The position numbers were made by a program, and so were the translations under genes. The notes below the pieces were generated by a model, which made no database searches, had not been told where the DNA came from, and was given only the letters and a program-made list of their open reading frames with translations. A stretch of DNA of 64,000 nucleotides, taken from assembly GCA_039832695.1 (NCBI GenBank), contig JBDOMM010000038.1, positions 265 through 64,264 of the forward strand. Direction: 5' to 3'. The stretch comes from Bacillus sp. (in: firmicutes) (GTDB lineage: Bacteria; Bacillota; Bacilli; Bacillales; Cytobacillaceae). Below, one piece after another: positions 1-64,000 of the stretch (its first letter is position 1; each line of letters starts with the position of its first letter).

Positions 1-31
1 AGGTTGACTCAGTCAACCTCTTCTTTACTAT

Positions 32-1726
32 TTATAGTTTTTTATCATCAACCGAATTCAACCAATTTTCAATTTCACCAACGACAGATTCTACGCAGCC
101 ATTTTCAAAAGGAGAAATAAGGTTTGCTTCTTCCACTAGTTTAGTAAATGACAAACTTCCTCCTAGTTTACAAAGCTTTACATAATCACTCCAAGCCTCT
201 TCTTGATTTTCTCTTGATCGTTTCCAAAATTGGAAGGCACAAATTTGTGCAAGAGTATAATCGATATAATAAAAAGGTGAATTGTAAATATGGCTTTGAC
301 GCTGCCAGAAGCCGCCGTTTTCTAAGTATTCATTCCCATCATAATCCTTATGAGGCAAGTACTTCTTCTCAATTTCTCTCCATTGAAGGTTACGCTCCTG
401 CGGTGTTGCTGTAGGATTTTCATATACCCAATGCTGGTATTCATCCACGGAGACTCCATATGGAAGGAATAGTAGGGCCTCGCTCAAATGCGAGAACTTA
501 TACTTATCTGTATCCTCCTTGAAGAAAAGCTCCATCCAAGGCCATGTAAAGAATTCCATACTCATGGAATGAATTTCACATGCTTCATAGGTTGGCCAAT
601 AGTATTCTGGAATTTCAAAGTGACGGCTAGAGTATACTTGGAAAGCATGCCCAGCTTCGTGTGTTAATACATCGATATCTCCAGATGTTCCATTGAAATT
701 TGAAAAAATAAATGGAGCTTTATTGTTTTCAATAAATGTACAATAACCGCCAGCAGCTTTTCCTTTTTTAGCAACTAAATCCATAAGGTTATTGTCTTGC
801 ATAAAACGGAAAAACGCTCCTGTTTCCTCTGAAAGTTCTTCATACATTTTTTGACCATTTTCAATGATCCATTCTGGACTGCCTTTTGGAACGGCATTTC
901 CTGTCTTAAAAATAAAGCCTTCATCATAGTATTTTAATTGGTCCAAACCAATTCTTTCTTGCTGACGAGCTTTTAGTTTTGTAGCTATTGGAACAATAAA
1001 ATCCTTCACCTGCTGACGGAAATTCGCTACCATTTCTGCATTGTAGTCTGTTCTCATCATTCGATAGTAACCTAGCTCTACAAAGTTTTTATAGCCAAGT
1101 GTCTGAGCAATCTCTGTTCTTACTTTTACTAAATCATCAAAAATTCGATCAAGCTCTGCTTGATGTTCAGCGAAAAAGCCAAATCTTGCTTCATTTGCTC
1201 GCTTTCTCATTTCTCTATCAGTTGATTCGGTAAATGGCTGCAATTGAGTTAATGTTCTTTCTTCACCTTCGAAGTCAATCTTTGCCGATGCTATTAGTTT
1301 TGTATATTCAGTGGACAAGCGATTTTCTTTTTGGAGTAATGGGACGATCTCAGGCTTAAATGTCTTCAACTGTCCTTCTGCAAGGGAAAATAACTGCTTA
1401 CCCCATTTTCGTTCTAGCTCTGGACGGAATGGTGATTCCACCAATGCTTGATAATACTTTGTAGCCAACCCCTCAATCTCAGGCTGAATTTCATCCATAA
1501 AGTCTTGTTCCTGCTTGTAAAATTCATCGTTTGTATCAATAGAGTGCCGAATGTAACATAAATTGAACATGGTACCGAGGTCATTTCTAACTGCGTTAAT
1601 TTCATGCATGACTCCACTTTGCTCTTCAACAGACGATGCGCTATTAAAGCGTTTAAGTAAAGTATCAAATTTGGCTGAAACTTCTTCTAAATTCGGACGT
1701 ACATATGTATAGTTTTCAAAGCTCAT
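32..1726 (-). CDS. M3 family oligoendopeptidase (PepF-like)
   Basis: HEAGH zinc motif plus downstream EIHSMSMEF; start refined to ATG 1726 (MSFENY) behind a GGGGG RBS. Confidence 0.92.
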   Translation of the reverse strand: MSFENYTYVRPNLEEVSAKFDTLLKRFNSASSVEEQSGVMHEINAVRNDLGTMFNLCYIRHSIDTNDEFYKQEQDFMDEIQPEIEGLATKYYQALVESPFRPELERKWGKQLFSLAEGQLKTFKPEIVPLLQKENRLSTEYTKLIASAKIDFEGEERTLTQLQPFTESTDREMRKRANEARFGFFAEHQAELDRIFDDLVKVRTEIAQTLGYKNFVELGYYRMMRTDYNAEMVANFRQQVKDFIVPIATKLKARQQERIGLDQLKYYDEGFIFKTGNAVPKGSPEWIIENGQKMYEELSEETGAFFRFMQDNNLMDLVAKKGKAAGGYCTFIENNKAPFIFSNFNGTSGDIDVLTHEAGHAFQVYSSRHFEIPEYYWPTYEACEIHSMSMEFFTWPWMELFFKEDTDKYKFSHLSEALLFLPYGVSVDEYQHWVYENPTATPQERNLQWREIEKKYLPHKDYDGNEYLENGGFWQRQSHIYNSPFYYIDYTLAQICAFQFWKRSRENQEEAWSDYVKLCKLGGSLSFTKLVEEANLISPFENGCVESVVGEIENWLNSVDDKKL

Positions 1727-1819
1727 TAAAGATCCCCCTATCTTTATTTCTACCTTATAATTCTTCGACACTCTACCATCATATTCCTTTTACAAAAAAA
1801 ATACGACCTTTTGGCCGTA

Positions 1820-2260
1820 TTAAAATTTACCTGCAGGTATACCTAATTTTTTTAATAGTTCAATCGCTTCTGATTTTTCCGTATCAGTTAGACTCGACAT
1901 AAGTTGATCAATTTGCTCTGCATGTTCAGGAAAAATATCTTGAATGAACGCTCTTCCCTCTTCCGTAATTTGAGCATATGTTACTCTGCGATCCTTTGGA
2001 CACGCAATTCTTTTTAACATCCCTTTTTGCTCAAGCTTGTCGACTACGTAGGTAATACTTCCGCTAGCTAGCAAAATTTTTCCACCAATTTGCTGCATTG
2101 GCTGGTCTCCTTTATGATAAAGAAGCTCTAATACTGCAAATTCAGTAGGGTTTAAACCGCTTGCTTGAATCACTTTATTCACATGTTCATTAATCGCTTT
2201 ATATGCTCTTGAAAGGACAATAAATAACTTTAATGACTTAGCGACTGAATCATTCTCCAT
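1820..2260 (-). CDS. mhqR: MarR-family repressor, MhqR orthologue
   Basis: SLKLFIVLSRAY...GLNPTEFAVLELLYHKGDQP...LASGSITYVVDKLE is close to recalled B. subtilis MhqR; syntenic with spo0E/mtn. Confidence 0.85.
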   Translation of the reverse strand: MENDSVAKSLKLFIVLSRAYKAINEHVNKVIQASGLNPTEFAVLELLYHKGDQPMQQIGGKILLASGSITYVVDKLEQKGMLKRIACPKDRRVTYAQITEEGRAFIQDIFPEHAEQIDQLMSSLTDTEKSEAIELLKKLGIPAGKF

Positions 2261-2382
2261 AAGAACTCATCCTTTAGATTTGTTTTAAAAATTATCTCGA
2301 TTTCAAAATTATTATAAAAAAATTTTATGATGATGTCAATTTCCATAATTAATTTAAAAACGAGACCCATCATAGGTCTCGT

Positions 2383-3372
2383 CTACTTTGTTTTTACAAT
2401 AGTATCTTTTTGAATAATTCTTTGCTTGATCTCATTTATTATTTGATTTAATCGTTCGTCTCTGTCTTCTGGGGCAATCTTCTTTTGAAATACTGAATAA
2501 AGAGTAATATCTCTTAGCTTTAAGAAAAGTGGTAAATGTGTCTCCCAATTCTCAGGTAATGTATTAAACTCCTTATATCCTTCGATAAAATATGTAAGGA
2601 AATTGCTTGCAAAGTCTGTCTTTTCTTGTTCATCCGCATTCCGCAAACCATAAAAAATAGAATAATAAAGCGGGATGGCAATATCCGATGCAAACCAATG
2701 GTAGCTACAATCGTCAAAATCAAACACATGTACATTCTTTCCGTCATAAAAGAAGTTACCAGAATGAATATCTGTATGGATTAGACCAAAGTTGTCTTTC
2801 GTTTGAGGAAGCTCCCATAGCTCTTTCATAAGGTCATTTGTATTCTTAATAATTTCCGGTTCATCTGGAAAATATGTTTCAACATCGATAAGTTCTTCCT
2901 CATGCCAAAAAGGACGTAATTTCATCCCTTTTTTCGGCTGATATTCCTTCGTTACTGCATGCATTTGACCCGTAACTCTACCCCAAGCAGAAAACAATTC
3001 GTTATTGAATTGATCGGAGTTGACTTTTACAGGGACCCCTTCTACCTTTGTATAAAGACAAGCAAAAAAACTGGACCCATCCGCTGCCTCCAGAGTTTCT
3101 ATTAATTGTCCATTTTTGGAAGGAAATACTTTTGGACAATAAACACCATGTTCGTTCAGGTAGTTCATCCAATCCAGCTCGGCTTCTATGCCAGCCCTAT
3201 TTCGATGGGAGCTATGGGTAATTCTTAAAACCGCTGGATGGTCATTATGAACTACTTCGAATACATAATTCTCAAAGTCTCCTAACTTCTTTACTATTGA
3301 TCCTAATTCAAAATTCGTTAAAAATTGATTGATTACTTCTTGAGTAAATAATACTTCAACAGACTTTTCCAT
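2383..3372 (-). CDS. APH/choline-kinase-like phosphotransferase (YerI/AmiN-like)
   Basis: Brenner motif HTDIHSGN and metal-binding VFDFDD; LRITHSSHR N-lobe. Confidence 0.8.
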   Translation of the reverse strand: MEKSVEVLFTQEVINQFLTNFELGSIVKKLGDFENYVFEVVHNDHPAVLRITHSSHRNRAGIEAELDWMNYLNEHGVYCPKVFPSKNGQLIETLEAADGSSFFACLYTKVEGVPVKVNSDQFNNELFSAWGRVTGQMHAVTKEYQPKKGMKLRPFWHEEELIDVETYFPDEPEIIKNTNDLMKELWELPQTKDNFGLIHTDIHSGNFFYDGKNVHVFDFDDCSYHWFASDIAIPLYYSIFYGLRNADEQEKTDFASNFLTYFIEGYKEFNTLPENWETHLPLFLKLRDITLYSVFQKKIAPEDRDERLNQIINEIKQRIIQKDTIVKTK

Positions 3373-3506
3373 AAATCCCCCTAATTAACCAGTTCTCCCT
3401 TCATTATAATTTAATAATTCCGAATTTAGAAATAAATATTTCTTATTTTCGGTAATCGGTAGTAAGATATGGATAGCAATAAATTTGCATTTTAATAGAA
3501 GAAGGG

Positions 3507-4757
3507 ATGTCAATGAGTCAACAAGCAGCGTTACCCGTAAAAAGTCCAAAAGCTTCAGAGTCTACCATATTTAAAATCCTCTTTATCATCGGGCTTTGTC
3601 ATTTATTGAATGATGCCATCCAAGCTGTTGTTCCAGCTATGTTTCCGATTTTAGAAAAATCGATGGGATTAAGCTTTACGCAACTAGGGATCATTGCTTT
3701 TTCATTAAACATGGTTTCCTCTGTCATGCAGCCAGTAGTTGGATTTTTAACTGACAAAAAGCCCATGCCATATGCTCTGCCTATTGGACTAAGCTTCACT
3801 TTACTTGGAATACTTGCTCTTGGATTTGCTTCGAACTTTGCTTGGATTGTTTTATCCGTGGTATTGATTGGTCTTGGTTCAGCTGTGTTTCATCCTGAAG
3901 GGTCCAGAGTCGCCTATATGGCAGCTGGAAATCGCCGTGGACTTGCTCAATCGATTTATCAAGTCGGAGGAAATACAGGCCAGGCATTGGCTCCAGTAAT
4001 TACGGCGCTCATTTTAGTACCTCTTGGACAAATTGGTGCGTCTTGGTTTACGCTTGTCGCTGCTCTAGCTGTGATTTTATTAATTTATATTGCAGGTTGG
4101 TATAATCAAAGGCTGAGTCATTCTCCCAAACCGGCAAAAGCAAAAAATACCAGCGTGGACAAAAAGGTCGGTTTATCCAAAGAAGTAAAACGTACAATTG
4201 TTTTTATCTTATTACTAATCTTTGCAAGAACGTGGTACACCTCCGGAATGACCAATTTCTATACCTTTTATGCTATTAAAGAATATGAATTTACCATTAA
4301 ACAATCACAGCTCTTCTTATTTGCTTTTCTTGTTTCTGGTGCAATTGGCACCTTCTTTGGAGGTCCACTTGCTGACCGTTTTGGAAAAAAACAGATTATC
4401 GCCTTTTCCATGCTAGCGACCATTCCATTTTCCATTCTGATTCCTTATGTATCGCCAACGATGGCATTTATCTTTTTAATTATTACTGGTTTTATTTTAA
4501 TGACCAGTTTTTCTGTTACAGTCGTCTATGCTCAAGAATTAGTTCCAGGGAAAATTGGTACAATGTCTGGATTAACAGTAGGTCTCGCATTTGGCATGGG
4601 GGCAATTGGATCAGTGGGATTAGGATATATTGCTGACTGGATTGGTTTACAGTCGATGATTACCTGGCTTGGGTTACTACCGCTACTCGGGTTAATCGCC
4701 TTTTTACTACCTTCTGATCAAAAGGTATGGGAGTGGAATCAACAAAACAAAGGATAG
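3507..4757 (+). CDS. MFS transporter, Fsr/YfnC-like
   Basis: About 12 hydrophobic segments; HLLND, FHPEGSR and GPLADRFGKK motifs typical of Fsr-type MFS. Confidence 0.85.
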   Translation: MSMSQQAALPVKSPKASESTIFKILFIIGLCHLLNDAIQAVVPAMFPILEKSMGLSFTQLGIIAFSLNMVSSVMQPVVGFLTDKKPMPYALPIGLSFTLLGILALGFASNFAWIVLSVVLIGLGSAVFHPEGSRVAYMAAGNRRGLAQSIYQVGGNTGQALAPVITALILVPLGQIGASWFTLVAALAVILLIYIAGWYNQRLSHSPKPAKAKNTSVDKKVGLSKEVKRTIVFILLLIFARTWYTSGMTNFYTFYAIKEYEFTIKQSQLFLFAFLVSGAIGTFFGGPLADRFGKKQIIAFSMLATIPFSILIPYVSPTMAFIFLIITGFILMTSFSVTVVYAQELVPGKIGTMSGLTVGLAFGMGAIGSVGLGYIADWIGLQSMITWLGLLPLLGLIAFLLPSDQKVWEWNQQNKG

Positions 4758-4771
4758 GCTTTTGCCTATCC

Positions 4772-5302
4772 TTATTTTATTTCTTGTATTCTTTTGTACA
4801 GTTCTGCTTTTTCTTCATCTGATAACATTCTTTCTGCCATTGGAAATAGGACATTTTCTTCTTTGGAGAAATGTTCAGTTAAGATGAAGTAGGCATTTTG
4901 AATAAGCTCAGCTAACTTTTTCTTTTCCTCAGTGGTCGCTTCAGTACCTTGTGCTCTTTCTAAAAATGAAGCGATGTTTGCTTTCGCTTGATCATGTTCG
5001 TACTCCATTACAGCAATGGGACCTGAGGTTGTTCCAATATAAGCCCCCATCATTGGGAAAAGGACTCCTTCTTCTCGTTCGGAATGTGGATCTAATGCAG
5101 CCTTAAATTCTTTCACCTGTTCGATTAATTCTTTAAAATCTTGTTCTACATTTACTTCTTGATCAATGTTTTGAGTTAAAGTATATAGTTTCTCCAATTG
5201 CTCTAATAATGGAGGATGCTCACTTTTTAATTGTTTTAATCCTTCGCTTAATTCTCCCTGGGGCATACCGCCAAACGCACTCATGCAGCCACTCATTTTC
5301 AT
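4772..5302 (-). CDS. Hemerythrin/HHE cation-binding domain protein
   Basis: Duplicated H-x3-EE-x2-LFPM motif (HSEREEGVLFPM, HFSKEENVLFPM) plus EH residues. Confidence 0.85.
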   Translation of the reverse strand: MKMSGCMSAFGGMPQGELSEGLKQLKSEHPPLLEQLEKLYTLTQNIDQEVNVEQDFKELIEQVKEFKAALDPHSEREEGVLFPMMGAYIGTTSGPIAVMEYEHDQAKANIASFLERAQGTEATTEEKKKLAELIQNAYFILTEHFSKEENVLFPMAERMLSDEEKAELYKRIQEIK

Positions 5303-5357
5303 TCACCTCTTATTATTAATTTGTGTCTTAAGTATAAAATTAACGAAAAAAGGATGT

Positions 5358-5373
5358 AGTGATAGAGGTCACA
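5358..5373 (-). promoter_or_regulatory. Fnr-type box (class II geometry) for the hemerythrin gene
   Basis: AGTGA-TAGAGG-TCACA against TGTGA-N6-TCACA; -10 TATACT at 5336-5331 on minus; centre 29.5 bp from the -10 start. Confidence 0.7.
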
Positions 5374-5520
5374 TTTCTGCGAAATGAGGGAATGATTGTA
5401 GAATTTATGTCATTTTTATGAAACCGTTTTAATTTTTTTGAAAATTTAACATTTATCACACAAAAATTGTTTGAAAGTTTCATATAATGAAGATAGAACA
5501 TGAAAGGGAGGTCCAAACAT

Positions 5521-5868
5521 ATGAAAACCCCAAATTATCATGACTTTTACCAAAAGGCATTAATCCCAATTGGTTATAACGATTTAATCGCCTTAAAGGA
5601 ATCAGATGCTTACATCCCTAACTCTCCTTACACACATTGGCTTATTGCCGTAGAAGGGGTCCAACTCCCACAGCCTACCATCTACTATAATTGGAAAGTT
5701 AGCATATACCCCGCTGATTGTGATGGCGACTTCAATTGGAAAAAACCTTACTACTGTTCTGTAAATATGGAATTAATGGATCAAGCCGATAAATTAGCTT
5801 CTTCATTAGTCTCTTCCGGCAAAAAAGATGAGCTTTCTTCCTCAACCCTTCTAGAAAAAATAAGTTAA
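5521..5868 (+). CDS. Hypothetical protein (115 aa)
   Basis: ORF with GGAGG RBS before ATG 5521 and TATAAT at 5483-5488; no family recognised. Confidence 0.7.
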   Translation: MKTPNYHDFYQKALIPIGYNDLIALKESDAYIPNSPYTHWLIAVEGVQLPQPTIYYNWKVSIYPADCDGDFNWKKPYYCSVNMELMDQADKLASSLVSSGKKDELSSSTLLEKIS

Positions 5869-5994
5869 GCCCCTAACATCCTATCTTCTGCTTCACCTTC
5901 TTTTTACCCTCACTTGTGAAAAAACCTACATATAGTGGTATTAAAGCTTTTTATTATTCTAATCTTCATCCCATCTCTGGCATGGAACCCTTTT

Positions 5995-6735
5995 CGGTAA
6001 AGTAGACTGCGTTTCTACGTTACCGATTTCCCTTTTTCACAAACACTTGGGTCACGGAGACCCTTTTTACGTGACCGTTTCCTCTTTTTCTCATTCACTT
6101 GGGTCACGTAGACCGCCTCTATGTTACCGTTTCCTCTTTTTATCAATCACTTGGGTCACGTAGACCGCCTCTATGTTACCCATTCCTCTTTTTCTCAATC
6201 ACTTGGGTCACGTAGACCCTTTCTACGTGACCGTTTCCTCTTTTTCTCAATCACTTGGGACACGTAGACCCTTTCTACGTTACCGTTTCCTCTTTTTCTC
6301 AATCACTTGGGTCATGTAGACCCTTTCTACGTTACCGTTTCCTCTTTTTCTCAATCACTTGGGTCACTTAGACCGCCTCTACGTTACCGTTTCCTCTTTT
6401 TCTCAATCACTTGGGTCACGTAGACCGTCTCTATGTTACCCATTCCCCTTTTTCTCAATCACTTGGGTCACGTAGACCGTCTCTATGTTACCCATTCCCC
6501 TTTTTCTCAATCACTTGGGTCACGTAGACCGCCTCTACGTTACCGTTTCCTCTTTTTCTCATTCACTTGGGTCACGTAGACCGCCTCTACGTTACCGTTT
6601 CCTCTTTTTCTCATTCACTTGGGTCACGTAGACCGCCTCTACGTTACCGTTTCCTCTTTTTCTCATTCACTTGGGTCACGTAGACCGCCTCTACGTTTCC
6701 CTTTCCTCTTTTTCACAATCACTTGGGTCAAGTAG
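5995..6735. repeat. 52-bp tandem repeat array, about 14 units, each with an 11-bp hairpin
   Basis: CACTTGGG recurs at 6044, 6096, 6148 ... 6720 (exact 52-bp period); consensus CACTTGGGTCACGTAGACCGCCTCTACGTTACCGTTTCCTCTTTTTCTCAAT. Confidence 0.97.
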
Positions 6736-6800
6736 TGCTGATTACTTCTTAGTATATATACATTCCCCAAACCATTTTTTTTTTTCAAATCCCAATAAAT

Positions 6801-6844
6801 AAAAAAGTGCTGTTTACGATTCCTCGTAAACAGCACTTTTTTTC
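6801..6844. terminator. Bidirectional intrinsic terminator after fixX
   Basis: AAAAGTGCTGTTTACGA-TTCC-TCGTAAACAGCACTTTT with flanking A/T tracts. Confidence 0.85.
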
Positions 6845-6846
6845 AT

Positions 6847-7131
6847 CTAAGCCAATCTAAATACGATTCCATGGCCACCCTTTGGATATTCCCACTTAAT
6901 GTTTTGATACGGACAACCAATTCGGCAGCTTCCACATTCATGACAGCCTTCGTAGCCAACCTGCATCCTTGTTCCTTCCCACTTATACACTTCTGCTGGG
7001 CAAAATACTGTACAAAGTTTATCAGGACATTGGGTCATGCACACATCATGATCGAGCACGGTCAAATGGGACTTCGTGTCACACTTAAAACGGAGAAGAT
7101 ACTGTTTTTCTTCAATATTCTTCGTTGACAT
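6847..7131 (-). CDS. fixX: Ferredoxin-like protein FixX
   Basis: CMTQCPDKLCTVFCP and CHECGSCRIGCP cysteine clusters; TAATG overlap with the fixC stop. Confidence 0.88.
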   Translation of the reverse strand: MSTKNIEEKQYLLRFKCDTKSHLTVLDHDVCMTQCPDKLCTVFCPAEVYKWEGTRMQVGYEGCHECGSCRIGCPYQNIKWEYPKGGHGIVFRLA

Positions 7132-8426
7132 TATTTCACCGCCTTCCAAGCACGATAAATATCTTGCAATACTCGAATCGTTCCTCTTTCCGAAGTGACG
7201 CTCTTCATAATCTGCTTTTGCTTTTCCCGTTTTGGCGTTCCATCTACAGTAAAGAATTTGCTCATGGCTTTGTTCATCATTGGTACATATTCATTGAAGT
7301 ATTGTGGATACTTCTCAAACGTATGTGCAGCATCCTTATATTTCTCTAAATCTTTAATAATGAAACTATCATATAATTTCTCACGGTAAAGATTTAAACT
7401 AGACTCTGAGAAATCTCCCCGATGTTTCGCCTCTATTACAGTTTCAGCGGCTAACATACCAGAATGCATCGCCATGTTTGAACCTTCACGGTGAATGGCA
7501 TTAACTAACTGAGCAGCATCACCAACAACGACTACTCCATTTCCAGCTACCTTAGGAACGGAGCGGTACCCGCCTTCTGGGATGAGATGGGCAAGATATT
7601 CTGCCGATTCTCCACCAGCAATTAATGGTTTTACCATAGGGTGTGTTTTCAAGTAATCTAGCAGCTCATACGGCTTTAATTTCGCTTTAATCATACTAGA
7701 AAGTGTGGTACCTACCCCAATGTTAATGCTTTCTTTATTTGTGTAAATAAAGGCTGTACCAAGATTTCCTTTTGTTGAATCCCCAAAGATTTCAATCGTA
7801 CAACCTTGACCATCTTCAAGGTTAAATCTGTCATTAATCTTTTCTTTTGGTAAATTTACCACTTCCATAACGGTTAGTGCTACTTCATCTGGTCGGAATT
7901 CTTTATGGAAGCCCAACTGTTTGGATAAGAGTGAGTTTACTCCATCAGCAAGCACGACAACATCCGCGTATACTTCTCCATCTGGGCGGTCCGTGCGCAC
8001 ACCTACCACCTTGCCATTTTCAACAATACACTCAGTAACAACAGTTTCGTTGATAAGAAGTGCTCCTGCCTGGACGGCTTTTTGAGCAAACCATTGGTCA
8101 AACTGCGCCCGAAGAACAGTAAAGTTATTATACGGCTCTACACCCCATTCAAGACCTTTGTAACCGAATGAAACGACCGATTCTTTATCCATCATCCAGA
8201 AACGCTGTTCAATCACAGGCCTTTCTAGAGGTGCTTCCTTCCAAAACTCAGGAATTAACTCTTCCATTTGTTTTCGGTATAGCACACCACCCATTACGTT
8301 TTTAGCACCTGGATATTCTCCACGTTCAATCAGTAACACGTTTAAGCCATTCCTTGCACATGTAAGAGCACAGGCTGTACCCGCAGGTCCCGCCCCAACA
8401 ATGATCACATCAAATTTTTCAGGCAT
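7131..8426 (-). CDS. fixC: FAD-dependent ETF:quinone oxidoreductase FixC
   Basis: GAGPAG Rossmann motif, ERGEYPGAKNVMGG, VGDAAQLVN; position in etfB-etfA-fixC-fixX order. Confidence 0.9.
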   Translation of the reverse strand: MPEKFDVIIVGAGPAGTACALTCARNGLNVLLIERGEYPGAKNVMGGVLYRKQMEELIPEFWKEAPLERPVIEQRFWMMDKESVVSFGYKGLEWGVEPYNNFTVLRAQFDQWFAQKAVQAGALLINETVVTECIVENGKVVGVRTDRPDGEVYADVVVLADGVNSLLSKQLGFHKEFRPDEVALTVMEVVNLPKEKINDRFNLEDGQGCTIEIFGDSTKGNLGTAFIYTNKESINIGVGTTLSSMIKAKLKPYELLDYLKTHPMVKPLIAGGESAEYLAHLIPEGGYRSVPKVAGNGVVVVGDAAQLVNAIHREGSNMAMHSGMLAAETVIEAKHRGDFSESSLNLYREKLYDSFIIKDLEKYKDAAHTFEKYPQYFNEYVPMMNKAMSKFFTVDGTPKREKQKQIMKSVTSERGTIRVLQDIYRAWKAVK

Positions 8427-9450
8427 AGCTTAATTCACCGCCTTTTTCAATTCTGAGTTGCTTAAATTGCTCGATAAGTTTAGGGACAATTTCTAAAGCG
8501 TCTCCTACAATTCCATAAGTCGCAACATCAAAAATCGGAGCATTCGGATCCTTGTTGATTGCGATGATGAATTCGGAATTCTTCATACCGACAACATGTT
8601 GTATAGCTCCAGAAATACCGATGGCAAAATAAATTTTTGGTGTAACTGTTTCTCCTGTTTGACCCACTTGCTGTTCGTGCGGGAGCCATCCGGCTTCTAC
8701 CACATCGCGTGTACCGCCAACACTGGCACCTATTGTATCTGCCAACTCATGTATTAGCTGGAAGTTTTTTAGATCTCCCATACCTTTTCCACCACATACG
8801 ATGACATGCGCCTCCGCTAAATTGGCTTTTTTTGTTACGTCATTCACAATTTGGAGTACTTTTGTACGCATATCCTCTTCTTGAAGTGAAATCTTTTCTT
8901 CAATGATTTCTCCAATTCTATTTGAATCCGGTTCTAAAGCCTTCATTACTTTCGGCCTTACTGTAGCCATTTGCGGACGATGCTTTTTACAAAGGATGGT
9001 TGCCATAATATTTCCGCCAAAAGCCGGTCTGCTTGCTTCTAGCAATCTATTAGTGGTATCTACATCCAGCATTGTCGTATCCGCAGTTAACCCCGTGTTT
9101 AAATCGGTTGCCACAGCGCTAGCTAAGTCCTTTCCATTTGGTGTTGCACCATATAGGATAATCTCTGGCAAGTATTTTTGAGCCAGTAGCATAACCCCTC
9201 TCATATATGACTCAGTCCGATACTGTTTTAACACTGGATGGTCAATGACATACACCACATCAGCACCAAAGGATATCACCTGGTTTGCTAAAGGTTTTAT
9301 CTCATTTCCGAGTAAAAAACCTGCTAATGGAACTTGGAGTTTATCTGCCAACTTCCTCCCGGCCCCAAGCAACTCTAGTGATACACCCTCAATTTTCCCA
9401 TCAGATTGTTCGATAAAGACCCAGACTCCACGATAATCGTCTAGATTCAT
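8419..9450 (-). CDS. fixB: Electron transfer flavoprotein alpha subunit FixB
   Basis: RPAFGGNIMATI, QVGQTG, GISGAIQHVVGM and AINKDPNAPIF motifs. Confidence 0.92.
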   Translation of the reverse strand: MNLDDYRGVWVFIEQSDGKIEGVSLELLGAGRKLADKLQVPLAGFLLGNEIKPLANQVISFGADVVYVIDHPVLKQYRTESYMRGVMLLAQKYLPEIILYGATPNGKDLASAVATDLNTGLTADTTMLDVDTTNRLLEASRPAFGGNIMATILCKKHRPQMATVRPKVMKALEPDSNRIGEIIEEKISLQEEDMRTKVLQIVNDVTKKANLAEAHVIVCGGKGMGDLKNFQLIHELADTIGASVGGTRDVVEAGWLPHEQQVGQTGETVTPKIYFAIGISGAIQHVVGMKNSEFIIAINKDPNAPIFDVATYGIVGDALEIVPKLIEQFKQLRIEKGGELSYA

Positions 9451-9484
9451 ATAAACCCCTCCTTGCAGCAGTAGATAATCCTTA

Positions 9485-10309
9485 TTATTTAGAAGACTGG
9501 AATGTTAAAAGGTCCTTTTTCTCCATTAAGACTTCCATGAGCTGCTCTACTTGCTCATCAGCAGTTCCCTCTAGTCTTTTTCCACCCTCTGGCCGTGGAG
9601 GTGTAAACATCTTACCAACAATGGTTGGCGAACCTTTTAGTCCTAGTTGGGAGCGATCGACATTCTCAAGATCACTTACTGCCCAGATGATTGGTTCATA
9701 TTTTGCTGCATTAATCATGTTTGGCATCGGTGAATAATCAATTTCATTAATTTCTTTTTCAACTGTTAACAAGCATGGCAGTTCTGACTGAATTAATTCA
9801 TATCCATTAGTTAATTTTCGTTTAATTAATACCGTTCTCTCTGCTTCATTCACTTCTGTTACCTCAATGACATTTGTTACAGGAGGAATATCCAGTCGTC
9901 TTGCGATACCAGGTCCTACCTGACCTGTATCTCCATCGATAGCATGTTTCCCACAAATCACAATATCTACTGGGAGTTCCTTACCAATTCTCTCTAAAGC
10001 TTTATATAAGGCATAACTTGTAGCAAGTGTATCTGCTCCGGCAAAAGCCCGATCAGTAATCAGATAGCCTCTATCTGCACCAATTTCAACACTTTTTTTA
10101 ATAACAGCTGTTGCCTGTGGCGGTCCCATTGACAGGACCGAAATGGTGCCACCTGTTTTTTCCTTAATTTTCACAGCTTCTTGAACAGCATGTGCATCAT
10201 AAGGATTCAAAATGGCCGGGGCACTCCGGCGGTCGAGTGTGTTTGTTTTTGGGTTGATTTTAATGATTTTTGTATCGGGTACTTGTTTGACACATACGAC
10301 AATGTGCAT
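9485..10309 (-). CDS. fixA: Electron transfer flavoprotein beta subunit FixA
   Basis: IVVCVKQVPD, NPYD, GADTLATS, DGDTGQVGP; start refined to ATG 10309 with GGAGG RBS. Confidence 0.92.
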   Translation of the reverse strand: MHIVVCVKQVPDTKIIKINPKTNTLDRRSAPAILNPYDAHAVQEAVKIKEKTGGTISVLSMGPPQATAVIKKSVEIGADRGYLITDRAFAGADTLATSYALYKALERIGKELPVDIVICGKHAIDGDTGQVGPGIARRLDIPPVTNVIEVTEVNEAERTVLIKRKLTNGYELIQSELPCLLTVEKEINEIDYSPMPNMINAAKYEPIIWAVSDLENVDRSQLGLKGSPTIVGKMFTPPRPEGGKRLEGTADEQVEQLMEVLMEKKDLLTFQSSK

Positions 10310-10345
10310 GTAGGACTTTCCCTCCTCCATATAAACTAAGATTGT

Positions 10346-10410
10346 TGAAAGCGTTTGCTTACTTTGGTTATAAAAAATGCTTTTATTAACGATATATGAA
10401 CCGTAACACA
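10346..10410 (-). promoter_or_regulatory. fixA upstream region: cre-like site (10346-10359), -10 TATAAC (10372-10367), degenerate Fnr-like box (10395-10410)
   Basis: TGAAAGCGTTTGCT against the cre consensus; TGTGT-TACGGT-TCATA on minus (2 mismatches). Confidence 0.45.
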
Positions 10411-10704
10411 AGCATAGTACCAAACAATGGTGGTTTTCTTTATTTTCTTTCTAAAATTCATCAAAAAATGGATAAGATCTGCAGCATAACTAATTTTGTG
10501 TAGATTCAAAGGCGTAGGTAAAAATAATAAATAAGTTGATGTCATAACTAATTGTGGTAAAATATGGAGTTAATCATGGTGTGAGTTTGTCTTTAAATAG
10601 TACTAATATAACTATAAGAAATATTGGGATATAAACAATGATAAAAATCACAGTCGTGTCTAAAAATGTAGCTTTTCTGCTGAAAACAAAAAAGGAGGAA
10701 AGAA

Positions 10705-11436
10705 ATGACTGAGGTAATATTCGGAAGTGTTCTCTCTGCCTTATCAACAGGGGCTGGGGCTTTAATAATTTTGTTTATCCACCATTCAATAACACATCGG
10801 TGGAAGGACGTATTATTAGCCTTTAGCGCTGGAATTATGATGGCTGCTTCTACGATTGGCTTAATTCCGGAGGCTCTCAAATATGGAGGTTTTATTTCAC
10901 TTTTTGTTGGAGTGTGGTTAGGGGTTGGTGTGCTAACTCTTCTTGAAAAATATATTCCGCATATTGATTTGCAGCATACTAAAAGTGGCATTCAATTTGA
11001 TGAAAAAGCTTTGTTAATTATTTCAGCAATAACTCTGCATAATATCCCGGAAGGCTTGTCTGTAGGTGTTAGCTATGCTTCTTCAGAAGGAGATACTGGC
11101 AATTTAATAGCAATGGCAATCGGGTTCCAAAATGCTCCTGAAGGCCTTCTTGTCGCTCTCTTTTTAATCAATCAGCAAATAAGTAAATGGAAGGCCTTCA
11201 TCATTGCAACCTTAACGGGCGCTATTGAAATTGTTACTTCATTATTAGGGTATTTATTAACGTCATATGTTCAAGGCCTTGTTCCATACGGCCTTTCCTT
11301 TGCGGCAGGTGCGATGCTTTTTATCATTTATAAAGAATTAATTCCCGAAAGTCACGGAGATGGGAATGAGCGGGTATCAACCTATGCTTTTATAATGGGG
11401 CTTCTACTTATGGTTCTAATCATTGATATATATTAA
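10705..11436 (+). CDS. ZIP family metal transporter (ZupT/GufA-like)
   Basis: LHNIPEG and FQNAPEG motifs, PHID loop, multiple TM helices. Confidence 0.9.
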   Translation: MTEVIFGSVLSALSTGAGALIILFIHHSITHRWKDVLLAFSAGIMMAASTIGLIPEALKYGGFISLFVGVWLGVGVLTLLEKYIPHIDLQHTKSGIQFDEKALLIISAITLHNIPEGLSVGVSYASSEGDTGNLIAMAIGFQNAPEGLLVALFLINQQISKWKAFIIATLTGAIEIVTSLLGYLLTSYVQGLVPYGLSFAAGAMLFIIYKELIPESHGDGNERVSTYAFIMGLLLMVLIIDIY

Positions 11437-11464
11437 TAGAAGTAGTGTCACATCATCCATGCCA

Positions 11465-11707
11465 TTAGACTAAAACTTTAGGCCAAATCATGATCATTTG
11501 CTTAAATGCAATCTTTACTTCTTCATTTGGCCTAGAAGCTTGTCCCATTTCTCTATGGTACGCATTTATTAGCTCATCTAGCTCCTGGCTGTATTTTATT
11601 GTTTCCTCACTTGTATATCCTAGCGTATTTGCACTATTTATCATTAATTCCCTTTTGGCCCTGATCTGTTCTATCATTTCATATTGGTTATTACTATCCT
11701 TGTACAA
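11465..11707 (-). CDS. spo0E: Spo0E-family aspartyl-phosphate phosphatase
   Basis: SQELDELIN signature; TTG start at 11707 with AGGAGG RBS; syntenic next to mtnD. Confidence 0.8.
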   Translation of the reverse strand: MYKDSNNQYEMIEQIRAKRELMINSANTLGYTSEETIKYSQELDELINAYHREMGQASRPNEEVKIAFKQMIMIWPKVLV

Positions 11708-12071
11708 TGTTATCCTCCTACTCAGTACCCTTTTACTGTAATACACTAAAAAAGTTAACTACTTGAAAGATTATGACAAGAATTTCTATAAAAGTAAATA
11801 CATTCGCAAAAGTAGACAAAACATTCTAATTCTTTCGTTTTTCGACAATTTCCTATGTTTTTTTCAAGTATTTACGACATTTTTTTCCTTAAACCTTAGG
11901 GTGCTTTTTGACAAAAAATAGAAGTGAGAAAATAATAGAGAAAAGTTATGAACAAGTATCTATATTTTTGTTCGCTATATAAAACAGTTGATAATGTTTT
12001 ACCAAAATACTTCCAATCCCAAAATAATTAGACAAAAAAACTGGCCGCATCTGCAACCAGTTTTTTTGTTC

Positions 12072-12605
12072 TTATTGCTTTACTTCTTCCTTTTCGTAAA
12101 TTGGAACCCAGCCTTCTGTTGTGACAAAAATTCTTACCGCGACAACCTTTCTATCTTCTTCTAATGTAAAGTAGTGTCTTGTGTTTTCTGGTACTGAGAT
12201 TAAATCACCCGGATTTAAATGGACTTCAAAAAACTCTCCATCTTTTCCTTGAATGACAAAAACACCGTGACCACTTACGATAAAACGAACTTCATCATCA
12301 GTGTGATGGTGCTCGTTTTTAAAATTAGTAAGTAATACGTCCAGATTAGGGGTATTATCAGATAATGAAATCACATCCTGTGCTTTATATCCCCGTCTGG
12401 CAGAAATATCGGCTATTTCTGCTTCGAAAGAATTTAAAATCTCTTCTTTTTCTTCATCATTTAAAAGATATTTTTCTACTAATGATGCTGGGAGTTTGTT
12501 AATATCCCAATTTTCATAAATGACTTCCTGACTTTCTAGGAAGCTTGCAACTGCCTCCTGCTCATGAATTTGATCATCTTTCTGTTGAAATGTAATATAC
12601 GCCAT
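12072..12605 (-). CDS. mtnD: Acireductone dioxygenase
   Basis: Cupin EHHHTDDEVRF and HYFTL motifs; mtn operon context. Confidence 0.93.
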   Translation of the reverse strand: MAYITFQQKDDQIHEQEAVASFLESQEVIYENWDINKLPASLVEKYLLNDEEKEEILNSFEAEIADISARRGYKAQDVISLSDNTPNLDVLLTNFKNEHHHTDDEVRFIVSGHGVFVIQGKDGEFFEVHLNPGDLISVPENTRHYFTLEEDRKVVAVRIFVTTEGWVPIYEKEEVKQ

Positions 12606-12649
12606 TATAAATCAGCCTCACTTTTTTATTTTTGTTCCTGTCAACTTGT

Positions 12650-12781
12650 CTGTTGATTTCCGCTCCAGGCGCTTCGCTTTCCGTGGGTGTTTCGGCGAGC
12701 CTCCTCGGCGCTTACGCCTGCGGGGTCTCCCCTGAACCATACTCCCACAGGAGTCTTCGCGCCTTCCGCTCCAATCAACAG
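12650..12781. mobile_element. 132-bp GC-rich dispersed repeat / MITE-like element with terminal inverted repeats
   Basis: CTGTTGATT...AATCAACAG ends; internal direct repeat TTCCGCTCCA (12658, 12764); 82/132 GC by hand count; resembles a multi-copy intergenic element recalled from Bacillaceae. Confidence 0.65.
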
Positions 12782-12822
12782 GTGTGTCAAATCAACACAG
12801 GACTTTAAACTTGTCTTCTCTT

Positions 12823-13452
12823 TTAGACTACCTTAAATAGTTGATATGGTTTATGTTCGAGTAATCTCAATTGGTAACGGAATAAAAATTCGGATGCTTC
12901 AAGTATTTTTTTCGCTTCGAATGCATTCCGGCCCCAGACTGTGATTCCATGATTCCGAATTAATACGGCTCCGCTATCTTCGGAAACATGCTCTGAAAAT
13001 TTATTTGCCAATGTAGGAATGTGTGCAAAATTACGGATAATCGGTATCTTTAAAACAGCATCTTCTTCCCATTTATCAAAGGCTTTAATTAATTCTTGGC
13101 CTTTAAAGGTAACCTCACCATGGTCACCATAGACCTCTGAAATTACATTATTATCAATCGTATGGACATGTAGGCTACAACCAGCATTGGTTTTACGATA
13201 AATTTCCACATGAAGTAGTGTCTCTGCAGACGGTTTTAAATGAGTCTCTTCTACAGGACGACCAAATTCATCCACAAGTAAAAAGTCTTCAGATGTCCGC
13301 TTGCGTTTATCCTTACCGCTTGCTGTTACCAAAAATTGAAGCGGATGATCACTTACCTTAATTGCAAGGTTTCCACTTGTGCCCATAAACCAATCTCTCT
13401 CTGCCAATTCATCCTTGATATCGGCTAATTCTGCCCATCTTTCCTTTAACAT
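12823..13452 (-). CDS. mtnB: Methylthioribulose-1-phosphate dehydratase
   Basis: [27 protein letters not shown] (class II aldolase fold). Confidence 0.93.
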
Positions 13453-14120
13453 GTTAGCTCACCCACCTCAATTCTTTTATTTATTTCCTCGATACAATCG
13501 AAGAAAGTACAAAACCCTTGATGGTTAATACCCCATTCCACACATTTTTCCTGAAGCAAATCCCTTGCTAACACAAAGTCAGCATGTTTAGCCGCCTCGA
13601 GATCCGTTACAGAATCGCCAATTACGATTTTAAAACTTTCATGTGGATGGTTTAGTTTACGCATAATGCTTGGCTTACAACAACCACAATCATTGTTACA
13701 ATAGGAATCGCATTCATGCGGCCAGAGAATTTTGATGGTCTCTCCTGAAAAATCCGAATGATTACAATAAACTCCATCAAATGGGGCGTATTCTGACAGG
13801 ATTGGATGTACAAAAAAATCTATCCCTCCACTTACAATATAGAGTGGTATCCCTTTTTCACGTACAAAAGCTACAAACTCCTTGAAACCAGGTCTAATTT
13901 TTGCATTTTCAATTGCAAACTCCGTTATTTCTTTCTTCTTATCACTAGGCAATAAGGAAAATAATTTCCCTACACCCTCATTAACGGAAATTTGTCGCGA
14001 AAGAATTAAATCCTTAATTTCCACCCATTCGGGAGGAGCAAATTTTTTCATTATGGCAATGATGTTATCACTTTCAGTAACGGTCCCGTCAAAATCACAA
14101 TAAATAACCGGCTTTGTCAT
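13446..14120 (-). CDS. mtnX: 2-hydroxy-3-keto-5-methylthiopentenyl-1-phosphate phosphatase
   Basis: HAD motif CDFDGT, CGCCKP, IGDSVTD. Confidence 0.93.
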
Positions 14121-15332
14121 CTATACCGTCACCTCAGCATTTCCCCATAGCTTTAGCGCAGTTTTTAGTTCATCATACTGTTTAGCCCCTTCTGCTAATG
14201 TCAATCCTCGCAGATTTGCATCAACAGCTTGGCGGAAGGCACGACCTCCTCCACGAGCACCATCTGGATGACCATGAACGCCGCCACCAGCATTGATCAC
14301 TGAGTCAATACCAAAATCACGGATTAACAAGGAAACCAATCCAGGATGAATTCCTGCTGATGGTACTGGAAATGCCTTCTTAAAAACATCCTCTTTTGTT
14401 AACTCACTTGCAATTGAAAGGGCCGCAGTTTTCTCTAGCGCCACCGTTCCATATGGTGATGGGAAAAGGGATAAATCAGCACCTGCATAACGAAGCAGCT
14501 TCCCAAGAAGTAAGGAATGGGAAAGACCAAATTCCGGCGACGAGGTTAATGCCCCGCTAACAGCAGGATGAGCCATTAACGGTAACCCTATTTCATTGTC
14601 CTCTCTCAACTCTTGTAGAACATCCAATCCATAGGAGAACACATTAAATAATAATAAATCGCCACCAAGTTCAGCGGCCTTTTTTGCCTTATCCTTCAAT
14701 TGTGATGTTCTTCCTGTTAGGTTTACTGCATATAGGGTTCTGTGCCCGGTTTCTTCATGGACCTCTCTTAAGACTTGTTTCCCCGCTGTTATTCTTTGCT
14801 CAAAAGGAGTAAGCGCGTTTTCAAATAGGATTTCATCGTCCTTGACTAAATCCACTCCACCTAGAGCTTGTTGCTTTAACTGCTCTGCTAAAAAGTGAAT
14901 ATCCTTACCAAGCACTCCTTTAAAAATGCTCATAACTAGTGGTCTATCATAAACGTTTATTTTTTCTCGAATCCCTTCGATACCGAATCTAGGACCAGGA
15001 AAATGACTTTTTAATACATCATCAAACTGTAAATCTAGTAATTTTATTTTTCCATCTAGTGATAATTTTCCGAAAACAGTGGTTAGAATCGCCGGTAAAT
15101 CATTAGAGAAATTTAGGGTTGGATAAGCAATTCGTATAATCGCCTGACCCTCTTTTTCAGAATCTTTCCCCTCAATGGAAACGACTCTGCCCTTATGCTT
15201 ACGCAGTTGGTTTTGTTCGAGTTCAGGCAGGTTGGTCCAAGAACCAACGGTTAATCCAAGGGCTATTTCTTCTGCTTTTTTCTCTGGATTTTTTTCATCA
15301 TGTACAAGATATGTGGCAATTATTTCAGACAT
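14121..15332 (-). CDS. mtnW: RuBisCO-like protein, 2,3-diketo-5-methylthiopentyl-1-phosphate enolase
   Basis: [13 protein letters not shown] motif, [22 protein letters not shown]. Confidence 0.95.
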
Positions 15333-15360
15333 TTTTTCTACTTCCCTTCAAAAAAACATA

Positions 15361-15386
15361 AAAAACCTCTTCGAAAAGAAGAGGTT
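15361..15386 (-). terminator. Riboswitch-controlled terminator upstream of mtnW
   Basis: AACCTCTTC-TTTTC-GAAGAGGTT followed by a T tract on minus. Confidence 0.8.
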
Positions 15387-15405
15387 AGCATAAAAAAACT
15401 AACAT

Positions 15406-15514
15406 CTTCTCATCTTTCAGCCAGTCGCTGCAAGAATTAGCACCGTGCTTAACTTTAGTTAAGTCGGTTGCCGGGCTTCATAGGGCTTTTCCCTCCACCT
15501 GCTCTTGATAAGAA
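15406..15514 (-). ncRNA. SAM-I (S-box) riboswitch controlling mtnWXBD
   Basis: CTTATCAAGAGCAGGTGGAGGGA..GCCC.ATGAAGCCCGGCAACCG...CGGTGCTAATTC...GAAAGATGAG; sigA promoter TTGACA(15591-15586)-N17-GATAAT. Confidence 0.96.
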
Positions 15515-15592
15515 AACGATTCGTAATTATTCACATTTGTAAGTTGTAAAACTTTATTTTGGATTATCGCAAGAAAAAAAACATTTGTCAAC

Positions 15593-16771
15593 TCATTTTT
15601 TGAACATTTCTAAACAACTAATTCTTCTGACAGCTTCAGCCAACCGATCTTCGGATGATAATAACCCTACACGAACAAAGCCCTCACCGAATTCACCAAA
15701 ACCAATACCAGGTGCAACCATTATGTGTGCTTGGTCTAGCAGGATTTCAGCAAATTGTGCGGATGTGTACCCGTCTGGTACCTTAAGCCATGCAAAAAAG
15801 GAACCGTTAGGCGCTTTCACATCCCACCCAATCGAACGTAGGCCGTTAATTAACACATCTTTTCTGCGTTCATACAGTTCGTTTAATTCTCTTACACAAT
15901 CCTGAGATGCTGTTAAGGCAGTTGCTGCTGCTTCCTGAACGGCTCCAAATAAACTTACATAAAGATGATCCTGAAGAAGTTCAATCGCTGAAATCACACT
16001 CTCATTCCCCACAGCAAAGCCAACACGCCAGCCCGCCATATTATAGGTTTTAGATAATGTGTAAATCTCGATTCCTACTTCTTTTGCCCCTTCGGTTTCT
16101 AGGAAACTGATTGGTCTATGGCCGTCGAAACCGATGGCACCGTAAGCAAAATCATGAACAACACAAATATTGTGATCGTTTGCCAGTTTCACTGTTTCTT
16201 CGAAAAATTCTTCGGTGGCAACAGCACCAGTAGGATTATTTGGGTAATTCAGAAACATGACCTTTGCTTTTGATAACGTATCGGAAGAAAGTTCGTTGTA
16301 GTCAGGTAAAAATGCATTTTCCTCCCTCAATGGCATTGTAACCATTTCCGCTTTTGCCAGAGCCACACCTGACCAATAATCTGGATAACCGGGATCTGGC
16401 ACAAGAATGGTATCCCCTGGATTCAACAAACACTGTGGAATCTCAACAAGCCCTGCTTTGCCGCCAAAAAGAATAGCCACTTCCTTATCAGGATTGATTG
16501 TTACACCATACTCTCTCAAGTAAAAATCGGCTGCTGCTTGCTTTAAATATCTATGCCCCTGAAAAGGAGAATATTTGTGATTGATTGGATTAGCTGCCGC
16601 CTCCTGTAATTTTGACACGATATGCTCAGGCGTTGGCTGATCTGGATTTCCTTGTCCTAAATTTATAACGTCATGCCCTTCGGCAATATACTCTCCAACC
16701 TTCTTTACAAGGCCTGCAAAAAATTGTTTTGGCAGACTATTTAAAAGCTCTGATGGTGGAAATTGTTTCAT
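15593..16771 (-). CDS. mtnE: PLP-dependent transaminase of methionine salvage
   Basis: NLGQGNPD, NYPNNPTG, HDFAY, SKTYNMAGWRVG; start refined to 16771; synteny. Confidence 0.9.
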   Translation of the reverse strand: MKQFPPSELLNSLPKQFFAGLVKKVGEYIAEGHDVINLGQGNPDQPTPEHIVSKLQEAAANPINHKYSPFQGHRYLKQAAADFYLREYGVTINPDKEVAILFGGKAGLVEIPQCLLNPGDTILVPDPGYPDYWSGVALAKAEMVTMPLREENAFLPDYNELSSDTLSKAKVMFLNYPNNPTGAVATEEFFEETVKLANDHNICVVHDFAYGAIGFDGHRPISFLETEGAKEVGIEIYTLSKTYNMAGWRVGFAVGNESVISAIELLQDHLYVSLFGAVQEAAATALTASQDCVRELNELYERRKDVLINGLRSIGWDVKAPNGSFFAWLKVPDGYTSAQFAEILLDQAHIMVAPGIGFGEFGEGFVRVGLLSSEDRLAEAVRRISCLEMFKK

Positions 16772-16891
16772 CACTCTCTCACCTGCTAACTCTTTACAAA
16801 TTTTTGTTGAAATTCTAGTCACAAATGATATAACTTTTATAACAGCTTGTAAAGAAAAAATTCTGATATTTCGAACCGGAGGGAAAATTCC

Positions 16892-17677
16892 TTGAAATTA
16901 AATATTTCTTGTATACAAATGGATATCGCCTTTGGTAATCCAACTGAAAACTACCTTGCCGCAGAAAGACTAATCGAAAAGGCAATGGAAACCAAACCTG
17001 ACATTCTCGTCTTACCTGAACTTTGGACCACCGGTTATGACTTAACACGACTTGATGAAATTGCAGATAAGCAAGCGAAACAAACGATACAGTTTCTACA
17101 AGAGGCAGCTAAAAAGTATCAAGTTCATTTCGTGGGAGGATCCGTTGCAAACCGTAATGAAAACGGAGTAAAAAACACTTTGATCATCATTAACAAAGAA
17201 GGCCAATTGGTCCACCAATATAGTAAATTGCATTTATTTAAGCTCATGGATGAGCACCTTTACTTAGAGGCAGGTACACAAAAAGGCTTATTCCAATTAG
17301 ACAATCAGTCGTTTGCTGGAGTTATTTGTTATGACATTCGTTTTCCAGAATGGATCCGAGCTCATAGTTCAGAGGGGGCTGAGGCACTATTTGTTGTCGC
17401 GGAATGGCCTAAATCTCGCCTAACTCACTGGAGAGCCTTGTTAATTTCTCGTGCCATTGAAAATCAATGCTATGTAATTGCATGTAATCGTTCTGGAAGC
17501 GACCCTAATAACAAATTTGCCGGGCACAGTATGATAATTGATCCTTGGGGTGAAGTCATCGCTGAAGCTGGTGAGGCCGAAGAAATTCTATCTGCTGAAT
17601 TAAATATGGACCTTGTCAAAGATATTCGTAGCCAAATTCCAATCTTCGCTGATAGAAAGCCAGAATATTACCGTTAG
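16892..17677 (+). CDS. mtnU: Carbon-nitrogen hydrolase (omega-amidase)
   Basis: Nitrilase-superfamily triad LPE, YSKLHLF, ICYDIRFPE; synteny. Confidence 0.9.
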   Translation: MKLNISCIQMDIAFGNPTENYLAAERLIEKAMETKPDILVLPELWTTGYDLTRLDEIADKQAKQTIQFLQEAAKKYQVHFVGGSVANRNENGVKNTLIIINKEGQLVHQYSKLHLFKLMDEHLYLEAGTQKGLFQLDNQSFAGVICYDIRFPEWIRAHSSEGAEALFVVAEWPKSRLTHWRALLISRAIENQCYVIACNRSGSDPNNKFAGHSMIIDPWGEVIAEAGEAEEILSAELNMDLVKDIRSQIPIFADRKPEYYR

Positions 17678-17785
17678 ACTGTTTTAAAAGTTAAAAATTA
17701 ATATTGTTTTCAAAATTTTGTTGACACCTCTCTTTTCAACCTGTTATAGTTTTTATCATACTGAAAAAATAGAATATTAGATTTA

Positions 17786-17943
17786 CTCTTATCACGAGCA
17801 GGCTGAGGGATTTGGCCCTTTGAAGCCCAGCAACCGACCATACCACAACTAAAGTGGCGCGCTAAAGAATATGAATGCGCAGGAAACTTTATATGGCACG
17901 GTGCTAATTCCAACAGAAGGATGTCCTTTCTGAGAGATAAGAG
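17786..17943 (+). ncRNA. SAM-I riboswitch controlling mtnK, with enlarged P3
   Basis: CTCTTATC..GAGCAGGCTGAGGGA..GGCCC..TGAAGCCCAGCAACCG...CGGTGCTAATTCC...GAGATAAGAG; promoter TTGACA 17721-N18-TATAGT; terminator 17966-17996. Confidence 0.95.
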
Positions 17944-18047
17944 GTGTGAAGAATAGATCTCTTCTAGCCTCTTTCAGATAAGAAAGAGGCTTTTTTGTGC
18001 GCAAAGCCAAAGCACAACTGAGCCTCCAAATTTAGGAGGAATTGAAA

Positions 18048-19232
18048 ATGAGTCTACTAAAACAATCAACTTACCAACCGTTAACTGAAGCCACTGCTAT
18101 TAACCTAGCACTTGATTTGAATATTTTTACAGAAAAAGCAGACCTCACTTGTAAGGAAATAGGTGATGGCAATCTTAATCTTGTCTTTCACTTGGTCGAT
18201 CAAGAATCAGGAAAAAGTGTCATTATCAAACAAGCGCTCCCTTATGCAAAGGTCGTGGGAGAAAGCTGGCCATTAACACTTAAACGGGCAACCATCGAAG
18301 CAGAGGCCTTAAAGATTTTTGGTCAAATTGCACCAAACTACGTTCCAAAGGTCTACTACACGGATGAAGTTCTAGCGGTAACTGTTATGGAGGACTTGTC
18401 TCATCTTTTAATTGCTCGAACTGGCTTTATTAGAGGCGAAACGTACCCGCTTATTTCTAAGCACTTAGGAGAATATCTCGCTAAAACAATATTTTTCACT
18501 TCAGATTATGCCTTAACCCCTGCTGTAAAAAAGGCACAGGTACAGAAATTTATTAACCCAGAGCTTTGTAAGATAACTGAAGATTTAATCTTTACAGATC
18601 CGTTCTATGATGCGGAAACAAATGAATTTGAGGCTGGCTTGAAGCCTGAAGTAGAAGAGCTTTGGCGGGATGAAGAGCTAAAGTTCCACGTGAATGTATT
18701 GAAAAGAACCTTCTTAACTGAGGCTGAATCACTACTTCATGGAGATTTGCATACTGGAAGTGTTTTTGCTGACAATATTGAAACAAAAGTAATCGATCCT
18801 GAATTTGCCTATTATGGACCAGCTGGTTTTGATATTGGTCAAGTATTTGCCAATCTACTCTTCCAAGTTATTGTGAATGTACCTAAGCGCGATTTGTTTC
18901 TAACTCATGTTGAAACAGTGTGGAATGTTTTTGAAGAACAATATACTCAATTATGGAATACTGAAAATAAAGAACCATTAGCTAAAACACCTTCATTCTT
19001 ACAATTTCAACTGGCTAAATTCTTCAAAGATTCAATCGGCTTTGCCGGTTGCGAGTTAATCAGAAGAACTATTGGTCTCGCTCATGTAGCTGATTTAGAT
19101 GGAATTGCGGATGAAGGATCAAAATTAGCTGCCAAACGTTTAACGTTAAAGTTAGGAAAAGTCCTTGTAAAACAGCGAAAAGAAATAAAAGACCTTACTG
19201 CGTTCATTCGTACAGTCAAAGAACTATTTTAA
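18048..19232 (+). CDS. mtnK: S-methyl-5-thioribose kinase
   Basis: EIGDGNLNLVF, KQALPY, HGDLHTGS, DPEF; ATG 18048 fits the AGGAGG spacing. Confidence 0.93.
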   Translation: MSLLKQSTYQPLTEATAINLALDLNIFTEKADLTCKEIGDGNLNLVFHLVDQESGKSVIIKQALPYAKVVGESWPLTLKRATIEAEALKIFGQIAPNYVPKVYYTDEVLAVTVMEDLSHLLIARTGFIRGETYPLISKHLGEYLAKTIFFTSDYALTPAVKKAQVQKFINPELCKITEDLIFTDPFYDAETNEFEAGLKPEVEELWRDEELKFHVNVLKRTFLTEAESLLHGDLHTGSVFADNIETKVIDPEFAYYGPAGFDIGQVFANLLFQVIVNVPKRDLFLTHVETVWNVFEEQYTQLWNTENKEPLAKTPSFLQFQLAKFFKDSIGFAGCELIRRTIGLAHVADLDGIADEGSKLAAKRLTLKLGKVLVKQRKEIKDLTAFIRTVKELF

Positions 19233-19243
19233 TGAAGAAACAG

Positions 19244-19275
19244 GAGGTTGACTAGTTTACAGTCAACCTCTCTTT
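19244..19275. terminator. Bidirectional terminator between mtnK and the ArsR gene
   Basis: GAGGTTGACT-N7-AGTCAACCTC. Confidence 0.75.
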
Positions 19276-19277
19276 AA

Positions 19278-19871
19278 TTATGGCTTTGCCCACATTTCTT
19301 CTGGGTTTAATTCATAGATACTGTTTTCTCGATACATATAATGATTAATAATGAATTCTCGTCGGATCGTTGCAAAATCATCATGGAACTGCTTAATATA
19401 CTCGTTTAAATCTTTTTCTTCATACTTTGTTCCTGCTTTCAACCCCTTCACGATATGCTCAAATACGATTAATTTTTTCTTTCTTTGTGCCGGTATGCTT
19501 TTTAATTTTCCATCCTTCGTAAAGAAATTATCCAAGACCTTTTGTCTTTCCATACTAGCCTCTACCATGTTTCCAAGCTCCTCTCCTCTTTTTTCAAGCA
19601 GCTGTGTAAGTACTTGTGCCTGCTGTTTAATCATTGATTCATTTAAATAGAAGTAAATCGTATTTTTATCTCTTCTTTCATACACAACATGAATTTCCCT
19701 TAATTTTTTTAAATGATGAGTAATGGTCGGAGCTGTTAGCCCAAGTTTGCCAGCGATCGCCTGACCATGCAAAGGCCCTTTCGCTAAAAGAGCAACAATT
19801 CTTACTCTTGTTGGATCACCCATAGTTTTGTAAAAGGCTACTAAACGGTTTAGCTGCATCATCGTATACAC
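19278..19871 (-). CDS. ArsR-type HTH regulator fused to a DUF2087-like domain
   Basis: GDPTRVRI...TITHHLKKL HTH; C-terminal Y.EK.LNEYI..FHDDFATIRRE. Confidence 0.8.
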   Translation of the reverse strand: MYTMMQLNRLVAFYKTMGDPTRVRIVALLAKGPLHGQAIAGKLGLTAPTITHHLKKLREIHVVYERRDKNTIYFYLNESMIKQQAQVLTQLLEKRGEELGNMVEASMERQKVLDNFFTKDGKLKSIPAQRKKKLIVFEHIVKGLKAGTKYEEKDLNEYIKQFHDDFATIRREFIINHYMYRENSIYELNPEEMWAKP

Positions 19872-19985
19872 CCCTAATTTCGATATTCATCTAATTAGAT
19901 ATATATCAAAATTTAATTTTTCTGTCAATAAGAAAGCAAAAGAAAAAGCAAAGTGCGCATGACACTTTGCTTTCTCTAGCACCAA

Positions 19986-22280
19986 TTATAGAAGTGGATT
20001 CTCGTGTTTAGCCTTTAATCGCTGCCATCTTTTTTCAACTTCATCCTTAAACTCTTCTAAAATAGGTTTATTTTCATCTTTTAATAAGTGTTTTGTTTTG
20101 CCCATATATTTCAACCACTCTGCCAATGGTATCCGTTTGTTCTTTTCCTCCGGATTGTAAGTGATTGTTGTAACCCCTTGCTCTACTTCGTAAAGTGGGA
20201 AGAAACATGAATTTACAGCTGCTTCAACAATTGTGGCACCGTATCGATCATCTGATTTCCAGTTTAGCGGGCAAGTAATTAGAAGCTTTCCATATACAGT
20301 TCCTACATTCTGTGCGTACCACTGAGCTTTTGCCCCTTTTTTAATAAGATCTTGAGGGAATGCTTCTGAGCCTGTAAACACATAAGGGATATTGGTTGAT
20401 GCCATAATCTGTGCAGTATCCTTATGATGGAACGCCTTTCCTCTTTGCATTTTTCCGACTCCAGATGTACTTGTCATATGACCAATCGGTGTGGAATACG
20501 ACATTTGCGAACCAGTATTCATGTACCCTTCATTATCATACTCAAGCATTATTAGCTTATGTCCTCGAAGTGCCGTACCGATTGCTGAACCCATACCGAT
20601 ATCCATACCGCCATCTCCGGTAATCATAACAAACGTTGCATCATCAGATACTTGGATTTCACCGCGCCGCTTTAGTTCCATAAATGCCTCAACTGTACCC
20701 GATAGGGTTGCTGCACCATTTTGGAATAAGTTATGAATCATTGTTTGCTTATGTGAAGTATGCGGATAAGCTGTTGTTGTCACATAAGCACAACCTGTTT
20801 GGAATAATGTAACAATATCTCCTTCAATGCCTTTAAAGAACAGCTCCAGACCAGCAAATATGCCACATCCGGGACATGCACCATGACCTGAGGCAATCCT
20901 CTTTGGTTTACCAGTAAGGGCACGAAGCGGAGGGATTTTCACCTTTAACTTATTCGTTTCCTCGTCCATTTTCACATCAATTAATCCTGATTTATATACA
21001 TCACCATGTTGCGGTAAAATAACTGGCTTTAGTATTTTCTCAGGGTTACCTGGGATATGGCCATAGTAATCAAATGGTTTCTCGGCATAGCCTTTCGTCT
21101 TTGCTTCAATGGCCATTTCAAAAAACTTCTCAGCATCACTTGCATAGAAATCTTTTCCACCAAGGCCGAAAACACGGCTTAGTACAATAGTTTGGTTATT
21201 ACGGTCATCCTGTAAAGCCGACTTAACTTCATGCGTTAAGTTAGGGCCATTGGCTCCATAAGAATCTGCCCGTTCACCAATTAGCAAGGATTTTACATTT
21301 TTTAGTGCTTCTCGAATCTCCTTGGCAGGGAACGGACGAATAATATTCGGACTGATGACCCCGGCTTTAATTCCCTTGGCACGGAGCTGGTCCACTACAT
21401 CTTTAGCTGATTCTGCTGCAGAATTTAATAGGAAGAGAGCCACTTCTGCATCTTCCATTTTATATAAATCAAGAACAGGGTATTCCCTACCAGATAATTT
21501 TGCATACTCTGCTGCCACTTCTTTAAATACCTCTCCGGCATTATACATAGCTTCGGATTGTTGGAAGTGATTATTGATAAAGTCATCACCGCTCATATGT
21601 GCCCCAATAGTAACCGGTTTTTTAGGATCTCTGGCAAAATTATAATCAGTTGGGCAATCACCAACAAATTGTTGAACAACGCGGCGATCCTTGAAGTATT
21701 CTACCCTGCGCTTTTGATGGGAAGTGAAAAATCCATCATATGCAACAATCACCGGTAAGCGTACCTTAGAATGTTCAGCAATTTTTAATGCCATGATATT
21801 CATATCATATACAGCTTGAGGTGTTTTAGCAGTTAAAATAACCCATCCAGTGTTTAATGCATAGTAAAGGTCCGAATGGTCTCCTCGGATATCTAACGGT
21901 CCGCTAACTGAGCGTGTAACTAAATTCATTACCATTGGAAAACGTGTTCCTGATTGTACAGGTAGCTGTTCAATCATGTAGAGTAAACCATTCGCACTCG
22001 TAGCATTAAATACGCGTGCACCTGTTGCAGCTGCACCATAACAAATCCCGGCAGAACCATGCTCCCCATCTGCAGGGATTAACTTGATATCATGCTCACC
22101 ACGTGTTTTCATTTGATCCAGGAATTGAGCCACCTCAGTAGATGGTGTTATTGGGAAATAGCCCATGATATGATAATTGATTTGGGCTGCAGCCATTGCT
22201 GCCATTTCGTTACCTGATTCAAACGTTGAAATTTGCTCAGCCATCGCTTGTGTTGTTAATTTATCTTCCATAATTGCCAT
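19986..22280 (-). CDS. Pyruvate/2-oxoacid:ferredoxin oxidoreductase, fused alpha+beta subunit
   Basis: FPITPSTE and ADGEHGS (alpha); ACPGCG, GDGG, YDNEGYMNTG TPP motif and CP (beta). Confidence 0.9.
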   Translation of the reverse strand: MAIMEDKLTTQAMAEQISTFESGNEMAAMAAAQINYHIMGYFPITPSTEVAQFLDQMKTRGEHDIKLIPADGEHGSAGICYGAAATGARVFNATSANGLLYMIEQLPVQSGTRFPMVMNLVTRSVSGPLDIRGDHSDLYYALNTGWVILTAKTPQAVYDMNIMALKIAEHSKVRLPVIVAYDGFFTSHQKRRVEYFKDRRVVQQFVGDCPTDYNFARDPKKPVTIGAHMSGDDFINNHFQQSEAMYNAGEVFKEVAAEYAKLSGREYPVLDLYKMEDAEVALFLLNSAAESAKDVVDQLRAKGIKAGVISPNIIRPFPAKEIREALKNVKSLLIGERADSYGANGPNLTHEVKSALQDDRNNQTIVLSRVFGLGGKDFYASDAEKFFEMAIEAKTKGYAEKPFDYYGHIPGNPEKILKPVILPQHGDVYKSGLIDVKMDEETNKLKVKIPPLRALTGKPKRIASGHGACPGCGIFAGLELFFKGIEGDIVTLFQTGCAYVTTTAYPHTSHKQTMIHNLFQNGAATLSGTVEAFMELKRRGEIQVSDDATFVMITGDGGMDIGMGSAIGTALRGHKLIMLEYDNEGYMNTGSQMSYSTPIGHMTSTSGVGKMQRGKAFHHKDTAQIMASTNIPYVFTGSEAFPQDLIKKGAKAQWYAQNVGTVYGKLLITCPLNWKSDDRYGATIVEAAVNSCFFPLYEVEQGVTTITYNPEEKNKRIPLAEWLKYMGKTKHLLKDENKPILEEFKDEVEKRWQRLKAKHENPLL

Positions 22281-23293
22281 TAGAAACTACCTCCTGTTAC
22301 ATAAGGAAAGTTTTGCTTCACGCGGTTAGCGTCAGCATATCCAATCATTTCTCGTAGATCCCCAAGAGCATCGGTTGGACATGCCTCTACGCATTTTAAA
22401 CAGCCTTTACAATATTGATAATCAATTCCTTTTAGGAACATTTGCTTTCGGCCGCGCTTATCTTCTCCCTCTTCCCAAACGAAACAGAAATCTGGGCAAA
22501 CGTTGTCACAAGCCGCACAATTAATACATGTTTCTTGTTTGAACTCCGGAAGAAATCCTTGTCGTGAACCACTTAAATCCTTGAAGACACTATTTGCTTG
22601 AGCCAGGAGGACTCCTCCAATTTCCTGAGTTGTATACCCTAGCATTGGAAGTGGACGAGTGAATGACTTCCCCTCTGCCCCTTCAGGCACCTCATAAGTC
22701 TTAAATTTCACTTCATTATATCCTCGGTCAAACGTCCGGATATTTGGTTCAACCAGATGTGGGTATTTTTTTGTAAATGTTTTTCGAATAACATCTCTCA
22801 TTGATTCTGGATCTAAAAAGTCTAGTATTCTGTATAATGCTCCAAGCATTGCTGTATTTACTTTTGTTTTTTCTTCTACCGCAATGCTGAGTGCATCAAT
22901 GATAGCCAAAGTTCCATTTTCAAGCTGTAAATCCTTTTTCACTTCATCAAATTCTCTTGCTGTATTTACCAGAACAATTCCCTCAGCATCTAAGCCGCTT
23001 ACGACATTCACTGTCTTATATAAAGCCTCATGGAAAACTCCAACAATATGTGGTTGTTCAATTGGGCTATGATCTCTAATTTCTACATCCGGATCACAAA
23101 AACGGACAAAACTCTTTACGGGAGACCCTTTTTTCTCTGACCCATAGGATGAAAAGTTGGATCCTCTTAATCCAAGACTAAGAACACCTGCCTCAGCCAA
23201 CATTTTTCCAGCAAGGTTTGCCCCCAAGCCGCCAATTGATTCAAGTCGGATTTCAAAAAATCCAAGTTCATTTTTTTTCGGTAAAATAGCCAT
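22280..23293 (-). CDS. 2-oxoacid:ferredoxin oxidoreductase, fused gamma+delta subunit
   Basis: GGLGA, YGSEKKGSPV (gamma); two CxxCxxCxxxCP clusters (delta); start refined to 23293. Confidence 0.9.
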   Translation of the reverse strand: MAILPKKNELGFFEIRLESIGGLGANLAGKMLAEAGVLSLGLRGSNFSSYGSEKKGSPVKSFVRFCDPDVEIRDHSPIEQPHIVGVFHEALYKTVNVVSGLDAEGIVLVNTAREFDEVKKDLQLENGTLAIIDALSIAVEEKTKVNTAMLGALYRILDFLDPESMRDVIRKTFTKKYPHLVEPNIRTFDRGYNEVKFKTYEVPEGAEGKSFTRPLPMLGYTTQEIGGVLLAQANSVFKDLSGSRQGFLPEFKQETCINCAACDNVCPDFCFVWEEGEDKRGRKQMFLKGIDYQYCKGCLKCVEACPTDALGDLREMIGYADANRVKQNFPYVTGGSF

Positions 23294-23371
23294 ACTATCC
23301 CTCCCCATTGTTAAAAACGCATAAAAATTAACTTCCCCACGAGTATTGTATGGCATTCTACTTTTTAAAGC

Positions 23372-23387
23372 TGTGACAAAAGTCAAA
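23372..23387 (-). promoter_or_regulatory. Fnr-type box (class II geometry) for the oxidoreductase operon
   Basis: TGTGA-CAAAAG-TCAAA; -10 TACAAT at 23350-23345 on minus, centre 29.5 bp from the -10 start. Confidence 0.7.
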
Positions 23388-23625
23388 CAACAAAGAAAAT
23401 ATTTGAAACACATTCATATACGGTTTAAAAAACATTAATATAACTGGATTTATTCCAATAAATAATTATATAACAGAAAATCAGTTGTAGTATAACAGAG
23501 CGTTCTACCTGTAAACTAAACATTATCCGATGAATCCAACTTGTTAGAACTGTTTATCAGCTATCATTTTTGTTGAAAATAAGGTATAATTATATTTTGT
23601 TTTATTATTGAAAAGGAGCTAGTTT

Positions 23626-25365
23626 ATGAATGTAATTTGTTCGACGTTGAATGCAAAGTTCATACACACAAACCTTGCTATTCGCTATTTAAAGGCTTAT
23701 GCCGCTCCCGAATTTAAGATACAGCTTAAGGAATATACAATTAAAGATCCCGTAATAAACATTGTTTCAGATCTTTATCAATCAAAACCGAATGTGATTG
23801 GGTTTAGTTGTTATATTTGGAACATCGAAGAAACACTTAAAGTGGTCAATATGCTTAAAAAAATTGACCCATCTATCATTATTGTCTTGGGGGGGCCTGA
23901 GGTCAGCTATGATACGATGGAATGGATGGAAAAATATCCTGAGATAGATTTTATTGTAATGGGTGAAGGTGAACTTACCTTTAAACAATTGCTAACAGAA
24001 ATTGAAACTTCAAACGATTTCCGCAATGTTCATGGTATCGCGTACCGATCTGCTGACAAGGTTCTTATCACTCCACAAAAGAATAAGCTTGACCTCAAAG
24101 AACTTCCATCCCCTTACCGCCTTCCAGAAGATATTTCTGATTTAGGCAAGAGGGTAACTTATATCGAAACTAGCAGGGGCTGTCCATTTAGCTGCCAATT
24201 TTGTCTCTCATCCATTGAGGTTGGGGTTCGATATTTTGACAGAGAAAAAATCAAGTCAGATATTAGGTATCTAATGGAGCATGGAGCAAAAACGATTAAA
24301 TTTGTTGACCGTACCTTTAATATCAGCCGAAGCTATGCAATGGAAATGTTCCGTTTCTTAATTGATGAACACCATCCAGGCACAGTTTTTCAATTTGAAA
24401 TCACTGCCGACATCATGAGACCAGAAGTAATTAATTTTCTTAATCAGGAGGCTCCAAAAGGGTTATTCCGATTTGAAATTGGGGTTCAATCAACCAATGA
24501 TTACACCAATGAGCTGGTTATGCGGAAACAAAATTTTGCCAAGCTCACTAGGACGGTAACGATGGTTAAAGAAGGCGGCAAAATAGATCAGCATCTCGAT
24601 TTAATTGCTGGTCTTCCAGAAGAGGATTATTCTTCCTTCCGAAAAACTTTTAATGATGTATTCGAGATGAGACCTGAGGAATTACAATTAGGGTTCTTAA
24701 AGATGCTTCGTGGGACTGGTGTGCGCTTGCGTGCAAAAGAACAACAATATGTTTATATGGACCATTCTCCATATGAAATTCTGAGCAATAATGTTCTTTC
24801 CTTTGACGACATTGTAAGAATTAAACAGGTGGAAGATGTATTAGAAAAATACTGGAATGACCACAGAATGGATCACACAGTCGAATATTTGGTCAGTCAT
24901 GTATTTTCTTCTCCTTTTGATTTCTTTCAAGAGTTCGGCAGCTATTGGGATGAACGCGGTTGGTCAAGAATTGGTCATCAGTTAGAGGACTTATTCCGTA
25001 GGCTGTACTCATTCCTAGAACAAAAAAAGGTGAAAAGCCTTGATGTCGTGGCTGGTTTAATGAAATATGATTACTTAATCAATCACAAATACAAGCCTAG
25101 AAAACCTTGGTGGGAAGCTAGTTTTGAAAAAGGCCAACGCAACGAATTCTATAAACAAATCATTGAGAATCCTAACATCTTAGGAAATGAATTCGTCAAA
25201 TTAAACCTTGAGGAAAAGGAATTATTTAAGCATACGATGCTAGATGAGATTTCATTTAATTTATCACATTATTTAGAGACGGGAGAAATTGTTAACCAGC
25301 CTTCAAGCTTGTTGGCATACTTTAATCCGACAATTAACCAAACCCTTATCTTTTCTACGAAATAA
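23626..25365 (+). CDS. B12-binding radical SAM protein (DUF4080-type C-terminus)
   Basis: N-terminal GFSCYIWN/GGPEVS cobalamin-binding-like domain; SRGCPFSCQFC cluster motif. Confidence 0.88.
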   Translation: MNVICSTLNAKFIHTNLAIRYLKAYAAPEFKIQLKEYTIKDPVINIVSDLYQSKPNVIGFSCYIWNIEETLKVVNMLKKIDPSIIIVLGGPEVSYDTMEWMEKYPEIDFIVMGEGELTFKQLLTEIETSNDFRNVHGIAYRSADKVLITPQKNKLDLKELPSPYRLPEDISDLGKRVTYIETSRGCPFSCQFCLSSIEVGVRYFDREKIKSDIRYLMEHGAKTIKFVDRTFNISRSYAMEMFRFLIDEHHPGTVFQFEITADIMRPEVINFLNQEAPKGLFRFEIGVQSTNDYTNELVMRKQNFAKLTRTVTMVKEGGKIDQHLDLIAGLPEEDYSSFRKTFNDVFEMRPEELQLGFLKMLRGTGVRLRAKEQQYVYMDHSPYEILSNNVLSFDDIVRIKQVEDVLEKYWNDHRMDHTVEYLVSHVFSSPFDFFQEFGSYWDERGWSRIGHQLEDLFRRLYSFLEQKKVKSLDVVAGLMKYDYLINHKYKPRKPWWEASFEKGQRNEFYKQIIENPNILGNEFVKLNLEEKELFKHTMLDEISFNLSHYLETGEIVNQPSSLLAYFNPTINQTLIFSTK

Positions 25366-25381
25366 GCCGGGACATCCCGGC

Positions 25382-25501
25382 TTATTTATTTTTTTTATGG
25401 CCCTTTTTGGTTTCGTAAAGCGCCTTACCATTTACATCTCCATATTCAACACTGAATTCTTCTACTGGAATACGTGGAGGAGTTTTACGCCGGCCGCCCA
25501 T
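25382..25501 (-). CDS. 39-aa microprotein MGGRRKTPPRIPVEEFSVEYGDVNGKALYETKKGHKKNK
   Basis: Hand-translated; ATG overlaps the upstream stop (TGATG); shares an EFSxE motif with the upstream ORF. Confidence 0.55.
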   Translation of the reverse strand: MGGRRKTPPRIPVEEFSVEYGDVNGKALYETKKGHKKNK

Positions 25502-25662
25502 CAGCTTCTTCCCTTTTTTCCTTGTTTTGAATTGCGATTAGCAAATCTAATGGCATTATTATTGTCAGCAAATTCTGCAGAGAACTCACTTTCCTGTACA
25601 TTCTTATGGGGTGTTTTTGAATATTTGGTTACTGCATCAAATTCAGCTTTGCGTTTTGCCAT
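25501..25662 (-). CDS. 53-aa YfhD-like microprotein
   Basis: Hand-translated MAKRKAEFDAVTKY...ESEFSAEFADNNNA...; AGGAGG RBS. Confidence 0.65.
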   Translation of the reverse strand: MAKRKAEFDAVTKYSKTPHKNVQESEFSAEFADNNNAIRFANRNSKQGKKGRS

Positions 25663-25794
25663 AAAGGAACCCTCCTAATAGTTAATTAATACAGAAATAG
25701 TTTTAACAAAATAGGTCTAATCATCCTTTCCTTATTTTTCTTAAATAAAATTACACTATAGGCAAAAAATAAGAAAAAATAGGAGTGATTGAAC

Positions 25795-26154
25795 ATGAAT
25801 GACGAATCAAAACAAACTAAACCGATGTTAGATGATGTGGCAATAAATGAAACCATGCCACATCAAATCAATGCGCCAAGCTTTGAAGGAACGGGTATTA
25901 AAATGGAAGATCCCTTTGTCAATAAATTTGGTGTAACAATTGGAGACAGTTTGTATGCTTCAAAGAACTCTCCATTAGAAAATTGGTCCGAGGATACCGA
26001 TCCCTCGATAATGGCTGGGGATGAATGGGTTCATCCTACAAATGATATTGGATGGAATACCACTGAGAATCGGGAGCTATTGGAAAGTAAAAGAAAACCA
26101 CAAGCAGTCCCGTTTATGCATCCAACAAAGGATGTAAGTAAAGGAACGGATTAA
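25795..26154 (+). CDS. Acidic sporulation-type protein (DUF3905-like)
   Basis: ETMPHQI, NWSEDTDPSIMAGDEWVHPTNDIG, FMHPTKDV. Confidence 0.7.
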   Translation: MNDESKQTKPMLDDVAINETMPHQINAPSFEGTGIKMEDPFVNKFGVTIGDSLYASKNSPLENWSEDTDPSIMAGDEWVHPTNDIGWNTTENRELLESKRKPQAVPFMHPTKDVSKGTD

Positions 26155-26265
26155 TAATTAGTACCAATAACGAAAAACATTACCACTTATGAAATGTTTG
26201 ATGAAATTAAATAATACTTATACAGAGGAAAGAAACCTCTGTATAAAATAAGGAGTTGATTACAC

Positions 26266-26466
26266 ATGGCTAATAGTAGCAATAAACTTTTAGTACCTGG
26301 AATTGAGCAATACCTCGATCAAGTTAAATATGAAATCGCTCAAGAGTTTGGCGTACAATTGGGTTCAGATACAGTTTCAAGAGCAAATGGATCAGTAGGC
26401 GGCGAGATAACTAAGAGACTTGTTCAGCAAGCCCAAGCTCAACTATCTGGACAATCTACGAAATAA
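26266..26466 (+). CDS. sspD: Alpha/beta-type small acid-soluble spore protein
   Basis: [10 protein letters not shown] and [16 protein letters not shown] signatures; next to rsgI as in B. subtilis. Confidence 0.9.
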
Positions 26467-26510
26467 CAATTGAATAAACATGGAAAAAAGTCCGGTTAAT
26501 CACCGGACTT

Positions 26511-27614
26511 TTAATTGTTTTTTCGATTATTATTACCATTCTCTTTATTGTCGTTATCGTGACGATTATTATTTCGTTCATCGTTACTATGATTATTGGA
26601 ATTGTGGGTATTATTGTTATAATTGTTATTATTGTTATTCTGTCTATAATTGTTACTTTGATTTGAGTTATTATGCCCATTAGTCTTCCAATTTGAATCG
26701 CTTTGTTTTCTGTATTCTCCTTGGTTTTGCTTCGAATTTTCCTCTTCCATCTTTTTTAAATATCCTGGAGAATTCGCGTTTCTATCCCATTTTCCCTTTT
26801 CTTCACCTTTATCCCAACCTGACTGTGTATCATTTTGTTTCTTTGATTGTCCAGGTGAGGTTGAGTTAACTGATGGTGTTTGTGCCGGAACAGTAGTTTT
26901 TTCTTTTTCTTTCTCTTTCCCAATATCCATGTTCTGTTGTTTGGATTTTTCTTGAGAAAATTGGTATTTCCCGTTAGAAATACCTTGTTTATGCGCTTCT
27001 TCTAATCCCTTTTTGTTACCGGTTAAGACAATTAGTTCTACCTTTTCCTTATTAACCGAGGCTTCAATCTTATCTAATTTACGCTGTAGTTTTTCTTCTA
27101 CCTTTTCTTCAGGCTGCTCGATACGAACCGTAGAAATAAGGACTTGGGTATTTTCTTTTAAGTAACCACTCTTTTTCATCTCAGCAAAAATAACTTTGGT
27201 TAATTCCGAAACATCTTTGTTCTTCCAATGCTTTAAACGCGAAATAATATCTTTTCCTTCTTTATTGAATCCGCTTAATTTCACAACCTGCATTTTTTTA
27301 TTCACACCCATTTCAACACTTGGGTTAGCATCAATGGACATATATGCATAGGCCTTATCATCTTGGTACATAGGAATAAACGTCCCAATAAAAACCATAA
27401 GTACAGCCATAACGATCCAGACGGTTTTAAGTCTAAATATATTTCTAAATGACCTTTTGGTCATAGATCCATTAATGCTTTCCATCGGAAAAAAATAAAT
27501 TTCTTCTCCAATTGAATAGGGCTGGCTCTGTTTTCTTGCACGCAAAAATTCACCTTCGGGGGTTAAAAGCGTTAGAAAACCATCTTCTATTTCCATAATT
27601 ATTCCTTTTTTCAT
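26511..27614 (-). CDS. rsgI: Anti-sigma-I factor with Asn-rich disordered tail
   Basis: LTPEGEF N-terminal domain, TM helix, YMSIDANPS autoproteolysis motif, downstream of sigI. Confidence 0.9.
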   Translation of the reverse strand: MKKGIIMEIEDGFLTLLTPEGEFLRARKQSQPYSIGEEIYFFPMESINGSMTKRSFRNIFRLKTVWIVMAVLMVFIGTFIPMYQDDKAYAYMSIDANPSVEMGVNKKMQVVKLSGFNKEGKDIISRLKHWKNKDVSELTKVIFAEMKKSGYLKENTQVLISTVRIEQPEEKVEEKLQRKLDKIEASVNKEKVELIVLTGNKKGLEEAHKQGISNGKYQFSQEKSKQQNMDIGKEKEKEKTTVPAQTPSVNSTSPGQSKKQNDTQSGWDKGEEKGKWDRNANSPGYLKKMEEENSKQNQGEYRKQSDSNWKTNGHNNSNQSNNYRQNNNNNNYNNNTHNSNNHSNDERNNNRHDNDNKENGNNNRKNN

Positions 27615-28357
27615 ATCTCTAGCACCCCCTTGATATAATCCTTCATATAGACGTAATCACTTGATAAAATCAGTGAAATGGCAATAATATATTTTCTATT
27701 ACGTTCAATTGTTTTTCTACTAACATTCACCATTTTTTCAAGTTGCTTAATTGGCAGTCGCTTTTTTTCAAATAAGAAATCCTTTAGTTCTTGGTCAGCC
27801 ACTAACATCTTTGCCGTTAGTATTGCATTCCTTCTGGCATCTGCATGCTTTGGTGAATTTTCAACAAGATCACTAAAGCTCAAATCAAAAGTGGTTAATA
27901 AGGCTTGAAAATGTATGATCTCATCTTTCCTTAATTGGTCATCATTCTTTTTATGATAATCGTCTAGAGAAAGCTCATTAACAATGATTGTTCCTGCTGT
28001 TTCTTCTTCTTGTACAGAATTAGTTAAATCAATACTAATATGTTGATTTTTGGATTGTTTACGAATATAGTCAATTACTCTTCGTTTTATGATGATCTCT
28101 GAAAAACTCAACAAAGAGCTTCCACGTTCTGGAGAATATTTTTCAATTGCTTCATTAAATGCTATAAGCCCTATGCTAAATTCATCATCGGTTTCATAGA
28201 TATATCTCCTACATACGGAAGATACCGTTTTTGCAATAAAAGGCTTGTAGGAATCAATGACTTCGTTTAATAAGAATTGATCACCCTGTTGAATTTGAAC
28301 AACCATTTCTTCCAAAGTTCTTTTTTTCTTTTTAGCCATAAACAATAAACTTAGCAT
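27611..28357 (-). CDS. sigI: RNA polymerase sigma factor SigI
   Basis: DDEFSIGLIAFNEAI, IKRRVIDY, PKHADAR, SRKTIERNRKYIIA. Confidence 0.95.
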   Translation of the reverse strand: MLSLLFMAKKKKRTLEEMVVQIQQGDQFLLNEVIDSYKPFIAKTVSSVCRRYIYETDDEFSIGLIAFNEAIEKYSPERGSSLLSFSEIIIKRRVIDYIRKQSKNQHISIDLTNSVQEEETAGTIIVNELSLDDYHKKNDDQLRKDEIIHFQALLTTFDLSFSDLVENSPKHADARRNAILTAKMLVADQELKDFLFEKKRLPIKQLEKMVNVSRKTIERNRKYIIAISLILSSDYVYMKDYIKGVLEI

Positions 28358-28501
28358 ACGCTCACCTCTATTCGACCAATTATAACATACGATTGTTACC
28401 TTGGACTTTTTTGGGGTAAGCATTTAAAAAAAGATAGTACCAATAGCGGATTACTTTCCCAGTTATTGTTTATGGGGCCTATTTCTTATTTCCTATCTTA
28501 T

Positions 28502-28518
28502 ATTACATTGTTTTTACA
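28502..28518 (-). promoter_or_regulatory. WalR-type direct repeat upstream of sigI
   Basis: TGTAAA-AACAA-TGTAAT on minus fits TGTWAH-N5-TGTWAH. Confidence 0.55.
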
Positions 28519-28657
28519 ATCCTTTAACATCCCTCATTTTTTCTTATTGCGATCGCTATTTCACTACATTAATACGTTACAATTGTTACAGTTTTGGGGG
28601 TTTCCTAAAAAATTTCCAAAATAAAAAGCCTTAAACCAGATTATCCGATTTAAAGCT

Positions 28658-29137
28658 TCACCCATCTAACTTCTTATTTTTGCTGAAAAAGAATAATAAA
28701 TATTTAATAAAGAACCCAATTATTAGTCCTGGTATTAAGAAAAGCATAGGTAAAAAAACAGGTCCAGGATGAACATGAAATACAGTAACCTTAGGTGATA
28801 CCATTAAGCCAACAGTGACAAAGTAAGCGCATGATACGAATGGCAAGAATGAATATCTTTCATTCTCTGGCATAGCGGCACGATAACCATCCCACATTGA
28901 AAACATATAAAGACACGGATAAAACATAAGCCATTGGTAGTCAATAACAGCTTCAGCCTGTTCAATTTTACCTAGGAAGCTGTACATTATGGCTAGGTTA
29001 AAGTTGCTCATTACATTCACAAGTATTTCTAAGAAGACAAACAAAATCCCTTTTATAAACTGTCCTATGATTAATTGGCTGAAACCTGGGAACGCAATAT
29101 TCCATAAAACGGCCTCTAATCTGCTCATCTTTTTCAT
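28658..29137 (-). CDS. Hypothetical membrane protein
   Basis: LWNIAFPGFSQL, YQWLMFYPCLYMFSMWD; 4 hydrophobic segments. Confidence 0.75.
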   Translation of the reverse strand: MKKMSRLEAVLWNIAFPGFSQLIIGQFIKGILFVFLEILVNVMSNFNLAIMYSFLGKIEQAEAVIDYQWLMFYPCLYMFSMWDGYRAAMPENERYSFLPFVSCAYFVTVGLMVSPKVTVFHVHPGPVFLPMLFLIPGLIIGFFIKYLLFFFSKNKKLDG

Positions 29138-29291
29138 AATGTTATCCCGCTTCTTTAGGCATTTTTTTAAGTAAATAACTGTTCAATTTAGCTTATCCAG
29201 TCTAAGGCCAAAATAAAAGGCTGAACAAAATTTTTCCCAAGTATATGGAAAAAACAGCGAAGAAATTTTCCCCGCTGTTTTAAATAAGAAT

Positions 29292-30869
29292 CTATTCGTG
29301 CTGATCCATTGGATTATATAGTTTAACTGTTGGATTTTTCTCCTGGAACCATCTAAGAGCAAATTCATTTTCAAATAAAAATACATAATGGTCGTAACGA
29401 TCTTTTACCAGCATGCTACGAGCACTCGATAAATTCTCATCAACTTCACCTTCTACCCAACGGGCAATCTTCGAACCCACTCGTTCCATTAAAACCTCTG
29501 CGTTATATTCATTTCTCATTCGATGTTCAAAAACTTCAAATTGCAACTGACCTACAGCGCCTAAGAGGTATTCTTCCATCCTAACAGTCTTAAAGAGCTG
29601 AATCGCTCCTTCTTGAACAAGCTGCTGAATACCTTTATAAAAGGATTTTTGCTTCATTACGTTTTTAGCAGAAACCCTCACATACAATTCAGGTGTAAAC
29701 TGCGGCAATCTTTCATATTGGAAATTATCTTTACCGGTTGTCAGTGTATCTCCAATCTGATATGTTCCCGTGTCATACAATCCAATAATATCTCCACTAA
29801 CTGCCTCATCCACTGTATTTCTTTCTTCAGCCATAAATGAGGTAGATTGAGAAAGCTTGAGCTGTTTCCCTAGACGAGGGATATTGACAGTCATCCCTCT
29901 CTCAAATTTACCTGAGCATACACGCACAAAGGCAATTCGATCACGATGTGCAGGGTTCATGTTCGCTTGAATCTTGAATACAAATCCTGAAAATTGTTCT
30001 CCTAATGGATCAATTTCTCCTATTGAAGAATTACGTGCTTTCGGTGGCGGAGCAAATTGCAGGTAGGATTCAAGGAAAGTCTGTACCCCAAAGTTTGTTA
30101 AAGCACTTCCAAAGAATACAGGGGTAAGTGCACCCGCTGCAATTTTCTCTGCTGAGAATTCATTACCAGCTTCATTTAATAGCATGATTTCATCCAATGT
30201 TTGATCGTAAAGTCCGGATGATTTTAACGGATGATCACCAGCAATTTCTCCCTCATCATTTAATGGGATAAATCGCTCATCATCATTCACACGGAACTGT
30301 TCCACTCGATTGTTGAATCGGTCATAGATGCCAAGGAATTCTTTCCCCATGCCAATTGGCCAATTCATAGGATAGGATTCAATTCCTAATACTTCTTCTA
30401 GCTCTGCAAGAAGCTCGAGGGGAGCTTTACCTTGTCGATCAAGCTTGTTCATAAATGTAAAGATAGGAATACCGCGCATACGGCATACTTTAAATAGCTT
30501 GAGTGTTTGTTCCTCAATCCCCTTAGCAGAGTCCACAATCATCACTGCACTGTCAACTGCCATTAAAGTTCTGTAAGTATCTTCACTGAAATCCTGGTGA
30601 CCAGGTGTATCCAGAATATTGACTCGGAACCCATCATAATCAAACTGCATCACACTGGAGGTTACGGAAATTCCCCGTTGCTTTTCAATTTCCATCCAGT
30701 CACTCGTTGCAAATTTACCTGTCTTCTTAGCTTTTACAGTCCCTGCATCACGAATGGCTCCACCAAATAATAATAATTTCTCCGTTAGTGTCGTTTTTCC
30801 GGCATCCGGGTGGGAAATAATCGCAAATGTCCGGCGCGACAATACTTCTTCTTTAAAATTGTTACCCAT
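29292..30869 (-). CDS. prfC: Peptide chain release factor 3
   Basis: [28 protein letters not shown]; start refined to 30869. Confidence 0.97.
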
Positions 30870-31057
30870 CTTGTCTTCCTCTCTTTTGACAATAAATAAA
30901 TTTTTTGTCCATAAGTTCAATCTTATCTCTCAAACGTGAACTTTGCAATATTTCAATTCACCAGCATAGATTATTTCTTTTATCCAGGTAAGGAAAAGAA
31001 TATAATGTATGTAAGCGGAAATAAATTGCCGTTAAATGTTCGTACTTGGGAGGAACC

Positions 31058-31309
31058 ATGGATACTACAACAATCGATTTAGATTTATTACGAAAAGCGT
31101 TCGAAGCTGTCCTCGTACAGAATAACGTGTCCTTCAGAAAAATTGGTATTGCAGAAGAAGGCGACCAACTATTATTTTTGTATGAAGGAAAGGACGAAAA
31201 AGTTCATGTTTTTAAATGGAGTAAAGCATCAAGTGTAGGAGTAAGTATTGGTGTACTTGCTCAAAGTGTATTAATGCCAATTATTCCTCATCTTCGCTTA
31301 TTATCTTAA
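31058..31309 (+). CDS. Small hypothetical protein
   Basis: GGAGG RBS before ATG 31058; followed by a hairpin terminator. Confidence 0.65.
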   Translation: MDTTTIDLDLLRKAFEAVLVQNNVSFRKIGIAEEGDQLLFLYEGKDEKVHVFKWSKASSVGVSIGVLAQSVLMPIIPHLRLLS

Positions 31310-31440
31310 TTCATATACACTTACCATCACCATGGTAGGTGTTTTCTTTTATCTACCTTTCACTTCCACCGATTCCCACATCCATTTTATTGGAAAATGC
31401 CCTATAATTAAGTATGACTTTGAGAAAGGAGATGACACTT

Positions 31441-33180
31441 ATGAACCGAAGTAAAAAAATAGTTTCAAAGCTTATTCCGCTAGTAACAGCGTTATTAATT
31501 ATCATCTCAGGCATCATTTGGTTTATTCAATCGACTAATAGCCAAACGACAATCCCTTTCTCTTCAGTAGAAGAAACCATAAAAGCACAAAACGGAAAAC
31601 CCGTTAACTTAATAGAACAACCAGACGGTAGTTTATATATAAAAGCAGGAAATGAAGAGTACGTATCCCATGTTCCACCTAACAGCCAAATGGTGGATAA
31701 GTTGATAGAAAAATACAATATTGAATATTCTTATTCCACTAGCAGCCGATATGGAAAATGGATAATGCTAGGTGTCATTTTACTATTTACCGGGGCAGCT
31801 ATTACATTGCAAAAAACTAAAGGTGGATTCAGCCTTCGTAACTCGATGAAAAGCAGTGTAGCTAAATCTCGTCCATTGCCTACCATTTCATTAAAAGATG
31901 TAGGTGGGCTTGGTGAAGAAATGAAAGAGGAAATACTGCAAACACTTTCTACGTTAAAGGAACCTGAACGGGCATTGAAATTAGGCATTAAACCTCCTAA
32001 AGGGATCTTACTTTACGGACCTCCCGGGACTGGTAAAACATTATTAGCACAAGCAATTGCTCGTGAACTGAATGCATCCTTTTTCTCTTCAAGTGGCTCT
32101 GCATTTAATGAACTTTTTGTTGGAGTTGGTGCGAGTCGAGTTCGGTCCCTGTTCCAAGCAGCTAGAAAACAGGCACCAGCAGTAATATTCATAGATGAAG
32201 TGGATGCTTTAGCCGGAAGACGTAAAGCTCATGGCGGGGAAGAAGCAGAAAAAACTCTAACTGAACTACTTGTACAGCTTGATGGAGGCCATATAAATGA
32301 TGGGATCTTATTTGTTGCCGCAACAAATAGAAAAGATATGTTAGATGAAGCCTTCCTTCGTCCCGGAAGAATAGATTTTTCTTTCCATGTACCACTACCA
32401 GATACAAAAGGAAGAAAAGAAATTATTGATATTCATACTAGAGGGAAAGCACTAGCTGAGGATGTTTATGCTTCATTAGATGATTTGGCAGAAAGTACCT
32501 CAGGCTTCTCTGGAGCAGAATTACAATCCCTTTTTGAAACCGCAAGCAGACGAGCGGTTCGAAACAATCAAGAAACCATAAAAAAACAAGACCTTGATTA
32601 TGCATTAGATCGAACCATTTTAGGAAGTACGTCTCGTTCTTTAAAGGATCAAGCAACCAAACGGAGAGTTGCGATACACGAGGCTGGACATGCAATTGTC
32701 GCATCCCTAACAAAGCCTGGTTCTGTTAGAAAAGCAACAATTATTCCACGTGGAGAAGCGCTTGGTTATGTTGCACCTATCCCCCAAGAGCTCCATTTAT
32801 CCACACATTCGGATTTACTTGACCGTGTTGCCATGGTGTTAGCAGGCGGAGTGGCAGAAAGATTGTTATTAGGTGAACATAGCATCGGCGTTAGCGGCGA
32901 TGTACAGCAGGCAAAACAACTGATTGAACAAATGGTTGATACTGGCTTACTCGAAGATGGCTTTACTTTGACTTTTAATAAAACTGACAAAGAAGCTAAA
33001 ATGCAGGAGCTTTTTGCAAAAGGCTTAGAAAAAGCGGAAAATTTGATTCAAACTCATTATGATCAGTATCAGCAATTAGTTGATGCATTATTAAAGAAAG
33101 AAACACTAGAAGGTTCCGAAGTAGAAGCCATTGTTCGGAACTCCACGAAATCAATAACTGAAGAACTTGTATTAGCCTAG
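31441..33180 (+). CDS. FtsH-like membrane AAA+ zinc metalloprotease (paralogue)
   Basis: 2 TM helices, GPPGTGKT, FVG pore loop, FIDEVD, ATNR..LD.A.LRPGR.D, HEAGH, SGD. Confidence 0.9.
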   Translation: MNRSKKIVSKLIPLVTALLIIISGIIWFIQSTNSQTTIPFSSVEETIKAQNGKPVNLIEQPDGSLYIKAGNEEYVSHVPPNSQMVDKLIEKYNIEYSYSTSSRYGKWIMLGVILLFTGAAITLQKTKGGFSLRNSMKSSVAKSRPLPTISLKDVGGLGEEMKEEILQTLSTLKEPERALKLGIKPPKGILLYGPPGTGKTLLAQAIARELNASFFSSSGSAFNELFVGVGASRVRSLFQAARKQAPAVIFIDEVDALAGRRKAHGGEEAEKTLTELLVQLDGGHINDGILFVAATNRKDMLDEAFLRPGRIDFSFHVPLPDTKGRKEIIDIHTRGKALAEDVYASLDDLAESTSGFSGAELQSLFETASRRAVRNNQETIKKQDLDYALDRTILGSTSRSLKDQATKRRVAIHEAGHAIVASLTKPGSVRKATIIPRGEALGYVAPIPQELHLSTHSDLLDRVAMVLAGGVAERLLLGEHSIGVSGDVQQAKQLIEQMVDTGLLEDGFTLTFNKTDKEAKMQELFAKGLEKAENLIQTHYDQYQQLVDALLKKETLEGSEVEAIVRNSTKSITEELVLA

Positions 33181-33274
33181 CCTAGAAGAGACTAACTTTA
33201 GTTAGTCTCTTTTTTAAAGAAGTTTTGTTTTATGTATTACGTGGTAAACTATAGGGAAACTTCGAATAAGGGAT

Positions 33275-33703
33275 GTGATAGGGTTGTTAGGTAAAAAGTT
33301 CCTAATTGAAAAAGAACAGAAAGTATACAATAAGGAAGCAAGTAATTACATCGACAATCCGAAAAAAATTTCAGGGTTGTTGAATAAGGCTATAACCAAA
33401 GCAAATTTGCGGTATAAGGGCTTAGGGGAAGCACGCGAAAAACTGCAGTTATTATTTGACTTGATAAAGGCTTACTCTAAAGGCGAATATAAAGATGTTT
33501 CCAAAAGTACAATTATTACGGTTATTGGTGCCATTCTCTATTTTGTCTCTCCATTTGATTTCGTTCCTGATTTTGTGATTGGTCTTGGGATTATCGACGA
33601 TGCAGCCGTGATTGGCTATACCGTTAAAAAGATAGCTGGAGAACTAGAAGCATTCCAGCAGTGGAAAAATCCAAAAGTAATAAATAAAACCCCGCTTGAA
33701 TAA
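33275..33703 (+). CDS. DUF1232/YkvA-family protein
   Basis: YFVSPFDFVPDF..GLG..DDAAV motif. Confidence 0.85.
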   Translation: MIGLLGKKFLIEKEQKVYNKEASNYIDNPKKISGLLNKAITKANLRYKGLGEAREKLQLLFDLIKAYSKGEYKDVSKSTIITVIGAILYFVSPFDFVPDFVIGLGIIDDAAVIGYTVKKIAGELEAFQQWKNPKVINKTPLE

Positions 33704-33718
33704 TAAGCGGGGTTTTCC

Positions 33719-34267
33719 TTAACTGGCGAATCTATGGTTGCCTATTTCTTCTGTAACCGGTCTTGTACGAAGCCATTTGCTGTCTGTTTGATCTGGATTA
33801 AAAAAATAAAGAGCTTTAGTCACTTTTCCATCCTTCTCAATTGCTTCTTCTACAGCTTTTTTAGCTTCCTCCCCTGCCGGTTTATTAATCATGCCATTGT
33901 CAACGGGTTGAAATTGTTTATCTTGATAGATTACCTGCTGAATAGAATCTGGAAATTGTTCATTATCTACTCGGTTAAGCACAACCGCAGCGACAGCAAC
34001 CTTACCTTGATAAGGTTCTCCCTTTGCTTCAGCTGTTACTAACCTAGCTAACAAGTCCTTTTCTTTCTCCGTAATTTTCATTTTTTTCAATTCATCTTTG
34101 GAATTCCCGTATTGTACAGAGATTTCTCTTAGCGTTTCACGTTTTGTCACTTTATGAACCTTAGTAGGATCTATATTTTTAGCATCTACGGTTAAAGGTA
34201 CATTAGCATAATTCAGCAGGATGAAGAAGACAACGACAGATAATAAAAAAGAAACCATTCGTTTCAT
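33719..34267 (-). CDS. Cell wall hydrolase (SleB/CwlJ Hydrolase_2 family, YkvT-like)
   Basis: LLARLVTAEAKGEPYQGKVAVAAVVLNRV, QFQPV, IGNHRF; signal peptide and LysM-like remnant. Confidence 0.9.
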   Translation of the reverse strand: MKRMVSFLLSVVVFFILLNYANVPLTVDAKNIDPTKVHKVTKRETLREISVQYGNSKDELKKMKITEKEKDLLARLVTAEAKGEPYQGKVAVAAVVLNRVDNEQFPDSIQQVIYQDKQFQPVDNGMINKPAGEEAKKAVEEAIEKDGKVTKALYFFNPDQTDSKWLRTRPVTEEIGNHRFAS

Positions 34268-34437
34268 TACATGTCCCCCTTTATCCATTTCATTTTTTTC
34301 AACCTACTAACCGTAACATGAATAGCTGTCATGTCCAACCACAAAAACTTTCCATGGAAAAAAAGGAAAAGCAAGGAAGCATCCTTGCTTTTCTATGAGG
34401 CAATATTAATACCTTACCTCAATATATTTTTCATTGA

Positions 34438-34584
34438 CTACCATCTAAAGCAAGCTGCACCTACGATAATTAAAAGAATGAATAATACAACGATTAAAGC
34501 GAATCCACCGCCAAAACCGCAACCTCCATATCCGTAACCACCGTAGCCACAGCAACCTCCACCATAACCATATCCACCAAACAT
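34438..34584 (-). CDS. YjcZ/SscA-family sporulation microprotein (48 aa)
   Basis: Hand-translated GY-rich N-terminus plus [18 protein letters not shown]; GGAGG RBS. Confidence 0.9.
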
Positions 34585-34606
34585 TTAAATTCCTCCTTTT
34601 ATATTA

Positions 34607-34711
34607 TTAATAGAATGGGGTACACCAAGAAGCACCAATAATGATTAACAAAATAAATAAAACGACTAGTAGGGCAAATCCGCCGCCATAGCCACCCACT
34701 GCACCAGACAT
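34607..34711 (-). CDS. YjcZ/SscA-family sporulation microprotein (34 aa)
   Basis: Hand-translated [34 protein letters not shown]; GGAGG RBS. Confidence 0.9.
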   Translation of the reverse strand: MSGAVGGYGGGFALLVVLFILLIIIGASWCTPFY

Positions 34712-34950
34712 TTACATTACCTCCTTTTCTTAATTCCTTATATCTATATTCACCTAGATAAAAATGTGCGATAGACATATATCCCTAATAGTACATTTTG
34801 TAAAAAAAGAATAAGCCCATCTTTATGCTATAGGCAGATGCCATTTTGGTATTACTGTCCCTTAGTTATATCGAGTCTCTTTACAAAGTTGACTTTTATC
34901 TGCAGATTCCTTACCATGATTGACATCAACCATAGTTAGGGGTCAATTCA

Positions 34951-35787
34951 TTGAGATCATTTGCAACCATTATAATCTTAATTTTTATGGTCGCTTATCG
35001 AATCGGAAAAAAATTATCCAAGGATGGGAAAGGTCAATCACTGATTAAAATTGGTCACCGGGGAGCAGCCGCATATTGTCCGGAGAATACTTATGCTTCT
35101 TTTAATAAAGCGTTAGAGTTAGGGATAGATTACCTTGAAATCGACATTCAGATGACAAAAGATGGGGAAATTGTTGTAATCCATGATCCAACGGTTAATC
35201 GAACCACAAATGCAAAGGGAAGAGTGAAGGATTTTACCTTAAGGGAAATACAAAAACTCGATGCAGGCAGTTGGTTTCATCCTACATTTTCAAACGAAAG
35301 AATCCCTTCATTTTCTGAATTCCTTGATACGTATGCTGGTAAAGTGGGATTATTAATTGAATTAAAAAAGCCCTCTTTGTATCCAGGCATTGAAGAAAAG
35401 GTAGCCAGTGAACTATTGAAGAGAGGACTTGATACAGGGGAGGATGATCAAATTATTGTTCAATCCTTTGATCAAAATGCAATGAAAAACTTCCATCACC
35501 TCCTTCCAAAAGTACCAATTGGCATTTTAGTAAAGAAAGCAGCGATTAACGGTTTGTCACATAAAGAACTTTCATCCTATTCAAATTACGCTACCTATGT
35601 AAATCCAAAAGTGACAATGGTTAATAAAAGACTCATCCGAAGAATTCACCATTATGGTTTTAAAACCATGATTTGGACAGTGAATAAAAATAGTGATATT
35701 CGCCGGTTAAAGCATTTCTCTGTTGATGGAATGATAAGTGACTATCCAGATTTACTCTCCAATAAAAAAGACAGCTCACCTTATTAG
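34951..35787 (+). CDS. Glycerophosphodiester phosphodiesterase (GDPD)
   Basis: IGHRGAAAYCPENT, LEIDIQMTKDG..VVIHD, IELK. Confidence 0.92.
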   Translation: MRSFATIIILIFMVAYRIGKKLSKDGKGQSLIKIGHRGAAAYCPENTYASFNKALELGIDYLEIDIQMTKDGEIVVIHDPTVNRTTNAKGRVKDFTLREIQKLDAGSWFHPTFSNERIPSFSEFLDTYAGKVGLLIELKKPSLYPGIEEKVASELLKRGLDTGEDDQIIVQSFDQNAMKNFHHLLPKVPIGILVKKAAINGLSHKELSSYSNYATYVNPKVTMVNKRLIRRIHHYGFKTMIWTVNKNSDIRRLKHFSVDGMISDYPDLLSNKKDSSPY

Positions 35788-35804
35788 GTATGAGCTGTCT
35801 TTTT

Positions 35805-36638
35805 TTATAGGAAAACTACTAGATATATAACTATAGCAAGTACAATTCGATACAAAGCAAACGGCATTAACTTAATTTTATTGATCAGTTTTAAGAAAAA
35901 GCGAATCGATAATAACGCAAAAATAAAAGCACTAATAAATCCAGCAATAAAGAACGGAAGAGCATCCAAAGTCATATATTGCCAGTTTTTTAACAACGAA
36001 AGCAAACTTGCCCCAGCCATAATCGGTACAGCCATAATAAAGGTAAAATCAGCTGCTGCACGGTGGCTCATCCCCACTAAAACACCACCTGAGATGGTTG
36101 AACCCGAACGAGAAAAGCCTGGCCAAAGCGAGAAGCATTGAAATAGCCCAACAGCTATAGCTTGTCCATAGGATATTTGATCAACTGTTTGTACTTTAGG
36201 TTTTTTTGGTCCAATTAAATCAGCAAGAATCATAAACACGGCACCAATAACTAACCCAATTAATACAGTAGCCGTGGAAAATAAATGATCATCAATATAA
36301 TCGTTAAAGAGTACACCTAAAACTCCTGCAGGAATTAAGCCTACTATTACATGGGTTAGTTTTAGACGATTTTCTTTCTTTTCATGCCCTTTTCTAAATC
36401 GTCCTAATCCTAACAAGTCAAAAAAACGTTCCCAAAAGGTAACAACAACTGCAAGGATAGATCCAAGCTGAATAACCACCTTAAAAGTATTGGCTCCATG
36501 TTGTGTTAGAAATTTTTCAGATTTAAGCCATAAATCGTCAACAATGATCATGTGTCCGGTTGAAGAAACAGGTGCGAATTCTGTAGCACCTTCCACTAGT
36601 CCCAGAATAATTGCTTTAATATACAAAAGTAATTCCAT
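35805..36638 (-). CDS. uppP: Undecaprenyl-diphosphate phosphatase
   Basis: GLVEGATEFAPVSSTGH, PGFSRSGSTI. Confidence 0.95.
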   Translation of the reverse strand: MELLLYIKAIILGLVEGATEFAPVSSTGHMIIVDDLWLKSEKFLTQHGANTFKVVIQLGSILAVVVTFWERFFDLLGLGRFRKGHEKKENRLKLTHVIVGLIPAGVLGVLFNDYIDDHLFSTATVLIGLVIGAVFMILADLIGPKKPKVQTVDQISYGQAIAVGLFQCFSLWPGFSRSGSTISGGVLVGMSHRAAADFTFIMAVPIMAGASLLSLLKNWQYMTLDALPFFIAGFISAFIFALLSIRFFLKLINKIKLMPFALYRIVLAIVIYLVVFL

Positions 36639-36775
36639 GTTGTTAAATTCTCCTAACTTTTTTAATGCTAAAAAAATATAGTTATGACAAATAACTCTCC
36701 CATTTTACTCATTAACCAATTGAATAGCAATAATTTTTTTGAAAATAATAAAGTCACTTTTCTATTGTATAACGT

Positions 36776-37957
36776 TTATTGAATAATTCCCAATCTTATT
36801 GCCTTCACTGCTACTTCCGTTCTATTTTGTGCGTTTAGTCTTTTCATGATATTGGATATGTAATCTCTAACTGTAAACTCACTTAAATAAAGCTTTAAAG
36901 CAGCTTCCGCAGTGGAAGCACCTTCAGCCAGCAGTTTAATAATTTCAATTTCTCTAGGTGATAAGGATATCGAATCCGCTTCTGTATATTTTGGTTTCTT
37001 TATATCTGCTCCAATAAATTTTGATAAGAGTTCTCCTGAGCTTTGCCCAAACTTCATTAATGCCGGGAATAAGCTTGTATCAACCGTAAATTGTTTTCCG
37101 GGACCTTTATCTAGAACGACACCACCAATTATTTTCCCCTCTTCTGGTACATAAATCGGGACTATCATTAATGAGGTGAGTCCAAATTTTTCTACATATT
37201 TTCCAGGGAGTGCATTCTCGGCAACAGGGATATAAATAGGCTGAAAATTTTTCATTTCATGTCCCTGTGACTTTAATTTCACAAGACTCTCATTAAGAAC
37301 TGGAATATTACTTATTTTTTCGGCAATCGCTTGAATCTCATTAGTATCTAAATGATGACCAAACAACCCCACCCCTACACTTTCTTTATTGGTAAACTTA
37401 AAAAGGGCACATCGCTCAAAGGGGAGAAAATAGCCAAAACCAAAGGAAATATTTTCAACTGATTCCTGAAAATTTTGCGAGCGAATGATCCACTCATTAA
37501 ATAAGATAACTGCATCTTTCCAAATACTTGACGTCTCCTTTTCGGAATTAAACAGCATCACTTCGCCAATTTTTGAAAATAAATAATGGACAGAAGGATG
37601 CAATTTAGAGGAGTAGGCGATTCTAGATTTTAATACCTTATGGGCTGCGTTTTCCAACAGGTTCAAATGAAATATTAAAGCCTCAGGTTCTGGTTTCCGT
37701 CCGAAATGGGAATACCAATCATCTTGCAGTTCATTTAACATTCTATAGATATCAACTGTTTCATCATTAATTAACTGAAAAAATTTTAAAAGAGACTCAC
37801 TAATAAATTCAAATACAGCAGTTGATTTTTTCTTTGTATTTTTAAGGGATTGGAGCATTAATCTCCATTCCTCATTAAGGTCTATTTGATATTGATATAA
37901 AAGTTTAACAGCATCTTTTAAAAGATTATCCAAATGGTGGTTTAATGACCTCGACAT
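36776..37957 (-). CDS. Large LuxR-type C-terminal HTH regulator with GAF-like sensory region
   Basis: C-terminal LSPREIEIIKLLAEG...SEFTVRDYISNIMKRL..QNRTEVAVKAIRLG; no receiver domain recognised. Confidence 0.85.
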   Translation of the reverse strand: MSRSLNHHLDNLLKDAVKLLYQYQIDLNEEWRLMLQSLKNTKKKSTAVFEFISESLLKFFQLINDETVDIYRMLNELQDDWYSHFGRKPEPEALIFHLNLLENAAHKVLKSRIAYSSKLHPSVHYLFSKIGEVMLFNSEKETSSIWKDAVILFNEWIIRSQNFQESVENISFGFGYFLPFERCALFKFTNKESVGVGLFGHHLDTNEIQAIAEKISNIPVLNESLVKLKSQGHEMKNFQPIYIPVAENALPGKYVEKFGLTSLMIVPIYVPEEGKIIGGVVLDKGPGKQFTVDTSLFPALMKFGQSSGELLSKFIGADIKKPKYTEADSISLSPREIEIIKLLAEGASTAEAALKLYLSEFTVRDYISNIMKRLNAQNRTEVAVKAIRLGIIQ

Positions 37958-38130
37958 TTCACACACTCTCCATTCAATGAACATCTACGCTGTTATTTTT
38001 TAGTAATAAACCCATAGAATGTATCTATACATAATTCCGTTAATCACGTCAAAATTCCTGCTTATATTCTATGAATTTCTCTATTTCGCAGGATAATATT
38101 CTTAGAAAACCTCCAAAAAACAGGAAAAAC

Positions 38131-38148
38131 TTCCTACAAATGTAGGGA
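38131..38148. promoter_or_regulatory. Inverted repeat, candidate LuxR-family binding site
   Basis: TTCCTACA-AA-TGTAGGGA just upstream of TTTCTA-N17-TAAAAT, between the divergent genes. Confidence 0.5.
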
Positions 38149-38251
38149 TTTCTAAATTTACAAACTTATCTTAAAATTGTGACGAGTAGTGTAAGCATTT
38201 ATATTTTTCCTGCTTACCCTTTCAAAAAATGAAATAAAAGGAGGAAAGAGA

Positions 38252-38863
38252 ATGAATTTAGCAACAGAAACAGTCATTATTGGGGGGCAAACGGTAAAGA
38301 AAAGGCTTTTATTTGCGTTATTAGGTGGATTTGTATTCTTTGGTTCACTACTGGGCCTGTTTGGAGTAACCGGTGTAGCGGCCGCTGTGCCACTAAGTGG
38401 TGTTGGGGAATTTACTGTAAGTTTCGATAAAATGGTAGGAAAAGACTTTCAATTATTAGGCGGAATGGCTGATAGTGTTTCACGACAAAATAACCCTGTC
38501 GCTGTTAATAAGATTAAACACGCTACTATTTATGGCTTAGAAATTTCTAAAGAAGTCTCTATTCCAGGACTGCCAACTTTCAGAGTAGTAATCGAATCAA
38601 AAAATCCTGATAATCCAGTTGAAATTGACGGGTTATTACAAAAAGCTACTGTTGTTTCAGGTGATGCTGTGTTTACTAACATGGAAATGAAAGAAACATA
38701 TGTTGCTGATAAAGATCCATTAACACAAGCAGCTGAGGGCTTCACTCAAAGTGCAAACACAATTACTATTAACAAAGGTGTTTTAAAAACCTTATACCTC
38801 TGGCAGGATAAAGTATCTTTATCTAATATGAAAGTGTTCTTTGAAATTCCAGACAAGAAATAA
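38252..38863 (+). CDS. Secreted beta-rich protein, DUF6230-like
   Basis: GGQTVKKR + hydrophobic stretch + GVAAA leader, similar to recalled actinobacterial DUF6230 leaders; beta-pattern body. Confidence 0.65.
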   Translation: MNLATETVIIGGQTVKKRLLFALLGGFVFFGSLLGLFGVTGVAAAVPLSGVGEFTVSFDKMVGKDFQLLGGMADSVSRQNNPVAVNKIKHATIYGLEISKEVSIPGLPTFRVVIESKNPDNPVEIDGLLQKATVVSGDAVFTNMEMKETYVADKDPLTQAAEGFTQSANTITINKGVLKTLYLWQDKVSLSNMKVFFEIPDKK

Positions 38864-38892
38864 CCATAACCATCATAGAAAATTGAGTAAGG

Positions 38893-39342
38893 ATGATAAA
38901 AATGAATTCTACTTATTCAAAACGTGAGAGGTTTAAGAATTGGAGAGCAAGGCGCCCTTTTTGGGGGGCGACCTTGTCATCCCTTTCAGGACTAATCATT
39001 TTATACGTACCAGCACAGCTTTATGAACTTGCAGCAACCCCTGGTAGCACATTGTTTGCAGGCTTCTTTCTAGGAGGCTTAACAATGCTAATGGGCGTTT
39101 TGGCATTTTTTATGCCTAGATTATCAACATTGCTTGGAATTTTAGCTATGTTCGCGGCAGTTCTTTCCATTTTAGGTGCATTAGGAGGGCTTTTCATCGG
39201 AACCATTCTCGGAATCATTGGTGGAGCAATGATGATTGCTTGGAAACCTGAGATTGCACAAAGGGAAACAAGTATACAATCACAACCTGATCAAATAGCT
39301 GAAAAAGAAGTGGCATCTGGAAAGGACGTTTTACCGGATTAA
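38893..39342 (+). CDS. Membrane protein, DUF6114-like
   Basis: WRARRPFWG and LGGLFIGTILGIIGGAMMIAW motifs; 4 TM. Confidence 0.75.
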   Translation: MIKMNSTYSKRERFKNWRARRPFWGATLSSLSGLIILYVPAQLYELAATPGSTLFAGFFLGGLTMLMGVLAFFMPRLSTLLGILAMFAAVLSILGALGGLFIGTILGIIGGAMMIAWKPEIAQRETSIQSQPDQIAEKEVASGKDVLPD

Positions 39343-39345
39343 AAT

Positions 39346-39936
39346 TTGATTGCATTCGCAGAAATGGTGATGGCTTTGAAACATAGAAACAGTACTTATA
39401 AAATCCTAATTATTTTGATTACTACATTAGGCGGATTACTCTTCTTAACAAAGGATAGTTATGCCAGTAACCCAACAGTAGTTGGATTTATCATTGAAGC
39501 TAGCAAATTGGAAGGAACACTACAAAATCCAGTAATGACTGTTGGTAATACTGCTGTTGAAAAAAATCGTTCCATGTTGGAATTAAAATTTGATAACCTT
39601 TCATCAGAGGACTTAGTGATCAGAAAAATAATTAAAACCTCAAAAGGTTTGGTCACTACCACTATGACTTCTAAAGAAAAAATTATTTTCCAAAATCTAA
39701 CTTTATCCGTGACCAACGCAGAATTCAGCGAACCTTTTGACCCTGAAATCGGAAACATTGGTCTAAAAAACGTAAAACTTTTAGCACATAATGTGAAAAC
39801 AGATAGCTCTCAGCTCCCCCAATTTCAACTAAGTTTTAATGAGGGTGGCCAGGTGGAGTTAGAACCAAAAAGTGAGGCGGAGCTTCTTCAAATGAAAGCA
39901 GGTTTAGAACAATTAATTTCAAATACTAATCAATAA
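39346..39936 (+). CDS. Secreted beta-rich hypothetical protein, possible distant paralogue of 38252
   Basis: Signal-peptide-like N-terminus (true start possibly TTG 39376); GFIIEASKLEG resembles GEFTVSFDKMVG. Confidence 0.65.
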   Translation: MIAFAEMVMALKHRNSTYKILIILITTLGGLLFLTKDSYASNPTVVGFIIEASKLEGTLQNPVMTVGNTAVEKNRSMLELKFDNLSSEDLVIRKIIKTSKGLVTTTMTSKEKIIFQNLTLSVTNAEFSEPFDPEIGNIGLKNVKLLAHNVKTDSSQLPQFQLSFNEGGQVELEPKSEAELLQMKAGLEQLISNTNQ

Positions 39937-39978
39937 AAAGAAGCGATGCTATAGAAAGCATCGCTTCTTCCATTTACA

Positions 39979-41151
39979 TTAATCATTAATAATTCTCATC
40001 ACACGTCCATTAAATTTTTTCTGATAGTAGCCTTGTGTCATATCGGCAATGGCAATACCTGTTGAGCTTTGTGAACCAATGAATTTTCCACCGCCAAGAT
40101 AAATTCCTACATGCCCATCTATTTTATATGTGTCAAAGAAAACCAAATCACCTGGTCGTGCCTCACTAACTGCAACCCTCGTTCCAGTATTCTTTAATAG
40201 ATCTGTATGTGCACCTACTTTTATTCCTGCTTGTGCAAACGCCCAAGCTACAAATGCAGAACAGTCGAATCTTCCCTGAGAAATATCGTACTCATTTCTC
40301 CCCCCTCCAAAAACATAAACAGAATTGCCAATATACTTTTCTCCTGCATGGATAACCATGTTTATTGCTTCATTGGATGTCGTGGGGATGGCTAAATTTA
40401 AACTATATGTATGCGCTTCTAAAGGACTGTTTACCTCTACAGTAAGAGCAGTATCTTTCTGAAGTAATTCAGCCTTCTCTAATAATTTTTCTTGCTCTCT
40501 CTGTTTTAACTCTTCTTTTAAAGCATCATTCTGTTGTTTTTGTTCTAAGATTTGCGACTGCATTCCTTCGAGTTCTATTTTTAGATTTTTTAAATCACCT
40601 AGTTTTTTCTCTACCAACTCTTGTTTCTTTTCAAGATCTGCTTGATCATCTTTATGTTGTTGTATTAGATCCTGGTCGGCCTCTACGATGGTGGCAACAG
40701 CACCTAAGCGGTCAACAAAATCACGAAAGCTAGAGGACCCTAGTAGAACATCAAAATAACTAACATTTCTTCCGCTCACCTGTAATGCCAAGGCTCTCTT
40801 TTTTAATACCTCATTTCTTTTGGCCACTCTTTCCTTTACGAGCGTAACCTCCTGTTGCAACATTTCCACTTCCAACTGAGTGGATTTTACTTTTTCTTCA
40901 GTTTCGGTAATCATATTACTATTATCCTTAATCGCTTGTTCGACCCTATTAATTTGCTCTGTAATTTTTTCCAATTCATTTTGAACTTGTAAAAGTTCCA
41001 CATTATTTTTGGAAATCTCCGTTTGAACATTCGAACGTTGCTCCTGAATTGGGGTTATTTCCTCTGCCTTAGTTTTTTGTGTTGGAAAGATGCATATGGT
41101 TCCAAGCCCAACTATTATCGCCGCACTGACTACTGCAACCTTTTTAATCAA
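39979..41151 (-). CDS. Coiled-coil NlpC/P60 (C40) peptidoglycan endopeptidase, CwlO-like
   Basis: Signal peptide, long heptad coiled coil, YVFGG..FDCS and GHVGIYLG; WalR-like box TGAAAT-N5-TGTAAT at 41316-41300. Confidence 0.88.
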   Translation of the reverse strand: MIKKVAVVSAAIIVGLGTICIFPTQKTKAEEITPIQEQRSNVQTEISKNNVELLQVQNELEKITEQINRVEQAIKDNSNMITETEEKVKSTQLEVEMLQQEVTLVKERVAKRNEVLKKRALALQVSGRNVSYFDVLLGSSSFRDFVDRLGAVATIVEADQDLIQQHKDDQADLEKKQELVEKKLGDLKNLKIELEGMQSQILEQKQQNDALKEELKQREQEKLLEKAELLQKDTALTVEVNSPLEAHTYSLNLAIPTTSNEAINMVIHAGEKYIGNSVYVFGGGRNEYDISQGRFDCSAFVAWAFAQAGIKVGAHTDLLKNTGTRVAVSEARPGDLVFFDTYKIDGHVGIYLGGGKFIGSQSSTGIAIADMTQGYYQKKFNGRVMRIIND

Positions 41152-41470
41152 TGGTTCCCCCTGCCTCTTTTTAAGGACTTTTTACTCATCTGGCAAATGG
41201 ATTTATATAAGAAAATATTTACAAAATTTTACCAATATCATCCTATTTCATCCTAGTTAGAAGTATATCACCAAATATTGTCAGATTAGTTATGAATTTA
41301 TTACATTTGTATTTCATTGGTAATTTTTACGAATATATTTCGAACAAAGTACAAAGATGAAATAAAAAAACCACAATCTTAACTATTTAATAGTGATTGT
41401 GGTTCTAGCTTCTGTATAGAATTTTTATGAGTATCAATGTTGTTTATAGCTCCTTAATTTCTATTCTAAA

Positions 41471-42070
41471 TCACGGCGTTTTAACGAGTTCTTTAATACT
41501 GTTTTTTCCCCGCTCGACAAGATTTAAATGAGTATTCCTTGCAAGTTTAATATACTCTTTTCTTACCTCGAACCATGCGTGTCTTCGTTCGCGGGCAAAT
41601 GCAATGCTAGATTCGGCATTTTTTTCAAAGTTATCTTCCAAACGATCAACCATATGGAAAATAGATTTAATTGGAGTTAATGCCAATTTTTCTAACTGCC
41701 CTGATACTTCTTTTAACTGATTCTTAAGTTCTTGACGGTCATTAGAGAAAATTTCTTCATCCTTCGGTTCATCCTTAGCAGCATTAAATTGATGCATTAA
41801 TTCGGATACCATTTCTTTGTTTGTTTTCTTGGACTGACTATACAATTTTGCAATTGAAGTTCTATATTGCTTATTAAACTTAATAACCTCTTTTAATGCA
41901 TTAATATATGCGTCCTCACGATTTTCTCTAAGCTGTTGTGCACGCTCACGTGACAATTCAAACTGATCCCAAAATGTGTTAACAAATGATCCTGCTTTCA
42001 TCGATTCCTCTACTATTGGAGTTGCTTTTTCATCAACAGCTGGGACCTTTTCAATTTTCTTCTGCACCAT
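41471..42070 (-). CDS. Phasin-like granule protein (PhaP-like)
   Basis: All-helical, Cys-free; FVNTFWDQF resembles the Bacillus PhaP N-terminus; overlaps the phaQ end. Confidence 0.6.
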   Translation of the reverse strand: MVQKKIEKVPAVDEKATPIVEESMKAGSFVNTFWDQFELSRERAQQLRENREDAYINALKEVIKFNKQYRTSIAKLYSQSKKTNKEMVSELMHQFNAAKDEPKDEEIFSNDRQELKNQLKEVSGQLEKLALTPIKSIFHMVDRLEDNFEKNAESSIAFARERRHAWFEVRKEYIKLARNTHLNLVERGKNSIKELVKTP

Positions 42071-42491
42071 CGTCCTTCCTCCTCCTTTTTCCATTGTTTT
42101 CTTTCTCTATGGGATCCTTCTTTTGAAATGAAGGAATATAGAGCTCAAGGAAACTGGTATACATCTTAAAGAATTGATCTAAGAGGGATTGGTACGTTTC
42201 TAGTTGGTTCGCATAGCCTTTTAAATATGTAACACCAGCTTTTGTAATAGAGTATCTTCTTTTTGCGGGACCACTCCCTGTTGTATCCCATTCTGATGAA
42301 ACAAGCTCGTCTTTTTCTAGTTGCCTAAGTAATCTGTATAAATTCCCTTGGTCAAGTGTTTTGAACCCGAATGTCTCCAATCTTTGGCTAAGTTCATAAC
42401 CATGGAGTGAAACTTTACTAAGAAGCAATAAAATAAATGGCAGCACAAAATTTTTTGATGGATTAACAGCTGGATTGTCTTGGTTCACCAT
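42051..42491 (-). CDS. phaQ: PadR-family PHB-responsive repressor
   Basis: LHGYEL.Q.L..FGF..LDQGNLYRLLRQLEKD.L.SS.WDT...GPA.R.Y matches recalled PhaQ. Confidence 0.85.
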   Translation of the reverse strand: MVNQDNPAVNPSKNFVLPFILLLLSKVSLHGYELSQRLETFGFKTLDQGNLYRLLRQLEKDELVSSEWDTTGSGPAKRRYSITKAGVTYLKGYANQLETYQSLLDQFFKMYTSFLELYIPSFQKKDPIEKENNGKRRRKDDGAEEN

Positions 42492-42639
42492 ATCTTTATC
42501 ACCTCACCTATATGTATTTTACACCTATAAGTAATATTTTGTCAATACAGTAAATAAATATGAATAAATGCCAAATTAAAAGGTTTACAATATACTAAAA
42601 TTGGTTATAAACTAAATAAAAATGAAAAGGTGGTGTAAA

Positions 42640-43422
42640 ATGGAAAAATCTAAATGGAGCAAAATGGGAATCCCATACTTACATTTTGGAAGTGGAGAAC
42701 CATTGGTACTTATCCATGGGTTAGGTGAAGTGAAAGAAGGATGGAAAAATCAATTCGAATTAGCTGATCAATTTGAGTTAATTATTCCCGATTTGAGAGG
42801 TCATGGTGAGTGTTCAAAAATAGATGGTATTACGATTCACAACTTTGCTTCTGACATTATTGGACTATTAAAAGAGTTAGAAATTGAAAACGCTCACATA
42901 CTCGGTTACTCTATGGGTGGAGCCGTTGCACAAGAAATTTACCGCCAAGTCCCCAACCTCTGCCGTTCTCTCTTGTTGGTTAGCACCTTTCACTATTTCC
43001 CAAAAAAGCTAAAAAGACTATTATATAACAATCGAAAGGCTAAGTTTGAAGCTGTTACAGCTGCTGGTAAACAAACCGATTTTATTTCAAAAATGGCTCT
43101 ATACTCATGGAATAAAGAAACGAAAGAAATATTTAGCCACTCATTTCACCCAAAACATCACATATTTCTACAATCCTTGAACACATGTCTGGATGTAAAT
43201 AATTTGTCCTTACTGCCAAAAATAAACATTCCAACGTTAATCATAGGTGGCCAGTACGACTCTGTATTACCTGTTTGGATTCAAGCATGCATGCACAAGT
43301 TAATTCTGCCTTCCGAATTTATTATCATGAGAAATACTGGGCATATTGCCAAGTTAGAAGCCAAAGACAGATTTAACTACTTGCTCCGCAAGTTCCTAAT
43401 TCAGCAAAAGTCAGTTGCATAA
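42640..43422 (+). CDS. Alpha/beta hydrolase, candidate intracellular PHA depolymerase/esterase
   Basis: HGLG oxyanion motif, DLRGHG, GYSMGG nucleophile, YD and TGH triad residues. Confidence 0.75.
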   Translation: MEKSKWSKMGIPYLHFGSGEPLVLIHGLGEVKEGWKNQFELADQFELIIPDLRGHGECSKIDGITIHNFASDIIGLLKELEIENAHILGYSMGGAVAQEIYRQVPNLCRSLLLVSTFHYFPKKLKRLLYNNRKAKFEAVTAAGKQTDFISKMALYSWNKETKEIFSHSFHPKHHIFLQSLNTCLDVNNLSLLPKINIPTLIIGGQYDSVLPVWIQACMHKLILPSEFIIMRNTGHIAKLEAKDRFNYLLRKFLIQQKSVA

Positions 43423-43461
43423 AAAACGGGAAGGGTAATGTCCTTCCCGTTTTTTATGCAT

Positions 43462-44520
43462 TTAGTGTGAATGAGATGAAAGCCATTGGTCAGCAAATTT
43501 GGCAAACATTCCTGTTAAAGCAAGGGAAACATGTCCGCCTTCAAATACCTGATATGTTTTATCTTCACTTGATATCATATTCATAATTGGCACACTTTGC
43601 TGTTCTAATACTAGAGTATCTCTAGATGTCGAAAAAACAAAAGTCGGGCACTCAATATTTTTTAAATCTACTTTTCTGCCACCGATTTCTAATTCACCTT
43701 TTAGTAGTTTATTATCTTTGTAGAAATCATTAAATAACTGTTTAAAGGCTGCACCTGCAAACGAAGCTGTATCCTTTGTCCATTTATCCATCCTGCGCCA
43801 TTTTTCTACATACTCAGGATCGTGGGCCCGGGTTATTAGGTTAACCCAAGGACTGATATAAACGGGCGAAAGCCCTCTAAACATGAGGTACATATATTCC
43901 GATGGAATTACCCCATACACATCAGAAAACCGGTTAAAGTCCATCGCACCCTTTTGTAATCCTTTTAACCACTTATGTGGAACAATCCCAACACTAAAAT
44001 CAATCGGAACGGTTGCAAGAACTAGATTTCTGATTGGTAGTTTCGTAATAGAGGTAAAAATGGCTGAAATGGTTCCTCCTAGGCAATAACCAACCATCGA
44101 AATACCCTTTGCTCCTGAATGTCTAAGTGCCCGTTTTACAGCATTTTCTAAGTAATCAATGATATAATTATCAAGGGTTATATCACGATCTTCATATCCT
44201 GGTGAACCCCAGTCTAAAAAATAAACATCATAGCCTCGCCCTGTTAAACCACCCACAACACTGCTACCCTCACCAATGTCTAAAATATATGATTTATTAA
44301 GCAGTGAATAGACTAAGAATATAGGAATTTCATATCTTTTATCTTTAGCAGGATGATAATATAAGGTGGATTTATTCTTTTTCCAAATTATTTCTCTTGG
44401 TGTTGGAGTAATATCTGGTTTAGGCTCTGTAAGAACCTTATATACTTGATTCCATCTTGCAGTTTCTTTTTCTATATCAAGCTGGGGAATAAAATTAGGA
44501 CCCAGTGCTTTTATACTCAT
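43462..44520 (-). CDS. phaC: Class III/IV-type PHA synthase catalytic subunit
   Basis: TPREIIW, YSLLNKSYILD, LDWG, GYCLGG catalytic Cys, RD and GGH triad. Confidence 0.88.
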   Translation of the reverse strand: MSIKALGPNFIPQLDIEKETARWNQVYKVLTEPKPDITPTPREIIWKKNKSTLYYHPAKDKRYEIPIFLVYSLLNKSYILDIGEGSSVVGGLTGRGYDVYFLDWGSPGYEDRDITLDNYIIDYLENAVKRALRHSGAKGISMVGYCLGGTISAIFTSITKLPIRNLVLATVPIDFSVGIVPHKWLKGLQKGAMDFNRFSDVYGVIPSEYMYLMFRGLSPVYISPWVNLITRAHDPEYVEKWRRMDKWTKDTASFAGAAFKQLFNDFYKDNKLLKGELEIGGRKVDLKNIECPTFVFSTSRDTLVLEQQSVPIMNMISSEDKTYQVFEGGHVSLALTGMFAKFADQWLSSHSH

Positions 44521-44541
44521 CCTCATTCTCACCTTTCACAT

Positions 44542-45018
44542 TTATTTAGATGCGCCGGCACCTGTGAGCACTAGCTCTTTTTCTTTTTCTTTTCCCTTTC
44601 CTTTCGCGAGAATACTTTTTATTGATGCAAGCTCTGCTTTAATGTCTTTTAATTGTGACAACTCTTGATTAACAGCTTTAAGAACTTCCAAGTACTCATT
44701 ATTAAGTGAACTCATGCTATCCTGTAAATTCCAGATTTGTTCCTCTAATTTATCTATTTTCTCCTCCGATTGAATAGAAATCTTCGCTACATCTGCCACA
44801 TCTTTTTTTGTCGGTATATTCATTAAGCCAGCCATTAGCTCATGGTTTTTTCTTAATAACTCCATATAACGAGCATGGCTCTCGGTACCGGTTTTCAGGA
44901 GGCGGACAAACTCATTGTTGTCCGTCATCATATACAAAAGACCATTTAATTGCCTCTCCCACATTTCACTAATCCGCTTAACCCCCACAAATGGGTCATA
45001 TGTTTTATCTTTAGTCAT
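44542..45018 (-). CDS. phaR: Class IV PHA synthase accessory subunit
   Basis: YDPF..., NIPTKKDVADVA..I..EEKIDKLEE motif of Bacillus PhaR; directly upstream of phaC. Confidence 0.8.
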   Translation of the reverse strand: MTKDKTYDPFVGVKRISEMWERQLNGLLYMMTDNNEFVRLLKTGTESHARYMELLRKNHELMAGLMNIPTKKDVADVAKISIQSEEKIDKLEEQIWNLQDSMSSLNNEYLEVLKAVNQELSQLKDIKAELASIKSILAKGKGKEKEKELVLTGAGASK

Positions 45019-45038
45019 CTTGCATCTCCCCTTTAAAT

Positions 45039-45686
45039 CTATGATTGAAGTTCTTCGGTTTTTTCTAAATATTTATTAATTGGGAACATAACCGTTTTTA
45101 TTTGTCTCGCAAAAAGGTTGACAAAGCCCCTCTGGCTTTCATAAATTAAATTCCCAGCTTGTTTAACAGTATGAATATATTGCACCCTGCCTTTTTTCCT
45201 CAATGAGATGTATTGGTCGATCATTTCTATATATTTATCCATTGTTAAATAGCTATGAACCGTATGACACGGTGCACTAAGAATTGAGATTGTTTTCTTT
45301 TGGATTTTATCAATCTGAGCATTTATTTCCTCATAAGATCGAACCGGAGAAAAATGTTGAAGACTAGTCGTAGACATTAGGAATTCCTCTCGTGCCATTC
45401 TCTCCCATTCAGCAAATTCTTTATTAAATTTTTCTGTTATCTCCTTCACGTTTCCCTGATTTCTTTTTATACTCTCAGCGAATAACTTTGCTTCTTTTAA
45501 AAATACTTCATCGCGAAAATCAGCTCGTTTCGCCCATTCATCTAGTTCTCCAAAAGCATGCCGCCAAAGTATATCCAAACTAGAAAGCTGTTCTAGTTCG
45601 TCATGTTCTTCATGTATTTCTTCCTTCTGTTCCGTATTCTCATTGGTATCCTGTGATTCTGTTTCTTTATTTGGCAAATTAATCAC
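45039..45686 (-). CDS. Helical hypothetical protein, second phasin-like candidate
   Basis: Acidic N-terminus, SLDILW motif, amphipathic helices; upstream of phaR on the same strand. Confidence 0.55.
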   Translation of the reverse strand: MINLPNKETESQDTNENTEQKEEIHEEHDELEQLSSLDILWRHAFGELDEWAKRADFRDEVFLKEAKLFAESIKRNQGNVKEITEKFNKEFAEWERMAREEFLMSTTSLQHFSPVRSYEEINAQIDKIQKKTISILSAPCHTVHSYLTMDKYIEMIDQYISLRKKGRVQYIHTVKQAGNLIYESQRGFVNLFARQIKTVMFPINKYLEKTEELQS

Positions 45687-45788
45687 GTCCTATATTATTA
45701 ATTTTAAATTTTTGAATTTTGAATTTTTCTAAGATGGATTATATATAGAAAACTTTGAAGTAGTTCATGTGGGAGTTTGAGATTGTGG

Positions 45789-47420
45789 TTAAACATGTAG
45801 TTGTTCTTCATCTTTACGTAACATCCGTCTCAATAATTTACCTACGGATGATTTTGGCAGTTCATCAAGAATTTCGATCTCTTTTGGAACCTTATAGGGT
45901 GCTAAGTTAACCTTAGCAAATTCAATTAGTATTTCAGGCGTTACAAGAATGCCAGTCTTTAACTTAACAAAAGCCTTAACCGTTTCCCCTCTGTAACTGT
46001 CTGGTGCACCAATAACAATGGCTTCCTCAACTGCCTCGTGCTGGTAGAGCACTTCTTCGATTTCACGTGGATACACATTATAGCCGCTGGCAATGATAAT
46101 ATCTTTCTTACGATCCAAAATGTAAAAATACCCATCCTCATCCATTTTCGCAATGTCTCCAGTGAAGAGCCAACCATCTCTTAAGACCATTTCCGTATCA
46201 CCAGGCCGTTTCCAGTAGCCCTTCATTACCTGCGGTCCACGTAGGATTAATTCGCCCGCTTCCCCAATTGGGACATCTTCAATACCATGGGCAGTTTGTG
46301 TTACAATTCTAGCTTCAGTTCCTGGCAAAGGAATACCAACGCTTCCTAATTTTCTTGGTAAGAATGGTGGTGTAGAGATTGCCGATGGTGCCGTTTCTGA
46401 TAATCCATACCCGTCTGCCAATCTTACTCCAACTCTTTTCTCAAAGGACCTTACCTGCTCGACCGGAAGAGGTGCTCCTCCGCTGCTTAAATAATAGATA
46501 TCTCCTAAGTTGCTTGCCTCTAAATCAGGGTGACTATTAAAAGCGAAAATCATTGTTGGGACTGCTGTCAGTTGAAATGGTTTTTCCCTTTTAACCAGTT
46601 CTAATACTTCATTCACATCAAACCTAGGTAAAATCAGCTGATTACAGCCAATCCTAATGGCAGAAAGTGCATTACAAGAAAGTCCATACACGTGGAACAT
46701 CGGAAGTACACTCACAATTTTAAAATTTTCAGGCTTCTCTTCCACCGCATTGTAGGTAAAGTCACATACTTGAATAATATTTGCTAACAAGTTGTGATGG
46801 GTAAGCATAACCCCTTTAGATACTCCAGTTGTCCCACCGGTGTATTGTAAAATAGCGACATCCTCAGCTATATCAATCGGAATTTCAGGAATGACATTAT
46901 CATGTGTAAGAAAATCCTCAAAGTAAACATCCCCATCAGCAAGTTGAATTCTATTAGCACCAAAACCAACAACAATAATCCTCTTTAAAGAAGTCTTTGG
47001 TTGAACCCTCTTTACTCTAGAATAGAAATCTTCAAATACAACCATATACTCTGCCTCAGAATCATTTAACACATATTCTATTTCTCTTTCCACGTACATC
47101 GGATTGACTTGAACAGAAATAACACCTAGCCTAAACCCTGCAAAAAGACTAAATATATAATGAGGGCAGTTTGGCAGCATAATGGCGAGACGTTCTCCCT
47201 TTTTTAAACCAATCCGATATAAAGAGGCAGCAAACCATTCAGAGATCATTTTGGTTTCCTTATAGCTCCAAGATCTTCCATAAAAGGTAAGGGCCGGCCT
47301 TTCATTGTGAATATTGGCTGCCTGCTTTAAAAGATCAAATAATGAATCGTACTCAATCGAAACCGTTTCACTAATCCTTGGGTCGTAAAATTTTAACCAT
47401 GGTTTTTTTTGATATTCCAT
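45789..47420 (-). CDS. Long-chain-fatty-acid--CoA ligase (FadD/LcfA family)
   Basis: LQYTGGTTGVSKG, GYGLSE, GPQVMKGYW, FTGD, DRKKD, GKLLRR. Confidence 0.92.
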   Translation of the reverse strand: MEYQKKPWLKFYDPRISETVSIEYDSLFDLLKQAANIHNERPALTFYGRSWSYKETKMISEWFAASLYRIGLKKGERLAIMLPNCPHYIFSLFAGFRLGVISVQVNPMYVEREIEYVLNDSEAEYMVVFEDFYSRVKRVQPKTSLKRIIVVGFGANRIQLADGDVYFEDFLTHDNVIPEIPIDIAEDVAILQYTGGTTGVSKGVMLTHHNLLANIIQVCDFTYNAVEEKPENFKIVSVLPMFHVYGLSCNALSAIRIGCNQLILPRFDVNEVLELVKREKPFQLTAVPTMIFAFNSHPDLEASNLGDIYYLSSGGAPLPVEQVRSFEKRVGVRLADGYGLSETAPSAISTPPFLPRKLGSVGIPLPGTEARIVTQTAHGIEDVPIGEAGELILRGPQVMKGYWKRPGDTEMVLRDGWLFTGDIAKMDEDGYFYILDRKKDIIIASGYNVYPREIEEVLYQHEAVEEAIVIGAPDSYRGETVKAFVKLKTGILVTPEILIEFAKVNLAPYKVPKEIEILDELPKSSVGKLLRRMLRKDEEQLHV

Positions 47421-47462
47421 CTTATTCCCCTCCTCATTATTCTTTCAGCTTTGAAGAAAGCG

Positions 47463-50066
47463 TTATACTCCTTTAAAAGCTCGTTGATAAATTTCAGCTA
47501 GTTCACTCACAAATGGCTGTTTTGGATTGGCGATGGTATCTTGATCATCAAATGCTCGTTCTGCCATTTCAAGAACCTTGCTTTCGAATACGGACTTAGA
47601 AACACCATTTCCCTCTATACTCATTTGAATATCTAATTCTTTAGCAAGTTTGGTAATAGCATGAATTAAGCTCTCGATTCCTTCTTCCGTTGTACTAGCA
47701 GGCAATCCTAGTATTTTGGCAATTTCACAATAGCGTTTATCAGCAATAAAGTATTCATATTTAGGATACGTCATAAATTTATTTGGTTTAGCTGAATTGT
47801 ACCGTATCACATGTGGTAAAAGAATTGCATTGGCACGTCCATGTGGAATAGTAAATTCGGCACCAAGTACGTGTGCTAAGCTATGGTTAATTCCTAAAAA
47901 TGAATTAGCGAATGCCATTCCAGCTATGGTTGATGCATTATGCATTTTTTCTCGAGCTAATTCGTCACTTCCATCCCGATATGCTCTTGGCAAATACTCA
48001 AAGACCAACTGAATGGCTTTTAAGGCCAAGCCGTCCGTATAATCATTTGCTAAAACAGAGACATATGCTTCAATAGCATGGGTCAATACATCCATCCCTG
48101 TATCAGCAGTCACATGTTTTGGAACAGACATTACAAACTGTGGGTCAATAATTGCCACATCCGGTGTTAGTTGAAAATCTGCAAGCGGGTATTTAATGTT
48201 TGCTTTTTTATCCGTAATAACAGAAAAGGCTGTTACTTCTGAACCTGTACCTGAAGTCGTTGGAATGGCAACAAATTTTGCTTTCCCACGTAGAACTGGG
48301 AATTTAACCACTCGCTTATTCGGATCAAAGAATTTTTTAGTCAAACTATGGAAATCTGTCTCTGGATGTTCGTAAAACAACCACATTGCTTTTGCGGCAT
48401 CCATGACCGACCCGCCACCGAGGGCAATAACGACATCAGGTTGAAAACCTCTCATTCTATCTGCGCCCTTCATAACTGTCTCAATACTAGGCTCTGGTTC
48501 AATTTCAGAAAATATCTCATATTGAACCTTATTTGGATTCTTATCAAGATAATAAATAACCTTGTCTACAAAACCATTTCCCAAAGAGCTTCCGCTTGTA
48601 ACAAGAAATGCTTTCGAAATTTTCGGGATAGAGGCAAGCATCTGAATTGAATTTTTCTCGAAGAATATCTGGGATGGGACCTTAAACCATTGTGTAAATG
48701 TTCGTCTTTTGGCTACCTTTTTAATATTGATAAGATTAGCTGCTCCAACATTCTGTGACACTGAATTTCCTCCATAGGATCCACATCCTATCGTTAAGGA
48801 CGGGAGTGAAGTGTTATAGATATCACCGATGGCTCCATGGGTAGAAGGAGTGTTGACAATAATACGGCCTGCCTTCATGCGCATTGCGAATCTATCAACT
48901 AGAGTTTGGTCAGCTGTATGTATGGCTGCAGAATGTCCAAGTCCCCCATACTCCAGCGTTTCTTCCGCAATCAATAACCCTTCCGAAAAACTATCAACCT
49001 TATAGCAGGCTAGGATTGGACTGAGTTTTTCACAAGAAAGTGGAAATTTTGGACCTACCCCCTCTAATTCAGCAATTAGAATCTTCGTATTTACAGGAAC
49101 ATTCACTCCTGCCATTTTTGCAATCATGTAAGCTGGTAAACCAACGATTAATTGATTAATAGAATTCGTTTTCTCGAAAATGGCCACTTTTTCTATGAGT
49201 TTTCGTTCTTCTTCATTTAGGAAATAGCACTGATTTTCAATCATTACCTGTTTTACTTCATTGTAAATTTCTTGATCAATGATCAGTGCTTGTTCTGAAG
49301 CACAAATCATTCCATTATCGAAGGTTTTAGATAAAATTACATCATTGACTGCTCGTTTGATGTTTGCAGTTTTCTCAATATAACAAGGAACATTCCCTGC
49401 TCCAACACCTATTGCTGGTTTACCAGAGCTATAAGCAGCTTTTACCAAATTAGGTCCACCTGTTGCTAAGATGAGGGAAATCTTTGGATGTATCATTAGA
49501 GCTTGGAAGGCTTCGTGAGAAGGTAACTCAATCCATTGAATACAATTCTCAGGAGCGCCTGCCCGTATGGCGGCATTCTTTAATAAGGAGGCAGTCTCTG
49601 TGCAGCATTGTTGAGCATATTTAGGAAAGGCAAAAATGATAGGGTTTCTTGTTTTAAGTGAAATAAGAGATTTGAAGATTACAGTTGATGTTGGATTGGT
49701 AATTGGAATGACACCTGCGATGACACCTACTGGTTCAGCCATCTCTACCATTCCTTCATTTTCGTTTTCGCTAATGACACCTACTGTTTTCATATCCCTT
49801 ATATTGTTGTAGATAAATTCTGTAGCAAACATATTTTTAAAAACCTTGTCTTCGTAAACTCCTCTTCTTGTTTCATTTACAGCGAGTTTTGCTAAATGCC
49901 TATGATTTTCAAGTGCAGTAACAGCCATTTGCTTAATAATTTCATCAACCATCTCTTGGGTAAAACAGCGAAAGGCTTCAAGTGCTTTTACCGCGTTATT
50001 TGCTAACGAGTCAATCATCGCCGCAACCGTTTGGGTTTCAAGTACCACTCTTTCTTCTACTGACAT
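47463..50066 (-). CDS. adhE: Bifunctional acetaldehyde-CoA/alcohol dehydrogenase
   Basis: PITNPTST, GMICASEQ, GCGSYGGNS linker, GGGSVMDAAK, PTTSGTGSE, HSLAH. Confidence 0.93.
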   Translation of the reverse strand: MSVEERVVLETQTVAAMIDSLANNAVKALEAFRCFTQEMVDEIIKQMAVTALENHRHLAKLAVNETRRGVYEDKVFKNMFATEFIYNNIRDMKTVGVISENENEGMVEMAEPVGVIAGVIPITNPTSTVIFKSLISLKTRNPIIFAFPKYAQQCCTETASLLKNAAIRAGAPENCIQWIELPSHEAFQALMIHPKISLILATGGPNLVKAAYSSGKPAIGVGAGNVPCYIEKTANIKRAVNDVILSKTFDNGMICASEQALIIDQEIYNEVKQVMIENQCYFLNEEERKLIEKVAIFEKTNSINQLIVGLPAYMIAKMAGVNVPVNTKILIAELEGVGPKFPLSCEKLSPILACYKVDSFSEGLLIAEETLEYGGLGHSAAIHTADQTLVDRFAMRMKAGRIIVNTPSTHGAIGDIYNTSLPSLTIGCGSYGGNSVSQNVGAANLINIKKVAKRRTFTQWFKVPSQIFFEKNSIQMLASIPKISKAFLVTSGSSLGNGFVDKVIYYLDKNPNKVQYEIFSEIEPEPSIETVMKGADRMRGFQPDVVIALGGGSVMDAAKAMWLFYEHPETDFHSLTKKFFDPNKRVVKFPVLRGKAKFVAIPTTSGTGSEVTAFSVITDKKANIKYPLADFQLTPDVAIIDPQFVMSVPKHVTADTGMDVLTHAIEAYVSVLANDYTDGLALKAIQLVFEYLPRAYRDGSDELAREKMHNASTIAGMAFANSFLGINHSLAHVLGAEFTIPHGRANAILLPHVIRYNSAKPNKFMTYPKYEYFIADKRYCEIAKILGLPASTTEEGIESLIHAITKLAKELDIQMSIEGNGVSKSVFESKVLEMAERAFDDQDTIANPKQPFVSELAEIYQRAFKGV

Positions 50067-50150
50067 CTTCATTCCCTCCAAACACATTTACTCCTATTGG
50101 CTAAAATATATCATTTAGAAATTCCGAAAATTGTCGAATCATGCAAGAAA

Positions 50151-50170
50151 ACGAATGAGTACTCATTCAT
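50151..50170. promoter_or_regulatory. FadR(YsiA)-like TetR operator upstream of adhE
   Basis: ACGAATGAGTACTCATTCAT; perfect 16-bp palindrome GAATGAGTACTCATTC; close to the WTGAATGAMTANTCATTCAN consensus. Confidence 0.7.
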
Positions 50171-50257
50171 TTCATAGAATGTTCAAAAATTGGAGGAACT
50201 CTTTCCAAAATAAAAAGAGGCCGACTTAAATGAGTCAGCCTCCGATTCAGTTGGGTA

Positions 50258-53014
50258 TCAGCCAGTATTCCTTAATCCAGCAGATATACCACTTATAGTT
50301 AGAAGAACTTGTGTGAGCAATTCATCATTCTCTCCTTCTTGTTTCCTTAATTCTTTAATTAACTCAACTTGAAGGTGGTTTAATGGGTCAACATAAGGAT
50401 TACGTCTATGAACCGATTCTTGAATATTTGGAGTATGATCCAGCAATTCATTATCCCCTGTTATTTTCAATAAAATAGCTTTCGTTCTTTCATATTCTTC
50501 TAAAATATTCGTAAAAATTCTATCTGAGATTGCTTTATCTTGAACAAGAGTTAAATATTCCTTCGCAGTGGTAATATCAGCTTTCATTAACGCCATGTGT
50601 AAATTATCAATCGTTGATCGAAAAAATGGCCACTTCTCATACATTTGTTGTAAGAGCTGAAGATTTCCAGCACTTTTTGAAGCAAAAGTGTCTAGTCCAG
50701 TTCCAGCAGCATACCATGCAGGAAGCAATTGCCTGCTTTGTGTCCACGCAAACACCCATGGAATTGCCCTTAAATCCTCAAAACGACCTCGATTTTTTCT
50801 ACTCATTGGTCTTGAACCAATATTTAGGTCACCTAATTCCCTTAATGGTGTTGCTTCATTAAAGTATGTTAAGAAGTCTGGATCTCCAAATACTAATGAT
50901 TGATATTTCCCCAAAGAAATACCCGCAATTTCTTCAATGGTTTCTTCCCAAATAGGATCTCGGTGATATCCTGACTCTTTTGATACATGTGTTGCTGCAA
51001 GCAGTAAGGTAGATGTCGCCTGCTCTAGACTACGGTAAGCAATATCCTCAAGCAAATACCTTGACGATAATACTTCCCCCTGTTCGGTAATCTTTACACC
51101 ATCTCCAATTGTTTCAGCCGGTTGAGATAAGATGCTCTTATTTAATGGACCGCCGCCACGGCCAAGCGAACCACCGCGGCCGTGGAAGAATTTAAGGCCA
51201 ATATCATACTGCTTAGCCATTTTATGAATTTCAATTTGGGCTCTATACAGCTTCCAATTGGCAGTAAGTGTTCCACCATCTTTGCTACCATCAGAGTATC
51301 CTAGCATGATTTCCTGTTGGTCCCCTAAAATTTTCAAATGATTGCGGTACAATGGCATTTCAAAGAGAGTTTCCATAATCTTAGGACCCGCAACAAGGTC
51401 ATCAATTGTTTCCAGCAATGGAGCTACATTTAAATGACTTTCTAAAGTGCCGTCTGCGTGAAGTCGATAAATTCCTGCCTCTTTTGCAAGAACTAGAACT
51501 TCAAGCAAGTCACTTGGTGATTTAGTCATACTAACAAGGTAGACAGAAATGGATCGTTTCCCAAACACTTCATGTGCCTCTTTGATCATTTGGAATACTT
51601 TAATCATTTCTTGCGTTTCCGCAGAATAATCTTCATTCAAAAGTAGCACAGGGCGTGGATCCATTAAGATATTTTGTAAAATCTTTATTTTTTCTTCTTC
51701 AAGTAGTTCCGCATAGTTTTCAGTAATTCTTACTTTGCGAAGAATCTCTGTAATAGCCGCTTCGTGTTCCCCACTATGGTTACGAATATCCAATGTTGCT
51801 AAATGGAAGCCAAATAACTGAACTTGACGAATCAGCTTCTGAATAATTTTTAATTCATGCGCAGCAGGGTGATGCATCTTTAAACTTCTTTTAATAAGAT
51901 ATAAGTCTTCTAATAATTCCTCTGCAGATTTATATCCTAATTCTGAGGACCCTACATGCTTAACTCGTTCAATAATAAGTGCAAAGGCCCGACGATACAC
52001 TTCCGCTTTATTAGGCCATTTTTTCTCTTCTTTTAAGTAAATATCTTCTTTTTCTTCGATAAAAGTAAGTAATTCTTCACTAACCTCTACACGTGTAGTG
52101 GCCTGGCTGTATCTCTTCATTAGGTCGACTAATACATTCTTATACTTCTTTAGTACCAATCTTCTTTGTTTATTTAAGGTTTCCCATGTGACCTCGTGGG
52201 TAACATTCGGGTTGCCGTCACGGTCTCCGCCGATCCATGAACCGAAACGAAGGAAATTAGGAACTTCCCATGCAGCATGAGAATAATACTTACCTAAATT
52301 GTCGGCCACTTCCTGGTGTATCTCCGGAAGCACCTCAAAAAGTGTTTGATCAAAATAATACAATCCATTTCTTACTTCATCCAACACAGTTGGCTTATGC
52401 TGACGCAGTTCATCGGTTTGCCATAGAATCGTCACTTCATTAAACAAGCTTTCTTCAAGCTTTTTTCTTTCCCTGCTAGTTAACAAAGGATGATCTAGAC
52501 TTTTTAAGATGTCAGCGATTCGCTGTTGAATTTCAAGAATGGAGCGCTTAGTCGCCTCAGTTGGATGAGCCGTGATGACCAATTCTAAGGATAGCGTATG
52601 TAAAACTTTTTGAATCACATCTTCATTAATATCATTCTCTTTAAGAGAAAGAATCGCACTCTCAATGGATGCAGGCTGTACAATATTATCATCTTGAAGC
52701 TGATATTCCCTCCGTCTTCTGATGCGATGGTTTTGTTCAGCTGCGTTTATCAAATGGAAATACATAGAAAAAGCACGGATAATTTGTCTTCTCATCGGAG
52801 AGCTTAGATTAGCGATTTCTTCTTTTAAATTAGTATAAATTTCTTGATCAAAGTGAGTTCTTAAAGTCTTTGACATCAATCTAATTTTCTCTACTTTTTC
52901 GAATAATTCAGATCCACCATGATTGACAAGAATTTCACCAAGCATTTTTCCAAGTAATTTCACATCACGACGCAACGGAAGACTGCTGTCATTTACTTTT
53001 AATTCTGTTGCCAT
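50258..53014 (-). CDS. ppc: Phosphoenolpyruvate carboxylase
   Basis: VITAHPTE, SWIGGDRDGNP, MLGYSDGSKDGG, FHGRGGSLGRGG, LRAIPWVFAWTQ, GLRNTG. Confidence 0.97.
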   Translation of the reverse strand: MATELKVNDSSLPLRRDVKLLGKMLGEILVNHGGSELFEKVEKIRLMSKTLRTHFDQEIYTNLKEEIANLSSPMRRQIIRAFSMYFHLINAAEQNHRIRRRREYQLQDDNIVQPASIESAILSLKENDINEDVIQKVLHTLSLELVITAHPTEATKRSILEIQQRIADILKSLDHPLLTSRERKKLEESLFNEVTILWQTDELRQHKPTVLDEVRNGLYYFDQTLFEVLPEIHQEVADNLGKYYSHAAWEVPNFLRFGSWIGGDRDGNPNVTHEVTWETLNKQRRLVLKKYKNVLVDLMKRYSQATTRVEVSEELLTFIEEKEDIYLKEEKKWPNKAEVYRRAFALIIERVKHVGSSELGYKSAEELLEDLYLIKRSLKMHHPAAHELKIIQKLIRQVQLFGFHLATLDIRNHSGEHEAAITEILRKVRITENYAELLEEEKIKILQNILMDPRPVLLLNEDYSAETQEMIKVFQMIKEAHEVFGKRSISVYLVSMTKSPSDLLEVLVLAKEAGIYRLHADGTLESHLNVAPLLETIDDLVAGPKIMETLFEMPLYRNHLKILGDQQEIMLGYSDGSKDGGTLTANWKLYRAQIEIHKMAKQYDIGLKFFHGRGGSLGRGGGPLNKSILSQPAETIGDGVKITEQGEVLSSRYLLEDIAYRSLEQATSTLLLAATHVSKESGYHRDPIWEETIEEIAGISLGKYQSLVFGDPDFLTYFNEATPLRELGDLNIGSRPMSRKNRGRFEDLRAIPWVFAWTQSRQLLPAWYAAGTGLDTFASKSAGNLQLLQQMYEKWPFFRSTIDNLHMALMKADITTAKEYLTLVQDKAISDRIFTNILEEYERTKAILLKITGDNELLDHTPNIQESVHRRNPYVDPLNHLQVELIKELRKQEGENDELLTQVLLTISGISAGLRNTG

Positions 53015-53156
53015 ACCATTCACCTTCCCTTAGTCAAAAAATTCGCTAAATTTTTATATATAAATATAACATAAATTTACCCATCATGTGAAAGAAATAA
53101 CTTACTTTTTTAAAAAAAGAAAAAAAACTGCACCAAGCAGGCTTTGAAAATAGGAA

Positions 53157-54239
53157 TTATGCTTTTCTATCAATGACTAGTACATAGGTTTTCCGATCAT
53201 CATCACTGTAGGATACTACAACAGAAATAACCGTTTTGTTATCATCATCTAACTTAATAGTTTTGCTTGTGCTACCTTCAATTAAAATGGTGGAATTGCT
53301 GTAGTTTGCTTTTGGGGCTATTGTGATAGAATCAACATTACTGTCGACAGCCACATGATACGTAAATTCATTAGCAGAAAATGCACTGTCCCATGTACCT
53401 ACATTAACTGTTAATGAGGAAAGAGTTGCTTTACTGACTTTAGCTGCTACGGAGCTATTACTTTGTTGGTTCATAGTTGGTAGAAAAGAATTGGTTCTAT
53501 TATTTTGGGATGCAGTGGATGACTTCAAGATAGACGATCCATCTCTGGTCACATTTAATGTATAGGTCCTTTTTTCACCATTTTCTGCGGTAACAACAAT
53601 AAGTATGACCGTTTTTCCGACTGGTAATTCTTCGGTGGTACTATCTCCTTTTAAGTTAGACCCATTTACCTGAATACTTGATGTGGGTTCAGCTGCAGTG
53701 GGTGTGATAGTAAGAGAAGGAACGTCGTTTGCTACTTCCACATCATACACGGACACGTCAGATGAAAAGACTGGTGTGAGCTTTCCATTTGATAATTCGA
53801 TATTTTTCAAGAGATTATTAGCGTTTTGTTTTCTAGTGACGGTAAGGGTGTAGGTGTTCGCTGGATGGGTACCGTTAGTCACTGTAATGAGGAATTTGTT
53901 TTCTCCTGTTTGAAGTGAAAAGGTGCTAGCTATACCGCTCTTTATCGACGTGTCATTAATTGTAATAACGGAATCTGGATTGCTACTTTCAACGAGTAGA
54001 GTCATTTCCTTTGTCTGATTGTCAACATTGGCGGAGTATTCTTTCACATCTGTTGTAAAATCACGATTGAGTTTAACCCCTTCAATTTGCAAGTTTGAAA
54101 GTGTATTCCAAGATTCATTCTCCTGTACAACAACTGTACTTTCAGCAAAGGCTGTAGGTATGTAAGAGTAATTCCCTATTCCAACTATAGAAGCAATCAT
54201 GATCATGTTTATTCGTTTTTTTGATTTCTTCGGAAACAT
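53157..54239 (-). CDS. Secreted protein with three cadherin-like beta-sandwich repeats
   Basis: Signal peptide; repeated L..L.....F......Y...V ... TY.L.V.R units; S/N/T-rich linker. Confidence 0.8.
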   Translation of the reverse strand: MFPKKSKKRINMIMIASIVGIGNYSYIPTAFAESTVVVQENESWNTLSNLQIEGVKLNRDFTTDVKEYSANVDNQTKEMTLLVESSNPDSVITINDTSIKSGIASTFSLQTGENKFLITVTNGTHPANTYTLTVTRKQNANNLLKNIELSNGKLTPVFSSDVSVYDVEVANDVPSLTITPTAAEPTSSIQVNGSNLKGDSTTEELPVGKTVILIVVTAENGEKRTYTLNVTRDGSSILKSSTASQNNRTNSFLPTMNQQSNSSVAAKVSKATLSSLTVNVGTWDSAFSANEFTYHVAVDSNVDSITIAPKANYSNSTILIEGSTSKTIKLDDDNKTVISVVVSYSDDDRKTYVLVIDRKA

Positions 54240-54362
54240 ACTTTTTCCTCCCGCAACAATAATTTAGACTAACATTATCACTGGAGGCTTAAGAAAAACT
54301 TAACTTTTTACCCATAGCAAAAAAAAATGACTCATTCGCCTTGAACAAGTCATACTTTCTTC

Positions 54363-54815
54363 CTATCTTCTATTAAATTCTTCTAATTTAGTAGAAATAG
54401 CTACTGCCACTTCTTCATCAGATTTTTGAATGGCTTTTTTAAAGAGTGTATTAGCAAGCGTTCCCATAGGACCGGTGGCATTAATTTCAAGGAACCCTGT
54501 CACTCGTGTTTTATTTCTATTCATTGCTTTTGCTTCGAAATATCCTTCACCTAAGTATTTTTCATTGGAACGTTTTAATTCAAAGCTTACCCTTGCCGGC
54601 TCATTCCACTCAATATTGTCAATAATTAAACTAACCTTTTTCTTCATAATGCCTAGGAGGTCGCTTTTGAACTCCCAGAAGATTTGGTTGTCGTTTACTA
54701 CTTCATGTTGAATATAACCCGGAACCAATGGTGCCCAGTTACTTGGATCCCGAATAAATCTCCAGATTACATCAATTGGGATATCTAATTCTACATGTTG
54801 TAATTCACTTGGCAT
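54363..54815 (-). CDS. SRPBCC/CoxG-family protein
   Basis: IDVIWRFI.DPSNWAPLVPG START-like motif; start refined to 54815. Confidence 0.8.
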   Translation of the reverse strand: MPSELQHVELDIPIDVIWRFIRDPSNWAPLVPGYIQHEVVNDNQIFWEFKSDLLGIMKKKVSLIIDNIEWNEPARVSFELKRSNEKYLGEGYFEAKAMNRNKTRVTGFLEINATGPMGTLANTLFKKAIQKSDEEVAVAISTKLEEFNRR

Positions 54816-54919
54816 TTGTATCCCTCTTTCATAATCAAAGTAAAAGACCTTCAAGTATGTGAAGGTCCTTTTAAAAATATATATGTTTAATAAACAGTTT
54901 ATAGAAGAAATAATCAAAA

Positions 54920-55546
54920 CTAACTAATGGATGCAAGAAAAAAGTTGAGATGGTTCTCCATCTTATATTCTACTTCCCCTGTATCTTTGTTGTCGTACTT
55001 CAGGAGTAGATATTCTGTCATCATTGTAAATAACGGATACTGATACTCTATGGCCAAAATTCTTGCATTTTGCTGACTAAGCTTTCCTTCCTTGATGAAG
55101 TTCTGAAACGCCATTTCCAAGAACTCAATAGTTCCATTATATACATCATTCATAATAATCTCTCTAGCCCTTTGGTCACGAAATTGCTCAATATTTAGTA
55201 TTCTCCACATTTTTTCGTGCAACGGTTCTTCAACAGCCTGTTTAAAATGAATGATCCCCTGGGTTAAAAATTGGTTGATTGTCACACTTTTACTAATAGC
55301 CTCTAGGGTAAGCAAATTAGGCCTTGTTTTGGAATGGTGTTCACGAAATAACGCATAAATCCATTCTAAAATTTCATCCTTTGACTTAAAGTGATTATAT
55401 AAAGCACTTTCTTTTATCCCAACGACTTTGGTAAGCTCCCGAACGGATACGGCAGAAAAACCTTTATGAGAAAATAGTTCAATTGAAGCCACAAGGATTT
55501 TATATTTTGTACTGTTTACATCAAGGTCTGTTACTGGATGATTCAT
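54920..55546 (-). CDS. TetR/AcrR-family regulator
   Basis: ELFSHKGFSAVSVREL..VGIKESALYNHFKSKDEIL. Confidence 0.93.
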   Translation of the reverse strand: MNHPVTDLDVNSTKYKILVASIELFSHKGFSAVSVRELTKVVGIKESALYNHFKSKDEILEWIYALFREHHSKTRPNLLTLEAISKSVTINQFLTQGIIHFKQAVEEPLHEKMWRILNIEQFRDQRAREIIMNDVYNGTIEFLEMAFQNFIKEGKLSQQNARILAIEYQYPLFTMMTEYLLLKYDNKDTGEVEYKMENHLNFFLASIS

Positions 55547-55562
55547 CCGAAAAAACTCCCTT

Positions 55563-56339
55563 TTATTTCATTGTCAATAACAAAAGCTGTACCACAAGCT
55601 GAAGGTCCATAAGAAAATGAGCAATCGCAATGGGCAATAAGCGATTAGTTTTAGAGTAAATCAACCCTAAAATCAGAGCTAATGGTAAAAAGGATAAAAA
55701 CCGCCACATCATGTAAGGTCCATCAAAAACTAATGGTAAGGCAACATGTTGGAAAGCCAAGAACAATCCCGATAGTAGAATGGCTAACCACAGTTTTCCT
55801 GACCTTTCCTTTATCCTTGGAAGTGCGTAGCCAATATATGTGGGCGTTTCCACAAGACCATTGGAGATGGGAAACAAAACTAAGGCTATTGCAGCTGCCC
55901 ACAATGGAAGCTTTTGAAACATCACTTCTGGTGGTGTAAAGGATCCTAATAATATATAAGAGAATAGAAACAAGGGAATAGCCCCTGCAAGAAAACCAAC
56001 AACAATGAGCGATAACGTTTCAAGTGTATCTTTTTTTGCCCGGCCTTTTTTGTAGTTAAAAATGGAAAGATACGAATAGCCTTCCATTTTCAAGAAACTC
56101 CTTAAAATGAGAAAAGTAACAATATTGGCGAATATGGCTTGAAATGGCCACCATTTCTCCGCTTCATGTAGGGGAGAACTTTTTCCTGCCAGGGCAAAGA
56201 TCCCAACGAATAGGGCACCAAATATGATAAATAAAATCGTTCTCATTACTAATGAGATGACAATTCTTCCGCCCATGTTGTTCTCATAATTTACTGTCCT
56301 CACCTGGATACTATTCGAACTCAATAATTCCTTTTTCAT
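55563..56339 (-). CDS. CPBP (Abi/CAAX)-family intramembrane protease-like protein
   Basis: VETPTYIGY (EE motif degenerate), FLAFQH, IAHFLMD; multi-TM. Confidence 0.7.
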   Translation of the reverse strand: MKKELLSSNSIQVRTVNYENNMGGRIVISLVMRTILFIIFGALFVGIFALAGKSSPLHEAEKWWPFQAIFANIVTFLILRSFLKMEGYSYLSIFNYKKGRAKKDTLETLSLIVVGFLAGAIPLFLFSYILLGSFTPPEVMFQKLPLWAAAIALVLFPISNGLVETPTYIGYALPRIKERSGKLWLAILLSGLFLAFQHVALPLVFDGPYMMWRFLSFLPLALILGLIYSKTNRLLPIAIAHFLMDLQLVVQLLLLTMK

Positions 56340-56373
56340 GTTACACCTCTTGGAATAATTTTCATATCTCCAA

Positions 56374-56391
56374 TGAATTAACGTTCGTTCA
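56374..56391. promoter_or_regulatory. Operator copy 1 (TGAATTAACGTTCGTTCA)
   Basis: 16 bp identical to 57290-57305; imperfect palindrome TGAA..AACGTT..TTCA. Confidence 0.65.
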
Positions 56392-56409
56392 CAAGGTCCG
56401 CAAAAAAAA

Positions 56410-57243
56410 TTAGGTTTGGAACAATTCTCCTTGAACGGCTCTAATATATCGATCAGCTGATAATTGAACGGATTGATTTGCATCTTCCTTTACAGTCTTA
56501 TGAAAGGCATTATAAATTCGATTAAATGATAAGGGCTTAACCTTCTCTGCTATCTCTCTAACTGTTTTAGCAGGTAATGGAATCAAGTTAGGATAACTAT
56601 ACATAAAGCTTACCCACTTTCTATCGGCCACTACTTGAATGATATCTCCTGTTAAAAGGACGCCCTTCCCTTCGCTTCCATCCTCCCAGTGTAAAACAGC
56701 TCCACCTTTAAAATGTCCGCCTAATCTGTGAATAGTCATTCCCTCATGTAAGACTAGCTTTTCTCCAGACCATAGAATAATATGATCACTTGGATTCACA
56801 ATCCACTCCTTGTCATCCTCATGGATGTATATAGGGACATCAAATGCTTTTGCCCACTCAATCTGTGCTGAATAATAATGGGGATGTGAAAGAGCAATCG
56901 CGTTAATTCCTCCCATTTGATGAATCTCCTCAATCACTCTTTCATCAATATAGGTTATACAATCCCATAATACATTAAAGTCATTTCCTTTGATGAAGTA
57001 AGCTGTTTGACCGATTCCAAAAGAAGGTGACGTGGTGATACTGTACAAGTTTTCCTCTTCTAATAGAATTTTATATTTATATTGTTGTGACTCAATTAAC
57101 TTCTCTAGTGTTGTCCAGTCTTGCCCATTCGGGTTTACATATTGTCTTTCTTCCTCACAAATCATGCAAGAGCGAGGCGGACATGCGGAGTCTGGATATT
57201 GTGTTCCACACGTTGTGCACACAAATTTATTCACAAGGATCAT
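56410..57243 (-). CDS. MBL-fold hydrolase with N-terminal CxxC/CxxC zinc site (YmaE-like)
   Basis: CTTCG, CMIC, LSHPHYY, GGHFKGG, TGD. Confidence 0.8.
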   Translation of the reverse strand: MILVNKFVCTTCGTQYPDSACPPRSCMICEEERQYVNPNGQDWTTLEKLIESQQYKYKILLEEENLYSITTSPSFGIGQTAYFIKGNDFNVLWDCITYIDERVIEEIHQMGGINAIALSHPHYYSAQIEWAKAFDVPIYIHEDDKEWIVNPSDHIILWSGEKLVLHEGMTIHRLGGHFKGGAVLHWEDGSEGKGVLLTGDIIQVVADRKWVSFMYSYPNLIPLPAKTVREIAEKVKPLSFNRIYNAFHKTVKEDANQSVQLSADRYIRAVQGELFQT

Positions 57244-57287
57244 CCTTTCTTTAAACCAATTTGGATTTTTTTACCACTATTAATATA

Positions 57288-57313
57288 TTAATTAACGTTC
57301 GTTCATATGTCAA
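57288..57313 (-). promoter_or_regulatory. sigA promoter with operator copy 2 in the -35/-10 spacer
   Basis: TTGACA (57313-57308)-TATGAACGAACGTTAAT-TAATAT. Confidence 0.7.
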
Positions 57314-57381
57314 CGAATTGTATTATTTTGGATAAAAAAGAGACTGATCCCTAATTCATAAAGATCCAGTCTCTCCTATGT

Positions 57382-58563
57382 TTAATTTGTTATTGCCTGT
57401 TTTAAAAGAAATTGGTGGATTCTTTCTGCAGCGGTCGATAACCGGTCTGGCGGCTGTACCATAGCAATACGAACATACCCTTCCCCTAATTTTCCGAATG
57501 CATCACCTGGAATCACAGCCACACCGGCTTGATCAATTAATTCAAAGGCAAATTCTCGGGAGGTCCAGCCTGCGGGAATTTTAGTCCAAACGAACATCGT
57601 TGCAGGTGACTTTTCCACCTGCCAGCCACTTTTCCTTAGCCCAGATATTAATGTATCTCGACGGAATTCATATTCTTTTACCTGTTCACGAAGATATTGA
57701 AAGTCAGAGGTCAGTGCAGTTACCGCTGCCTTTTGGATTGGATAAAAAATTCCATAATCGATATGTGATTTTAATGAAGCAAGAATCTCTATTGCTTGCA
57801 CATTGCCAACCACATAACCAATTCGACAGCCAGCCATATTAAATGTTTTTGACAGTGAATTAAATTCAATTCCGACCTGTTTTGCTCCTGGAACCGACAT
57901 GAAACTAAGCTGGGGATTATCATCAAATATCAATTCTGAATAGGCAAAATCATGAACAACTAATATCCCATACTGCTTAGCGAAATCCACTACCTTTTCA
58001 AAAAACTCTCTATCTGCTAATGCAGTTACAGGGTTCCCAGGATAGCTGATGATCATCATTTTGGTTTTATGTAAAACTTCTACCGGAATTTCCTCCAGCT
58101 GGGGCAGGAACTTATTTTCAGCGACCAACGGCATAGGATAAATTATTCCACCTGCAATATTTACACTTGCCTCATATATCGGGTATCCAGGATCCGGAAC
58201 CAAAACATAATCTCCTGGATTAATAAATGCTGTAGCCAAATGTGCCAACCCATCCTGTGACCCCATTAACTGCAGGACTTCCTTTTCAGGGTTAAGATCA
58301 ACAGCATACCTTTGTTGATAAAAATAACTAACTGCTTCATGAAATTCTGGAATCCCTGTCAGAGTGTACCCATAGCGACTTGTGTCCTGAGCGGCCTCAA
58401 TCAATGTTTCCACAACAAACGATGGCGGCGGAAAATCAGGTGATCCTACACTTAAATCAATGACATCTTTCCCTCTTTTGATAGCTTCTTTTTTACGATT
58501 AGCTACTTCTTGAAAAATACTTGCTGACATTTTTTGTAGTTTTTCTGATGCAAAAAAATTCAT
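57382..58563 (-). CDS. Class I/II PLP aminotransferase (MtnE/DapL-like paralogue)
   Basis: DLSVGSPD, SYPGNP, HDFAY, SKTFNMAGCRIG. Confidence 0.88.
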   Translation of the reverse strand: MNFFASEKLQKMSASIFQEVANRKKEAIKRGKDVIDLSVGSPDFPPPSFVVETLIEAAQDTSRYGYTLTGIPEFHEAVSYFYQQRYAVDLNPEKEVLQLMGSQDGLAHLATAFINPGDYVLVPDPGYPIYEASVNIAGGIIYPMPLVAENKFLPQLEEIPVEVLHKTKMMIISYPGNPVTALADREFFEKVVDFAKQYGILVVHDFAYSELIFDDNPQLSFMSVPGAKQVGIEFNSLSKTFNMAGCRIGYVVGNVQAIEILASLKSHIDYGIFYPIQKAAVTALTSDFQYLREQVKEYEFRRDTLISGLRKSGWQVEKSPATMFVWTKIPAGWTSREFAFELIDQAGVAVIPGDAFGKLGEGYVRIAMVQPPDRLSTAAERIHQFLLKQAITN

Positions 58564-58727
58564 AGTTATTCCCCCCCGCAATCATTCCTGCAATAATATT
58601 GTTTATATTAACATAATTCAGATTATAACAGTCGAAGGATATGTATTCTATATTTCTAATTAACCATTGATTAATATCTATTCATAATTTAAGATTTGTA
58701 GATAGGTGAAAATTCAGAATAGTCTTT

Positions 58728-59387
58728 ATGATCATGGAGGTAACTGTATTGAAATTCTTTCAGTATTGTTTATTCTTTTTAGGGTTAACCTTTTTTGGCT
58801 TTGGCAACGCGATTGCGGTAAAAGTTAAATATCTTGGTCTACATCCGTGGGAAGTCCTAAATGTTGCTCTTTATGAACATTTTGGTTTGACTATTGGTAC
58901 ATGGGGTGTTGTCTGTGGTTTAATTCTAATCCTCGTTTCATTCTTCGTGGCTAGAAGCTATATCAATATTGGGACGATCTTAAATGCTTTGTGCATTGGC
59001 CCCATTATGGATTTTTTCCTTTGGTTGGATATTCTCCCGAAGGCAACACACACTTGGATTGATTACATTATTTTATTGGTTGCTATAGTTACAACCGGGA
59101 TTGGTGGTGGGATGTATGTGGCTGCAGGAATTGGTGCTGGCCCTCGTGATGGCTTTATGCTTTCCATTTCTGATAAAACAAGACTGTCTGTAAGCCAAGC
59201 AAGGATCATTGTAGAAAGCATGGTTTTAATTATAGGCTTTGTATTAAGCGGCCCGGTGTTTATTGCCACTTTTGTCTATACTTTTATTCAGAGTCCTGTT
59301 TTTCAACGTTCCTTAAAGCTGTTCCGTTCCTTGGTTGAAACTCTCAAAAAACGAAAAGACCATCAACCAGAAAGCATTATTCTTTAA
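58728..59387 (+). CDS. YczE/YyaS/YitT-family membrane protein
   Basis: LGLHPWEVL, GIGAGPRDGFML motifs. Confidence 0.85.
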   Translation: MIMEVTVLKFFQYCLFFLGLTFFGFGNAIAVKVKYLGLHPWEVLNVALYEHFGLTIGTWGVVCGLILILVSFFVARSYINIGTILNALCIGPIMDFFLWLDILPKATHTWIDYIILLVAIVTTGIGGGMYVAAGIGAGPRDGFMLSISDKTRLSVSQARIIVESMVLIIGFVLSGPVFIATFVYTFIQSPVFQRSLKLFRSLVETLKKRKDHQPESIIL

Positions 59388-59439
59388 CCACAAAAGGATC
59401 TCCACTCAACAAGAGGGAGGTCCTTTTAAATGGCTAGTA

Positions 59440-60624
59440 CTACGTTATATTTGAAGCATTTACCTTTTTTAGCCCCCTTAAAGAAAAACAGCTGACCAAA
59501 ATAATCAACGAAAATAAAAGGAATATATGGTTTACTCCAACTTTCGATATTAAAAAGCCTGTTGTCAATGCAGATGTAATTTTTACGATGGAGGCTAAGA
59601 TCGTTCTTAAACCAACAACTCTCCCTATATACTCTTTTGTTGAATTTAATTGAATTAGGGTTTGAGTAATAATTAGGTGGGACATTGTAAATAATCCGAG
59701 AACAAATATGAAAATTGCAGCTGTCATTTTAAAACTATTAAAATGTAATAAACCAGCTGTTGTTGCCATCCCCACCATGGTAATAACAAGCGACCATTGT
59801 TTATATCTTTTTAAAAAATAAGTAACAACAATTCCTGCGAGTATTCCCCCTACTGCAAAAGAAATATCAAATACCGAATATAATCCGCTGCCACCTTTAA
59901 ACACCCTTGCTAACGGTAAAAGGATGGTTGTGGTCATTTGGATACTAATACTATTTAAAATGGATAAAAAGAGGAGGTATCTCATTCCCTCCCGGTTCTT
60001 GATAAAATCCCATCCGGAAATCAGCTCTGAGTAGTATTGAATTTTACTCTGTTTCTTTTGTTTGGTATTGATCTCCTTCACCAAATAATAAAGAATTGCA
60101 GCTAATAGAAATGTCAGTGAGTTAATGAAGAAACTAAGGGCCAATGACAATTTTATCAGCAGCACTCCTGAAACAGCAGACCCTGTAATTAGTGCTCCTT
60201 CGTTAAGAGAAGAAGATTTGGAGATAACAAACGGAATATCTTTATCTTGGAATGATTCTTTTATAAAAGACTGCTCGGCAGGTTTGTAAATGGTGTAGCA
60301 GACAGCTAATAGAAACTGTAAAAAATAGATGAATAGCGTTGATTCAAAATGTAAAAGGATCAAAATTGACATGGTTAGTACAATGATGAAACGAAAGATG
60401 TCTGTCATGACGACAATCATTTTTGAATGATGATGATCAACATATACAGAAACAATTGGTGTTAATAGTATACTTGGCAAATAATATATGGCAATCATCA
60501 CACCTATTGAAAGTGCTTCACCTGTTAAATGATAGATATACCACATTATGGAAATTTGCTGAATGCCGTCTCCAAAGTTACTAATCATCGAACCCAGTAA
60601 ATAATATAATTTGTTATTTTTCAT
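59440..60624 (-). CDS. MFS transporter (MefA/H+ antiporter-like)
   Basis: SNFGD, VYVDHHHSKMIVVMTD, about 12 TM. Confidence 0.85.
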   Translation of the reverse strand: MKNNKLYYLLGSMISNFGDGIQQISIMWYIYHLTGEALSIGVMIAIYYLPSILLTPIVSVYVDHHHSKMIVVMTDIFRFIIVLTMSILILLHFESTLFIYFLQFLLAVCYTIYKPAEQSFIKESFQDKDIPFVISKSSSLNEGALITGSAVSGVLLIKLSLALSFFINSLTFLLAAILYYLVKEINTKQKKQSKIQYYSELISGWDFIKNREGMRYLLFLSILNSISIQMTTTILLPLARVFKGGSGLYSVFDISFAVGGILAGIVVTYFLKRYKQWSLVITMVGMATTAGLLHFNSFKMTAAIFIFVLGLFTMSHLIITQTLIQLNSTKEYIGRVVGLRTILASIVKITSALTTGFLISKVGVNHIFLLFSLIILVSCFSLRGLKKVNASNIT

Positions 60625-60805
60625 TTGGTATTCCCCCTTCCTTCGCCCGTTCTTATTGTAAGTATGAATGGCGATAAGGAAAATTACGGAATTTTTATTA
60701 CTTAACTTAAGAAAAACTTATTAGTCTAGTTTTAACCTTAGACAAATTACAAAAATGTAAAAAGCCGCTATCCATAAGGATAACGGCTGTAGTAAAGTCA
60801 ATGCG

Positions 60806-62287
60806 CTATAAAAATTCGACCTTTTCTAGTAGGTCTCCCCATGTGACTAGTGTTGGTGTTTTTTCACCGTTGAAGATCGGGTTTACAAAACTGAGTAGTT
60901 CCCCATGCTCAGAGCGAATTTCAAAGCGAATCCAGTTTACTTCTGATTTCTTTAGAGAAAATTGGTTTTGAATAATTTTTCCTTCAGCAATCTTGATATC
61001 TTTTACCGATTGACCATCTTTAATCCAATGAAGGGTCGCATTTACTGGGGTTTTCATGGGCATAATCTCGTACCAAACCTCGACCTCTTCCTTGTCACCA
61101 AAGCAATCTGTTAAATTACTCCCCGGAAAATAAGAGACTCCATCTACAATAATATTAATCATAAATTCTGGGCCTCTTGATACATACGCTCTGCCCCTTT
61201 TTACTCCATTTAATACAGACCTGGTTGTCAGGCCTTCACAATAAACGAATGTGGCAGGGTCCCCAATGACCGATGGAGGTCCCCCTTCCTCATACGACTC
61301 AGTAGGCAGTAAATGGGAATCGGAACCACCAATCCCATACATCCGATACCCATCATTCCATAATGTATTCCACAATATGAGTGCCTGTTCTGTCGCTTCC
61401 GGGTTATCCTTGTAGGTTGGGTCATTCCAAACTTCGATTACATCTATATCAGCTAACATAGTCTGACGATACTGCCACTCCCAAGGCTTTAGCATCGGAT
61501 GATTTATGCTGACAATGGCATCAGTTGCCTTGACCTCACGGATAATTCGGTTCATGCCTTCTTCTGTCTCCATACCGCCATCTGCACAAGATGGACGCCA
61601 ATCAACCCATTTCGTTAGACCGAGTGCATTAAAGTGTCCTTTTGAAGAAGTAATTTCCACACCTGGAATCACCATGATTTCATCATCAAGCCATTTTGTC
61701 GGCAGAATATTATGGTCGGTAGCAACAAAGAAATCTAAATTCATTTTTCTAGCTTGCTCCATCCCTTTTTCTGGTGTCATCTTTCCATCTGATTCCGTTG
61801 TATGTGTATGAAAATCCCCTTTATACCATCGTGTTTCTGTATTGAACAATTGATCTATTTGATAATCGTTTAAGAGAAAACCCTTAGCCATTCCGTCCTT
61901 CGACCAAGTTGAACCTTCCACACTATTTCCATCCTTTTGACCAAAACCGCCTACATAATCAACCGTATAATGGCGATTTTCAGAAGACGAAGGACTAAGA
62001 ATTTCTAGCGTCCAAGTTCCGGCGGCAAGTTTACCAGATACCGCTCCAAAGCATGTATTCTTAGGAAATTGCGAGAGCCATATAGTCTTAGGTTCATTAA
62101 TTACGAGCGATTGGGCCCTCAATTTTTGCTCAGAATCCCATAGTAAAATTGAATACCACCCTTTAACGGAAAAAGAAATAGTCAATTCAAGCCAGTCATA
62201 ATCAAACTCTAGTTCAAACGGTAAAGAGAAAGACGGTGCCTGTAACACACCGTCAATCTTTTTTGAGTACGAAGCAGTCAACGTCAA
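60806..62287 (-). CDS. PHP-domain metallohydrolase (CehA/McbA-like)
   Basis: GDFHTHTTESDG, ATDHN, GVEIT..KGH, NHP, GGSDSH. Confidence 0.85.
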   Translation of the reverse strand: MTLTASYSKKIDGVLQAPSFSLPFELEFDYDWLELTISFSVKGWYSILLWDSEQKLRAQSLVINEPKTIWLSQFPKNTCFGAVSGKLAAGTWTLEILSPSSSENRHYTVDYVGGFGQKDGNSVEGSTWSKDGMAKGFLLNDYQIDQLFNTETRWYKGDFHTHTTESDGKMTPEKGMEQARKMNLDFFVATDHNILPTKWLDDEIMVIPGVEITSSKGHFNALGLTKWVDWRPSCADGGMETEEGMNRIIREVKATDAIVSINHPMLKPWEWQYRQTMLADIDVIEVWNDPTYKDNPEATEQALILWNTLWNDGYRMYGIGGSDSHLLPTESYEEGGPPSVIGDPATFVYCEGLTTRSVLNGVKRGRAYVSRGPEFMINIIVDGVSYFPGSNLTDCFGDKEEVEVWYEIMPMKTPVNATLHWIKDGQSVKDIKIAEGKIIQNQFSLKKSEVNWIRFEIRSEHGELLSFVNPIFNGEKTPTLVTWGDLLEKVEFL

Positions 62288-62296
62288 TCCTCCTCT

Positions 62297-63598
62297 TTAT
62301 TTTTTCAATACTTTATCTAATGCCCTTTGTGCCTCTTTTTGAGCGTCCTTTAATGCTTCTTCTGCAGAAACACCTTCAATTTCTACTTTATCTGCAGCCT
62401 TTACTAATGCATCGTAAATTTTACCGCCAGTTGGATCAACAAATGGTGGTGTAGCGATTTGTGCCTGTTGTAAAGGAACATTGATTTGTGGATTCTTCTC
62501 AGCAAACTCTTTGTATGCTGGAACATCCTGTGCTGATTTTCTCACTGGAATATAACCAGAATTAATTGACCAATCTGCTGTGTTTTCAGCATTGGTGAAG
62601 AATTTTAACCACTTAAATGCTGCTTTCTTTTCTTTCTCAGATGCTAGAGCAGGAATTGCACCCATCTGCGCCCCTGCATGTGGAGCTGCTTCATGACCTT
62701 CCCAGCCCGGCTGTGGATATGCTGCTAAAATAGAGAAATCTAAATCTCCCTGGTCACCACTTGAACCAGTGTAACCTGCAGCACGCCCTTGCATTGCATC
62801 ATCGATTGTCTTATACCAATATTCCCAGCCCTGACCATCGTGATGGATTGTCATCGTCTTATCTTCTTGGATTCCTTTTCTGAAAAACTCCCATGCTTTT
62901 ACCCATTCTGGAGAATCGACTAACACCTTTTTCCCATCTTCACTTAAATATTTTGCACCATTACTAAGAGCTGCATCGATCATGTTATCTGGTCCCCACA
63001 TTGGTGCCCAACCATAGACCTCTGTCTTATCTCCACTTTTCTTTGTTAGTTGTTTTGTTACTTCTGCAAATGATTCCCAAGTCTTTAATTGTTCAGGAGC
63101 AATACCAGCCTTTTCAAACATATCCTTACGATAATAAAGAACTTGTGTTGTTCCATAAAGTGGTAATGCATACTGCTCTCCATTAATTGTTCCTTGTTGA
63201 TAAAAAGCATCAACAAAATCTTCTGGATGGAAGTCAGCATCCTCTTTTATGTATTTTGTGAGAGGCGCTAGAGTCCCTTTTTTCGCAAACGCATTCATTG
63301 GATCGTTTTTCAAAAGAACGGCAGCTGGAACCTTTTTAGCTGCAATAGCAGCTTGTAGCTTTTGTAGGGTTTCATCATACGATCCTTGGGCTACACCCTT
63401 AACTTTTACTTCGTTTTGGCTGGCATTAAATGCTTTAATTCTTTTTTCAACATTCTCACCAAGCTTACCACCTAATCCATACCAAAACTCAATTTCTACT
63501 GGTCCATTAGCAGATGACTTCTCTGAAGAACAGCCAGAAATCATCGAGACTAGTAATAAGACAATCAAACTAAATATTCCAATCTTTCTTGTAAACAT
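62297..63598 (-). CDS. CUT1 ABC substrate-binding lipoprotein (UgpB-like)
   Basis: Lipobox ISGC; IEFWYGLGG, YALP.Y..T..LYY.KD, NSGYIPVRKS. Confidence 0.88.
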   Translation of the reverse strand: MFTRKIGIFSLIVLLLVSMISGCSSEKSSANGPVEIEFWYGLGGKLGENVEKRIKAFNASQNEVKVKGVAQGSYDETLQKLQAAIAAKKVPAAVLLKNDPMNAFAKKGTLAPLTKYIKEDADFHPEDFVDAFYQQGTINGEQYALPLYGTTQVLYYRKDMFEKAGIAPEQLKTWESFAEVTKQLTKKSGDKTEVYGWAPMWGPDNMIDAALSNGAKYLSEDGKKVLVDSPEWVKAWEFFRKGIQEDKTMTIHHDGQGWEYWYKTIDDAMQGRAAGYTGSSGDQGDLDFSILAAYPQPGWEGHEAAPHAGAQMGAIPALASEKEKKAAFKWLKFFTNAENTADWSINSGYIPVRKSAQDVPAYKEFAEKNPQINVPLQQAQIATPPFVDPTGGKIYDALVKAADKVEIEGVSAEEALKDAQKEAQRALDKVLKK

Positions 63599-63613
63599 CT
63601 TTTTCTCCCCTTT

Positions 63614-64000
63614 TTATCCTTTTAACCCCTGATCGCTAATGCCAGAGATAATCCACTTTTGAACGAATATAAATAAAATCAGCAGCGGCAAGACAGCAAA
63701 GGTACTTGCAGCCATGATCAGTGGCCATTGTATTCCATAGGCACCTTCTTGAATAAAGAATTGCCTTAGCCCTGTAGTAATTAACATCTTGTTTTCACTT
63801 GTTGTAATTAATGTTGGCCATAGATAATTATTATAATTTTGGACAAAACTGATTAGCGCAAAGGTAATGAACGTTGCTTTCGTCGTTGGAAAAATAATCT
63901 TCCAAATAATAGTCCAGTGTGTTGCTCCATCTACCCTTGCCGCCTCAATTAATTCCTTTGGAACCTGGAGGAATGCCTGCCTGAACAGAAAAATCCCAAA
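63614..64000 (-). CDS. CUT1 ABC permease (UgpE-like), 5' part beyond the window edge
   Basis: Hand-translated FGIFLFRQAFLQVPKELIEAARVDGA (EAA loop) ... QKWIISGISDQGLKG*. Confidence 0.9.
   Translation of the reverse strand, partial: FGIFLFRQAFLQVPKELIEAARVDGATHWTIIWKIIFPTTKATFITFALISFVQNYNNYLWPTLITTSENKMLITTGLRQFFIQEGAYGIQWPLIMAASTFAVLPLLILFIFVQKWIISGISDQGLKG

What the first reader, a model, noticed from the sequence alone, without database searches (positions are those of the whole stretch)
41471..50170. Atypical class IV PHA locus fed by an acyl-CoA ligase and AdhE instead of PhaB
Order on minus: FadR-like operator, adhE, acyl-CoA ligase, phasin-like, phaR, phaC, then a convergent alpha/beta hydrolase, phaQ and phaP-like. 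Canonical Bacillus loci are phaP-phaQ-phaR-phaB-phaC (sometimes with phaJ), but no acetoacetyl-CoA reductase, thiolase or hydratase is present here. Three models: (a) the ligase activates hydroxy-acids, and AdhE interconverts diols or alcohols with hydroxyacyl-CoA, giving non-3HB monomers (4HB/3HP-type); (b) AdhE supplies ethanol or alkanols as chain-transfer agents, since class IV synthases are known to catalyse alcoholysis, giving short ester-capped oligomers; (c) a PhaC-fold enzyme condenses acyl-CoA with AdhE-made alcohol into ester storage lipids. This is the strongest candidate for an undescribed storage-polymer system in the window.
Basis: partly seen in the sequence, partly recalled or inferred. 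Interest (0 to 1): 0.8.

Follow-up and report, generated by a model that had tools for sequence, protein, structure and literature searches.

The report
Accessory PHA synthase operon with adhE
A soil Bacillus relative (Neobacillus) has a second polyester-synthase operon that NCBI does not annotate as such, joined to an alcohol dehydrogenase, a fatty-acid-activating enzyme and a fatty-acid-sensing switch; congeners carrying this operon also keep the normal bioplastic (PHB) genes elsewhere, which hints at a separate route from fats or alcohols into storage polyester.

Summary
On the minus strand lie a FadR-type operator (50151-50170), adhE, an acyl-CoA ligase, a remote phasin homologue (X), phaR-like and phaC-like genes, then a convergent alpha/beta hydrolase and phaQ-phaP. 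No reductase, thiolase or hydratase was found in any ORF of 120 aa or more in the 64 kb.

The interpretation needs correcting. This PhaC/PhaR pair belongs to a separate paralogous clade. It is 38-43% identical to canonical class IV PhaC, scores below NCBIfam's cut-off, and NCBI names it 'alpha/beta fold hydrolase'. Congeners with this locus also carry a canonical thiolase/phaP | phaR-phaB-phaC locus elsewhere. PhaB is therefore probably not replaced, and this is an accessory system.

The link to adhE is real:
- adhE directly precedes the synthase genes in all 41 orthologous loci.
- The FadR box lies upstream of adhE in all 40 complete loci. In a sister locus type without adhE it lies directly upstream of phaR.
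- Metatranscriptome contigs tile adhE through phaC.
- A paralogous locus joins the same X-phaR-phaC triad to ligase + aldehyde dehydrogenase + Fe-alcohol dehydrogenase + alkylsulfatase.

Best reading: an accessory PHA synthase operon induced by fatty acyl-CoA and tied to alcohol and fatty-acid catabolism. Polymer chemistry is untested.

The parts
50151..50170 (.). FadR (YsiA, TetR-family)-type palindromic operator, 85-104 nt upstream of the likely adhE start
   Evidence: the only match in the window, with 1 mismatch. B. halodurans FadR operator; conserved upstream of adhE in 40/40 complete orthologous loci, and upstream of phaR in 13/13 complete type C loci.
50216..50243 (-). Intrinsic terminator of the upstream ppc gene; upstream boundary of the unit
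   Evidence: RNA contig depth is 1-2 in 50091-50507 and 14-56 inside the adhE 5' end.
47463..50066 (-). adhE, bifunctional acetaldehyde-CoA/alcohol dehydrogenase (the ORF extends to 50087; GGAGGG lies before the ATG at 50066)
   Evidence: NF010378 scores 1346 bits, above its cut-off of 951.
45789..47420 (-). Acyl-CoA ligase of the FadD/LcfA type (LIG), 42 nt after adhE
   Evidence: AMP-binding plus AMP-binding_C; long-chain fatty-acid CoA ligase models score 447-477 bits, below their cut-offs; nearest solved structures are fatty-acyl and feruloyl CoA synthetases.
45039..45686 (-). X, 215-aa remote homologue of the Bacillus phasin PhaP; always precedes phaR-phaC in locus types A, B and D
   Evidence: only 30 clusters in 1.84 billion representative proteins.
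44542..45018 (-). PhaR-like synthase subunit (PhaR2)
   Evidence: TIGR02132 scores 40 bits, full-length alignment; 26% identity to P. megaterium PhaR over the N-terminal 82 aa, with the N-I/V-P-T-K-x-D-V-A motif.
43462..44526 (-). PhaC-like PHA synthase catalytic subunit (PhaC2), Cys148-Asp303-His332
43416..43460 (.). Bidirectional intrinsic terminator between phaC2 and the convergent hydrolase
   Evidence: 19-20 bp stem with U-tracts on both strands.
42640..43422 (+). Alpha/beta hydrolase (G-Y-S-M-G box), candidate intracellular depolymerase or esterase; conserved in types A and D
   Evidence: NF050089 scores only 71 bits against a cut-off of 300.
42516..42545 (-). Sigma-70-like promoter of phaQ-phaP (TTGACA-18-TAAAAT)
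   Evidence: 11 of 12 positions match..
42051..42491 (-). phaQ, PadR-family PHB-responsive repressor
   Evidence: TIGR02719 scores 141.1 bits against a cut-off of 139.35.
41471..42094 (-). phaP, Bacillus-type phasin; overlaps phaQ by 44 nt; very highly transcribed in situ
   Evidence: PF09602 scores 100 bits. RNA contig depth 950-6500 against 8-25 for the synthase operon.

Best explanation
The window holds an accessory PHA-synthase operon of a Neobacillus: FadR operator, adhE, fatty-acyl-CoA ligase, phasin-like X, PhaR2, PhaC2. After it come a candidate depolymerase and the phaQ-phaP regulator/phasin pair.

PhaR2/PhaC2 are a distinct paralogous lineage of the two-subunit (class IV-like) synthase. 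Congeners keep the ordinary thiolase/phaR-phaB-phaC locus elsewhere, and this organism probably does too.

Proposed working:
1. With little long-chain acyl-CoA, FadR sits on the palindrome and represses the operon.
2. When fatty acids or alkanols are being degraded, acyl-CoA releases FadR.
3. The ligase activates free acids, either fatty acids or 3-hydroxy-acids released by the depolymerase.
4. AdhE interconverts alcohol, aldehyde and acyl-CoA. The direction is unknown: it may feed alcohols in, or bleed off acetyl-CoA and NADH as ethanol.
5. PhaR2C2, together with X, polymerises (R)-3-hydroxyacyl-CoA into granules coated by PhaP. The substrate would come from beta-oxidation intermediates or from acetyl-CoA through the distant PhaA/PhaB.

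Shown: gene content, homology, catalytic residues, conserved synteny and operator, transcripts across every junction, and a canonical locus in congeners.

Inferred: FadR binding and induction, polymerase activity, ligase substrate, AdhE direction and monomer source.
For: Family membership:
- The Cys-Asp-His triad aligns with P. megaterium PhaC and with solved class I synthases.
- A PhaR homologue lies adjacent.

Paralogy:
- Locus types A-D form one clade apart from canonical PhaC (39% mean identity).
- TIGR01836 scores 295-311 bits for this clade and 421-533 bits for canonical proteins; the cut-off is 365.
- Canonical phaA/phaP | phaR-phaB-phaC loci occur in N. cucumis and Bacillus sp. UNC41MFS5, both of which also hold this clade.
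- Canonical PhaC is present in N. drentensis, bataviensis, vireti, pocheonensis, massiliamazoniensis and others.

Operon:
- Gaps are 42, 102, 20 and 9 nt, and the 102-nt gap has no terminator.
- RNA contigs span adhE-LIG, LIG-X, X-phaR and phaR-phaC.
- The ppc region just upstream is about 10-fold lower in depth.

Regulation:
- The FadR box lies upstream of adhE in 40/40 complete type A loci and directly upstream of phaR in 13/13 complete type C loci.
- Control therefore follows the synthase genes, not adhE alone.

Metabolic link:
- The paralogous type B locus places ligase, aldehyde dehydrogenase, Fe-alcohol dehydrogenase, alkylsulfatase and an MFS transporter directly before X-phaR-phaC.
- In Mesobacillus, adhE and LIG-SDR flank the same triad.

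Phenotype: B. drentensis BP17, identified by 16S, makes PHB (PMC7082031).
Against: - AdhE scores as an ordinary acetaldehyde/ethanol enzyme. Nothing indicates long-chain or hydroxyacyl substrates.
- No (R)-specific hydratase or reductase lies in the locus or the window, so the monomer route is unseen.
- The ligase has been lost in about half of the type A loci.
- The FadR box is absent from types B and D.
- The RNA evidence is unstranded assembled contigs from soil metatranscriptomes, 95-99% identical to the window, not from this strain.
- Within-genus synteny alone is weak evidence of function.
Confidence: 0.55

Rival explanations
1. Neighbours without a pathway. adhE is simply the organism's fermentative acetyl-CoA/NADH sink, and the synthase genes happen to ride on its transcript. 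The polymer is ordinary PHB made through the distant PhaA/PhaB. The only link is physiological: both are overflow sinks under oxygen limitation.
For: - AdhE passes the equivalog model for the standard enzyme.
- A canonical phaA/phaB exists in congeners.
- PHB homopolymer from glucose is reported for B. drentensis BP17.
- Transcripts come from anoxic rice-paddy soil.
- The ligase is dispensable in many genomes.
Against: - A FadR operator is not what a fermentative adhE would be expected to carry, and the same operator sits directly on phaR-phaC where adhE is absent.
- Alcohol and aldehyde dehydrogenases plus a ligase recur, in unrelated form, before the paralogous triad in type B.
- adhE keeps its place beside the locus across an inversion between Mesobacillus and Neobacillus.
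Confidence: 0.2
2. Alcohol chain transfer. AdhE supplies ethanol or another alkanol that PhaR2C2 uses as a chain-transfer and alcoholysis agent, giving short polyesters or oligomers capped with an alkyl ester.
For: - B. cereus YB-4 PhaRC performs chain transfer and alcoholysis with ethanol made by host AdhE.
- Deleting adhE in E. coli cut 3HB oligomers to about one fifth (PMC8878867).
- Here adhE and a PhaRC-type synthase share a transcript and an operator.
Against: - PhaC2 is only about 40% identical to canonical class IV enzymes, so nothing can be transferred about its alcoholysis.
- In type B the alcohol-side enzymes (alkylsulfatase, Fe-ADH, ALDH, ligase) read as an oxidative route that consumes alcohol.
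- FadR control has no obvious logic in this model.
Confidence: 0.1
3. Non-3HB monomers. The ligase activates hydroxy-acids, and AdhE converts diols through hydroxy-aldehydes to hydroxyacyl-CoA (4HB or 3HP type). PhaC2 then polymerises them without any reductase.
For: - No reductase, thiolase or hydratase lies in the locus.
- A CoA-acylating aldehyde dehydrogenase plus an alcohol dehydrogenase could in principle make hydroxyacyl-CoA from diols (inference from enzyme classes).
- A divergent synthase may have a different specificity.
Against: - The absent reductase is explained by the canonical locus elsewhere.
- The operator is a fatty-acyl-CoA sensor type.
- Type B points to alkyl sulfates and alkanols, not diols.
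- No substrate-specific signature was found in AdhE or the ligase.
Confidence: 0.07
4. Not a polymerase. The PhaC-fold enzyme condenses acyl-CoA with an alcohol made by AdhE into ester storage lipids (wax-ester-like).
For: - An alcohol-handling enzyme and an acyl-CoA ligase recur next to the PhaC-like gene.
- NCBI names these proteins only 'alpha/beta fold hydrolase'.
Against: - The full PHA apparatus is attached: a PhaR homologue, PhaQ passing its equivalog cut-off, a PhaP phasin and a phasin-like X.
- The synthase triad is conserved, with 42% identity to a proven PHA synthase over 341 residues.
- phaP is the dominant transcript in situ.
Confidence: 0.04

Closest known systems
Class IV PHA synthase loci of Priestia megaterium / Bacillus cereus (phaP-phaQ | phaR-phaB-phaC)
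   Same: - Two-subunit synthase of about 40 kDa PhaC with the Cys-Asp-His triad, plus a PhaR with the N-(I/V)-P-T-K-x-D-V-A motif.
- PadR-type PhaQ and a PhaP_Bmeg phasin lie nearby.
   Different: - PhaC is only 38-43% identical and forms its own clade. PhaC and PhaR both score below the NCBIfam cut-offs.
- There is no phaB between phaR and phaC, and an extra phasin-like gene X lies before phaR.
- phaQ-phaP are co-directional and separated from phaC by a convergent hydrolase.
- adhE and a ligase are in the operon, with a FadR operator.
- It coexists with a canonical locus in congeners.
Bacillus FadR (YsiA) regulon of fatty-acid degradation; B. halodurans FadR-operator complex (PMC5397183)
   Same: The operator sequence is nearly identical to the crystallised 21-bp site. 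An LcfA/FadD-type ligase lying under it is typical of the regulon (regulon content from my own knowledge of B. subtilis).
   Different: To my knowledge, and in the searched literature, a PHA synthase or adhE has not been described under a FadR box. Binding was not tested here.
Chain transfer and alcoholysis by B. cereus YB-4 PhaRC with AdhE-derived ethanol in recombinant E. coli (PMC8878867)
   Same: AdhE activity and a PhaRC-type synthase interact chemically, with ethanol becoming the carboxyl end-cap of 3HB oligomers.
   Different: That case is an artificial host effect. Here the two genes are naturally joined in one operon, the synthase belongs to a different clade, and no product data exist.
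Alkyl-sulfate (SDS) catabolic route: SdsA1-type alkylsulfatase, alcohol dehydrogenase, aldehyde dehydrogenase, acyl-CoA synthetase (own knowledge, Pseudomonas)
   Same: The paralogous type B locus encodes exactly this enzyme series plus an MFS transporter.
   Different: In Neobacillus the series is followed directly by X-phaR-phaC. The window itself holds type A, where a bifunctional AdhE stands in for the separate dehydrogenases.
Granule-associated acyl-CoA synthetase ACS1 of Pseudomonas putida in the PHA synthesis/degradation cycle (own knowledge)
   Same: A FadD-type ligase is encoded with a synthase and a candidate depolymerase, which could re-activate released 3-hydroxy-acids.
   Different: No localisation or substrate data exist here, and the ligase is missing from about half of the orthologous loci.

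Membership tests
PHA synthase PhaC, class III/IV type (TIGR01836) | Lipase-box-like G-X-C-X-G-G with the catalytic cysteine | tested here: met
   GYCLGG. C148 is invariant in 18 relatives and aligns with C151 of P. megaterium PhaC and with the Cys box of solved class I synthases.
PHA synthase PhaC, class III/IV type (TIGR01836) | Catalytic Asp and His | tested here: met
   D303 and H332 are invariant and align with D306 and H335 of P. megaterium PhaC.
PHA synthase PhaC, class III/IV type (TIGR01836) | Score at or above the curated family cut-off (365.3 bits) | tested here: not met
   The window PhaC scores 294.7 bits and a type D relative 311 bits. Canonical Neobacillus PhaC scores 470 and 421 bits, and P. 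megaterium 533 bits.
PHA synthase PhaC, class III/IV type (TIGR01836) | Polymerises (R)-3-hydroxyacyl-CoA | not testable with these tools
   Needs an enzyme assay or genetics.
Class IV PHA synthase (PhaC + PhaR, Bacillus type) | PhaR subunit encoded next to phaC | tested here: inconclusive
   A homologue is adjacent. TIGR02132 aligns over 1-147 but scores 40 bits against a cut-off of 148. Identity to P. megaterium PhaR is 26% over 82 aa. The canonical Neobacillus PhaR itself scores only 109 bits.
Class IV PHA synthase (PhaC + PhaR, Bacillus type) | Groups with canonical class IV PhaC in a tree | tested here: not met
   In a neighbour-joining tree, types A-D form one clade separated from N. cucumis, UNC41MFS5 and P. 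megaterium canonical PhaC. Mean identity between the groups is 39%.
Class IV PHA synthase (PhaC + PhaR, Bacillus type) | phaR-phaB-phaC operon layout | tested here: not met
   There is no SDR gene in the locus or the window. The layout is X-phaR-phaC.
PhaQ PHB-responsive repressor (TIGR02719) | Equivalog score at or above cut-off | tested here: met
   141.1 bits against 139.35.
Bacillus phasin PhaP (PF09602) | Pfam gathering score reached | tested here: met
   phaP (41471-42094) scores 100.3 bits against 28.3. X does not reach it: no hit for the window copy, 18.6 and 15.6 bits in two relatives, and hhalign 78%.
AdhE bifunctional acetaldehyde-CoA/alcohol dehydrogenase (NF010378) | Full-length equivalog score with both domains | tested here: met
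   1346 bits against 951. Aldedh, Fe-ADH and ADH_Fe_C domains are present.
FadR (YsiA) regulon of Bacillaceae | Operator matching the FadR palindrome in a promoter region | tested here: met
   One mismatch to ATGAATGANTANTCATTCAT, 85-104 nt before adhE. Compared with the B. halodurans site. Conserved in 40/40 type A and 13/13 type C loci.
FadR (YsiA) regulon of Bacillaceae | FadR binds the site and is released by long-chain acyl-CoA | not testable with these tools
   No fadR gene lies in the window. The TetR gene at 54920-55546 matches no FadR model and is not conserved in relatives.
Intracellular scl-PHA depolymerase (NF050089) | Equivalog score at or above 300 bits | tested here: not met
   71.5 bits over residues 24-123 only. 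A G-Y-S-M-G serine box is present.
Long-chain fatty-acid CoA ligase (NF004837 subfamily and relatives) | Score at or above a curated cut-off | tested here: not met
   The nearest model to its cut-off is NF004837, at 446.7 bits against 476. NF005220 scores 477 against 1116. Only the general AMP-binding domains pass.

The most novel reading that the evidence does not exclude
Neobacillus and Mesobacillus carry an unrecognised subclass of two-subunit polyester synthase (X-PhaR2-PhaC2). Its natural role would be tied to alcohols. One possibility is that it polymerises acyl-CoA-derived monomers made directly from alkanols, diols or alkyl sulfates by the co-encoded dehydrogenases and ligase, giving non-PHB or copolymer material. 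The other is that it uses AdhE-made alcohol as a built-in chain-transfer agent, making alkyl-capped oligo-esters. Either would be a natural counterpart of what has so far been seen only in engineered E. coli.
Probability: 0.15. Interest if true: 0.8.

Novelty: new variant of a known kind. Interest (0 to 1): 0.55.

Why it matters
- PHA synthases are sorted into four classes, and Bacillus-type (class IV) loci are treated as phaR-phaB-phaC plus phaP/phaQ. This work finds a sister lineage of PhaC/PhaR that NCBI's pipeline labels only 'alpha/beta fold hydrolase'. It occurs in up to three copies per genome beside the canonical locus.
- The lineage always travels with a small, narrowly distributed phasin-like protein. 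It is repeatedly joined to alcohol and aldehyde dehydrogenases, an acyl-CoA ligase and, in one form, an alkylsulfatase.
- In two of the four locus types it sits under a FadR operator. That would place polyester storage in the fatty-acid-degradation regulon of a Gram-positive bacterium.
- If the enzymes differ in substrate range or chain-transfer behaviour, they are new parts for making copolymers or end-capped oligomers from fats, alcohols or surfactant waste.
- If the polymer is plain PHB, the finding still corrects genome annotation. It would also explain why counting only annotated phaC genes in soil Bacillaceae misses several loci per genome.

Tried and rejected
- **Canonical locus in the window's own organism.** The canonical locus is therefore shown only in congeners.
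- **Window proteins in the assembly collection.** Two look-ups of window proteins found nothing, probably because start codons differ.
- **Nearby TetR as FadR.** I asked whether the TetR gene at 54920-55546 is the FadR for the operator. It matches no FadR model and is absent from relatives, so I rejected it.
- **A second Mesobacillus locus.** In L074/L075 the ALDH and Fe-ADH genes lie 6-8 kb from phaRC behind their own TetR. I did not count them as evidence of linkage.
- **Other FadR-like boxes in related loci.** L044 and L035 have boxes that do not precede recognisable fad genes, so they give no independent confirmation of the regulon.
- **SDR as PhaB.** The SDR next to the ligase in type D loci is a PRK08213-like enzyme, not a PhaB equivalog.
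- **Distant X homologues.** P0378 and P0385 lie near a hydrolase or a thiolase but not near phaC, which is uninformative.
- **Rfam.** It found nothing in the locus.
- **Literature.** Searches found no description of FadR-phaRC or adhE-phaRC operons. That covers only the open-access library searched.
- **Structure prediction of X.** Not run. A single-sequence model would be poor, and locus-derived sequences cannot be submitted.

Full report
**1. What is in the sequence**

On the minus strand, after the ppc gene (50258-53023) and its terminator (50216-50243), come:
- a 20-bp palindrome at 50151-50170;
- adhE (47463-50066/50087; NF010378 1346 bits, cut-off 951);
- an AMP-dependent acyl-CoA ligase (45789-47420);
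- a 215-aa protein with no Pfam match (X, 45039-45686);
- a PhaR-like protein (44542-45018);
- a PhaC-like protein (43462-44526).

A strong bidirectional terminator (43416-43460) separates phaC from a convergent alpha/beta hydrolase (42640-43422, +). A good sigma-70-like promoter (TTGACA-18-TAAAAT, 42516-42545) then precedes phaQ (TIGR02719 above cut-off) and phaP (PF09602), which overlap by 44 nt.

Pfam scans of all other window ORFs of 120 aa or more found no thiolase, short-chain dehydrogenase or MaoC hydratase.

**2. The operator**

The palindrome reads ACGAATGAGTACTCATTCAT. That is one mismatch from ATGAATGANTANTCATTCAT, and it is the only such site in 64 kb. The 21-bp site co-crystallised with Bacillus halodurans FadR is GATGAATGAATACTCATTCAT (PMC5397183). 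Binding itself is inferred.

**3. Organism and relatives**

The PhaC-like protein is 80-90% identical to proteins of Neobacillus species, and 99% identical to one on a JGI metagenome contig with the same gene order. NCBI names these proteins 'alpha/beta fold hydrolase'.

A scan of one genome per species returned 80 loci. I called and clustered their ORFs. Four locus types emerged.

- **Type A** (41 loci including the window, about 38 distinct genomes, Neobacillus): ppc> adhE> [LIG] X> phaR> phaC> hydrolase< phaQ> phaP>. adhE is always present. The ligase is present in about 22 loci, including the basal lineages, and has been lost repeatedly.
- **Type B** (14 loci): LysR< LIG> aldehyde dehydrogenase> Fe-alcohol dehydrogenase> alkylsulfatase> MFS> X> phaR> phaC>.
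- **Type C** (14 loci): [esterase>] phaR> phaC>, without X.
- **Type D** (17 loci; Mesobacillus and the N. niacini group): [adhE<] LIG> SDR> hydrolase< PhaR-paralogue> X> phaR> phaC> hydrolase< [phaQ> phaP>].

Single genomes hold up to three of these types.

An isolate run that shares 78% of the window's 31-mers also carries a type B locus. Its contigs are collinear at 85-95% identity with the N. rhizosphaerae type B locus.

**4. This is not the only synthase in the genus**

Only the returned database proteins are used as evidence, and the top hit was 98% identical P. megaterium acetoacetyl-CoA reductase. The search returned 74-76% identical reductases in N. massiliamazoniensis, N. cucumis and Bacillus sp. 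UNC41MFS5. The first two carry type A loci (L019, L012). UNC41MFS5 encodes two PhaC proteins of the window's clade (P0027, P0074).

The genomic context of these reductases is a canonical locus: thiolase< phaP< | phaR> phaB> phaC>. A real P. megaterium locus was fetched for reference.
- The canonical Neobacillus PhaC scores 470 and 421 bits on TIGR01836, against a cut-off of 365.
- Its PhaB passes the acetoacetyl-CoA reductase equivalog.
- The window's PhaC scores 295 bits and a type D relative 311 bits.

In an alignment and neighbour-joining tree, types A-D form one clade, with B nested in A, C sister to them, and D basal. The clade is separated from canonical PhaC, with 39% mean identity between groups and 38-43% for the window protein.

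A search with the N. cucumis canonical PhaC shows that protein in N. drentensis, bataviensis, vireti, pocheonensis, massiliamazoniensis, niacini, ginsengisoli and strain DY30. In N. bataviensis it lies on the same 1.27-Mb contig as the type A locus L011.

A paper on a relative also treats phaC and phbB as normal Neobacillus genes (PMC11767280). B. drentensis BP17 makes PHB homopolymer from glucose by NMR (PMC7082031).

I could not run it on the window's own genome.

**5. It is still a PHA-synthase-type enzyme**

The window PhaC is 42% identical to P. megaterium PhaC over 341 residues. C148, D303 and H332 align with C151, D306 and H335. These residues are invariant in 18 relatives, and the Cys and His boxes align with solved class I synthases.

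PhaR2 aligns with the PhaR model over its whole length and shares the N-(I/V)-P-T-K-x-D-V-A motif.

X is a remote PhaP relative (hhalign 78%, E 2e-5 over 152 columns; sub-threshold full-length PF09602 hits). It belongs to a very small family of 30 clusters among 1.84 billion representative proteins.

**6. Is adhE really part of it?**

Four lines of evidence say yes.

(a) Spacing. The gaps adhE-LIG, LIG-X, X-phaR and phaR-phaC are 42, 102, 20 and 9 nt. The 102-nt gap has no hairpin better than shuffled sequence. In genomes without the ligase, adhE-X gaps are often 29-68 nt.

(b) Regulation. The FadR box lies upstream of adhE in all 40 complete type A loci. In type C, which lacks adhE, the same box lies about 75 nt upstream of phaR in all 13 complete loci. 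It is absent from types B and D. FadR control thus follows the synthase genes, and in type A it is exerted from in front of adhE.

(c) Transcripts. Rice-paddy metatranscriptome assemblies, 95-99% identical to the window, give contigs spanning every junction:
- adhE-LIG: 45790-49467 and others;
- LIG-X: 45668-45835 and 45674-46036;
- X-phaR: 44576-45498;
- phaR-phaC: 43507-44604.

Depths are similar along the block, at 8-25. The ppc region just upstream is about 10-fold lower. phaP is 100-300-fold higher (950-6500) and phaQ is intermediate. These contigs are unstranded and come from mixed communities, so this is good but not final evidence of one transcript.

(d) Recurrence. Alcohol and aldehyde dehydrogenases and a ligase appear, as different proteins, in front of the paralogous triad in type B. 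adhE also stays beside the locus across an inversion between Mesobacillus (type D) and Neobacillus (type A).

**7. Mechanism**

The most economical reading has five elements.
- It is an accessory PHA-synthase operon belonging to the fatty-acid-degradation regulon.
- FadR represses it until long-chain acyl-CoA accumulates.
- The ligase makes acyl-CoA from free acids, possibly also from 3-hydroxy-acids released by the neighbouring hydrolase.
- AdhE links the alcohol, aldehyde and acyl-CoA pools, in an unknown direction.
- PhaR2C2 with X polymerises hydroxyacyl-CoA into granules coated by the very highly expressed PhaP, under PhaQ control.

Type B then reads as the same storage module attached to an alkyl-sulfate and alkanol oxidation route.

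The monomer source is not visible. It could be beta-oxidation intermediates via an unlinked hydratase, or acetyl-CoA via the distant PhaA/PhaB. I put this reading at 0.55.

The rivals:
- Mere co-transcription with a fermentative adhE, with both acting as acetyl-CoA/NADH sinks (0.2).
It has a real precedent: AdhE-made ethanol caps 3HB oligomers made by B. cereus PhaRC in E. coli, and an adhE deletion cuts them five-fold (PMC8878867).
- Hydroxy-acid or diol-derived monomers (0.07).
- An ester-lipid synthase (0.04). This is disfavoured by the complete granule apparatus and the conserved synthase triad.

**8. Comparison and novelty**

The locus works like a class IV PHA system, and its proteins are homologous to one. 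It nevertheless fails three membership tests for the canonical family: the curated HMM cut-offs, tree placement and the phaR-phaB-phaC layout.

I found no description of this clade, of X, of a FadR box on PHA synthase genes, or of a natural adhE-phaRC operon in the searched literature. That library is open-access only.

I class it as a new variant of a known kind. It is more structured than a chance neighbourhood, being a multi-copy family missing from NCBI's annotation, with recurrent alcohol, aldehyde and acid-activation partners and a specific regulatory signal. Interest 0.55.

Noticed in passing
L004/L052 (Neobacillus sp. SuZ13), L036 (N. rhizosphaerae) and 10 other genomes; isolate run X1: The paralogous 'type B' locus reads LysR< ligase> aldehyde dehydrogenase> Fe-alcohol dehydrogenase> SdsA1-type alkylsulfatase> MFS> X> phaR> phaC>. 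It looks like an alkyl-sulfate/alkanol catabolic route fused to a polyester synthase. An isolate nearly identical to the window's organism also carries it.
   Followed up: partly
window 41334-42584: In three rice-paddy metatranscriptomes, phaP contigs have depth 950-6500 and phaQ 190-480, against 8-25 for adhE..phaC. This suggests a separate strong promoter or a very stable phaP message. phaQ and phaP overlap by 44 nt.
   Followed up: partly
L065, L068, L071-L073, L076-L085 (type D loci): A second, shorter PhaR paralogue (cluster 'c16', 113-159 aa; hhalign to PhaR 98%) sits before X. These loci therefore encode two PhaR-like proteins. A ligase-SDR pair (gap 8-20 nt) precedes it in Mesobacillus, and the SDR is PRK08213-like, not a PhaB equivalog.
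   Followed up: partly
L055-L067 (type C loci, N. niacini group): phaR-phaC without X is preceded by a GESAG-motif hormone-sensitive-lipase-family esterase. The FadR box lies in the esterase-phaR spacer.
   Followed up: partly
window 12072-19232: A methionine-salvage cluster (ARD dioxygenase, class II aldolase, HAD phosphatase, RuBisCO-like protein, aminotransferase, C-N hydrolase, APH-family kinase) has two SAM riboswitches, at 15407-15514 (-) and 17786-17943 (+).
   Followed up: partly
window 54920-57243: Three genes lie between the aminotransferase and the COXG-like gene: a weak metallo-beta-lactamase-fold protein, a CAAX/Rce1-like protease and a TetR regulator. They are absent at this position in the related loci examined, so this is a small strain-specific insertion.
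   Followed up: no
window 7131-10423: An EtfB/EtfA pair plus an FAD-dependent oxidoreductase (FixABC-like) lies in a stretch of higher G+C (42% against about 36%).
   Followed up: no
window 19986-25365 and L090 10605-12374: The window holds a two-gene 2-oxoacid:ferredoxin oxidoreductase and a B12-binding radical-SAM/DUF4080 protein. The same DUF4080 radical-SAM gene lies 2.7 kb from phaC in the P. megaterium canonical locus, which is probably coincidence.
   Followed up: no
window 26511-28423: A sigma factor is paired with an RsgI-type anti-sigma factor.
   Followed up: no
window 38252-39936: A conserved trio, DUF6230, DUF6114 and an unannotated 196-aa protein, is syntenic with the PHA locus in many Neobacillus genomes. 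Its function is unknown.
   Followed up: no

Follow-up and report, generated by a model that had tools for sequence, protein, structure and literature searches.

In this study we analysed a stretch of 64,000 nucleotides from a Bacillus sp. genome (the window) and describe a palindrome that is strongly supported in silico as an operator of the fatty-acid regulator FadR on an adhE gene without Rex control. The gene is normally induced by a lack of oxygen, and here it probably responds to fatty acids; the PHA synthase genes that follow it perhaps respond to them as well. We consider it likely that FadR of the YsiA type holds the adhE promoter and that acyl-CoA releases it. As long as long-chain acyl-CoA is lacking, a dimer of FadR dimers would sit on the 20-21-bp site and the adhE promoter just downstream would be held down. 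After uptake and activation of fatty acids, acyl-CoA would release FadR and adhE would be transcribed, followed by the tightly coupled gene for an acyl-CoA ligase and, probably by read-through, by orf215-phaR-phaC. We propose that these genes serve fatty-acid catabolism as a module for redox or carbon overflow. FadR binding, its inducer, the direction in which expression changes, how far the operon extends and what the genes do in the cell are all inferred from comparisons of DNA and protein sequences.

The palindrome GAATGAGTACTCATTC is perfect over 16 bp, occurs once in the window and has no second perfect copy in the whole assembly (4.97 Mb, 55 contigs). It lies in the intergenic region between the ppc terminator and adhE, both genes being encoded on the minus strand, and forms the core of the 20-bp frame ACGAATGAGTACTCATTCAT (Table 1). 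This frame agrees with the consensus that PMC5397183 quotes for the B. subtilis FadR box, WTGAATGAMTANTCATTCAN, at 18 of 20 positions on either strand, and it differs at two positions from the operator that was crystallised with B. halodurans FadR. Dinucleotide shuffles of the window give an expectation of 0.02 matches per window for the 19-mer consensus with up to two mismatches, and for the exact 16-mer with up to three mismatches the expectation is 0.28 per window. The program-made adhE reading frame begins at 50087; we place the start at ATG 50066 (MSVEE...), as indicated by the ribosome binding site GGAGGG at 50079-50074 and by the N-termini of 30 orthologues (MSVEE/MAVEE), which puts the box 86 nt from the start codon. 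A first-pass annotation of this DNA had delimited the palindrome to exactly the 20-bp frame, about 85 bp upstream of adhE and within two mismatches of the B. subtilis FadR box, and our analysis agrees with it on each of these points.

Table 1. Predicted features of the adhE-PHA locus, in window positions, and FadR-box sites found elsewhere in the genome.
Feature	Position	Strand	Basis or remarks
Strong terminator after phaC	43416-43460		
PhaC, class III/IV-type PHA synthase	43462-44517	-	TIGR01836 294.7 bits, below cut-off 365.3; PhaC_N and alpha/beta-hydrolase; GYCLGG box
PhaR-like PHA synthase subunit, 158 aa	44542-45018	-	TIGR02132 40.3 bits, below cut-off 148.4
orf215, helical	45039-45686	-	no family match; 45% identical to PhaP_Bmeg-like protein of second PHA module
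Acyl-CoA ligase, AMP-binding, 543 aa, accessory	45789-47420	-	42 nt after adhE
adhE, bifunctional acetaldehyde-CoA/alcohol dehydrogenase, 867 aa	47463-50066	-	NF010378; Pfam Aldedh and Fe-ADH; alignment to 7DAG and 6AHC
Predicted core promoter, extended -10 TGaTATATT and invariant TTAGCCA, block TGATATATTTTAGCCA	50098-50113	-	invariant in 30 orthologues
Candidate tandem Spo0A-box-like repeats TTCGACA-ATT-TTCGGAA	50122-50138	-	motif match and conservation
Predicted FadR (TetR-type, YsiA) operator	50151-50170 (core 50153-50168)	.	consensus and crystal-operator match (2 mismatches to B. halodurans core); half-site conservation
Conserved element TTGAAC-N5-(A/G)TGAA, upstream of FadR box	50171-50186	-	upstream alignment
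ppc intrinsic terminator	50216-50243	-	terminator also at same place in orthologues
ppc (PEP carboxylase)	50258-53023	-	
FadR-box site, lcfB-like acyl-CoA ligase and enoyl-CoA hydratase			0 mismatches to B. halodurans core
FadR-box site, spacer between MBL-fold gene and gerXA	C51:107845-107864		0 mismatches to B. halodurans core
FadR-box site, fadN-fadA			1 mismatch to B. halodurans core
FadR-box site, between lcfA and fadR-fadB-etfBA			2 mismatches to B. halodurans core

The regulator that would recognise this box is present in the genome. A single FadR orthologue exceeds the threshold of NF053878, the model for Bacillus FadR (C43:394760-395320, 316 bits against 200), and it is found in the gene order lcfA-fadR-fadB(ECH)-etfB. 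The protein aligns over its full length to B. subtilis FadR (1VI0, 3WHB) and to B. halodurans FadR (5GP9, 5GPC), and its helix-turn-helix stretch differs from that of the B. subtilis protein in one residue. As an independent probe for a genome scan we used the operator co-crystallised with B. halodurans FadR, GATGAATGAATACTCATTCAT, of which the 20-mer core was taken. Five sites with up to two mismatches to this core exist in the 4.97-Mb genome, the adhE box being one of them (Table 1), and the next site, at fadF, has three. The presence of the same box at the fad operons of the genome indicates that the adhE box is the box of the organism's own fad regulon. One of the sites with a core identical to that of B. 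halodurans lies between a gene for an MBL-fold hydrolase and a gerXA-like germination operon, and marks a possible further regulon member outside the fad genes. PhaJ-like MaoC genes are also present in the genome, and no FadR box was seen near them in the mismatch scans.

The system resembles that of B. subtilis in its 20-bp pseudo-palindrome, in its TetR-type regulator with a conserved helix-turn-helix, in the boxes at fad operons and in its expected inducer, long-chain acyl-CoA. The B. subtilis FadR regulon comprises five fad (beta-oxidation) operons (review PMC4525379), whereas the target described here is an adhE gene heading a PHA synthase locus, which is absent from these five. In the open-access literature that we searched, we found no paper that links FadR to adhE or to pha genes and nothing relevant on a comparative FadR regulon in Bacillales. 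As far as this literature shows, adhE is a new target of a known type of operator and regulator.

The box is conserved across the genus Neobacillus. We compared AdhE orthologues from 30 other genomes of the genus (79-97% identity) and found TGAATG-N6-CATTC(A/G) upstream of adhE in all 30, at 100-175 nt before the start codon. In the alignment of these upstream regions the half-sites TGAATG...TCATTC are invariant, while the centre of the box, its flanks and the terminator sequence vary. The length of the 5' UTR differs by up to about 80 nt among the orthologues, and the box stands at a constant distance from the promoter block. Box and gene order recur in 21 of 21 named Neobacillus loci, fetched via orf215, which include N. 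rhizosphaerae, novalis, vireti, drentensis, niacini, bataviensis and cucumis. In this order ppc is followed by the box and adhE, the ligase gene where present, orf215, phaR and phaC, and then by a convergent alpha/beta-hydrolase gene and phaQ-like-phaP. An intact ligase gene is missing in 8 of the 21 loci, seven of which have none and one of which (L064) keeps a remnant of about 43 residues. The assignment of the palindrome as a FadR-type operator, already made in the first-pass annotation, therefore holds in silico on the strength of the consensus match, the cognate FadR, the box at fad operons and the conservation throughout the genus.

The window encodes a canonical, intact AdhE, which scores 1346 bits on the equivalog model NF010378 (cut-off 951), aligns over about 850 residues to the solved AdhE structures 7DAG and 6AHC, and conserves the ICASEQ cysteine motif in this alignment. 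It is the only adhE copy in this genome, for which marker genes indicate an assembly completeness of 99.98%; in many Neobacillus genomes there are two or three copies. Rex-controlled Firmicutes carry the same canonical AdhE. In S. aureus, adhE is controlled by the Rex operator TTGTGAA-W4-TTCACAA (PMC2883068), of which TGTGA-N6-TCACA is the core. Upstream of the adhE described here, we found no match to TTGTGAA-N4-TTCACAA with up to three mismatches, and the Rex/Fnr core is found in none of the 30 FadR-box orthologues, even with one mismatch. In contrast, all 16 copies of an adhE paralogue of 70% identity in the relatives have a perfect TGTGA-N6-TCACA, which lies 32-99 nt ahead of the start codon and in most cases at about 40 nt; this paralogue was not found in the present genome. 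In an order-wide sample of 121 genomes, 29 of them with adhE, the Rex-type core is found in 22 of 29 adhE loci outside the FadR group, in other Bacillales genera. The earlier observation that a Rex or Fnr box is typical of fermentative adhE genes and has no clear counterpart here is confirmed by these numbers. For this adhE, acyl-CoA appears to have replaced NADH/NAD+ as the control input. A role linked to lipids and not to fermentation had also been suggested for the gene; only the pattern of regulation speaks for it, the enzyme itself being a canonical AdhE.

The lone FadR-box exception in the order-wide sample is a genome from another family (G040). One of its adhE genes has the FadR box 41 nt ahead of the start codon, on the downstream side of the -10 element TGATATAGT, and a second adhE of the same genome has two Rex-type boxes. 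In a maximum-likelihood tree of 60 AdhE sequences, the FadR-box AdhEs fall into one clade (SH-aLRT 100, stem 0.23), which contains the Neobacillus FadR-box AdhEs, the FadR-box AdhE of G040 and a third Neobacillus paralogue with 67% identity and no box. In the midpoint-rooted tree, the sister group of this clade is formed by the Neobacillus AdhEs with a Rex box. The placement of G040 has to be read with care, since the rooting is by midpoint only and the G040 branch is long. To us the switch from Rex to FadR between paralogues is the most interesting aspect of the locus, and with its Rex-box and FadR-box adhE genes nature supplies a clean case of regulatory subfunctionalisation among paralogues.

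The position of the box relative to the promoter is unusual. With the adhE transcript predicted to start near 50098, the FadR box would be centred at about -62. It lies 13 nt upstream of TTCGACA, the first of two tandem Spo0A-like repeats. Within the same genome, the fadF box is placed between -35 and -10, the fadR box follows the -10 directly, and the boxes of fadN and of the lcfB-like gene are in the leader. In contrast to these fad promoters, the adhE box is predicted to lie upstream of the -35 region and not over the promoter or the transcript start, a position that is atypical for simple occlusion. FadR would therefore most likely not act by covering the -10 element or the start site. Because the box adjoins the tandem Spo0A-like boxes and the extended -10 from the upstream side, it most likely blocks an activator or the alpha subunit of RNA polymerase. 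Given the difference from the fad promoters, the mode of action may be either classical repression or interference with an activator. The ppc terminator insulates the adhE promoter from upstream transcription.

The first repeat, TTCGACA at 50138-50132, is the reverse complement of a perfect 0A core, and the second, at 50128-50122, matches it in 5 of 7 positions at a spacing of 3 bp. Of the 30 orthologues, 27 keep TTCGACA, and they do so with a fixed spacing; TTCGnnA follows three bases on, and the gap from TCGACA to TATATT is 21 nt. Both the tandem 0A-like boxes 3 bp apart and the long gap to the -10 are reminiscent of spoIIG-type Spo0A promoters, in which 0A boxes lie over the -35 region and the spoIIG spacer is 22 bp, although here the resemblance is one of motif and conservation. 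The Spo0A 0A-box core is TGTCGAA, and Spo0A dimers bind boxes that are 3 bp apart (PMC3485338, PMC2731898).

Beyond the FadR box, on its upstream side, lies a conserved element, TTGAAC-N5-(A/G)TGAA, which is shared with the promoters of the 67%-identity paralogue and with G040. A 10-bp deletion, or one helical turn, separates this genome and two others (G036, G020) from the rest between the TTGAAC element and the box. The loss of exactly 10 bp keeps the helical phase, which argues against TTGAAC as a -35 hexamer. The 67%-identity paralogue (L089-L092; G010, G032, G020, G002) has the promoter frame GAACATTCTnTGAA ... TTCTACA-N3-TTCT ... TGATATATT, and neither a FadR box nor a Rex box was found in its promoters in G010, G032, G020 and G002. 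A shared frame without the FadR box suggests that the frame works without FadR, which counts against FadR control of the adhE described here. At the position of the FadR box, the paralogue of G032 has another perfect palindrome, ATGCAGAAATTCTGCAT.

Other readings of the promoter region were considered and set aside. Matches of the conserved flanking elements to cre (CcpA) and CodY sites have four mismatches each by eye and are not conserved in the orthologues. A ResD-like reading of TTTGTGAA upstream of the box is a loose match only, and this genome has ATGAA there together with the 10-bp deletion. TCGACA as an ordinary -35 would have a spacer of 21 nt to TATATT, which is too long. An alternative TCGACA-16-AATGAT promoter from a promoter scan is possible, but ignores the invariant TGATATATT.

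The genes downstream of adhE form a PHA synthase locus of unusual composition. PhaC and PhaR are divergent members of their families, and orf215, which occurs only in Neobacillus PHA loci, probably encodes a PHA-granule protein. The gaps are short within the distal part of the locus, with 20 nt between orf215 and phaR and about 24 nt between phaR and phaC (9 nt if phaC starts at GTG 44532). Beyond phaC, the locus contains a phasin gene of the PhaP_Bmeg type and a PadR-type phaQ-like gene. Its PhaR-like, PhaC, PhaP_Bmeg and PhaQ-like components are shared with the class IV PHA loci of Bacillus and Priestia (phaP-phaQ / phaR-phaB-phaC). Unlike these, it has no phaB, has adhE, an optional acyl-CoA ligase gene and orf215 ahead of phaR-phaC, and encodes a PhaC and a PhaR that score below the NCBIfam cut-offs. 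A further difference is a second, paralogous PHA module in the same genome (C29:3000-14000), which carries an SDR instead of adhE. It has the order ligase-SDR-orf161-orf215-like-orf188-PhaC with a convergent alpha/beta-hydrolase gene, and the two modules are 64% identical in the ligase, 45% in the orf215-like protein and 56% in PhaC. adhE thus occupies the slot that the SDR reductase holds in the second module, upstream of which the mismatch scans found no FadR box. In two Neobacillus loci (L061, L063) there is an extra alpha/beta-hydrolase gene after adhE, remnants of which seem to form the spacer between the ligase gene and orf215 elsewhere.

What binds the palindrome, and what primarily drives the promoter, can be explained in other ways. 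Short AT-rich palindromes are common in intergenic DNA, and the expectation for the 16-mer at up to three mismatches reaches 0.28 per window, so that a chance palindrome without regulatory function might be suspected. The much lower expectation for the 19-mer consensus speaks against this, and half-sites that stay invariant in about 50 orthologous loci while the neighbouring bases and the 5' UTR diverge practically refute it. A different regulator with similar specificity, from the TetR family or unrelated to it, is also very improbable as the binding protein. The genome has about 19 TetR-like genes, one of them only 5 kb from the box at 54920-55546, but that protein reaches 24 bits on the FadR model and hence is not FadR, and its gene is part of a separate MBL-CPBP-TetR-SRPBCC module. 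Canonical fad operons, that of fadR among them, carry this 20-mer as well, only one TetR protein exceeds the FadR model cut-off, and that FadR has nearly the same helix-turn-helix as the proteins from whose operators the consensus is drawn. A weightier question is whether the promoter depends primarily on Spo0A~P, in the transition phase or at the onset of sporulation, with FadR modulating it or even helping to activate it and fatty acids alone not inducing. We regard this as possible, although well short of an even chance. It would fit the conserved tandem TTCGACA-N3-TTCGnnA at 21 nt from the extended -10, as well as a FadR box that lies upstream of the 0A-like boxes, where activators or anti-activators are more usually found. 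In B. thuringiensis, moreover, neither PHB accumulation nor the expression of pha genes can do without Spo0A, according to the citation of Chen 2010 in PMC7236355; this requirement and the tandem boxes led us to propose a Spo0A~P-dependent promoter with which FadR interferes. However, TTCGACA-N3-TTCG tandems are barely above chance in the genome (5 against an estimated expectation of about 2), the two other tandems whose gene context was examined (C14, C20) are at no known Spo0A targets, and nothing clearly equivalent to the adhE arrangement is seen at this genome's spoIIGA promoter. The review PMC4525379 also describes Bacillus FadR as a repressor only.

The extent of the operon is the other point on which readings divide. 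That the box controls adhE and the ligase gene, which are 42 nt apart, is well supported, and that it controls phaRC is plausible. The first-pass annotation had placed the PHA synthase under the same control. In favour of this, adhE to phaC form a co-directional block in which no terminator is predicted in this genome, and the order from adhE to phaR-phaC is kept in all of the named loci. Against it, the AT-rich gap of 102 nt between the ligase gene and orf215 contains a TATAAT-like element, and in several Neobacillus species (L059-L063, L066, L070, L072) adhE is directly followed by a CAGTCCC...GGGACTG hairpin, while the next gene is preceded by a conserved ATCGAA..TGTGAACA element. The gap and the hairpin of the relatives suggest that the PHA genes may have a promoter of their own. 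FadR would then control only adhE and the ligase gene, and the PHA synthase would be outside fatty-acid control, an arrangement that we think only a little less than evenly probable. It would also be in line with the FadR-box adhE of G040, which stands alone without PHA genes. The unbroken block and the conserved gene order lead us to prefer FadR control of adhE and the ligase gene with probable read-through into orf215-phaR-phaC.

If FadR control of adhE holds throughout the genus, a redox or solvent enzyme, and possibly polymer storage, would be added to the FadR regulon. This would tie fatty-acid catabolism to redox balance and to PHA formation in spore-formers, in a concrete way that can be tested. 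A wider and more speculative reading, which we consider rather unlikely, is that one AdhE lineage of the Bacillales was rewired from Rex to FadR and serves in lipid catabolism instead of sugar fermentation. The enzyme might then be an overflow valve for NADH and acetyl-CoA in beta-oxidation, or might interconvert acyl-CoA, aldehyde and alcohol and so feed or shape the polymer. In Neobacillus it would now head a PHA synthase operon, at the position that the SDR has in the paralogous module, with a promoter that computes 'fatty acids present AND Spo0A~P on'. Neobacillus niacini is reported to give its best PHA from waste cooking oil (PMC11314287), which agrees with PHA genes that respond to fatty acids but does not show such control. 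Should FadR control prove true, a native fatty-acid-responsive promoter would be on offer for PHA engineering.

A further observation concerns the fadR locus itself. Between its FadR box and the fadR start codon lies a GC-rich, structured intergenic repeat of about 150 bp (AAAATTCGACTTCGAGAATTGTC...GCGCTTxCGCTTTTCTT; C43, about 395380-395530). The same repeat is found again upstream of spoIIGA (L146, 1210-1350), and it has the appearance of a dispersed intergenic repeat.
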